DNA of 37,701 nt from NCBI GenBank assembly GCA_040182905.1, contig JARQWU010000074.1, forward strand, positions 1 through 37,701. Direction: 5' to 3'. Made by a program: the position numbers and the translations under genes. This stretch comes from Barthelona sp. PAP020 (Eukaryota). Positions 1-37,701 of the stretch are shown here, piece by piece. The notes below the pieces were generated by a model. That model searched no databases and had not been told where the DNA came from. It saw only the letters and a program-made list of their open reading frames with translations. Position 1 is the stretch's first letter. Every line of letters starts with the position of its first letter.

Positions 1-1032
1 AAGTGGACAAATAAAAACCAAGAATTAACAAACCAAGTCGATTATTTGACAAACCAATTGAATGGTCTTATGAACAACAGTGATGGACAACATCCTGTTG
101 GAAATGGAAGGCGAATTATTCATTCAGTCAAAAGATTTGAAGAAAGGCCTGTGTTTAGTGAAGAGTTTCCTGATATAGAGGTTGATGCCCTTGATTACAG
201 CCCTGATGGACGTTTTTTTGCGGTTGCAGGATATGATAGTAAATTACTCAGAGTCTACGATGCTGAAACACATAAAATTGTACATGAAGGAGCATATGTA
301 AAGGCTATTGGTCTCAATTTTAATCCAGACTCCAGCTTATTGGCTGTTGGTGGTGATGGTCCAGCAATTCATATCATTGAGGTTGATACTTGGAGAACAT
401 TCAGGGTGATTAGTGATATGGCAAATGATGTAAAACGTGTTTGGTTTTCACCAGATGGCAAATTGCTTTCTTTTGGTATGGCGGATGGTTTCATTGCCAT
501 ATACACGGTTGGAGGACAGAAGTTGCATGAATTTCGAGCCCATGAAAATCATGTTTGGGCTGTACGTATCAGCCCCGATATGAAGTACTTTATATCTGTT
601 AGTCATGACAGATCTTCAAAGTTGTTTTCATTGGAGACGTGTGAAGAGCTTCACACGTGGAGTCATGATGGAGAGTGGGTAAGATCAGGCAACTTCTCAC
701 TCAATGGTGCTTATTGGGCAACAGGTGATGATAATGGTTCAATCAGGATTTTTGATGTTGAATCTAGAGAGTTGTTGGGAAAGTATAAGGTTCATAGTGA
801 TTGGATATTCTCAATCATCTTCTCCCAAGATGGTTCATTACTCTATTCTGGTTCTTCTGATAGATCATTTGCTGTTATTCAAAGAGAAACAGGTCAATTG
901 CTGCAGAAAGAGTGTATGTCTTTCTGTATTGTTGTTATGGCCCTTAATCATGATGGAACTCGTTTATTGTGTGGTGGTTATAATGGTCGGAATAATGTCC
1001 CAATCCAAGAATTCATTGCTTCAGACTTGTAA
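1..1032 (+). CDS. WD40-repeat protein, 5'-partial (coiled-coil-like segment followed by a beta-propeller)
   Basis: The frame is open from base 1 (KWTNKNQELTNQVDYLTNQLNGLM...), so the start lies outside the window. It carries repeated WD40 motifs (YSPDGRFFAVAG, FSPDGKLL, AHENHVWAVRISPD, HSDWIFSIIFSQDG). Confidence 0.85.
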   Translation, partial: KWTNKNQELTNQVDYLTNQLNGLMNNSDGQHPVGNGRRIIHSVKRFEERPVFSEEFPDIEVDALDYSPDGRFFAVAGYDSKLLRVYDAETHKIVHEGAYVKAIGLNFNPDSSLLAVGGDGPAIHIIEVDTWRTFRVISDMANDVKRVWFSPDGKLLSFGMADGFIAIYTVGGQKLHEFRAHENHVWAVRISPDMKYFISVSHDRSSKLFSLETCEELHTWSHDGEWVRSGNFSLNGAYWATGDDNGSIRIFDVESRELLGKYKVHSDWIFSIIFSQDGSLLYSGSSDRSFAVIQRETGQLLQKECMSFCIVVMALNHDGTRLLCGGYNGRNNVPIQEFIASDL

Positions 1033-1249
1033 AACTCGCCATTGTATTTTGTATTTATATCCCATGATTGCGCGTTTTATCTCCCTTCTGAGGTTTTCCA
1101 ACTTGTAAATTTTAAATACATTTTTATTTCACCATTTCATCATTTTCATATTGTTCTTTAACTATACTGGTCACTCCACACCCCTATAACAACATAAACC
1201 ACCCATCAACCCAACATAACCAAAACAATTGGATTATTTGAAAAATTCT

Positions 1250-1630
1250 GCCTCTTGTTTTTGCAATGTCTATCATCGTTTGGGCAAACACCAGTTTATT
1301 TGTTCCAACTCAACCTGTTTCCTATCAGGACCTTTTGGGCTTATCGCATCTTGTCAAACTGGTTCCAAAGAATTGATTCAAATGGGCATTAATCAATGGC
1401 ATGAAGTCTCTTAAAGTTTGGTGTTGTTGAAGAGCCTTTGATTAACAAAGGGTCAAAAACATATTATTTGGGACGGATTTAACTTATTTAAATTTCAGAG
1501 AAAAAGGAAAAGGAGAAAATCTCTTTGTTTATCTGCGGAAAGTTTGGACTTGAGAAGGAAATGAAACAGCAAGATTCAATTTTGACAGGCAAGGACAAAT
1601 CTGGGATAATATTTCCCTCTCATTTCTTTT
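1250..1630 (+). repeat. Diverged candidate copy (copy D) of the dispersed structured element
   Basis: Landmarks occur in the same order and similar spacing as in copies A and C: TCCTATCAGGA hairpin (1320-1330), long-range pair AACACCA (1287-1293)/TGGTGTT (1419-1425) directly before GAGCC...GGGTC (1432-1454), AAAGTTTGG (1539-1547), and CCCTCTC plus a T-rich end (about 1615-1630). Boundaries are approximate. Confidence 0.5.
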
Positions 1631-2524
1631 GTGTTTTTGAAGAAGAAAAATAATGTTGAAGTTGGTGCCTTTCATTTTAAAAAATAAAAAGTTCAAACAA
1701 ATCAATCAGGTCTCGAAAGCCCTTGCCAAATAAACACTATTTTTTCTTATTCACTCCTACGTACAGGACTTCTTGACGAGGAAATTAAAAATAACAGCTC
1801 TATTAAAAATTACAAATCCGCAAAAAGCTGCCTTTTTTTTCTAAGGGACTTCTCTTCTGTTCAATTTCTGTTGAAAAAAACTTTGCAGAAAAAAAATCCT
1901 TTTGTTCTTTAAAAAAGTATTTCATTCATTAAACTTGTTAATTCAAATAATTAAACTGTTAAATATCCTTTCAAAATAAAAAATTAGCAAAGCCTCCAAA
2001 ATTGTAGGATTGGGAAAGAAAATCTGGCAACTCAAAAGAAAACGTTTGGAAATATAATCTTTATGCTTTTGCAATACTTTGACCGGATTTGCCAAAAATT
2101 AGAGCTATCAAAAATTGGAAAATGATTTTCACTCAAATATGAGCAAAGTTCGCTTCTTTATGTTGCGTCCAACTGAAAATAAACAAAAATTTAAAGAATT
2201 TCTTTTACCATCTTTTATGTGTTTTAGGTTTAACTATGATTCATTTCTTTTAATCTTCAAAGAAAATTTTCCCTTTAGAATTAATTTTGAGTCACTCAAA
2301 ATTATTCACATTTGTAAAAAACATTGTGAAACTAACATATAAGCACAAAGTATACTGTTTTTGGAAATATGTAAATAATTTATGTTCATGGTGGAATTTT
2401 TTTGGTTTTTGTAACCTTTGGTTTCTAAATACAAACGTAAAAAAGAAAGACTTCCACACTGGGGCTTCTTTTGAAAAGAAAAAAGTAATGACAAAACCAT
2501 TTTTTTTTTTTTGGTCAATTATTG

Positions 2525-3583
2525 ATGAGCTACAGAAAAACCACAAAAACGGCACAGAATGAAATGCCAGAACCACCAAGTGAAACAATAACTTGTCTTA
2601 GATGGGCTCCTACAAGTAATCCAATGTTGTTGGCTACTTCTTGGGATAAGACTGCAAGAATTTGGGAAGTTAATGATAAGTTTGAGGGTAAACCATTAAG
2701 ATTAAAGGAGTTAGACAATCCTATTTTATGTGGTTGTTGGGATAATGAAGGAAACACTGTTTTTTTGGGAGATACAGACGGAAATGCATGGGCATGGAAT
2801 TTAGAAAATGATGAAATTGTTCAAGTTGGGAAACATGATGGTCCCATTTCTTGTATTGGTTGGGCTTCACCCATGATTATTACAGGCAGTTGGGATGAGA
2901 AGTTAAGGTATTGGGACGGAAAAAGTGAAAGTCCCAAGGGTGAAATAGAAATGCCAAAGAAGATTTATTGTTTAGATGTTGTGGATAATTGTTTGTGTGT
3001 TGGTCTTGCTGGTGATGAAGAACAAGTTGCAATTATTGATTTAAAAGCTAATTATGAAGAGGTGAGTTCTGTTGATACTCTTCAAAAAGCGGATGGCAGA
3101 GGAAAATTAAGTTGGATTTCTGGAATCAAAATTTTGCCCAACCTTTCTGGGTATTATTGTTGTTTTGAATGTGGTTATGCTGCAGCTAGGCTTTTTGGTG
3201 AAGATCCTTTTGTTTTTAAAGCTCATTATGAAGGAGGTTCAACAAAGTTTTGGCCTGTGTATGATGTTTCGATTCATCCCGACCCTTCAATATTTTGTAC
3301 TTGTGGTGGAAATAGTCAAATTGTTTTTTGGAATGCTGAATCACGCAAAACAGTCACTACGAATCGGATAACACCTTCTTCAGCGATTACAAATTGTCAC
3401 ATTCACAATAGTGGAGAAGCTTTTGCGTACGCCATTGGTTATGATTGGCATCAAGGTGTTAATGGATATAAAAAGAGTTCTAGTAGCGTGTCATCCAGTA
3501 GAACAAGGTACACATCTACTTATGGCTCAAGTAGTACACCCAATCAAAAAACTGCTGTGTATGTTAAACAGTTGGACATTTAA
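2525..3583 (+). CDS. RAE1: mRNA export factor Rae1/Gle2 (WD40)
   Basis: Motifs PPSETITCLRW, ATSWDKTARIWEV, TGSWDEKLRYWD and FAYAIGYDWHQG are typical of Rae1. First ATG at 2525. Confidence 0.88.
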   Translation: MSYRKTTKTAQNEMPEPPSETITCLRWAPTSNPMLLATSWDKTARIWEVNDKFEGKPLRLKELDNPILCGCWDNEGNTVFLGDTDGNAWAWNLENDEIVQVGKHDGPISCIGWASPMIITGSWDEKLRYWDGKSESPKGEIEMPKKIYCLDVVDNCLCVGLAGDEEQVAIIDLKANYEEVSSVDTLQKADGRGKLSWISGIKILPNLSGYYCCFECGYAAARLFGEDPFVFKAHYEGGSTKFWPVYDVSIHPDPSIFCTCGGNSQIVFWNAESRKTVTTNRITPSSAITNCHIHNSGEAFAYAIGYDWHQGVNGYKKSSSSVSSSRTRYTSTYGSSSTPNQKTAVYVKQLDI

Positions 3584-3619
3584 AAATTATATAAAGAGTT
3601 TTTCTTTTTTATTTTACTG

Positions 3620-4120
3620 TATTTTTGTGAAGGGTTCTTGATACTTTTGGAACAAAGGGTTGTATCGCTTCTGTTAAAGAAAAAACAAATCTTTATTTAT
3701 ATCCACTTTATGTGAAGATGTTTCAAGGAAATTGCGGTCATTTAAAATTTCTCAATTATTTTCCAAAAGATCAAATTTTTGAAGCAAGAGCAAATAAAAA
3801 TTGTTTTATTTATTGTGAAAACGAAAAATTGTGAATTGTGTTGTTTCAATTTGCAAATTTTTGAGGTATTAAACCAAAAACTTCTGTTTTAAAAATAAAT
3901 AAATCAAATTTTTAATTACCAGAGGTCTATGAATTCTTCAATTATTTATTCCAAATAATATTTGAGAAAGAGTTAAACTTTGGAATGAGTAAATAATTCA
4001 TAAAGTTTTAACTGGTAAAATGCGTCAAAAAGTTACATTTCTCAACTATAACAAATTTATTTTGTGGTTTTTGCGATTCAATCAAGTTCAAATTTTCGAA
4101 TTTAAAAAAGAGAGAAAAGT
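3620..4120 (+). repeat. Highly diverged candidate copy (copy E) of the dispersed structured element
   Basis: TTTGTGAA (about 3624) can pair with TTTGCAAA (about 3850), at a spacing like the closing stem of copies A and B. AATCTTTATT (about 3688), the GTTTC-AAG-GAAAT hairpin (about 3720) and the AAACTTT...AAAGTTT helix (about 3975-4008) follow in the expected order. The sequence is AT-rich, so chance matches are possible. Confidence 0.35.
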
Positions 4121-4123
4121 GCC

Positions 4124-4921
4124 TCAAATCGACACTTTACATGTTTCACCTAATTTCTGTGTATTTGGACAATCCATAAGAGTTAACTTTAAAGTGTCTT
4201 CATTCATCAATGAGAATTCCACCTGGAAATCAAAAAAACATTCTGACAGCAACCCACTTTTTTTATATTGGGCGGTGAAAATTAAACAGCTATTCCATAT
4301 ATCAGCCAATGAACATAAAAATTGAAGTATATCTGTATTTTCAGAAGAATCATACCCTTTAAAGATGAGATCAATCGAATTTACAATTATCAAGGGAACA
4401 GGTTGAAAATGATATATTTGTTTTAATTCATAATAGTTTGAAGCAGGCAAAATTCTTATTTTCGATAGATTTGTAGGATCGAAATTATTTTGCAAAGATA
4501 ACTCATGATATATTGAATTTATATTGAATAAACCATTAAAATCTATAATTAGGCACGATTGTGATTGTTCCACAACTTGAAAAATAATTGAAAACAAAAT
4601 TTTTAAATAAACTCGTGATTCTGAAAAAAAGATATTTTGGATAAACAAATATTTGTTTATTGTGTGAAGTTTATTTATTAAATTGTCAAAATCCTCAAAA
4701 CCTGTGGAAAATATGAAACTGTTCACATTCTTTTTTTCAACGCAATTTATATCCAAATAATTAGTTATTATTGATCTCAGTTCAATTTCTTTCATGGGTG
4801 TGTGTTCGTGTATAATCCGTAATTTTTTTGGTAAAGCTGTTAGATAATCTTTTATGGTCAAAATATCATTTTCTCTTAATTTATCGATCGTTAAAGAATC
4901 AATGGACAAAGTGTTTAACAT
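4124..4921 (-). CDS. RAD51 paralog (RAD51D-like) with degenerate ATPase motifs
   Basis: The N-terminus (IDKLRENDILTIKDYL) resembles RAD51D. FSTGFEDFDNLI, CLIIDFNGLF and LIIVNSIDLIF map onto the RecA-fold motifs STG..LD.LL, YID.EG.F and Walker B. Confidence 0.6.
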   Translation of the reverse strand: MLNTLSIDSLTIDKLRENDILTIKDYLTALPKKLRIIHEHTPMKEIELRSIITNYLDINCVEKKNVNSFIFSTGFEDFDNLINKLHTINKYLFIQNIFFSESRVYLKILFSIIFQVVEQSQSCLIIDFNGLFNINSIYHELSLQNNFDPTNLSKIRILPASNYYELKQIYHFQPVPLIIVNSIDLIFKGYDSSENTDILQFLCSLADIWNSCLIFTAQYKKSGLLSECFFDFQVEFSLMNEDTLKLTLMDCPNTQKLGETCKVSI

Positions 4922-4992
4922 GCAAAAACATTATCAATGCTTTGAAAAGTAAAAAAAAGAATCATCCCTTTTTTAATTTTTACATTTTTTTC

Positions 4993-6747
4993 ATGAGTTA
5001 TCAGAGCTTTTCAATCAAACCAATTGGATATCGATCAACATGGGAGTTTGGAAAATCTTATGACAATGCGTCTTGTCAAACCGATTCAATTCCAAATCTA
5101 GATAAGGCTGTTCAAACTCGACAAAAGAAAAAAGATGTGCAAACGGATTCTTTTGATGAAATTGTTGAGAAATTGAACAATGAAACTTCATCCGAAGAGG
5201 AATTTGAAGAGGTTGATGTTGAAATTGAAGAGGAAATTGAAGAACGTGTTCTTGTTACCCCTAGATCTGAAACAGCAAAAGAGTCTGGACCTGAAGTTCA
5301 ATCAGAAAATGATGAAAATGAGAATGAAAAGACCCATATTGAAGAAGAAGATGATGATGAAAAACAAAAAGAAACATTCGAAAAGGAAGAAGAAGAATTT
5401 GAAGCTAAGGTTGAACAAGAGCCTGAATATAGAATCATTAAGAAAAAAGTTAAACGAGTTATCAAAGAAAAACGTTTGAAAAAGACCACAACTGTATTAC
5501 CTTCGATTGAAGATGTTCTTTCTATTGACCAATTGAATTTAACATTGCAAATACTCCAACAAAATCGACTTTCCAGAGTTTTTGTCAAATATTCTCCATC
5601 AACAGATATTGAAATTCATAAACCCATCCCTCAGCAATATTTTGAATGCAAACTAGCATCTGAATTTGAAGATTACATTCCCAATTGTATTATTATGGAT
5701 AAAGAAGGATCAACAATGATTGTTGCAATGGGAATAAAATTCCATGATGGATGGTGTACCCATGACGGATTAATTTTAGCATTTAAAGTAAAAGCTGATA
5801 AGATTTTGGAACCATATCTGAAAGTGAAAGTTCGTAACTGTGCTACTTCTGTTTGTTTTCATCCAGAACAGCCCAACATTATTGTTGCTGGAACACATGA
5901 TGGCGAGCTATTTGTTATTGATACTTTCAATGAATCTGATCCAATTATTGGTTTCTATGGATTGGACAAACCTCATTGTCACACTGTTCCTGTGATTGAT
6001 CTTCGTTTTATTCCGCATTTACTTACAGGCGAAATGTTGTTAATGTCTACGGGGCAAGATGGAAAGATTAATCAATGGACAATTGATGAACTTTGGAAAT
6101 TTACTCCTTTATGTTGCCTAATAGCTGCAGTTACATCAAAAACAGCATCTTCTTCTTTAGCAGCAGCAAGATTATTGAGAGTTACGTTCTTAACTACTTC
6201 TATTACGTATTCTTCTGTTGATACTTCAATTTTTGTGGTTGGTTCTGTTGCAGGGGATATTTTAAGGTGTAACGTTGCAGATACCCCGGATGAATTTAAA
6301 ACTTACAAAGCAGGTACATTTTTGTTGAAAAAGAGACCTTCATCTGTAAATTGTATGGAATTTGCACCAAAACAAAGAGCTTTGATTGCTGTTGGATCTT
6401 CTCAATTGGATATTATGTTGCTTTTACAACCTGATCCCATTTTAACTTTACATCCTCCTAAAGCTACATCCATCATTTCTATATGTTGGTCACCGGTTCG
6501 TCCTTTAGTCCTTTATGCTGGTTGTCAAAATGGGGACTTGTTAATTTTTGACTTTACATACAGTACAACAGTTCCCAAATATATTTACACTATATCAAAG
6601 CCTATCATATCAATAAAACACAATCCTCTTGATTTGAAAGAAATTTTGATTGGTTCACAAACTTCTCAGATAATAAGATTACCGTCAGATTTGATTCATG
6701 AATTGCCTGATGAACATCTTGATTTTTCCAAATTATTTTCTTTGTAA
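4993..6747 (+). CDS. WDR34: Dynein-2 intermediate chain WDR34/DYNC2I2-like
   Basis: The N-terminus carries QT motifs (SCQTD, AVQTR, DVQTD), followed by HDGWCTHDG, CFHPEQPNIIVAGTHDGEL and WSPVRPLVL in the WD40 region. Likely ATG at 4993 after a T-tract; the ORF-track extension upstream overlaps the RAD51 paralog. Confidence 0.75.
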   Translation: MSYQSFSIKPIGYRSTWEFGKSYDNASCQTDSIPNLDKAVQTRQKKKDVQTDSFDEIVEKLNNETSSEEEFEEVDVEIEEEIEERVLVTPRSETAKESGPEVQSENDENENEKTHIEEEDDDEKQKETFEKEEEEFEAKVEQEPEYRIIKKKVKRVIKEKRLKKTTTVLPSIEDVLSIDQLNLTLQILQQNRLSRVFVKYSPSTDIEIHKPIPQQYFECKLASEFEDYIPNCIIMDKEGSTMIVAMGIKFHDGWCTHDGLILAFKVKADKILEPYLKVKVRNCATSVCFHPEQPNIIVAGTHDGELFVIDTFNESDPIIGFYGLDKPHCHTVPVIDLRFIPHLLTGEMLLMSTGQDGKINQWTIDELWKFTPLCCLIAAVTSKTASSSLAAARLLRVTFLTTSITYSSVDTSIFVVGSVAGDILRCNVADTPDEFKTYKAGTFLLKKRPSSVNCMEFAPKQRALIAVGSSQLDIMLLLQPDPILTLHPPKATSIISICWSPVRPLVLYAGCQNGDLLIFDFTYSTTVPKYIYTISKPIISIKHNPLDLKEILIGSQTSQIIRLPSDLIHELPDEHLDFSKLFSL

Positions 6748-6982
6748 CTTAATATTTCAATTGTGTAAATTTCTGAAAAAAAATTTATTTTTTGATGGAA
6801 AAAAAAATCTCTTATGAAAGTTATTAAACAGCATATTTGATGAGAAAATATACTTGATGAAATTAAGAACAAAAAAATAAAAGTGCTGAAGAAACTGCCC
6901 AAAAAAAAATAATTTTCAAACAAACAAAACTTTGGAAAAAAAAAAATTCATCTTTTTTTTTTTTAAAAGAATAATTATAACA

Positions 6983-7718
6983 ATGGCACACAAAGTCTTC
7001 ATTGGAAATCTCCGCTACAATTACAGTCGTATGGATAATGTCAAGGAACTTCTTAAAGAATATAATCCGTATTTTTTATCTTTTCCTTTCCCTAATTTAT
7101 AGTTCTATGATTTTTATGCATGTTTCAAGAAGAGAAAGATTCAGTTCCAGATTTGCTATCGTTGAAGTTGAATCTAAGGAAGTTGGTGACAAAATGATTG
7201 CTGATCTCAACAATGAGTTTGCCAACAAACAAGGAAGAAATGGCCTTCGTGTATCTCATTATGAAGAAAGAACTGCTAAACCACAAAAACGTATTGTCAA
7301 GAAGACAGTTAAACCTGTAAAGAAGGAACAACCTAAAAAGGAACAACCTAAAAAGGAAAAGAAAAAACTCTCTCCTAAGGTGGCTCCTAAAGAGACTTCT
7401 GAAAAGAGTGTTAAAAAACCAAGAAAAAATATATTCCCTCGTGATGAACACACTTTGTTTGTTGCTGGTATTACCAAAGATAATATTGAAGCTGTTGTTG
7501 AACTTCTTAACATCCCAAAAGACGCCAAAGTTGAAAAGAATAGAAACAATATGCTTATTCGTGTCATGGAAAATCCCGAAGAATTTAATAAAGAAGCACT
7601 TTCTCACAATGGTGATGTTATTGGTGACACAACTTTGAAGGTCGAAATGGCAAAAATTGGGAAGAAAGTTGAAGTTGTTGAAGAAGCCAAAGAAGAAGCT
7701 GAACCTAAGTCAGAGTAA
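6983..7718 (+). CDS. RNA-binding protein with two RRM-like domains and a Lys/Pro-rich linker; exons 6983-7068 and 7103-7718
   Basis: The spliced frame reads MAHKVFIGNLRY...KEYNP/SMIFMHV...RFAIVEVE, giving RNP2 (KVFIGNL) and an RNP1-like motif (FAIVEV). The second domain runs TLFVAGI...TLKVEMAK. Confidence 0.8.
7069..7102 (+). other. 34-nt spliceosomal intron
   Basis: Sequence GTATTTT...CCCTAATTTATAG. Its removal joins the ATG/RNP2 exon in frame to the downstream ORF. Confidence 0.85.
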
Positions 7719-7988
7719 ATTGTAATTTAATTGTGTTTTTTGTTGCCTTTCTAAATAATAAAAGCAAAAGGTGTGGAGAATCGTTTTGATAAAGTCAAAT
7801 TTACAAAAGGAAAAAATATTGTTTGAAAAAAATGTTTAAATCTTTAAAAATTGTGCCAAATATGTTTTATTATTACATTAAAAACAATTAAATCAAAGAA
7901 GATATAAAGATCACCTGAAAAAGGAGCGCTCAAAAGATTGGCAAAAAAATTAAACTTTTCATATTGCATTTTTTTTTGGAAAATAATT

Positions 7989-8357
7989 ATGAAATTGTCA
8001 ACTTTAGTGTTTACCACGTTATTTATTACTGTAGCAGTTGCTTTGGATGTCAAATTTGCCAGTCACACAGTGTCAAAGTTTCATACCATACCTGTCGATC
8101 ATTTCAATGGGGAATTAGCTTTTGATTCACCGGAATCTAGCTCCAGTTCTAGTTCTTCTTCCAGTTCTAGTTCTAGCTCAAGTTCTTCAAGTTCTTCTTC
8201 AAGTTCTTCTAGTTCTTCTAGTTCAAGTTCTTCCAGTTCTTCTTCTAGTTCTTCTTCAAGTTCAAGTTCAAGTTCTAGTTCTAGTTCTTCTAGCTCCTCA
8301 AGTTCTAGTTCTAGCTCCAGTTCTAGTTCTTCTAGTTCTTCCAGTTCGGGATTCTAA
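7989..8357 (+). CDS. Small secreted poly-serine protein (122 aa)
   Basis: Signal-peptide-like MKLSTLVFTTLFITVAVA, about 30 unique residues, 71 consecutive Ser, then GF and stop. Confidence 0.75.
   Translation: MKLSTLVFTTLFITVAVALDVKFASHTVSKFHTIPVDHFNGELAFDSPESSSSSSSSSSSSSSSSSSSSSSSSSSSSSSSSSSSSSSSSSSSSSSSSSSSSSSSSSSSSSSSSSSSSSSSGF
8136..8348 (+). repeat. Poly-serine coding tract (mixed TCN/AGY codons)
   Basis: Interleaved TCT/AGT/TCA/TCC/AGC codons across 213 nt. Confidence 0.9.
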
Positions 8358-8611
8358 CCAATCTTAACTTAATTATTTTATGTGACCCTGTGTGTTTTTT
8401 TTTTGGTCATATTCAAGACATCTATAAATTCATTTTCCTTTCTTTGTTTTTTGGATTTTACATTTTTACAATAAGCAATTCATGAAGTTAATCTTTTGAT
8501 TAATTGAATGGTTTTGAAAAATAATGGAAAAAAGGAAACAAATCTTGAACTAGCCAATCATTGATTAGAAATGGTTTGACTTTTTTCTCATTCACTCTTT
8601 ATTATAATAAG

Positions 8612-9766
8612 ATGAATTCCATTACAACTAACAATTATTCTTTTGAATTTACAAGGGTTAAAGAAGAAAATAAGACGCCTCTTATAACCAACCCTGATAA
8701 GTTGGGTTTTGGTGTTAATTTTACCTCTCATATGTTTATTTCTGACTTTAATGAAGAAAATGGATGGCACAATCATAGAATTGTTCCTTATGGACCCCTT
8801 TCTATTAATCCTGCTGCTAAGTGTTTACACTATGCCCAAGAAATATTTGAAGGAATGAAGGCTTACAAAAATGAAAATGGTTTTCAATTGTTCCGTCCCG
8901 AAGAGAATGCACGTCGTTTCAATCGTTCTGCAAATCAATTGGTTATGCCAGAGATTCCCGAAGATTTGTTTATTGAAAGTGTTGAAGCTTTGGTTAAAAT
9001 TGATGCAGAATATATTCCTGAATGGCCTGAAACTGCTTTGTATATTAGACCTACTATGATTGGTGTTGGTACTGCATTAGGTGTTAAACCTTCAAACAAT
9101 TATATGTACTTTGTAATTTTATCTCCTGTAGGTCCTTACTTCAAGGGAGGCCTCAGTCCTTGTGGAATTAGTGTTTGTTCCGAACAGGTTCGTGCACCTG
9201 CTCCATCCGCCCAAGCTAAAGCCGGTGGAAATTATGCTGCTTCATTAAAAAGAGCCCAAGAAGCCAAAGAAAAAGGTTATTCACAAGTTCTTTGGTTGGA
9301 TACTGATTTCCGTAAGATTGCTGAAGTAGGTGCCATGAACATTATGTTTGTTGGTTCTGATAATTGTTTATATACTCCTATGTTGGACGGAACCATTTTA
9401 CCTGGTATCACCCGTAAATCTATAATTGAATTGGCTGAATTTTTGGGAATGAAAGTTTATGTTGGGGAATTGTTCATTGATGAAGTGACTCAAAAGATAA
9501 AGAATGGAGAAATAGTGGAAATGTTTGGTTGTGGTACTGCAGCCGTTGTTTCCCCTGTTGATTGTTTGGAGTATGAGGGTGTTGAATACACTGTTGAACG
9601 TGGTGTTGCTGGTCCTCGTACTAAAAAGATTTATGAGTTCTTAACATCAATTCAGTTCGGTATGAAGTTACCTAATTGGGAGAATCGTTCCAATGAAGAA
9701 AAGGAATTGTTTGAAAGTGCTTTGGAAAGATTTGGAAAGGAATGGTTGGTCAAAGTTGAGTTATAA
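8612..9766 (+). CDS. ilvE: Branched-chain amino acid aminotransferase (PLP fold type IV)
   Basis: Motifs LGFG..FT.HMF, LHYAQEIFEGMKAY, LYIRP, AKAGGNYAASL (catalytic Lys), EVGAMNI, ILPGITR and GCGTAAVVSPV. Confidence 0.93.
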   Translation: MNSITTNNYSFEFTRVKEENKTPLITNPDKLGFGVNFTSHMFISDFNEENGWHNHRIVPYGPLSINPAAKCLHYAQEIFEGMKAYKNENGFQLFRPEENARRFNRSANQLVMPEIPEDLFIESVEALVKIDAEYIPEWPETALYIRPTMIGVGTALGVKPSNNYMYFVILSPVGPYFKGGLSPCGISVCSEQVRAPAPSAQAKAGGNYAASLKRAQEAKEKGYSQVLWLDTDFRKIAEVGAMNIMFVGSDNCLYTPMLDGTILPGITRKSIIELAEFLGMKVYVGELFIDEVTQKIKNGEIVEMFGCGTAAVVSPVDCLEYEGVEYTVERGVAGPRTKKIYEFLTSIQFGMKLPNWENRSNEEKELFESALERFGKEWLVKVEL

Positions 9767-9883
9767 TTTAATTTGATAAATGTTTTGTCATTCTTTTTCT
9801 TTTTAAAAAGTTGAATGGAGGCACAAAAAAATATGAAGGACAAATTTATAAAGGCAAAAAAAAAAAAAATATGTTCTTGGCGC

Positions 9884-10543
9884 TTATTGGGATAAAATAT
9901 CAAAGAAAAGGGCTTCCTTATTATCAGTGTCATCCATTAGCTTCAGAATTTCTCCAACCCGATCTGTAAATCCATAAATGCAAGATTCAGAACCTTCATG
10001 GATTTTCACAAATTCTTTCAATAAGGGATGATCAATCATGAATCCACCAGCACAATACATTATGTCTGAATTAATTTGAATGACTTTTTCGATGATATCA
10101 TCAGGTATGTAATCAAAAGACACACTTGCAAAGTCAGTAAATTGAACGCGTTTATGTGTATGAGTGTTATAAATTTCAATGGTACTGTAACATAAAGCTG
10201 GATTGTGAAAATATGACGTTAAAAAAGTATAACATTGTTCCAAAGAATTAGGTTTATTTCGCACTTCAACGATACCATTTGAATCTTTGTATCCAATAAC
10301 CTGATCACCACAAATAATATAATGTGGTGTGTCATATTCTTTATCATTTAACATCTTTATTAAAGCATCCATTTTCGCAGAAGTTACTATTTTAGACAAT
10401 TCCAAAGGATTATCAGAAATATATTGTCTCTCATCAATATTTGGGTCCAAATAATCAACTATATGAAGATTTTGATCAACCATCGTTTGTATTTTCCATT
10501 TTGAAGTTGTACCACAAATTACAGGGTATTGTTTCAATGACAT
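9884..10543 (-). CDS. Maf-family nucleoside triphosphate pyrophosphatase
   Basis: Motifs ICGTTSKWK, NIDE, AKMDA, IICGDQVI, NKP and CAGGFMI match the Maf fold. Likely ATG at 10543. Confidence 0.8.
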   Translation of the reverse strand: MSLKQYPVICGTTSKWKIQTMVDQNLHIVDYLDPNIDERQYISDNPLELSKIVTSAKMDALIKMLNDKEYDTPHYIICGDQVIGYKDSNGIVEVRNKPNSLEQCYTFLTSYFHNPALCYSTIEIYNTHTHKRVQFTDFASVSFDYIPDDIIEKVIQINSDIMYCAGGFMIDHPLLKEFVKIHEGSESCIYGFTDRVGEILKLMDDTDNKEALFFDILSQ

Positions 10544-10740
10544 GAAAAAAATTAAGAAAGAGTTGGAAAAAAAAAAGCACAAAACTGAAATTCCAATATC
10601 AAACAGTTCTTTTGTAAAAATAGTATATATTATATTGAATTTAATACTCCATTTATGATTTTAAGGGAGGAGAAATTATTTGTTTTTTTTTTACCTTCTT
10701 GTGCTTTTATTGTTTTTACATATTCCACATATATGTTAAT

Positions 10741-12492
10741 ATGAGTAACGATGAAAATGTTGAAGAATTTTTAAAGTATTTACAAGAGAAAGAAAATGAT
10801 GTTGAATCATCTGTTACATCTTCGATAAGTACAACATTTTCTACAATATCCCATGCTGATACATTAAGGTCTGATGTGATTGAACGTAGTTCTAGAATAA
10901 AAGAGAGTACCAAACGAAAATTTAATCATTTAAAAGAAGAAAAAAACCGGTTAAAGGATGAGATTCTTCATTTAAATAACAGTATTGAAACTTTAAAAGT
11001 TACTATAGCCAAATTACGTGAAGATAATTTGGAACAAAAGGATGAAATTTCTGAAAGTTTGAGAAAACAAAAAGTATTTTATGAATCGAAAATCAAAGCA
11101 AAATCACAGCAAATGGATAAGATTGTAGCTGAAAGGAATATGTTACGAGAAGAAAAGGAAAAATTTGAAGAAGAAAAACAGAAATTATTGGAAAAGTATG
11201 AAAAAAGAAAAGAAGCAATGATTGAATTACATCATAATGAGATTGAAAGTCTCAAAAAGTCCATATTAGTTGCTGAAAAAATGAAGCGCCAAGATTTTGT
11301 CCGGAAAAAAACCGAAGAGATTAAAGCAATGACAGTCAAAGGTTTAGAACCTCAAATTATGGCATTGGTTGAAAAGAATCGTGCCTCTTTAGAGTTACAA
11401 CGACAAGATTACAACAAAAAACTCTTAGAAATGAAACAACAGTTTGAGATTGAAAAAGAAGAATATTTGTTGAGTAATTTACGTACAGAACAAGAAAAGT
11501 TTGAAATGAATTTGAAAGAGAAGGAAGAACTGCATCGAAAGAATTTGGATTTTCATAATAACGAACATATGGATACTATGAGAAAATTGCGAGTAAAATA
11601 TCAAAATATGCTTGAAAAGGAGGTTTCTGAATTAAATAATAGTCATTCAAAGAAGGTTGTCGAATATCTCAATGAAATCAATGATTTAAAAGAACAACTA
11701 AATAGAGTTGAAGCAAATTCAAAGAGAAAACAAGATCAAATTCAAGATGATATGCAAACACATGTAAAACGTGCATTAGATGTTGAAAAAGAAAAGTTAG
11801 AAGAACGCATGAATCAATTCAAGAAAAATCTTCTTAAAGAAAAGGATCAAGAGATTGAAAAGCTCAAACACTCTTATAAAGAAAGAATGGAAGAAAAAAA
11901 GAATGAAGAGATTGAATATGTTATTGAACAATTAAATAATGACTATGAACAAGAACTAGAAAAGAAAGAAAGAGAAGTTATTTCTGAGATAGATAAAAAG
12001 ACTAAAAATTTCCGCAGTCAAGTTAAAGAGTTAAATGAGAGAAATGAAATGTTAGAAACTGAATTGAAAGCGCTTCAATTACAAAACAATCAAAAATCAC
12101 TGCTTAGTCAGGAAGAAATTGAAAAATTGCTTGAAGAGAAGAAGAATCTTCTCATTGATAATGAAACATTGATAAATAATCATAAACAAGAGATAAAGAA
12201 ATTGAACAATCAGTATAAAAAGAAGGTTGAAGTCATCATTCAAGAAAATGCTGATTTGAAGAACAAGCTGGAAGAATTAACTGCGGAATTTGAAGAGTAT
12301 AAAACAAATAATGATAAAAAATTCTTAGATTTACAAACTAAGGCTACTAATACCATTCAAAAACAAGAAGATTGTATTAAAGATTTGAGGAAAGATTATC
12401 TACAATTGCAAAATGTTAATCAAGAATTAAATGGTGTTATTCAAGATCTTCAAAGTCAATTCGCTAACTTAGATACAAGTATGGATTTTTGA
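10741..12492 (+). CDS. CEP131: Centrosomal/ciliary coiled-coil protein CEP131 (AZI1)-like
   Basis: Long coiled coil containing KTEEIKAMTVKGLEPQI, which matches the conserved CEP131 motif KT..IKE.TV.GLEPEI. Confidence 0.75.
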   Translation: MSNDENVEEFLKYLQEKENDVESSVTSSISTTFSTISHADTLRSDVIERSSRIKESTKRKFNHLKEEKNRLKDEILHLNNSIETLKVTIAKLREDNLEQKDEISESLRKQKVFYESKIKAKSQQMDKIVAERNMLREEKEKFEEEKQKLLEKYEKRKEAMIELHHNEIESLKKSILVAEKMKRQDFVRKKTEEIKAMTVKGLEPQIMALVEKNRASLELQRQDYNKKLLEMKQQFEIEKEEYLLSNLRTEQEKFEMNLKEKEELHRKNLDFHNNEHMDTMRKLRVKYQNMLEKEVSELNNSHSKKVVEYLNEINDLKEQLNRVEANSKRKQDQIQDDMQTHVKRALDVEKEKLEERMNQFKKNLLKEKDQEIEKLKHSYKERMEEKKNEEIEYVIEQLNNDYEQELEKKEREVISEIDKKTKNFRSQVKELNERNEMLETELKALQLQNNQKSLLSQEEIEKLLEEKKNLLIDNETLINNHKQEIKKLNNQYKKKVEVIIQENADLKNKLEELTAEFEEYKTNNDKKFLDLQTKATNTIQKQEDCIKDLRKDYLQLQNVNQELNGVIQDLQSQFANLDTSMDF

Positions 12493-12918
12493 TTGTAAAA
12501 TATTGTGTAAAAGATATTGATTTGGTTTTTTTTTTTGTTTTTCTTGTTTTTCTTGTTTTTTTTTCGTTCATTTTTCATTTTTTACTGATTTAAGTTTGAT
12601 AAATGTTGGAAGAATTGGGTTTTTCTCAAAAAATCTTCACAAAATTTTTTTATTTTGTTTATCCTCAAAATTGATTTCAACAACTATAATATTTTCTTTT
12701 ACAAATTCAAAAACTTGTTTTTTAATGTGCAAATGGGAAAACTCTAATTTGACAGTTCAATTGTATTTTCAATTTTTTCATAACAATCATTCTTTATTCA
12801 ATATTGCAAATAATATAATAAATATCATGTCAATACATTGATTGTCTCAAAAAATTTCCAGAAAAATCAAAGAAATTTGACTTTGTTTGAACTTCATTGG
12901 ATTACCAAATTTTCTTTT

Positions 12919-14565
12919 ATGCCTGAAGCCACAATTAATAGTCTTCTTATAGGAGAAACAGAGGAATATGGTGAAAAACCTTCATCATTGGATGTATGGA
13001 CTGTTATCTTCCAAGTTATTTGCTTGCTTGGTTTGGTTATGACATTCACTGTCATTATTTCAAGAACAAATCAAATTGTTGATTTTGAATCAGAAACCGT
13101 TATGGGTGAATTATCATTTCAATCTTTAGAAAGATATGTTATTCCTGACAAAGCTTTGCCTCCTCCTGGTGATCAAAGAAACAGAGGTACATGTTGGGCA
13201 TGGGCTTCTATGTATGTGTTGCAATCTGCTTATCGTAAACAAGGTATTGAAATGGGATATTTAGAAGCTGATGAATATGTTGATTTTTCAGTTCAAGCCC
13301 ATGGTATCAATATTATCAATTATTGTTCTGCCCATCCTGATGAGTGTCCTGATACACCTGAAAAAGATGGAAAGAGTTCAACTGATGGATATATTTCTTG
13401 GTTATATGTTTTCAATAATTATTTGAAAGATAAACTTGTTCCTGATATGAAGAGTTGTCCTTATACTCCTGATCCTGGTCAAGATACTGAATGTCCTGGT
13501 ATGAAGGAATATTTGGAAGTCAACCCTCTCAGATATGATTTCAAGATGTTTGATCCCATTTATACTGTTGAAGGTGTGAAACGCACATTATTAAAAAGAC
13601 AACATGCTTTGCCTCTTATCACTGAATTGATAATGAACCAACATTTCGTTCCTTGTTCTGAAGGTTATGAAAATACTGATCAATGTATTAACAAGCAATA
13701 CAAATGCCCCAAAGATCAAACCCAATATTGTGCTAGGTTGAGTATGATGCAAAATACAAATGGTCATTTCTATTACAAGAAAAACAATGGACTTAATTCT
13801 GGTGCCCATGCCATGTCTATTGTTGGTTTTGATGACAATATTTTAACTTTCAGTGGAGATGAAGTTATTCATAAAGGAGGTTTTATTGTAGCCAATTGGT
13901 GGTCTCCTGAACATTCTCATTCTGTTGAATTCCTCTCTCAAAAGATCAGTTATCGTAATGAACGTTATCAATGTCCTAACAGTCATAGTCCTTTTGAATG
14001 GATGCCTGTTGGAGGTAATGGTGATGATATTTACAAATTACGTGAACCAACAAAACTTTCATGTCATTTCCAAAAGAATGCACATTTCCATACTCTTGAT
14101 CAAGATGTTATTCGTCAAGCTATTCCTTGTGAAGAAGATAAGACTTATATCTTAGTTAATAAGACTGTTGTTCCTGATTCTGATGGTTTACATATTGCTT
14201 GTTTCCATGTTGTTGAAGATAACGTTGATATTTGTTATCCTCCAATGTTATTCGATCTTTTGAATTTTGTTTTCCAACCCAAACAAACCACTGATGTTGA
14301 AGGATTGGGAGATTCTTGTGGTTTCTATGTTTACCCCTATGATTATTTCAATGAAGTACATCAACGCTTCGGTATGGTATTTTCTGCTGATATTGAAGTT
14401 GAATTTGAGAAATCTTCTTATCTTTCTCAACAAAGTAAATATCCTGAATTTAAGAATGGATATGAAAAGGTCAAGGAGGCTCAACATGTTCAGAATAAAA
14501 TGAAATGGACTCAACCTACCCCTTGGCAACAAAATGTCAGTTATCATCCAAGATTCAACGCATGA
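12919..14565 (+). CDS. Papain-family (C1) cysteine peptidase with N-terminal transmembrane anchor
   Basis: Catalytic motifs DQRNRGTCWAW (Gln/Cys), GAHAMSIVGFDD (His) and IVANWW (Asn). Hydrophobic segment VWTVIFQVICLLGLVMTFTVIIS near the N-terminus. Confidence 0.85.
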   Translation: MPEATINSLLIGETEEYGEKPSSLDVWTVIFQVICLLGLVMTFTVIISRTNQIVDFESETVMGELSFQSLERYVIPDKALPPPGDQRNRGTCWAWASMYVLQSAYRKQGIEMGYLEADEYVDFSVQAHGINIINYCSAHPDECPDTPEKDGKSSTDGYISWLYVFNNYLKDKLVPDMKSCPYTPDPGQDTECPGMKEYLEVNPLRYDFKMFDPIYTVEGVKRTLLKRQHALPLITELIMNQHFVPCSEGYENTDQCINKQYKCPKDQTQYCARLSMMQNTNGHFYYKKNNGLNSGAHAMSIVGFDDNILTFSGDEVIHKGGFIVANWWSPEHSHSVEFLSQKISYRNERYQCPNSHSPFEWMPVGGNGDDIYKLREPTKLSCHFQKNAHFHTLDQDVIRQAIPCEEDKTYILVNKTVVPDSDGLHIACFHVVEDNVDICYPPMLFDLLNFVFQPKQTTDVEGLGDSCGFYVYPYDYFNEVHQRFGMVFSADIEVEFEKSSYLSQQSKYPEFKNGYEKVKEAQHVQNKMKWTQPTPWQQNVSYHPRFNA

Positions 14566-14677
14566 TTGTAATTGGGTCTAAATATTTTCAAATGTTTTCT
14601 TAAATATTTGATTCAAGACTTTCATCGACTTTTTACTTGTTTGTTTTGTAAAAATATTTGTTTTTTTTATTTTTCTT

Positions 14678-15072
14678 CTTGTACAAACCTTTTCCAGAAC
14701 TTACCTAAATCAGAGACTGACAATCTCCGTTGACCAATAAATAATAAACCTTCATCTTTATTCTTTTCGGGGAGTTTCAGTGTTCCTGAATGGAACCTCT
14801 CTTTTTTGAGATCTACTCTTTCATAGGCTTTCGTAGGAGAGCTATGCCCTATGCGGGATGTGAACCTGCATTACCAATTGCTCAAAAGAGCTTAAAGCTC
14901 CGATATTTTGAAAAATTTATCCTAATTGTGCAAGTTTTCATGCATTCACCATGGCAGGTCAAAACTTTGGGGATAGGTTAAGGAAAAGTTCCGTACCTCG
15001 AGGCAAAGAGGAAGTATCGGAAAATTTCGATTCGACACCAATAATGGGCTTGGGAACAACCCTCCTTTTTTT
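14678..15072 (+). repeat. Dispersed structured non-coding element, full-length copy A (candidate ncRNA or mobile element)
   Basis: Colinear homology with 20331-20583 (+) and 26161-26579 (-). Shared blocks include AACCTTCATCTT.ATTC, GGAACCTCTC, TTTCATA, CTATGCGG.ATGTG, AATTG.TCAAAAGAGC, ATCCTAA.TGT.CAAG, GAAAATTTCGAT and CTCC followed by a T-run. Confidence 0.85.
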
Positions 15073-15188
15073 CATTTTTTCATTTTTTCATTTTTTGAAA
15101 ACAATAAAAGGCTATTTTTATGGAAACTTCAAAAGGGTTTAGAGTAGTTCAACAATATATTTTTTTTGATATTGGATAATTCAGATAA

Positions 15189-16226
15189 TTAAATAATCTT
15201 CTTAAATATATTTCTGGAAGAAGGAGATTTTGTTTTGGAATCAGATTCGGCTGAAGTTGACTCAGATTTGGAATTTAAAGAAAATTTCCGTTGCGTGCTA
15301 CTACTTCCTGAAGTGGTTGATGTTGATCCACTACTGTTCAATGATGATGCTTCAGCATTCTTGTTACCATACAAAAATTTGCTGGCAAACAAATCTTCTT
15401 TAGTAATGAAATGTAAACTATCTGGATGCTCAGTATGTTTTGATTTGTGCTTTATGTACGCATCTTTAACTTTTTCAAATCTTTCTTGCTCTTTTGTCAT
15501 CATAGTGGCAATATTACTCAATATCTTATTTTGTGCACTCATAGAACCAACAAATAATTCAGTCAAATTTTCTTGAGCATTTTCATCCTTCATCTTATCC
15601 TCCAAAATCTTTAAATTAAGCTCAAATTCTTTCTTCTTTAAAATAAGATCATTTGACAATTCAAAAAAATATTTTGAAGGTTTGGGTGCTTTAGAACGCT
15701 CATTTTGTGTCTCTTTTAAAAATTTCTTTGAATTATTGGTTTCTTCTTTTACACAATGTATTTTATTTCCCAAATTAACGGCTATATGTTGATGTTGATC
15801 AATCAAACTATTTAATTGATTTAATGAATATTCAACTTCCTCAATTTTAGAAGGTAAAGCGTTCAAATTATCAAATTCAAATTTTTGTAAATTGACAATA
15901 TCAAATCGATTTTTATGGATAATTTTTTCCAAATTAATAACAATTTTTTGATGTTCTTCTTCTAAATCTTTAAAAGGAGTCTTGGGTGTATAATTAATAT
16001 TGGATTGAGTTTTACTTTCTTCTGTTTCTTTTTCTTTGTCATTTTTTGATAAAAGAGAAGTTTTTTTTAAACCTCCAATAGTGGTTTTCGTGGTTGAATC
16101 ACTTTTTTTTGCAAAAAGACCCGTTTTTTTAGGAGAGCTTTCGGAACTGGAAGAACTTGTATCTTTTTTGCTAAACATATTCTTTCCAGAGGAAGAACTA
16201 CTCGTTTTTTTGTCAAATAAACCCAT
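15189..16226 (-). CDS. Nucleoporin Nup58/Nup49-like
   Basis: Ser/Thr/Lys-rich termini flank a coiled coil. YTPKTPFKDLEEEHQKIVINLEKII and PSKYFFEL resemble conserved Nup58 segments (T.W.DL....QK....IE..I; PS.F). Confidence 0.6.
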   Translation of the reverse strand: MGLFDKKTSSSSSGKNMFSKKDTSSSSSESSPKKTGLFAKKSDSTTKTTIGGLKKTSLLSKNDKEKETEESKTQSNINYTPKTPFKDLEEEHQKIVINLEKIIHKNRFDIVNLQKFEFDNLNALPSKIEEVEYSLNQLNSLIDQHQHIAVNLGNKIHCVKEETNNSKKFLKETQNERSKAPKPSKYFFELSNDLILKKKEFELNLKILEDKMKDENAQENLTELFVGSMSAQNKILSNIATMMTKEQERFEKVKDAYIKHKSKHTEHPDSLHFITKEDLFASKFLYGNKNAEASSLNSSGSTSTTSGSSSTQRKFSLNSKSESTSAESDSKTKSPSSRNIFKKII

Positions 16227-16410
16227 AAAATTTGTAAAAAAAAAACTTTATTCCTTTTTCGTTTTTTGGTTGTTTATCAATTTTTAAATGCAAAAGAAGT
16301 TTATTTATGTTTTCAGCAATAAATAAGCCATGAAAGCAAAATTAAACAATGACACAAAAACAAAAAAAAAAAAACATGTACAAATTTACATTTCTTTGAC
16401 ACATACTTCA

Positions 16411-19400
16411 TCAAGACTCTTCCTCCATTTGATTGTTTAATTCATTTACATACTCACGAACTCCATTTAATTCTTCAGTAATATGGGTAATACGATTTTT
16501 GAAATGTTCCATATTTTTCAAATCATTAACTTGGATATAATATTTCAAGATGTCCTTATCTTGCTCTAAAATAGCTTCAATATTCTTTAAATAATCAACT
16601 GGACTTAAAGTGCCGTTTTCACCAGCACTATCAATAGCATTGGAAGCATCCAATAATTGATTGTAGGTGCTTTCCAATAAAGCTCTTTGTAAAACTGGAA
16701 GATCTGTTACTTTCATCTCTTCCATTAACCTATCCATCTCAATATCACAACTAGATGAACAAATAGATAAACGTGCCACATTATAAGCACTTTCAACAAT
16801 AAGTGGTTTAGGAACTTCGATTTGTTTCGCTTTCTCAACAGTAGTTTTTGATTCTGAAATTCCGGCAGCTTTTCTTTTTTGTTCCTCAATTCTTTGTAAT
16901 TGTCTTTCCTTAGCCCTTCTTTTCAACAAAACCAAAGGATCATTCTCTTCCCAAAACTTTCTAATGGATTGGGTTTGATCTTTCAGATATTTCATGGCCA
17001 AATCCTTGTTTCTTTTGATCACATCAAAATTATATTTGAAAGCTACCTTTGTGTTTTCATCATCACCACCAAAATATGCTTCTCCAACAACTTTCTCCAA
17101 AAGACTAATCTGGGCCTTGAGATTATAACTCTTTTTTTCCTTAATATAGTCATATCTCATGTTATTTAAACTAACAATGGTCTTAAAAATTTTCACATCT
17201 GCTTCATTTAAAATAGGAGGAGGATACATTCTCAAACTTGGAGAGCGAATCTCTAAAACTGGTAAAACAACAGTTTCATGATCAAATCTGCTGATAACAT
17301 CAAATTCCAACACGCCTACATGATTTGGGACTAATTGACCCAACTCGTTTTCAATATACAAATAGACTTTTTCTTTACAAGTCTTTTTGAGATTTAATAC
17401 AGTAGGTTGTGCTTTATTTCTACGGCTCAATTTTGTTTTTCGTTCTTGTGTCCATGTTTTTCCATAAAAATCATTGTAATCACTGAAAATAAATCGAGGA
17501 ATGATCATGTTCACACTCATATCCAAAGGTTGTTGAAAATTGGACATAGGAACATTAATTGGTGGACAATTGATTGAATCCCCTCTATCTCTGTTCAAAT
17601 AAATAACATCAGATTCAATTTCAGTACTTTCACCGGTTTCCACATCGACACATTTAAACCTCCATTTATATTTACTCGGTTCTTCAGTAACATGATCAAA
17701 TTTAATTGGGCGACTCTCGGTTAACCTCAATTGAACAGTTCCAAGTGGAATATCAGAATTAATAACTGGAAAAGAACGATCAACAAAAGTCAACGTTAAA
17801 TCATCAGGCAATTTCTTATTGGCTTTTGTGAATTGAACTAATTGAGTTAATGCTGCTTGTGTATATTCTTTATGTAAAGAAACATAGACTTTATCGGCAT
17901 TATCAGTATAAAGATTTAAAGCTTTTTTAATTCTGGCTTTAATCAATGGAATTGTCATTATTTCTGGGAATTCGGCGCAAAATTTTGTGAAATTAACAAC
18001 AGATGGAACAACTTCTGCAGTTAAGGGAAACATGTTATGAACTTCATTCTTAATTCTAGGTTCAAAAAAGTCCAAAAAATTATCATTCTCCATAAAAAAG
18101 GCATTCATAGAATCAACCAAAGAAAATTCATCCTCCACACCATCTCTTTCAAAATTTGGAAAATAAAACACTAAAACATCAGGATAATGGGTGTAGAAAT
18201 GGTTAATAATAGCCCTTTCTTCAATTGGAGATTGAGACTCGAAGAACGTTTTGAAAACATCTAAATTTTTCCTTAATTGCTTCATCTTCTTCTCAACAGC
18301 TTTTTTTACTTCAATAGAATTTGCTAAATTGATATCATCGAATGTGAATTGATAAAAAGTCTCAATATTCTTCATCACAATCCTATCTCGAATATATTCA
18401 ACCCAAATTTTGAAATAATCCATGTACGCCACAAAAAACTCAACGAATTCCATCTCATCTGTCATCTTAGAAAAGGTCCTATTGTATTTTTCATATGTAC
18501 GAAAGGGACTTGGTTGAACATTTCCTTCCGAATCTTTAAATCCTTTGTTTAGACATTGCAACTCACTTGTATATTGAGTAAAGAACTGTTCAAAATCTTT
18601 TGCTTGATCAAAAGTCACAAAATTCAAATCTTCTTCCATTTGTTCATCCTCTGGCAAATCAATTAATCCATCCATATCTTCATATTCCATACCTTTCTCT
18701 ATTTCAGCCAATAAAGCTTCCTCATCCAATTCTTCCTCTTGTAAAAACTCAATCTCATCCTCTTTATTGGCATCCGTTAACCTTTTATTGATTTCTTCAT
18801 ACTCTTGATTAAGCCCTTTAGAACACATCAACTCATACTTTTCTTTTAACACAACCGGATCTTCGGAAAAACTCAATAACTTTTCACAAATCTTCACCAG
18901 ACCTTCTTGTCCAATATTAGAACTCATTTCAGCGTTTTCCAGCAAAAAATTAATATTGTCTAAAATTTTTTGATGTTCAGCACGTTCAAGAGCTTCAATA
19001 GACATCCATTTAATTCCTTTTTGCTCTTCAATATCTCCAATAAATTGTAAAATTGCATTTTTACTCTTCTTATTATAACGATCAACCAAATCCATATCGC
19101 TTAACTCAGTTAAAGTATTTACAACAGGTATAATCTTCTCAGAAGGATTTCCACTGATGGTTGGTAATGTGTCGCACCCTTCAAGAATAAAAACCAACTG
19201 AGAACGAATATCTTTAGCTTGCACAGAAATTTCAGCCACAACTTCTTTTGGTAATTGCTCTTCTGGTTGACCTAAACTATTATGAGGATCCATAGCTGCA
19301 ACAGTACCAACATTGGGAAGACTTCTCATACTGCTCATTATTTTAGGTATGGCTGGACTTAATTTATTCACTAAAACCATCATATCATCCCTTTTCATCA

Positions 19401-19563
19401 AACTTTCAAATTTAACAATATTTTTTTGAATATCTGGATGAGGATTATGAGAATATAATGTTCTCAATTCATCTATCCAAGATTGTAAACTCCTTTGAGC
19501 TTCATTCAACTCATTATCGTTTTCTCTTGCTAACTGCTCGAGTTCAGAATCCAAATTATTCAT
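16411..19563 (-). CDS. Large protein (1050 aa), possibly CC2D1/Lgd-like (C2-like region plus C-terminal helical domain)
   Basis: A long uninterrupted ORF, so the coding call is secure; the family call is tentative. The beta-rich segment ending LEIRSP and the C-terminal G.LS..DYL..I....EQDK...R...I.EEL pattern recall CC2D1. Confidence 0.6.
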   Translation of the reverse strand: MNNLDSELEQLARENDNELNEAQRSLQSWIDELRTLYSHNPHPDIQKNIVKFESLMKRDDMMVLVNKLSPAIPKIMSSMRSLPNVGTVAAMDPHNSLGQPEEQLPKEVVAEISVQAKDIRSQLVFILEGCDTLPTISGNPSEKIIPVVNTLTELSDMDLVDRYNKKSKNAILQFIGDIEEQKGIKWMSIEALERAEHQKILDNINFLLENAEMSSNIGQEGLVKICEKLLSFSEDPVVLKEKYELMCSKGLNQEYEEINKRLTDANKEDEIEFLQEEELDEEALLAEIEKGMEYEDMDGLIDLPEDEQMEEDLNFVTFDQAKDFEQFFTQYTSELQCLNKGFKDSEGNVQPSPFRTYEKYNRTFSKMTDEMEFVEFFVAYMDYFKIWVEYIRDRIVMKNIETFYQFTFDDINLANSIEVKKAVEKKMKQLRKNLDVFKTFFESQSPIEERAIINHFYTHYPDVLVFYFPNFERDGVEDEFSLVDSMNAFFMENDNFLDFFEPRIKNEVHNMFPLTAEVVPSVVNFTKFCAEFPEIMTIPLIKARIKKALNLYTDNADKVYVSLHKEYTQAALTQLVQFTKANKKLPDDLTLTFVDRSFPVINSDIPLGTVQLRLTESRPIKFDHVTEEPSKYKWRFKCVDVETGESTEIESDVIYLNRDRGDSINCPPINVPMSNFQQPLDMSVNMIIPRFIFSDYNDFYGKTWTQERKTKLSRRNKAQPTVLNLKKTCKEKVYLYIENELGQLVPNHVGVLEFDVISRFDHETVVLPVLEIRSPSLRMYPPPILNEADVKIFKTIVSLNNMRYDYIKEKKSYNLKAQISLLEKVVGEAYFGGDDENTKVAFKYNFDVIKRNKDLAMKYLKDQTQSIRKFWEENDPLVLLKRRAKERQLQRIEEQKRKAAGISESKTTVEKAKQIEVPKPLIVESAYNVARLSICSSSCDIEMDRLMEEMKVTDLPVLQRALLESTYNQLLDASNAIDSAGENGTLSPVDYLKNIEAILEQDKDILKYYIQVNDLKNMEHFKNRITHITEELNGVREYVNELNNQMEEES

Positions 19564-19722
19564 TCAAGGAAATATTGATTTCTTTTTCAACGTTTTTTTT
19601 TAGTTCACAACTCCTTTTCCTTTCTTTATTCACAACAGATAAACACTGACTTGTTTTAAAATTAGTTGCAAAAAATCAATCCAACCAACAGAAAATTCTC
19701 ACACATTTTTTTTCTTTAGTTA

Positions 19723-20264
19723 ATGTCGCTTTCAAATAGACGCCTTCAACAAGAGGCCAAGCAATTTCATAGAAATGAAAATGATTTCATAACTGCAGGT
19801 ATTTAAAGCTTTATTCAATGTTTTTGATTTTCTAACGATTTTTAGGTCCTTCAGAAGATAATTTATATCTTTGGAGAGCAGTAATTTTTGCACCTCCTGA
19901 TTGTCCATGGACTGGTGGAGTTTTTAAAGCTGAATTAAGATTTCCTGAAAATTATCCCATGGTTCCTCCTGAAATGCGTTTTACCACTCCAGTCTATCAT
20001 CCAAATGTATATCAAGATGGAAAAGTTTGTATTTCTATTCTTCATCCTCCAGGAGATGATCCATATGGATATGAACATGCATCTGAACGTTGGTCTCCAG
20101 CTCAATCTGTTGAATCTATTTTAATTTCTGTTTTATCAATCTTTTCTGACCCTAATTTTGAATCTCCTGCCAATATTGATTGTGCCATTCAATTTAGAGA
20201 CGATAAAGAGGGTTGGAATGCACAAGTTCAACAATGTGTTCTTCATTCCCAAGAATCTCTTTAA
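19723..20264 (+). CDS. UBC7: Ubiquitin-conjugating enzyme E2, Ubc7/UBE2G type; exons 19723-19798 and 19846-20264
   Basis: The spliced frame reads MSLSNRRLQQEAK...FITAG/PSEDNLYLWRAVIF...HPNVYQDGKVCISILHPPGDDPYGYEHASERWSP, including the acidic insertion loop of Ubc7/UBE2G. Confidence 0.92.
19799..19845 (+). other. 47-nt spliceosomal intron
   Basis: Sequence GTATTT...TTCTAACGATTTTTAG. Its removal restores the conserved E2 N-terminus. Confidence 0.9.
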
Positions 20265-20330
20265 GATTGTATGATAGCATTTCTTTTCTAATAAATTTAT
20301 CAGCCATATATAATTTTTTATTTTTTTTTC

Positions 20331-20583
20331 CTTGTGCAAAACTTTTCCAAGGCTGAAGATCTCAGTTGATTAATAAATAGTAAACCATAATCTTTATTCT
20401 TTTGGGGGAAAGAGAGAATAACTTCTTGAAAGGAGCCTTTCAGTTTAAAGATCTAATCTTTCATATGTTGTCATTGGAAACCTACATCTATGTTAGATGT
20501 GAAATATTGTGTTATTAATTGATCAAAAGAGCCTTAGACTCCATTTTTAAGTTAAAATCTATCCTAACAGTGCAAATTTTCAT
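20331..20583 (+). repeat. Dispersed structured element, copy B (lacks the distal part of about 130 nt)
   Basis: CTTGTGCAAAACTTTTCCA...ATCTTTATTCTTTTGGGGGA...AATTGATCAAAAGAGC...ATCCTAACAGTGCAAATTTTCAT aligns with 14678-14941. Confidence 0.85.
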
Positions 20584-20629
20584 CAAATAAAGCGCAAAAG
20601 ACAGAATAAAATACAAAATATAAAATTAT

Positions 20630-21412
20630 TTACATTTGAGGATTGTAAGCATAAGGATCATACACATTTTGAGATTGTTGATAATATTGTTCTGGTTGTT
20701 GTTGTGGTTGACCCATTGGTGATTGATATTGTTGTCCCATATTAGGATCGTAGTATTGTTGTTGTGGTTGACCCATTGGTGATTGGTATTGTTGCCCTGC
20801 ATTTGGGTCATAATATTGTTGTTGTTGGGCATATTGTGGTTGCTGATATTGTGGCTGTTGTTGATATTGTGGTTGTGGTTGATATTGTGGTTGTGGTTGA
20901 TATTGTGGTTGTGGTTGATACTGTACCATATTTGGATCATAATATTGTTGTTGTGGTTGAGGAGCAATAACTTCCATTGGATTAGAAGTAGAATACGCAT
21001 TTTGGCTATATTGCATATTATTTCCTGCTGCAATCATACGAGAACGTTCATCAATAGGCATACCATTTACACCAATGGAAGGTAAATTGGCCATTTGTCT
21101 TCTGGCAGAACTGCATTGTTTTAAAAAGCTCGAAGCAAAATTACCAGCACCCGACGAACTGAAGCTAAGTTTAACATCAACGAGAGTTTCAGAAACAACC
21201 GCTCTGAAAGTAATATTATTAGCTCCAAAAAGTGGTTGATGAAATTCCTCATCTTCAATAGTAACTAATTGAATGGCGTATCTGGTACGACTCTGAAATT
21301 CAATAACTAAGTGAGTTTTGTACAATTCGACTCTACACTTTCCTTGTTCAAATCCACTAATTCTTGCTTCAACAGAACCTGAAGAAGCAATCTTTTGACC
21401 AAATTGACTCAT
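20630..21412 (-). CDS. WBP2-like protein (GRAM/PH-like domain plus Gln/Pro/Tyr-rich repeats)
   Basis: FHQPLFGANNI and KLSFSSSGAGNF match the WBP2 motifs QP.FGAN and KL.F..GGA..F. Likely ATG at 21412. Confidence 0.72.
   Translation of the reverse strand: MSQFGQKIASSGSVEARISGFEQGKCRVELYKTHLVIEFQSRTRYAIQLVTIEDEEFHQPLFGANNITFRAVVSETLVDVKLSFSSSGAGNFASSFLKQCSSARRQMANLPSIGVNGMPIDERSRMIAAGNNMQYSQNAYSTSNPMEVIAPQPQQQYYDPNMVQYQPQPQYQPQPQYQPQPQYQQQPQYQQPQYAQQQQYYDPNAGQQYQSPMGQPQQQYYDPNMGQQYQSPMGQPQQQPEQYYQQSQNVYDPYAYNPQM
20695..20960 (-). repeat. Coding tandem repeats (QPQPQY)n and a duplicated QQQYYDPN.GQQYQSPMGQP unit
   Basis: Repeated TTGATATTGTGGTTGTGG units and two copies of TGTTGTTGTGGTTGACCCATTGGTGATTG on the + strand. 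Confidence 0.85.
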
Positions 21413-21686
21413 TGTATTTAAAAAAAAATGTCTCGGAAAAATATTTTTAAACAAATGGAAATGGAACGATCCTTGGAATTATTTCATTTGAAACTAATAA
21501 AACCCCCATTCTTTGTCATAACAAAAGATTATTCATACCAAATCAATCTTCATATGTAAAGGTACAAAAATTTATATCTTAATGAACAAATATTTATTCT
21601 TATTGGAATAACAAAATATAATTGAAAAATTCTTGACAAAAGAAAAAGGATAAAAGGAAACACATCATATTTTGTTTCCTTTCATA

Positions 21687-22250
21687 ATGTCAATACCTCC
21701 ATTGCCAGAATTAAAGTTATCCAAAGCTGAGGAATTAACAAGATATGTTAATAATATAGTTTATGAAAATGAAAAGAATTTGTTTGTTCTTGACGATGAT
21801 GTTGATGATAAGACTTTTAGAAGTGTCGAAGCAGAAACATTGAATAATTTAACAACAATTGGGTCCATTATTGAAGAATTAACCAGATTTATTCTTTTAT
21901 TTGATTATTCACCCGATATCACTTATTTTGAAAAACAAAGAATAAAATTACAATTATTGGCACAAAAAATGCAAAATAAATTGACAAAATTACATTTAAA
22001 ACCGTCTCCTGTACGTTTAAAAAGTGTTGAGGAAGGACCAACAGATCCTTCCAAGTTAGATTCAGGATTGGCTTCTGTATTTTCTGAAACAGAAAGTGAT
22101 TTATCGCATGCAAGTTCTTTTGACCCAAATAGTGTATTGGAATTGCAAGTTAAATTGACTCCATCTGAATATGAGACACTATTATCAGCTCGAGGATCAA
22201 GAGGGTTACCAAGTTCAACAGTTGTAATTCAAAAGGATGATTTTTTGTAA
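21687..22250 (+). CDS. Hypothetical protein (187 aa)
   Basis: Open frame with coding-like composition between AT-rich spacers; no family recognised. Confidence 0.7.
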   Translation: MSIPPLPELKLSKAEELTRYVNNIVYENEKNLFVLDDDVDDKTFRSVEAETLNNLTTIGSIIEELTRFILLFDYSPDITYFEKQRIKLQLLAQKMQNKLTKLHLKPSPVRLKSVEEGPTDPSKLDSGLASVFSETESDLSHASSFDPNSVLELQVKLTPSEYETLLSARGSRGLPSSTVVIQKDDFL

Positions 22251-22426
22251 AATATGTAAGATTTTTTTATTTATTTCTATTTAATGTGATTTTCCAATTC
22301 CTTAACATTTATTCAAACATAAATATAATAATAAGATCTAAGATAAAAAAAAGAAGGATAAAAACACGCAAACAAGAAAATAAGTATTTACTTTTATTAA
22401 TGAAAAAGATATAGAGAATTGAAATA

Positions 22427-24355
22427 ATGTCATATTTAACCACGAAGTCACATAATATTAAAAATATAATCGACGAAGCAATTAATGAAGAAATATTATT
22501 TATCACTGAATTGATAAATGATCACATGGTTTTCTATACCAATATGAATCGATTAATAATTTTTAATAAATATTTTGACATTATAAATGTGATAAAATTA
22601 CCTTCTAGTCTTGATTCAAGAAATGTTTTAGAAATGTATTTATCTTCTGACAATTTAATTTTTGTTCAAAAAAATATTGTTTATTGTTACGATATTGTGA
22701 CTGAAGTATTTAAATGTTACAATCATTGCATGGAATTTGAAGAAATGAATGAAAGAAAAATATTTTTTTTTGACATGAACAGGAATTTGAATTTGATTGA
22801 TGATCACATGATATTTAGATATGAAAAAAGATTTTTGAGAAAGCCTTGTTTTTTTGAATTTCTTGAATTGACGAAGAAGGATGAAAGAATTCTGCAAATC
22901 AAATTTTATAGCGATTTTTTGGTATATCTTACTGAAAATAAATTAATAATGTTAGATTTGATGACATTTAGACCATTAAAATATTTGAGCATGTTGAATT
23001 CCAAAATTCCCAAAATTACTTCAGCAGCTAGGCTTTTTGTTAGTGCTTCTTTTATAATTATTTTACAAGATACAGAAATTTTTTTGATCGATATGATGAT
23101 GTTTGATGTTTCTAAGACAGTTTCATTTCCAAATTCAAATGTCGAAAATATTTGTGTTATCGAAGGGTTTTTGATTATTAGAGCAGATAATGTCATATAT
23201 TTATATGAAAATGAAACATTTAAACTTTTGAGAAAAATTGAAAGTGAACATCTGCATTTCTTCAAAAATGTTGCTCCCAACATCGTCATATATCAACAAA
23301 AAAAATCAGAATTTGTAACATTGAGTACGCCTACGCTACATCAAGTTTCTTTGTTGAGACAACTAGATGGTGATAATATTCACGCTATTGATAGTATTGA
23401 AAAGACCCCTGATAGTCATTATAAGGAACTTTTAACTTTAGAATTAAGGATTTTACAGGCTTCAAAACTCTGGGAAGATAAAGACTTTTCCAGTGCCTTA
23501 TTTATTATCGTTGAGTTTGTCTTTCCATTTTGTAATGAGAACGTTTGGAACATATTAATAGAAAAACTCATTGAACTGAATGAAATTGTTCTCCTTCAAC
23601 CCTATATTCACCACATTAGCAATCCACATCAATTGAAAAAGATTGTGTCTGAGATGGTTTTATCCTTTATTGAAGGAAATAACCTTCGTCAGTTGTTCAC
23701 TTTCACCCAATTCATTTGTACTTTGGGGGTAAACTTGATCGACATCGTTATTGACACCATTCACACTTGTCATTCTGTTATTGATGAAAAGATTGATGTT
23801 TTGATTTTAAAAAGTTTGTTACTATGCTACAACGCAAAGAATCTACCGGTAAGAAGTTTGAAAATTCTTCTCATCTTGGATGAGCCTTCAATTTTACAAC
23901 ATATCATTGAAAACAAATTATTTGATGTATTCAAGATTAATTCTCCAAATTTTTCCAAACATTTCACGTTACAACAAAGAAAAGATATCGTTGTTAAACT
24001 TTTTCTTCAATTTCCTCAAAATGTTTTCAATTTCGTCATCATTAACTTCGATCACATCTTGCTTGGTGATATTGACACATTCCTAAAATCATCCAAAAAC
24101 GAAAACGTGAAATTGATCAGGTTGAAATTTTTGGCAAAGGTTTCTGAGAATTTCATCATTGAAACAGGAATTTATCATAACGAAATATTCCAATATTATG
24201 CTTCTCAAGTGAAAAATAATGTTGATGTTGTAGATAACATTCGTAAATTCAAGAATTTATGTGAGCAATCTTTCTATTATGATTTAGAATTGGTTCAAAG
24301 TCTTGCAATTGATTTAAATTTGTTTGAGGCCATACAAATAATAAACGAAAGGTAA
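22427..24355 (+). CDS. VPS41: Vps41-like HOPS subunit, divergent and C-terminally short
   Basis: Beta-rich N-terminal half. KLWEDKDFSSA...VWNILIEKL...LQPYI, LKSLLLCY...LQHIIENKLFD and YHNEIFQYYA...SFYYDLE...INER parallel the Vps41 helical/clathrin-repeat region. Confidence 0.6.
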   Translation: MSYLTTKSHNIKNIIDEAINEEILFITELINDHMVFYTNMNRLIIFNKYFDIINVIKLPSSLDSRNVLEMYLSSDNLIFVQKNIVYCYDIVTEVFKCYNHCMEFEEMNERKIFFFDMNRNLNLIDDHMIFRYEKRFLRKPCFFEFLELTKKDERILQIKFYSDFLVYLTENKLIMLDLMTFRPLKYLSMLNSKIPKITSAARLFVSASFIIILQDTEIFLIDMMMFDVSKTVSFPNSNVENICVIEGFLIIRADNVIYLYENETFKLLRKIESEHLHFFKNVAPNIVIYQQKKSEFVTLSTPTLHQVSLLRQLDGDNIHAIDSIEKTPDSHYKELLTLELRILQASKLWEDKDFSSALFIIVEFVFPFCNENVWNILIEKLIELNEIVLLQPYIHHISNPHQLKKIVSEMVLSFIEGNNLRQLFTFTQFICTLGVNLIDIVIDTIHTCHSVIDEKIDVLILKSLLLCYNAKNLPVRSLKILLILDEPSILQHIIENKLFDVFKINSPNFSKHFTLQQRKDIVVKLFLQFPQNVFNFVIINFDHILLGDIDTFLKSSKNENVKLIRLKFLAKVSENFIIETGIYHNEIFQYYASQVKNNVDVVDNIRKFKNLCEQSFYYDLELVQSLAIDLNLFEAIQIINER

Positions 24356-24761
24356 CAATAGTTAAACATTCTTCTTCTTCTTTTTTTTCTTTATCATAAG
24401 TGTGAATTTTGAATTCATCTTGGGTTTTCTACAATATTTAATCGTCAATTAATTTTTTTTTAATTTTTTATTTTAATTTCAATGTCAATAGTAAAATTTC
24501 CTTTATTTATTCTATTTTTTTTTCCATTTGGGGTTTAAACTTTGTATTTTTATGTCTAAACCACAATTAATCATCAAATTAAGTATATGTATTAGTAACA
24601 TCAATAAAATGACTAATCTTCCATCTTTTTCACTTTACAATTTCTTTTTTGAACTTCTTTTTATTCTATTGGTTTATATGTTAATTAATACAACATTTTG
24701 ATAAATAAATCCACAAAGAGTCAAACAAATGATTTTTGATATTTTTTATTTTTTTCATCCT

Positions 24762-26079
24762 ATGGCAAATCCTGTATATAATGCACAAGTATCCCATTAA
24801 TTCTAACGTTTAGAAAAGAGTTGTTATCAAAAAACCTCAAAAAACCACAAAAAATAAAAATAGTGGTAATGAAATTCCTAAATCATTAAAACGCAAAATG
24901 ATTAAAGCTATGGAAGAACAAAGAATAGAACTTGAAAGGGAAGAAGCTGAAAAAATTGAAAATGAAAATAAATTGGCCAATCTCAATCAAAATGATCTGT
25001 TATTATCGGATGATGAAGATGAATTCGAAGACGAATTAGATGAAGACGAATTACCTGAAGAAGAATATCTCATTGCTGAAGAAATGACCAAGGAAGATTC
25101 TGCTGCTTTGGAAATGTTTTTTGGAAATGATGATGATTGGAATGATCCAATGTTTTTCATGCCTGAAAATGATTATGCAGCTGGAGTTACTGTTTCTGAT
25201 GTGATTAGAGAAAAATTATTAAAAGAAAAGCAAAATATGGAAGAACAGATCGCTGAGACTACTCTAAATCCGAAAATTATTGAAGCCTATACTACGGTAG
25301 GCACTATATTATCTAAATATAAATCTGGAAAGTTGCCTCAAGCTGTTCGTTTAATTTCCAAGGTAAAAAGATGGACTGACATTTTAGATTGCACTAAACC
25401 CTTTGAATGGTCACCAAATGCGACTTTTAAAATGACCAATATATTGGTTGCTGAATTAAACACCAAAAACTGTCAAACTTTTTTCTTTCGCTACTTGTTA
25501 CCAATAGTCAGACAAGATATTGAAGAACATAAGACTCTGAATTATCATCTTTATCGTTCTGTTAGAAGGGCTTTGTATAAGCCATCGGCTTTCTATTTGG
25601 GATTCTTCCTTCCTCTAATAATGCAAGATTGTTCATTACGTGAAGCTATTATCATTTCTAGAATATTGAGAACCACTTCAGTTCCTGTCAAGTATTCTGC
25701 TGCTGCGTTATCTAAATTGTTGGAAATTGAATGGAATCCAATCCAATCGTTTTTCATCAAGATGTTTTTAGATAAGAAATATAACCTTCCACATTCTTTG
25801 ATCGACAAGATAGTTGATCACATAGTCTCTTTTAGTAGTTGGTCTAGAACTGAGAAATTGCCAGTTATTTGGCATCAGATGATTCTCTCGTTGGCCGAAC
25901 ATTATCGAAATGAGTTGAGAGGTTCTCAAAAAGCTGCAATTCTAAGGATGTTAAAAAGACACAAGCATTTCACAATCACACCAATTATTGGACGTGAATT
26001 TCAATTAGGTGTTAATCGTGGGGAAGAAGTTGAGGAGAAAACATTCAGAACCATGATTCCTAAACCTTTGGAAACCTAG
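24762..26079 (+). CDS. BYSL: Bystin/Enp1 (40S ribosome biogenesis factor), with a short first exon and an intron ending at 24813
   Basis: Motifs LSKYKSGKLP, WSPNA, LNYHLYRSVRRALYKPSAF, LDKKYNLP and LPVIWHQ. The upstream ATG at 24762 splices in frame to 24814. Confidence 0.93.
24774..24813 (+). other. Spliceosomal intron (40 nt from GTATAT at 24774, or 25 nt from GTATCC at 24789)
   Basis: The 3' end is TTCTAACGTTTAG. Both donors are phase 0 and preserve the frame; the unspliced frame hits TAA. Confidence 0.75.
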
Positions 26080-26160
26080 GTTATTTATTCAAGCGGGGAA
26101 ATTATAAATATTGAAAAAATTTCTTTTTTCTTTTTCAATTCTTGAAACAAATGAACAAAT

Positions 26161-26579
26161 AAAAAAAAAAGGAGAGCTATTTGCAAGGCAATTTCTTTTA
26201 CCAGATCGAAATTTTCTGTTCTTCCTTTTTTCCTTGAATACCAAACTTTACAATCAACTTCTTCAAAAATTTTAACCTTTTACAAGTGAACTGCAAGAAA
26301 CCTTGTACATTTAGGATGAATTTCAAGAATATCAGAGCCTTTTGGCTCTTTTGAACAATTAGTACTGCAAAGAATTACACATACCGCATAGAAAATTCCT
26401 CTCAACTGGACAGCATATGAAATAAAAGAGTTAAGACTGAGAGGTTCCTGAAAGGAACCCCATTCCCGTCACCCACATCCAAATAAATATGAATGAAGAT
26501 GAAGGTTGATTATTCTATTTAAAAATCACCTTAGACACTAGTTCTCAAGTGAAAGTTTTGTAAAACGTTTCACACAAAG
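26161..26579 (-). repeat. Dispersed structured element, full-length copy C
   Basis: The reverse complement reads ...AACCTTCATCTTCATTC...GGGGTTCCTTTCAGGAACCTCTC...TTTCATATG...CTATGCGGTATGTG...AATTGTTCAAAAGAGCCAAAAGGCTCTGATATT...ATCCTAAATGTACAAG...GAAAATTTCGAT...CTCC(T)10, colinear with copy A. Confidence 0.85.
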
Positions 26580-26598
26580 AAAAAATAAATAAACAAAT

Positions 26599-28092
26599 TT
26601 ATTCATCAATCGATTCATCGGGTTTGACATCGTTATTTTCAGTGGCATTTTTCTCTTCCACCATTTTCATTTTTTTTTCATGTCTTTTTCTTTTATCTCC
26701 AATAATCATGAAAGAAATCACTAAAAATGTTGCGTAAAGATAAAAGGGAACCAAAAAGTACTTTCCTGCAATAGTAAAAAAGTATTTACACTTATCAAAC
26801 TCTAATACAGCGAATGGGAACATTCCAAAATTAAAGCAAGAACTATAGAATAGGATCTTGAAAACCCTCAAAACAATTTTGGGGAACCAATTGGGACGTT
26901 GCCACATTAACTTGTAAAGGATGCTGTCGGTAAAAGATGCCAAAGACAAATTAAAGAAGGAAAAATAGTAGCCGAAATGGAATCCATGCCAAAATGCAGA
27001 AATCTGATTTGTAGCAAATAAAGAGATCACTGGACCCAATACATTTTTCCAACGATGATGGTAGCAATATACTAACCAATTAACAACACCGAAATTCCAA
27101 GAACCAACAGCAATTCTAGCAGATGAAGCAGTCTCAACTTGCCAATAATGCATATTCTTTGACTTCTCATAAGTTGGATCCCCTTTTTCATCAGGGCCCG
27201 TATATCCTAATCCACATAATGAATTTCCTCCTTCAGCAAAATACCATCCACAGTAATATTTGTGACGAACAAGGAAGCATGATATTGAAACAAAGAAAAC
27301 CTTGCGCAAAACTGAATAATCAATAAAGCTTGTTTCTAATAATTTGGCTGGATCAAAGAAAATACCTCCAATCACTCCCATTGTCAATGTGATCATTGAA
27401 GACACAAGACAATGAAGGGTATGTTTTGTACCAGAACAATAACTGTGGCCTTCTTTGTAATTAGATCCATTTAACCAGTTAACAAACGGTTTTGGATGTA
27501 AAATTGGTCCAGCAGCTAAGGGTGAAGGGTGAAGCATCAAATGAAGGTAACTCAAAAAGTCAATATCAGTCATGGCTAAATCCTTGAGAGAATCATGCAA
27601 TTTGTTGAATTCTTCTTCATTTTTCAGCTTCAATCTTCCATCATGCAAAGCCCAACCAACCATATTAGATTTAGCCATAAACATCATGAAAAAGGTCGAT
27701 AAATCATTACCATATCCACTTAATCCACTAAATTGATCTCTTAACTTTAGCATAACATTAAAAGACAAATGAATTATATTAGAAAGCCAACCATATTTGG
27801 GAGCAATCAGTTTCGTTGTAAAATAAAGCATAACGATAGCACCACACAACCAAATAAAATCAGTACTAATGAAAAAAATTGTTAACACTGATCCCCAAAA
27901 AATTCCAAACAAATTCTTTGCGAAAGGAGTTTTAAACTTACGATAAAAATAACAAACAGGTAATGAAACTAAATAATAAATGAAAAAACGTATAAAAAAA
28001 ACAAAATCTGGTCCAATACCATATTTTGCTCCAAACGCACTAAATTCTTCTTGAAATATTCCTTCAGAAGTTGTCAAAAGACTAATTTGCAT
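26599..28092 (-). CDS. MBOAT-family lysophospholipid acyltransferase
   Basis: Multiple hydrophobic segments plus motifs AGP, KYYCGW, WN..V..WL and SAFWHGFHFGYY (catalytic His). Confidence 0.9.
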   Translation of the reverse strand: MQISLLTTSEGIFQEEFSAFGAKYGIGPDFVFFIRFFIYYLVSLPVCYFYRKFKTPFAKNLFGIFWGSVLTIFFISTDFIWLCGAIVMLYFTTKLIAPKYGWLSNIIHLSFNVMLKLRDQFSGLSGYGNDLSTFFMMFMAKSNMVGWALHDGRLKLKNEEEFNKLHDSLKDLAMTDIDFLSYLHLMLHPSPLAAGPILHPKPFVNWLNGSNYKEGHSYCSGTKHTLHCLVSSMITLTMGVIGGIFFDPAKLLETSFIDYSVLRKVFFVSISCFLVRHKYYCGWYFAEGGNSLCGLGYTGPDEKGDPTYEKSKNMHYWQVETASSARIAVGSWNFGVVNWLVYCYHHRWKNVLGPVISLFATNQISAFWHGFHFGYYFSFFNLSLASFTDSILYKLMWQRPNWFPKIVLRVFKILFYSSCFNFGMFPFAVLEFDKCKYFFTIAGKYFLVPFYLYATFLVISFMIIGDKRKRHEKKMKMVEEKNATENNDVKPDESIDE

Positions 28093-28160
28093 GGAAATTA
28101 ATCAAAAAAAAAAAAAGTTTGATGAGAAAAAATAATAATTTTCAATCCAAATCTGTATTT

Positions 28161-29840
28161 ATGATTCCAAAATTTCATGGAAATTATGGAACATTTCCTG
28201 ATTTAGATGATGAAGCTGAAAAAGAATTAAATTTTCATGCATCCACTTCGAGTATTCAAAAGAACGACACTGAAAACAATTTTTCAACAGAATACACAAC
28301 TAATTTTGATGGATTTCCATCTGATTTTGTCAATGCAATGACCAAAACTACGAACAAACAGATTGATAAACCATTTGTTTCTTTATCGAGTGGTTTAATT
28401 TTGGAAGAAGTTCCACCTTTTGATGATACCCTTCAAATTAAACGTAACAGAATGAAAGACGAACAAGAAACTACAGTATTTTACCCAAAAAATATTATTC
28501 CCTCACCATTAGTTTCTTGGGGAAATGCTGATGATAATATTGAAGAAGAAAAAGAAAATTTTTTAGTGTATAATAAACCATCAAAAGATGATGAAGTAAT
28601 TGAAAAAGAAACGTTTACAGAAATGAATGGTTCAATTCTCAATGATAATAATTTATTGGACAAAATTGATTTCTTGCAACATGAATTAAAAGATCGAACA
28701 ACATATTATGAAGAAAAAATTCAGAAACTAAAAAAAAAACTAAAAAAAAGTGATGAACAGAATGAACTTCTCAATATTAATTCTAGGACAGGTGATATTG
28801 AATTTTCTCGAGTCTTTCAGCTATATTTTGAAAAAAAAATTTCTCTCTTTGATCAAATACCAGTAAATAGATATAAGGACATGTTACTCTTTGTTCAATC
28901 ATTAGGTATATCAGATTATGTGTTTAAAGCTATTGATTATGTGAAATCTAAAATGAATTATGCTTGTTTTTGTCGTTTTATTGACGATCATGAGTTATCT
29001 ATTGTAAAGAAGGTTTATATAGGAAGTTTAAAAGATAATAACGATCAGTTGATGTATTCAAAAGCTATTGGAAATGTTTATATCCAAGCAGAAGCAACAT
29101 TTAAAAAAGCTTTTGAAGTTGTTGATTTCCAAACTCGAGTAGATTTGTTAGAAAGAGCTGGATTTCTTTTAAAAGGTTTTGAGGACATAGAACATGCTAA
29201 ATTGAGACAAGTTTGCTTTATGGTTTTGGAATTGTTGTATAGAAGTCAAAATATTGAATCATTTGACAAAGAAATTGAAAAAACAGGCACCCAAAAAATC
29301 TATAAAAAGTTTCAAAGATATTGTATCTTGGATTGTACAGTTGATCAGTTATATGAATATTGTAGTACCTTTCACTTTGGTTTGGATCCAAAAAAACATC
29401 CTTTAAGCAGTCCAGAAGCAATTATTCATGCATTTAATTTCAATTCACACAAAGCAGATTTCTTATTCACAAAAGCTCAATTACAAATTGGTAATATTGG
29501 TGTAGTAGAGAAAGAAATGATTGTTAAAAGATTTTTCTCCTCTGAAGATTGTAAAATTGGTTGGGATGAGTTGGTTTTGTTAATTCATATGTATAGTGAA
29601 AAGATTCTTTGTGCTAAAAAATACATTGAAAAGTTTATTCCCAGAATTGAAAATTGTGATCGACGTTTCTTTGTTGCTTTACATTTAAACATGTTTGACT
29701 TTGCTTTTGATGCTGCGAAGGAAGCTAAAGATCATAATTTATTGATTCATTTGAGATATGCAGTTGATAGATTTCCTAACCGCAAGATACGAAATCAGAT
29801 TCAAAAGGAAATCGATACTTTTTTGAATGAAAAGGGATGA
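28161..29840 (+). CDS. VIPAS39: VIPAS39/SPE-39 (Vps16B)-like protein
   Basis: LLYRSQNIESFD...IYKKFQRYCILD...EYCSTFHF...LSSPEAI parallels the SPE-39 pattern LLERQ..IE..D...IF.K.PR..IL...YSC.YH....SSP. The start could alternatively be 28122. Confidence 0.7.
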   Translation: MIPKFHGNYGTFPDLDDEAEKELNFHASTSSIQKNDTENNFSTEYTTNFDGFPSDFVNAMTKTTNKQIDKPFVSLSSGLILEEVPPFDDTLQIKRNRMKDEQETTVFYPKNIIPSPLVSWGNADDNIEEEKENFLVYNKPSKDDEVIEKETFTEMNGSILNDNNLLDKIDFLQHELKDRTTYYEEKIQKLKKKLKKSDEQNELLNINSRTGDIEFSRVFQLYFEKKISLFDQIPVNRYKDMLLFVQSLGISDYVFKAIDYVKSKMNYACFCRFIDDHELSIVKKVYIGSLKDNNDQLMYSKAIGNVYIQAEATFKKAFEVVDFQTRVDLLERAGFLLKGFEDIEHAKLRQVCFMVLELLYRSQNIESFDKEIEKTGTQKIYKKFQRYCILDCTVDQLYEYCSTFHFGLDPKKHPLSSPEAIIHAFNFNSHKADFLFTKAQLQIGNIGVVEKEMIVKRFFSSEDCKIGWDELVLLIHMYSEKILCAKKYIEKFIPRIENCDRRFFVALHLNMFDFAFDAAKEAKDHNLLIHLRYAVDRFPNRKIRNQIQKEIDTFLNEKG

Positions 29841-30224
29841 ATGTCAAATTAAATAAGTGTTTATGGTTTCATTTGTTTTTATTGGTTTTGACTATTGTAA
29901 CTTAATAATATATTTTTGCATTCAATTGTATATTCAAAGAAATTGATTTTTTGCTCTGTAAATTTTCTTTTTGTTCTTCTTTATCGGATATCAGAATTGT
30001 ATTCCTTCAGTTGTGGTCCGTATCCTCCCCCTCCACACAGCATGCTGTTATCAACTTTTGGATTAATAACAACAAAAATAAAACGTCATCTCTTTATAAA
30101 ACCCAAGTAACGAGTTCAGAAACGAAAAACCCAACAAAAATCAGCTGTCAAATTTTTGGTGCTATAAAGCATACAAGCACACAAATCCAGAGATTATAAC
30201 AACAAAAATTGAAAAAACTAACAA

Positions 30225-33200
30225 TCAAGAGTTTCGCATTGAAAAAGTTATTTTTTCATCAAATTCCTCAACTGTTTTAATAGCTAGTGGAATTAATAAA
30301 GTTCTAGTACAAGTCATTGCAAAAGGATAAGCATGATTGGACAGTTGAATTTTAATTTTGAATGGAGAAATATTGAACACTGCACCACCAACAAATTTAC
30401 AAAATTGCAATAATTTTTCATCATTTTGTTCATCCAACCATTTTCTCAACAATCTATGTTCAGGAATTAATTCAAAATCGTAGGAAGAGATACTTTTCAA
30501 AGGAAAACACGAATCTAATGACAAAAAATATTTAGATATTCCTGCAATGACGTAATTGAACCCAGATTCGAAAGCTCTTAACTCTTTGATAAATTCATTT
30601 TCAATTGCTGAAGATACGATTGAAACTAAATTTTCCCGATCAATTTCACAACCTATAGAAACCTTTATCCCATTAAAAAAAACGATTTCATCAAGATACA
30701 CTTTAAATTCATCATTCTTCTTTATTTTATCAAATAATAATTCGTAATGTGGTAAGATTTCCAGAAGGATATCTATGTCATATTTAATATTCAGCAAATA
30801 ATGAAATATAAACTTGCTTAACCTTATTGAAGGCTTTCTATCATGAATAATTAAATGAGCTAATAACAATGCGTATATAAATACTTGATGTTGATCTTTT
30901 TGATGTGAAAAAAACCAAACAGTTGCATTTTGTGATACAGGTTCAAAACATGTTCTATCTTCAATCAATTCTTCTTCACATTTATTTATTATCGTACAAA
31001 TAGTTCCTCCTATATCATTATCATCCATTTGATGCAGGATTTGACCTGATAATAATTTTTGCCGATTAATAACAATAAGAAATTGTGATAAAATCTGCTC
31101 ACTTAATTGATCAAATATTTTAAAAGTTTTGAAATTGTTAGATGTCATATCAATAATAACTGAAGGAGGATACATTGAAGCTGAACCAAAAAATCGATAA
31201 AACTTTGAATGTTTCCATAACGTAGGTAATAAAGAGACAGATTCTTTCATTGCATTGATGATACCTTGAAAATATTCAAATTTGCTAATGAAAAGCAATT
31301 GATTTGCTATCGTTTCATAATGATGAGATAAAAAGAGGATTAAATCTCGGAATGTTAAGAATTCATCTCTCGAGAATTCATTCAAATTGCTATACTGTGG
31401 TAATTTCAAAGTGTTCCACAGAATTGTACCCATTTCTTCTGGAATATTATCATGAAAATATTTATTCAACACTTTTCGATGAAATCTAGTGAAAATAGGA
31501 ACAGGTGCTGGACCTAACACATTTGAATAAATAATTTTCTCATGTTCATTCATTAACAACTTAAATTCTTCCCGTAATTCATAATCATTCAATTTGTTAT
31601 AAACATTTCGTAACATTTTAAAAGTTTCTTCCCATCCTATCAATTTATTTGAAAAATTCCAATTCTTTTCAACTATTTCAACTATTTCTTCAATAGAAGG
31701 TAACCTTTCTGTTGTTAACAATAAACCAGCAAAACATTTAGCCCAAATTTTTGTTTTCAATACATATTTAAAAAAGTTAATCAAACCCCATGGTTTTATT
31801 ATATTCAACCCATATACAGTGAAAGAACCATAAGCTTCTTCTATATCCATTGTTGAATCAATTTCATATAAATTAACTCCGTTTTTAGACATACAATGAT
31901 AATTAAAACCCAATTTATCAATTTCCTCAACTTCAAAATCATTGAAATTGTTGGAAAACATACGAAAACGAAAACTTTTTTCGAAACTTTGATAAAAATA
32001 AAACTGTGAGTCTTTGCTTCTTATACAAGTCCTACCTGTATCAATAAAATTTAAATCGATATCTTCTTCTTCCAATATTTCTAATTCAAAGCCAGAATCT
32101 TCTTCTACTTCATAATTATTGCTATCTAATGCTGAAGAAAGTTGAAAATCTTCAATAATATGAAATAATTCAGGTTTTAAAGAATATTGACATAATAAGG
32201 GACCGAAACAATATATATAAGTTTCTGGAAATGTTATTTGAATAAATTTATGAGATAATTGTGCCAAAGTCATTTGTATTAAACCAATCATCATTGATTG
32301 CTTTGAAGGTATATTGTTGTTTAAAAATAAAGTCATGTTTGTGTGTATATTCATGAAAGAAAACCATTGAAAATCTTTGACATTATCTGAACAAACAACA
32401 GCAAAGAAAGAATTTTTTGAGTTTTGTGCTTGTTTGAAATTTATGAAGCAATTATCATTTATTTGCTGATTTCTATGAGAACCCAAATACATTGTTCCTA
32501 ATGCTGAAGTTGATGATGATTCATTATTAAAAGAATGATCATCTGTTTCTATCAATTGGTATGTAAAATCGAGTTGATTTGCGAGATTTTCTGCTACATC
32601 ATATAATGCATTAATAAATGAATTATTTATGGTATTAAAAGATGATTTGTTAATGATTTGACTGGATAAAAATGAAAAATAATTAGATTCAATAAATTCT
32701 GCTAGAAATAATGTTCCACAATCCAATCTCAACAAAATCTCATTGATTTGTTCAAAAATGGTTAAAGGTATGGTTGAAAAAATACAAAGATTTAAACAAT
32801 GAAAACTTTTGAATATTTCAAAAAAAACTTCTTCTAAACGGTCATTTTCAATAATAAATGAAGGTTCATTTATCAAATCAAACGTTGACTTGAATTTGAT
32901 ATGTTCAGCAATATCATTGAAATCCACTAACAATTTTTTATTATTACTAAAAATTTCTTTATTTTTTTCATTTTTTTTCAAGACTTTAACAATTTTTGTA
33001 TGTTTAGAAATTTCACATGCAGCAAATACATAAGTAATTTCATCAAATTCTTTTATACATACACTTCCAGGGATATAAAATAATATTCCATTTGAAATAG
33101 GATGACTACACATTATACCTTCAAATAATGTATCATTTTTTCCATAAAATTTGAAAATATCTCCTATAATTGGAGAAGTCATTTCCATTCCTAATATCAA

Positions 33201-35633
33201 TAAATATTCGATTGATTTATCTTTCAAATCAATAAATGAAGCATATTTATCTGTATTTGCTAAAGTTTGTATAAACGTCAATGCTATCTTCAAACCATAT
33301 TCCAATCTATATTGAATTAATCTCATGTCATTGAGATTTTCATCTGAATAATCTGAAACATTTTGAAATCGATTAAAATATAAATCAAGTAAAGAAATGA
33401 TTGTTTCAACTATATCATTAAATTCAAAAGCATTCAAACTCAAACATGAATCATATTGATGTGTTTGATCACAAAACTTTAACAATAAATCTTGTATCCA
33501 TAATTGGACTTCAAATTTAACTTCAGGTAAAGATTTCAACAGAAAACAAATATCTTTGTAATTCTTAATCTTTGTTTCTGATAAAACAACAGATCCAAGA
33601 GCAAGAGGTAAATGCAAATCAAAATCTTGATGTGTCATATTTCCAAAGCTAAAAAAATCTTTGTTATAAACTGATTTTAAACACATGTATAAAGATAAAG
33701 CATGCATATCCTCTTTTGCTAGCGTATCATCAAAAAAATCAAAAGATAATCCAGAAAAAAAACATAACAAAATATCTGTAATTGAACATACTTTTGTTTT
33801 TGATATCAAAGAACTTGAGGAAATAAAAGTAGAATTATAGGAAAAAGATCCAAAATTGATATCAATCAATTTCTTTCCATTAGCTCGATGAAAAATAGAA
33901 TCAATTCCCATATTTAAACAATAATCTTCTTTACAAACATTTCCATTGACAAATCCAATCAACAACTCTTTATTGAATGAATCATTTTCCAAAGAATTTC
34001 TCAATAATAAAGAGAGATTTCTTACCTCATCAATCTTCTCATGATCAAAAGTCAATAATAAGTCAGTGATACTGTTCCACTTCGAAACTTCTTCTAATTG
34101 CTCAAACGTTAGAAAGGGATCTGATACTTTAATCTGAAAATCTGAAAAATTCTTCCAAATAGGAGATTTATCCTTAAGAAATTCAATCAAACTATCGATC
34201 TTCGGATAAACAAGTAAACGGTTCAAATTTCTTTCGAAATATCCTTCACAAAATGAATCATGCAAATACATATCATCAGAAACAAGATGATATTTCAACA
34301 ACCTTTTAGCTTCATCATTCTCATTTTCAATATTCCAATCACTACCACAATCTGTTTCAATCTTCTTCAAACAACCAAAAAACTTTAATGAGTCATTCAT
34401 TTTACTTTTATTGAATTCTCCTAATATATATCCTACCATGAACTTATAATACAAATTAAACGAAACTTCAGAAATATTTCCAAAGCTTTGAACCGAAAAA
34501 TTTGTTGATTTCTCATTCACGTTTAGCATTGCAAAACGAAATTCATCACATGATTCACACTTAATTATTTCTGATTGATCTTTTTCAAGTGAAGTTAGAC
34601 AAATGATCGGTTTATCATTTTTAAAAGTTGATATAATATCATATGGAGATTGAGACGGTTCATTACACGTAATCTTTAATTTATTTCCACCAGGAATGCA
34701 GAAAACTACATTAGAATCCATTTCTAGATGTGTACCTGTAATAAAACCATTAATTTTTGCATTTTTATATTCATTTAAAATTGATATATCAGACAATTTT
34801 GATTCAATTTTTATCAATTCCTTAACAATTGATAAAGGAAACATAACATCTTTTGAATGAGAAAAGGAGAATCTGTACAAATCGAAAAATTTCAGTAAAA
34901 TCATCTCATCATGCGTATCTAGGCTTAATTGTGCTAGAATATAATCAACACACATAAATAAAAGCTCAATATCTGGTGAATACAACAAATAATAATAGAT
35001 AACATTTGAAAAGTTTGAAATATTCGAAACATTTATATATTCAATAAATTTTTCATGATTGAACCGTAAATGCCTAAAAAAATCTTGTAAAAATACAGGT
35101 ACACAATTCCTATCAAGCAACTTATTTATCTCGACTAAAATATCAATATCTCCAAATTCAATATAGTTAAACTGCTTTTTAAGCAAATTAAACAAAATTA
35201 AATAGGTATTGACCTTATGACTATCAAGAGAATCAAGATCTATCAAATAATCACTTAAATCATTGAAATTCTCTCCTTTTTCATGCATTTCAAAGCACTT
35301 TTTCACTATATCAAATCTTTCTAAATCAATATCTCTGTCTAAACTTTCATAAATAAAAATTCGTGCAAAATTATCACAAATATATTTAACACTTTGATCA
35401 AAACAATTTAGATATAACCAAAATGAATTAACTGTATCTTCATCAAACAAATTATACATACAATCTTGAAAAACTTTCTGAAAAACAACATCTTGTATAG
35501 ATATCTTCTCATTGCATGCAATATTTAAATATCCAGTTGCATTAAAATACTTTTGAATCCGCGAATTATTCAAATCAGGTGAATATTCATAAATATTCTC
35601 AATATCAAACAAATATCCGTAAATCCAATTCAT
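30225..35633 (-). CDS. Large divergent HECT-type E3 ubiquitin ligase
   Basis: The C-terminus (ELRAFESGFNYVI, LRKWLDE...LLQFCKFVGG, YPFAMTCTRTLLIP) matches the HECT C-lobe with its catalytic Cys (about 30309-30311). Confidence 0.75.
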   Translation of the reverse strand: MNWIYGYLFDIENIYEYSPDLNNSRIQKYFNATGYLNIACNEKISIQDVVFQKVFQDCMYNLFDEDTVNSFWLYLNCFDQSVKYICDNFARIFIYESLDRDIDLERFDIVKKCFEMHEKGENFNDLSDYLIDLDSLDSHKVNTYLILFNLLKKQFNYIEFGDIDILVEINKLLDRNCVPVFLQDFFRHLRFNHEKFIEYINVSNISNFSNVIYYYLLYSPDIELLFMCVDYILAQLSLDTHDEMILLKFFDLYRFSFSHSKDVMFPLSIVKELIKIESKLSDISILNEYKNAKINGFITGTHLEMDSNVVFCIPGGNKLKITCNEPSQSPYDIISTFKNDKPIICLTSLEKDQSEIIKCESCDEFRFAMLNVNEKSTNFSVQSFGNISEVSFNLYYKFMVGYILGEFNKSKMNDSLKFFGCLKKIETDCGSDWNIENENDEAKRLLKYHLVSDDMYLHDSFCEGYFERNLNRLLVYPKIDSLIEFLKDKSPIWKNFSDFQIKVSDPFLTFEQLEEVSKWNSITDLLLTFDHEKIDEVRNLSLLLRNSLENDSFNKELLIGFVNGNVCKEDYCLNMGIDSIFHRANGKKLIDINFGSFSYNSTFISSSSLISKTKVCSITDILLCFFSGLSFDFFDDTLAKEDMHALSLYMCLKSVYNKDFFSFGNMTHQDFDLHLPLALGSVVLSETKIKNYKDICFLLKSLPEVKFEVQLWIQDLLLKFCDQTHQYDSCLSLNAFEFNDIVETIISLLDLYFNRFQNVSDYSDENLNDMRLIQYRLEYGLKIALTFIQTLANTDKYASFIDLKDKSIEYLLILGMEMTSPIIGDIFKFYGKNDTLFEGIMCSHPISNGILFYIPGSVCIKEFDEITYVFAACEISKHTKIVKVLKKNEKNKEIFSNNKKLLVDFNDIAEHIKFKSTFDLINEPSFIIENDRLEEVFFEIFKSFHCLNLCIFSTIPLTIFEQINEILLRLDCGTLFLAEFIESNYFSFLSSQIINKSSFNTINNSFINALYDVAENLANQLDFTYQLIETDDHSFNNESSSTSALGTMYLGSHRNQQINDNCFINFKQAQNSKNSFFAVVCSDNVKDFQWFSFMNIHTNMTLFLNNNIPSKQSMMIGLIQMTLAQLSHKFIQITFPETYIYCFGPLLCQYSLKPELFHIIEDFQLSSALDSNNYEVEEDSGFELEILEEEDIDLNFIDTGRTCIRSKDSQFYFYQSFEKSFRFRMFSNNFNDFEVEEIDKLGFNYHCMSKNGVNLYEIDSTMDIEEAYGSFTVYGLNIIKPWGLINFFKYVLKTKIWAKCFAGLLLTTERLPSIEEIVEIVEKNWNFSNKLIGWEETFKMLRNVYNKLNDYELREEFKLLMNEHEKIIYSNVLGPAPVPIFTRFHRKVLNKYFHDNIPEEMGTILWNTLKLPQYSNLNEFSRDEFLTFRDLILFLSHHYETIANQLLFISKFEYFQGIINAMKESVSLLPTLWKHSKFYRFFGSASMYPPSVIIDMTSNNFKTFKIFDQLSEQILSQFLIVINRQKLLSGQILHQMDDNDIGGTICTIINKCEEELIEDRTCFEPVSQNATVWFFSHQKDQHQVFIYALLLAHLIIHDRKPSIRLSKFIFHYLLNIKYDIDILLEILPHYELLFDKIKKNDEFKVYLDEIVFFNGIKVSIGCEIDRENLVSIVSSAIENEFIKELRAFESGFNYVIAGISKYFLSLDSCFPLKSISSYDFELIPEHRLLRKWLDEQNDEKLLQFCKFVGGAVFNISPFKIKIQLSNHAYPFAMTCTRTLLIPLAIKTVEEFDEKITFSMRNS

Positions 35634-35989
35634 TGATAGTGTAAATAATAACTAAAATATATATTAATTCAAAAATTGGCAATATATTAAGTTCTATTAG
35701 AATTATAATCAATTATTCAAACAAATTATTCAGAACAACAGGATTTTCTTTTCAATAATATTTGACATATTTATTAATTATCACACTTTAGCATATAATT
35801 TTAATAAAATTTTTGGATAACAAACAGTTTAAATTGAGAAAAACCATTTTCAACCAATATTTCACCTCTTTAATCAAGAAGTTAATCTGTTGACAAATCT
35901 TTCAAAATATCCATAATAATGAAACAACAATAAATAAAATATCCTCAAATTTTTATTAACATGTGTTAAACACAAATACAATTTCCATC

Positions 35990-37408
35990 TCATCTTTTCT
36001 TTCTATTCTTTCTATTGTTTTTACTGTTAGGGTTTATAATTTTCACACTACCTTTGGCATTTTCAGGCAATGTAGTCTGAGCATCCAAATGAACTCTCAA
36101 ATCATTAACTTCCTGCATAGTCTCACCTAATTCAATTTCCAATTGATTTATTCTTTGTAAAAGAAGTGTATTTTCAGTTTTCATCGTGTTGACATTTTCA
36201 TGACCATGAGAAGAACGTTTGGCTAATTCTTCCTTCAAATCCTTGTTATTCTTCATTAACATTTGGTTTAAACTCTTCAATTTGTCAATATTTTGGTTCA
36301 ATTGTTTTCTTTCGTAATTAAACTGCTCTTTGGTGCTCTTCAATTCCTCTTCCATTTCAAAATAGAGATCATCAATGACTTTACTCACACGAGATTCCAT
36401 CAAAACTTCGGAACGCTTATCCGATGAACAATCCCATTCAACAACTTTACCATCCTCACAATGAAATAAACGATTAGCCCAACGGTCTTCAGCATAGTCC
36501 CAAATCGTACCATCTCCAAGAAAAATAGAGAAAGTATGGCCAGTTTCCTCAAAATGAGTGAGTGCATGTGCTTCTGCCTTTCTGCCACAACCAACATACG
36601 AGCAAATCATACAGCACCATAAATCATCTGTTCTACCACATACAGAACATGAAGGAGTGGGATGTGGCTGAATAAAGTTCCTACAGACAGGACAGGTAAC
36701 AGTTAGATAATCCTTAACGCAATCCAGATGAAACGAATGGTTACAAATCACCTGCAAAACACCTGAAGACTCATAGGACAATCTTTCAAAACAAATTGGA
36801 CAGTGGGGTAATTCAGTCCTATTCATAAAGCGCAGTGTCATATCGTTCTGTGATGGTGATGATTGAGAAGGTAAATCATCCTCATTTTGGGTTATATATA
36901 TGTTTGAAACAAGATGAACTCGAGAAGGTAGAGGCATCAATTCTGAAAACACAATGCCATCATTGGCTTCAACAAACGACTCACATACATTCGAATCTGT
37001 AAAAGAAATAACCAAATGGTAATGTATTGAAGTTCTATCATCACGTAACATCCGAATGGTGCGCAAATGTCTAGTAGTTGATGAATTGACCAATTTCAAC
37101 TTCTTTAAAGCATCTAAAACACGTACATTTGAAGGTATTGACATAACAATAGCTATTTGAGGTGAATAGGCCAATGAAAATACATCTTCTTTAAACAAAC
37201 GTATTTTCCCTTTAATTATAGTGGATTCAACTTCATTTTTATGTGAGTTAGATCCGATCGAACAATCTGTTTCAACACAATTTAAATGTTCAGTGGGAAT
37301 ATCCTCAAAATCATAACTGAAATCATAATTGAAATTATTATCTTCATTATCTACATCATCAATGCTATCATTATCATCTTTTGATTCAATTACTTGAATA
37401 AAAAACAT
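35990..37408 (-). CDS. BRAP: BRAP2/Etp1/BRIZ-like RING and zf-UBP E3 ligase
   Basis: ELPHCPICFERL...CNHSFHLDC...CPVCR (RING), CSVC...LWCCMICSYVGCGR...HALTHFEETGH...IWDYAED (zf-UBP) and a C-terminal coiled coil. Likely ATG at 37408. Confidence 0.92.
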   Translation of the reverse strand: MFFIQVIESKDDNDSIDDVDNEDNNFNYDFSYDFEDIPTEHLNCVETDCSIGSNSHKNEVESTIIKGKIRLFKEDVFSLAYSPQIAIVMSIPSNVRVLDALKKLKLVNSSTTRHLRTIRMLRDDRTSIHYHLVISFTDSNVCESFVEANDGIVFSELMPLPSRVHLVSNIYITQNEDDLPSQSSPSQNDMTLRFMNRTELPHCPICFERLSYESSGVLQVICNHSFHLDCVKDYLTVTCPVCRNFIQPHPTPSCSVCGRTDDLWCCMICSYVGCGRKAEAHALTHFEETGHTFSIFLGDGTIWDYAEDRWANRLFHCEDGKVVEWDCSSDKRSEVLMESRVSKVIDDLYFEMEEELKSTKEQFNYERKQLNQNIDKLKSLNQMLMKNNKDLKEELAKRSSHGHENVNTMKTENTLLLQRINQLEIELGETMQEVNDLRVHLDAQTTLPENAKGSVKIINPNSKNNRKNRKKR

Positions 37409-37561
37409 TACATCGGACAATTACAGTTGAAAAAGAAAAAAATATCAATCATTTCTTTTCCTTCAAGCACTAAATTTTTATAGACCCAAATGAAACAATT
37501 GAAATTTTCATCTTACAAACAATAAACAATGATAAAAATAATTTACAACTTACATGAACGC

Positions 37562-37701
37562 TCAAATAGTAAATTGATAGACAACACTTTGTTTACTCTC
37601 AACAACAAAATAATTTCCATTACGATAATGAACATCGGTAATATGGTGTACCTTTTCATGAGTAGGTGGAATATCAATAGATCTAGAAAGTGTTCCATCC
37701 T
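37562..37701 (-). CDS. C-terminal fragment of a gene extending beyond the window (beta-propeller-like)
   Basis: Open minus-strand frame DGTLSRSIDIPPTHEKVHHITDVHYRNGNYFVVESKQSVVYQFTI*, followed by two TGTAA motifs as seen behind other genes. Confidence 0.65.
   Translation of the reverse strand, partial: DGTLSRSIDIPPTHEKVHHITDVHYRNGNYFVVESKQSVVYQFTI

Follow-up and report, generated by a model that had tools for sequence, protein, structure and literature searches.

Three related non-coding sequences in a protist contig constitute a new repeat family of an ordinary kind that retains a residual fold, and we tentatively regard them as relics of a previously undescribed family of non-autonomous retroposons, either SINE-like or SIDER-like. 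They lie within 12 kb of each other in the window, i.e., the 37,701 nucleotides of contig JARQWU010000074.1 from Barthelona sp. PAP020 analyzed in this study. The host is an anaerobic metamonad flagellate with a compact genome; its bystin and a EukProt protein labelled Barthelona sp. PAP020 have the same sequence. To our knowledge the repeats of barthelonid genomes have scarcely been described. Judged by Rfam and by the literature outside subscription journals, in which no description of the repeat was found, the best reading is that the family is previously undescribed. The passages of the genome paper that were searched contain no repeat figure for the species label and no analysis of intergenic or non-coding DNA (PMC11316075).

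Three homologous copies and their ends

The copies and their parts are as follows.

14678-15072, + strand: copy A, full length, 388 nt and a run of 7 T
14935-15065, + strand: 3' part of A, with its homolog at 26301-26171 in C and none in B
15066-15096, + strand: T-rich tail region of A with its right flank, made up of 7 T followed by 3.8 repeats of an 8-nt unit
20331-20583, + strand: copy B, 253 nt, the 5' domain only, without the 3' 140 nt
26161-26579, - strand: copy C, full length, 409 nt and a run of 10 T
26141-26170, - strand: tail and right flank of C, 10 T, T-rich

The initial annotation had described three colinear homologs, roughly two-thirds identical by eye and non-coding, and all of this was borne out. 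Each copy used as a single nhmmer query matched the other two (E 8.4e-08 to 3.7e-32), and these queries found no other match in the window below E 1.8. Over the 245 ungapped three-way columns, identity is 75% between A and B, 67% between A and C and 65% between B and C. Gaps of 1, 2, 4, and 5 nt are common among the copies, stops are present in all six frames of every copy, the mismatches between copies have no codon phase (14/19/21, 28/31/32, and 22/23/17) and Pfam yielded no match to the elements at E 1.

The ends were also as annotated. The start YTTGTR is found in all three copies, and the window has just two instances of CTCC with six or more T, one closing A (7 T) and the other closing C (10 T). 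The left end is sharp and common to all copies, and the right end is common to A and C and is followed by a homopolymer. Extension of B into the 3' part is unsupported, as 316 and 214 of 500 shuffles scored as high. The T-rich tail region of A (15066-15096) may be a tail, a target duplication or a host 3' tract. The copies are GC-richer than the spacer DNA outside the elements, as had been noted (40.5% in A, 30.4% in B, and 34.0% in C vs. 24.5%), although the GC content of B only equals the window average.

Position behind genes and probable insertion

All three copies are situated in spacers between convergent genes.

14566-15188, convergent: spacer of A; distance from the stop codon of the + strand gene to the copy, 112 nt
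20265-20629, convergent: spacer of B; distance from the stop codon of a gene for a ubiquitin-conjugating enzyme to the copy, 66 nt
26080-26598, convergent: spacer of C; distance from the MBOAT gene's stop codon to the copy, 19 nt

With the 21 genes as we read them, a copy is present in 3 of the 6 convergent spacers, compared to 0 of the 14 remaining ones (Fisher p 0.018). Each copy is co-oriented with its upstream gene, 19-112 nt past the stop codon, and directly follows a T-rich tract behind that stop codon, the orientation relative to the tract being the same in 3/3. No function common to the neighboring genes is evident. When the elements are deleted, the spacers measure 228, 112, and 100 nt, and an element-free convergent spacer measures 117 nt. 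The copies look inserted because the spacers minus the element have this ordinary length (100-228 nt).

The 30-nt flanks are rich in T, with 60-67% on the left of all three copies and 70-80% on the right of A and C. No fixed-length duplication was found around the copies. The right flank of C resembles its left flank and could be a decayed target duplication of 17-20 nt, which is not significant against controls: flank-duplication scores were 10 for A-A and 10 for C-C, cross pairs reached 11.5 and 6 of 23 control cut points scored at least 10. In comparison with shuffles, the target-duplication score of C was matched by 7/150 and that of A by 97/150.

Comparison with known RNA and mobile-element families

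The initial annotation could not match the elements to tRNA, snRNA, SRP, RNase P/MRP, group I/II intron or hammerhead motifs, and none of 4227 Rfam families matched them, with 0 matches at the gathering score; searches with each of the three copies, and with the 3' part of A alone, gave chance-level matches only. ARAGORN found 0 tRNA genes in the copies, the only tRNA resemblance being an Rfam match at E 5.5 in A. Pol III A- and B-box patterns are absent from both strands of all copies, and the T-rich strand of every copy contains internal runs of at least four T. An HDV-like ribozyme descriptor matched nothing in the six strand-copies. Among the group II intron features, the 5' GUGYG is found in C only, the domain V pattern is absent and an Rfam match to D1-D4 covers 24 nt at E 9.2 in B only. 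The R and S core patterns of group I introns are absent, for which Rfam is silent as well, and a hammerhead core-like motif with a short stem is present in B only (1/3 copies). Resemblances to a solo LTR, a Helitron, U1, U6, SRP, and tRNA, each considered by its motifs, were dismissed as confined to one copy or without Rfam support.

A and B were also considered as the LTRs of one element, a reading rejected because they enclose host genes, including that for the ubiquitin-conjugating enzyme. The 1050-aa ORF between A and B matches no Pfam family and has sub-threshold Atlas leads only. None of the 20 window ORFs scanned matches a Pfam family of reverse transcriptase, transposase or Fanzor.

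Folding and substitution pattern

The folding analysis centers on the 5' domain, in which the following stems are predicted.

14678-14934, + strand: 5' domain of A, with a predicted 9-bp basal stem formed by 14678-14686 and 14926-14934
20331-20337 with 20570-20576, + strand: predicted basal stem of B
26578-26572 with 26308-26302, - strand: predicted basal stem of C

On the T-rich strand, the 257-nt 5' domain folds better than its shuffles in A (z -3.0 and -3.8) and in C (z -2.8), a z of -3 being reached by 1 of 64 background samples, while the 5' domain of B has no fold signal (z +0.2 to +0.3). The 3' part folds no better than shuffles (z +0.75 and +1.04). In the basal stem (helix 1), 20 of 21 cells are paired, 6 of these by G-U, and helix 3 has three double-sided changes. 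The covariation is not significant, being matched by 29-57 of 500 shuffles for a structure that was hand-picked from these same sequences. Helices common to all three copies are not in excess on the T-rich strand, for which 91 of 100 column shuffles gave as many. On the A-rich strand, 11 helices of at least 5 bp are common to all copies, compared to a mean of 4.2 in shuffles (1/100 had as many), and these excess helices are mostly alternative pairings of U-runs.

The substitutions are compatible with equal-rate decay. Star-centre distances are about 12, 13, and 21%, and 12 three-state columns were observed vs. 11.3 expected under equal rates (one degree of freedom, three sequences). Clustering of conserved columns is not significant (p 0.10-0.25). 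With only the A and C 5' domains folding, a structure conservation index of 0.30 and no significant covariation, the suggestion of a conserved structured RNA is not upheld. What survives of the proposed new structured RNA or mobile element is a family that is dispersed, non-coding, probably numerous and probably mobile. The evidence comes close to the ordinary fossil repeat that the initial annotation had set against its own proposal, a comparison in which three copies have little power.

Further copies and family size

No further copy was established in the window. One region may be an older relic.

About 1484-1638, + strand: unproven candidate for an older relic, limited to the 3' part (6.4 bits, E 0.5)

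It was chosen after looking, and 1 of 200 shuffles scored as high. The candidate spacers 3600-3920, 2350-2520, and 29845-30220 were unsupported by profiles of the three copies; a match at 2388-2512 (E 0.003) was set aside, as the model had already taken in the unproven relic. The 14 other spacer segments had no match elsewhere below E 0.18, and a weak blastn match between 6738-6806 and 37452-37522 looks compositional. Outside the contig, blastn of A against plasmids and phages gave no match at E 1, and scans of viral contigs with three patterns gave 0 loci. Four loci from the pattern scans, two in metagenome contigs and two in prokaryote genomes, were treated as chance: L001 and L002 match at the pattern alone (about 6 bits), and L003 is on the same contig as L002. 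Extrapolation from the window gives about 1,050 copies (217-3,070) in the 13.2 Mb genome, an estimate with an upward bias, as the window had been chosen for the cluster it contains.

Resemblance of the 3' part to RNase P and MRP RNAs

The 3' part contains a motif reminiscent of the P4 helix.

14986-14994 with 15044-15051, + strand: P4-like helix in A, three pairs, a bulged U and five pairs, all of which form
26248-26240 with 26192-26185, - strand: P4-like site in C at the homologous place, with 4/5 outer pairs formed

A ribozyme-derived RNA, in which a shrunken catalytic core of RNase P/MRP type (P4 with its bulged U) makes up the 3' third and the folded 5' domain is a separate attachment, is most improbable. 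The complete 8-pair helix of A speaks for such a core, as do the four outer pairs retained in C with one double-sided change and the relic, whose five outer pairs at 1534-1610 are complementary and have the same spacing of 58 nt. An 8-pair helix of this kind arose in 184 of 2000 shuffles and, with a preceding GGA(A), in 12 of 2000, the motif having been chosen after looking. However, when bacterial RNase P RNAs were used to build a two-motif profile, the 22 distinct motif pairs of real RNAs scored 50-56 bits and the background reached 16-20 bits, whereas on neither strand do the sites of A and C rank in the top 12, and the relic scores 13.9 bits. By these profiles, the copies lack the sequence consensus of CR-I and CR-V, the two strands of P4. 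The motifs are 56-58 nt apart, compared to 313-409 nt in 24 of 25 real RNAs, and because the P4-like strands are so close there is no specificity domain. Profiles built for nhmmer from 16 RNAs of type B and 8 that are type A-like gave no match to the copies at E up to 1000, although the positive control worked; these profiles are bacterial, those of eukaryotic P/MRP RNAs having entered via Rfam only, which is silent even on the 141-nt piece. The P8 GARAR pentaloop beside a 3-bp P5, which defines MRP RNA (PMC13184271), is absent by inspection, as the loops are at least 8 nt and unconserved between A and C. The elements resemble RNase P/MRP RNAs in a P4-like helix with a bulged U, whole in A and partial in C, and differ from them in their background motif score, in the lack of a specificity domain, GARAR loop and conserved P1, and in the many dispersed copies (PMC2996960; PMC13184271). 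Equally improbable is a novel type of mobile RNA, with a 257-nt fold and a minimal RNase P/MRP-like core as its two domains, whose copies, about a thousand in this streamlined genome, would sit behind stop codons and could cut or process the 3' ends of host transcripts.

Alternative origins

Among the alternatives, a non-autonomous DNA element is unlikely, though the least so. It could be a MITE-like core with a captured 140-nt extension, or a ghost of IS200/605 or Fanzor type with a guide-RNA scaffold at its right end. In 3/3 copies, the first 257 nt are enclosed by an inverted repeat of 7-9 bp, and B stops 7 nt past it. Fanzor ghost loci (Spu-1) are reported as non-coding units of about 550 nt, 134 of them in one fungal genome (PMC10432273), and ghosts and MITEs are likewise protein-less, a few hundred bases long and present in many copies. 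However, everything past position 257 of about 390 lies outside the inverted repeat, and the 6 of the repeat's 21 cells that pair by G-U only would be mismatches in DNA. In the ghosts, each end carries a 30-nt inverted repeat and the guide scaffold is conserved (PMC10432273), whereas no such 30-nt terminal repeats were seen here and the 3' part, the expected place of a scaffold, is the part that folds no better than shuffles. The absence of a fixed-length duplication also counts against a DNA element. Somewhat less probable still is a structured RNA under selection, either as a multi-copy RNA family or as a domesticated 3' UTR or terminator element controlling the upstream mRNA. In A and C, the 5' domain folds on the strand transcribed by the upstream gene, the paired basal stem and the double-sided changes of helix 3 fit such an RNA, all copies share their orientation to the T-rich tract, and SIDER2 provides a precedent for mRNA control in Leishmania (PMC5509151). 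Against this stand the loss of the fold signal in B, the low structure conservation index, common T-rich-strand helices and covariation that shuffles match, the lack of rate heterogeneity and neighboring genes without an evident common function.

Two further origins are scarcely credible. The 5' domain could be an Introner-like spliceosomal intron removed from 3' UTRs, given a GT near its left end, a CCTAA resembling a branch point and a right-end AG. The host introns seen begin with GTAT and have TTCTAAC a few bases before AG (one confirmed by protein P0001, the second read from the sequence), and CCTAA is invariant in 3/3 copies, 8-9 nt before the domain end. Nevertheless, the GTAT start and the full host branch motif are absent from all copies, the terminal AG is missing in B, 0 copies lie in coding sequence and the 140-nt extension would be left unexplained. 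As for decayed pseudogene fragments of a multi-copy protein-coding gene, the GC content is near that of coding DNA, and A and C each contain one open stretch of 53-58 codons; these stretches are not, however, in a common frame, and the mismatches without codon phase and the lack of a Pfam match are also contrary to this origin.

A proposed decaying non-autonomous retroposon

Under the preferred retroposon reading, a founder element would have been copied through RNA, and an unseen partner element would have supplied the reverse transcriptase and endonuclease for its insertion, probably by target-primed reverse transcription into pre-existing spacers. The position of the copies could reflect a preference for T-rich targets, or survival only behind genes as the compact genome tolerates insertions there. 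The founder RNA would have left its trace in the partial T-rich-strand fold of the 5' domain. The evidence on which strand was the RNA is mixed: predicted folding favors the T-rich strand, i.e., a U-tailed RNA, while with the A-rich strand as the RNA, B would be a case of ordinary 5' truncation. Runs of seven and ten T follow CTCC in 2/2 full-length copies in the manner of a SINE tail, to which host T-rich tracts could contribute. Because it is without a Pol III-derived head, the element is not classified as a canonical SINE and is only likened to SINEs in its working.

The closest parallels come from other protists. Entamoeba SINE1 is flanked by T-rich DNA on both sides (55 and 52% T), which makes its short duplications hard to recognize, and like the present repeat it is short, non-coding and dispersed in an AT-rich protist genome, with truncated copies (PMC2996970). 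It differs in its length of 451-684 bp, its internal repeats of 26-27 nt, and the measurable duplications around young copies, the cDNAs and the partner LINE that are known for it (PMC2996970). The SIDERs of Leishmania are degenerate, intergenic and mostly in sense orientation in 3' UTRs (PMC2689281); SIDER1 and SIDER2 resemble the present copies in their degeneracy, heterogeneity, intergenic location and orientation with the upstream gene, and a comparable density here would give >1,000 copies. The SIDERs also have a 79-nt hallmark in common with ingi/L1Tc elements; in the present copies, the HDV-like ribozyme that goes with this hallmark was not found by descriptor, and Rfam is silent. SIDER2 has a demonstrated role in mRNA decay (PMC5509151).

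If the density in the window holds, one undescribed family confined to 3' spacers would account for some 2-3% of the genome of a free-living species in which DNA is very compact. This would also be a second protist case, beyond the trypanosomatids, of degenerate post-gene elements that could be recruited for mRNA control.

The Three Copies and Their Non-coding Nature

All tests on the element rest on three copies:

14678-15072 (+), copy A, full length, with a 5' domain (14678-14934) and a 3' part (14935-15065)
20331-20583 (+), copy B, 5' domain only
26161-26579 (-), copy C, full length

With a single copy as the query, nhmmer recovered the other two at E values of 8.4e-08 to 3.7e-32, which bears out the homology proposed in the initial annotation, and found no other match below E 1.8 with A, B or C alone. 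The differing positions across 245 ungapped columns numbered 62 (A-B), 81 (A-C) and 85 (B-C). That the copies are non-coding was also borne out: stops were present in every frame of each copy, the copies were separated by gaps of lengths not divisible by three, the mismatches were without codon phase, and the two longest open stretches tested had no match in Pfam. The copy ends and T runs were as previously described; the GC excess held, except that B did not exceed the window average. B comprised only the first 253 nt, and the search for an extension of it into the 3' part gave no support for one.

Predicted Fold and Its Conservation

The element has two parts. The 5' domain measures 247-278 nt, and a predicted stem closes it by pairing its initial bases with a position shortly ahead of the end of B (20 of 21 cells paired, six by G-U). 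On the T-rich strand (the orientation ending in the T run), the 5' domain scored z -3.0 and -3.8 in A and -3.6 and -2.8 in C against dinucleotide shuffles; the other strand showed no fold excess (z -0.7 to -1.2), and the 5' domain of B folded no better than its shuffles (z +0.2, +0.3). Whole copies scored z -1.5 (A) and -2.5 (C), and the 3' parts z +0.75 and +1.04. In the background, where 32 positions were scanned, one of 64 samples reached z -3. The strongest background signal (z -4.2) came from a short ORF at 7938-8357 (+) whose beginning is hydrophobic and in which tandem repeats encode a serine tract some 70 residues long.

The majority sequences of the 5' domain gave z -3.1, -1.9 or -1.9 depending on how ties were broken. 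Fold conservation among the copies was weak: the structure conservation index was 0.30, and the consensus energy had z -1.7 and -1.8. Helices of at least 5 bp common to all copies numbered 2 on the T-rich strand (shuffle mean 4.9) and 11 on the A-rich strand (4.2; reached in 1 of 100 shuffles), where most of them were different ways of pairing the U-runs. When a structure was built by hand (44 pairs in seven helices, two of them poorly registered), four pairs showed double-sided change, and the five measures were reached by 29-57 of 500 shuffles. Substitutions were close to an equal-rate star (12 three-state columns, 11.3 expected; run clustering p 0.10-0.25). From these fold, covariation and substitution results, it is plausible that the founder RNA was folded, and present-day selection on the fold finds no support in three-copy tests, which have little power. 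What speaks for a new structured RNA, one of two possibilities in the initial annotation, is the folding of the 5' domain in A and C; B lacks the signal, conservation is weak and the substitutions fit equal-rate decay.

Host Genome and Window

Barthelona sp. PAP020 is a free-living metamonad. For this label, PMC11316075 lists a genome of 13.2 Mb, 30.5% GC and 6,305 proteins, and no repeat fraction. The window is gene-dense, intron-poor and 30.4% GC. Its bystin matched one EukProt protein labeled Barthelona sp. PAP020 at 100%, and the 119 other matches listed reached at most 46%. Other features of the window were as follows:

24763-24830 and 19790-19850, a pair of short spliceosomal introns that begin with GTAT and carry the branch motif TTCTAAC near AG; one, the 40-nt bystin intron, is confirmed by protein P0001, and the other is read from the sequence
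12838-14565 (+), gene upstream of A, resembling a papain-type cysteine protease in its motifs; silent in Pfam even at E 1
16411-19563 (-), 1050-aa ORF without a Pfam family; only sub-threshold leads in Atlas (best 0.80; C2/DM14 cluster 0.78)
30225-35633 (-), 1802-aa ORF whose C-terminus is HECT ubiquitin ligase-like by motif; no Pfam match at E 0.001

Genomic Position and Flanks

On our reading of 21 genes, copies occupied three of six convergent spacers and none of 14 other spacers (Fisher p 0.018). Each started 19-112 nt past the stop codon of a co-oriented gene, immediately behind a T-rich tract, and more T-rich sequence followed the right ends of A and C. Without the element, the three spacers would measure 228, 112 and 100 nt, close to the 117 nt of a convergent spacer that contains no copy. 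The latter, within 8561-10582, separates tail-to-tail class IV aminotransferase and Maf-like genes and is the sole short element-free convergent spacer. Spacer lengths and T-rich position suggest that copies either inserted into 3' tracts or survived nowhere else. Scaled up from the window, the genome would have about 1,050 copies (217-3,070), a figure with an upward bias, as the cluster was the reason for choosing the window.

Flank comparisons for a target-site duplication gave nothing that stood out from the controls. The flanks of C align over 17-20 nt, a score reached by 7 of 150 shuffles and surpassed by cross-copy flank pairs (up to 11.5 vs. 10); for A, 97 of 150 shuffles scored as high. 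In element-free tracts, 6 of 23 cut points gave flank scores of at least 10.

Other oversized spacers were also observed:

1033-2521, 1,489 nt, 30% GC, no convincing ORF; contains a possible relic of the 3' part (1484-1638)
3584-4123 (540 nt) and 29841-30224 (384 nt), both convergent spacers

The spacer at 1033-2521 had only weak Rfam matches (E 0.056 and 0.39) and may house further insertions of old date or a short gene interrupted by an intron. The two convergent spacers may contain another or older family; 3620-3900 starts behind a T-rich tract and faintly resembles the 5' domain by eye, with a score at background.

Comparison with Known RNA Families

Rfam gave nothing at gathering score for the copies; up to E 10 its matches, those of the isolated 3' part included, stayed at chance level. 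ARAGORN found no tRNA in the element, and HDV-like ribozyme, group I/II core and Pol III box patterns were absent from the copies. Searches of metagenome, viral, prokaryote, plasmid and phage collections yielded no relative. In the literature searched, including PMC11316075 and supplements to it, no description of the element was found.

The 3' third of A contains a predicted helix (14986-14994 with 15044-15051) shaped like P4 of RNase P/MRP, and four of its five outer pairs are kept in C. The helix plus its 5' context, a motif picked after looking, was reproduced by 12 of 2000 shuffles. Bacterial motif pairs were scored from 26 RNase P loci, in 25 of which the pair was located; 22 distinct real pairs scored 50-56 bits against a background of up to 16-20, and the A and C sites were not among the top 12 per strand in the window. 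The two strands of the helix lie 56-58 nt apart in the element, compared to >300 in bacterial RNase P. Full-length bacterial profiles, which detect the other RNase P type, had no match on the copies, and the GARAR pentaloop, MRP-defining according to PMC13184271, was not seen. Given the background-level score, short spacing, silent bacterial profiles and missing pentaloop, RNase P/MRP membership was rejected; the resemblance remains a low-probability lead.

Origin of the Element

The copies are shown to be homologous, alike in position, tailed (A and C), truncated in one case (B) and diverged in a pattern that fits decay. The best fit, put forward tentatively, is a non-autonomous retroposon that works like a SINE. 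Such an element would be copied via an RNA intermediate and inserted by a target-primed mechanism, with a partner LINE presumably behind its mobility. In anatomy it is close to Entamoeba SINE1, whose flanks are T-rich at either end and whose duplications are difficult to discern (PMC2996970), and Leishmania SIDERs are similarly located (PMC2689281; background in PMC2875222). No Pol III head was found in the copies, so the element is not classed among the canonical SINEs.

A DNA-type element, either MITE-like or a Fanzor ghost (PMC10432273), is an unlikely rival. A maintained or domesticated structured RNA (PMC5509151) would fit the folding of the 5' domain in A and C, and is somewhat less likely again, B being without the signal and the substitutions fitting equal-rate decay. 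Descent from a ribozyme is improbable. B alone has a hammerhead-core-like motif (20353-20412, +) with a short stem before GAAA; this motif, not kept in A or C, is probably due to chance. A ribozyme-like mobile RNA in about 1,000 copies is equally improbable. An Introner-like intron, set against the host intron signals (GTAT start, TTCTAAC near AG), is highly improbable, as are pseudogene fragments. The element is a real repeat family, apparently not described before, in a compact genome that has been little studied.
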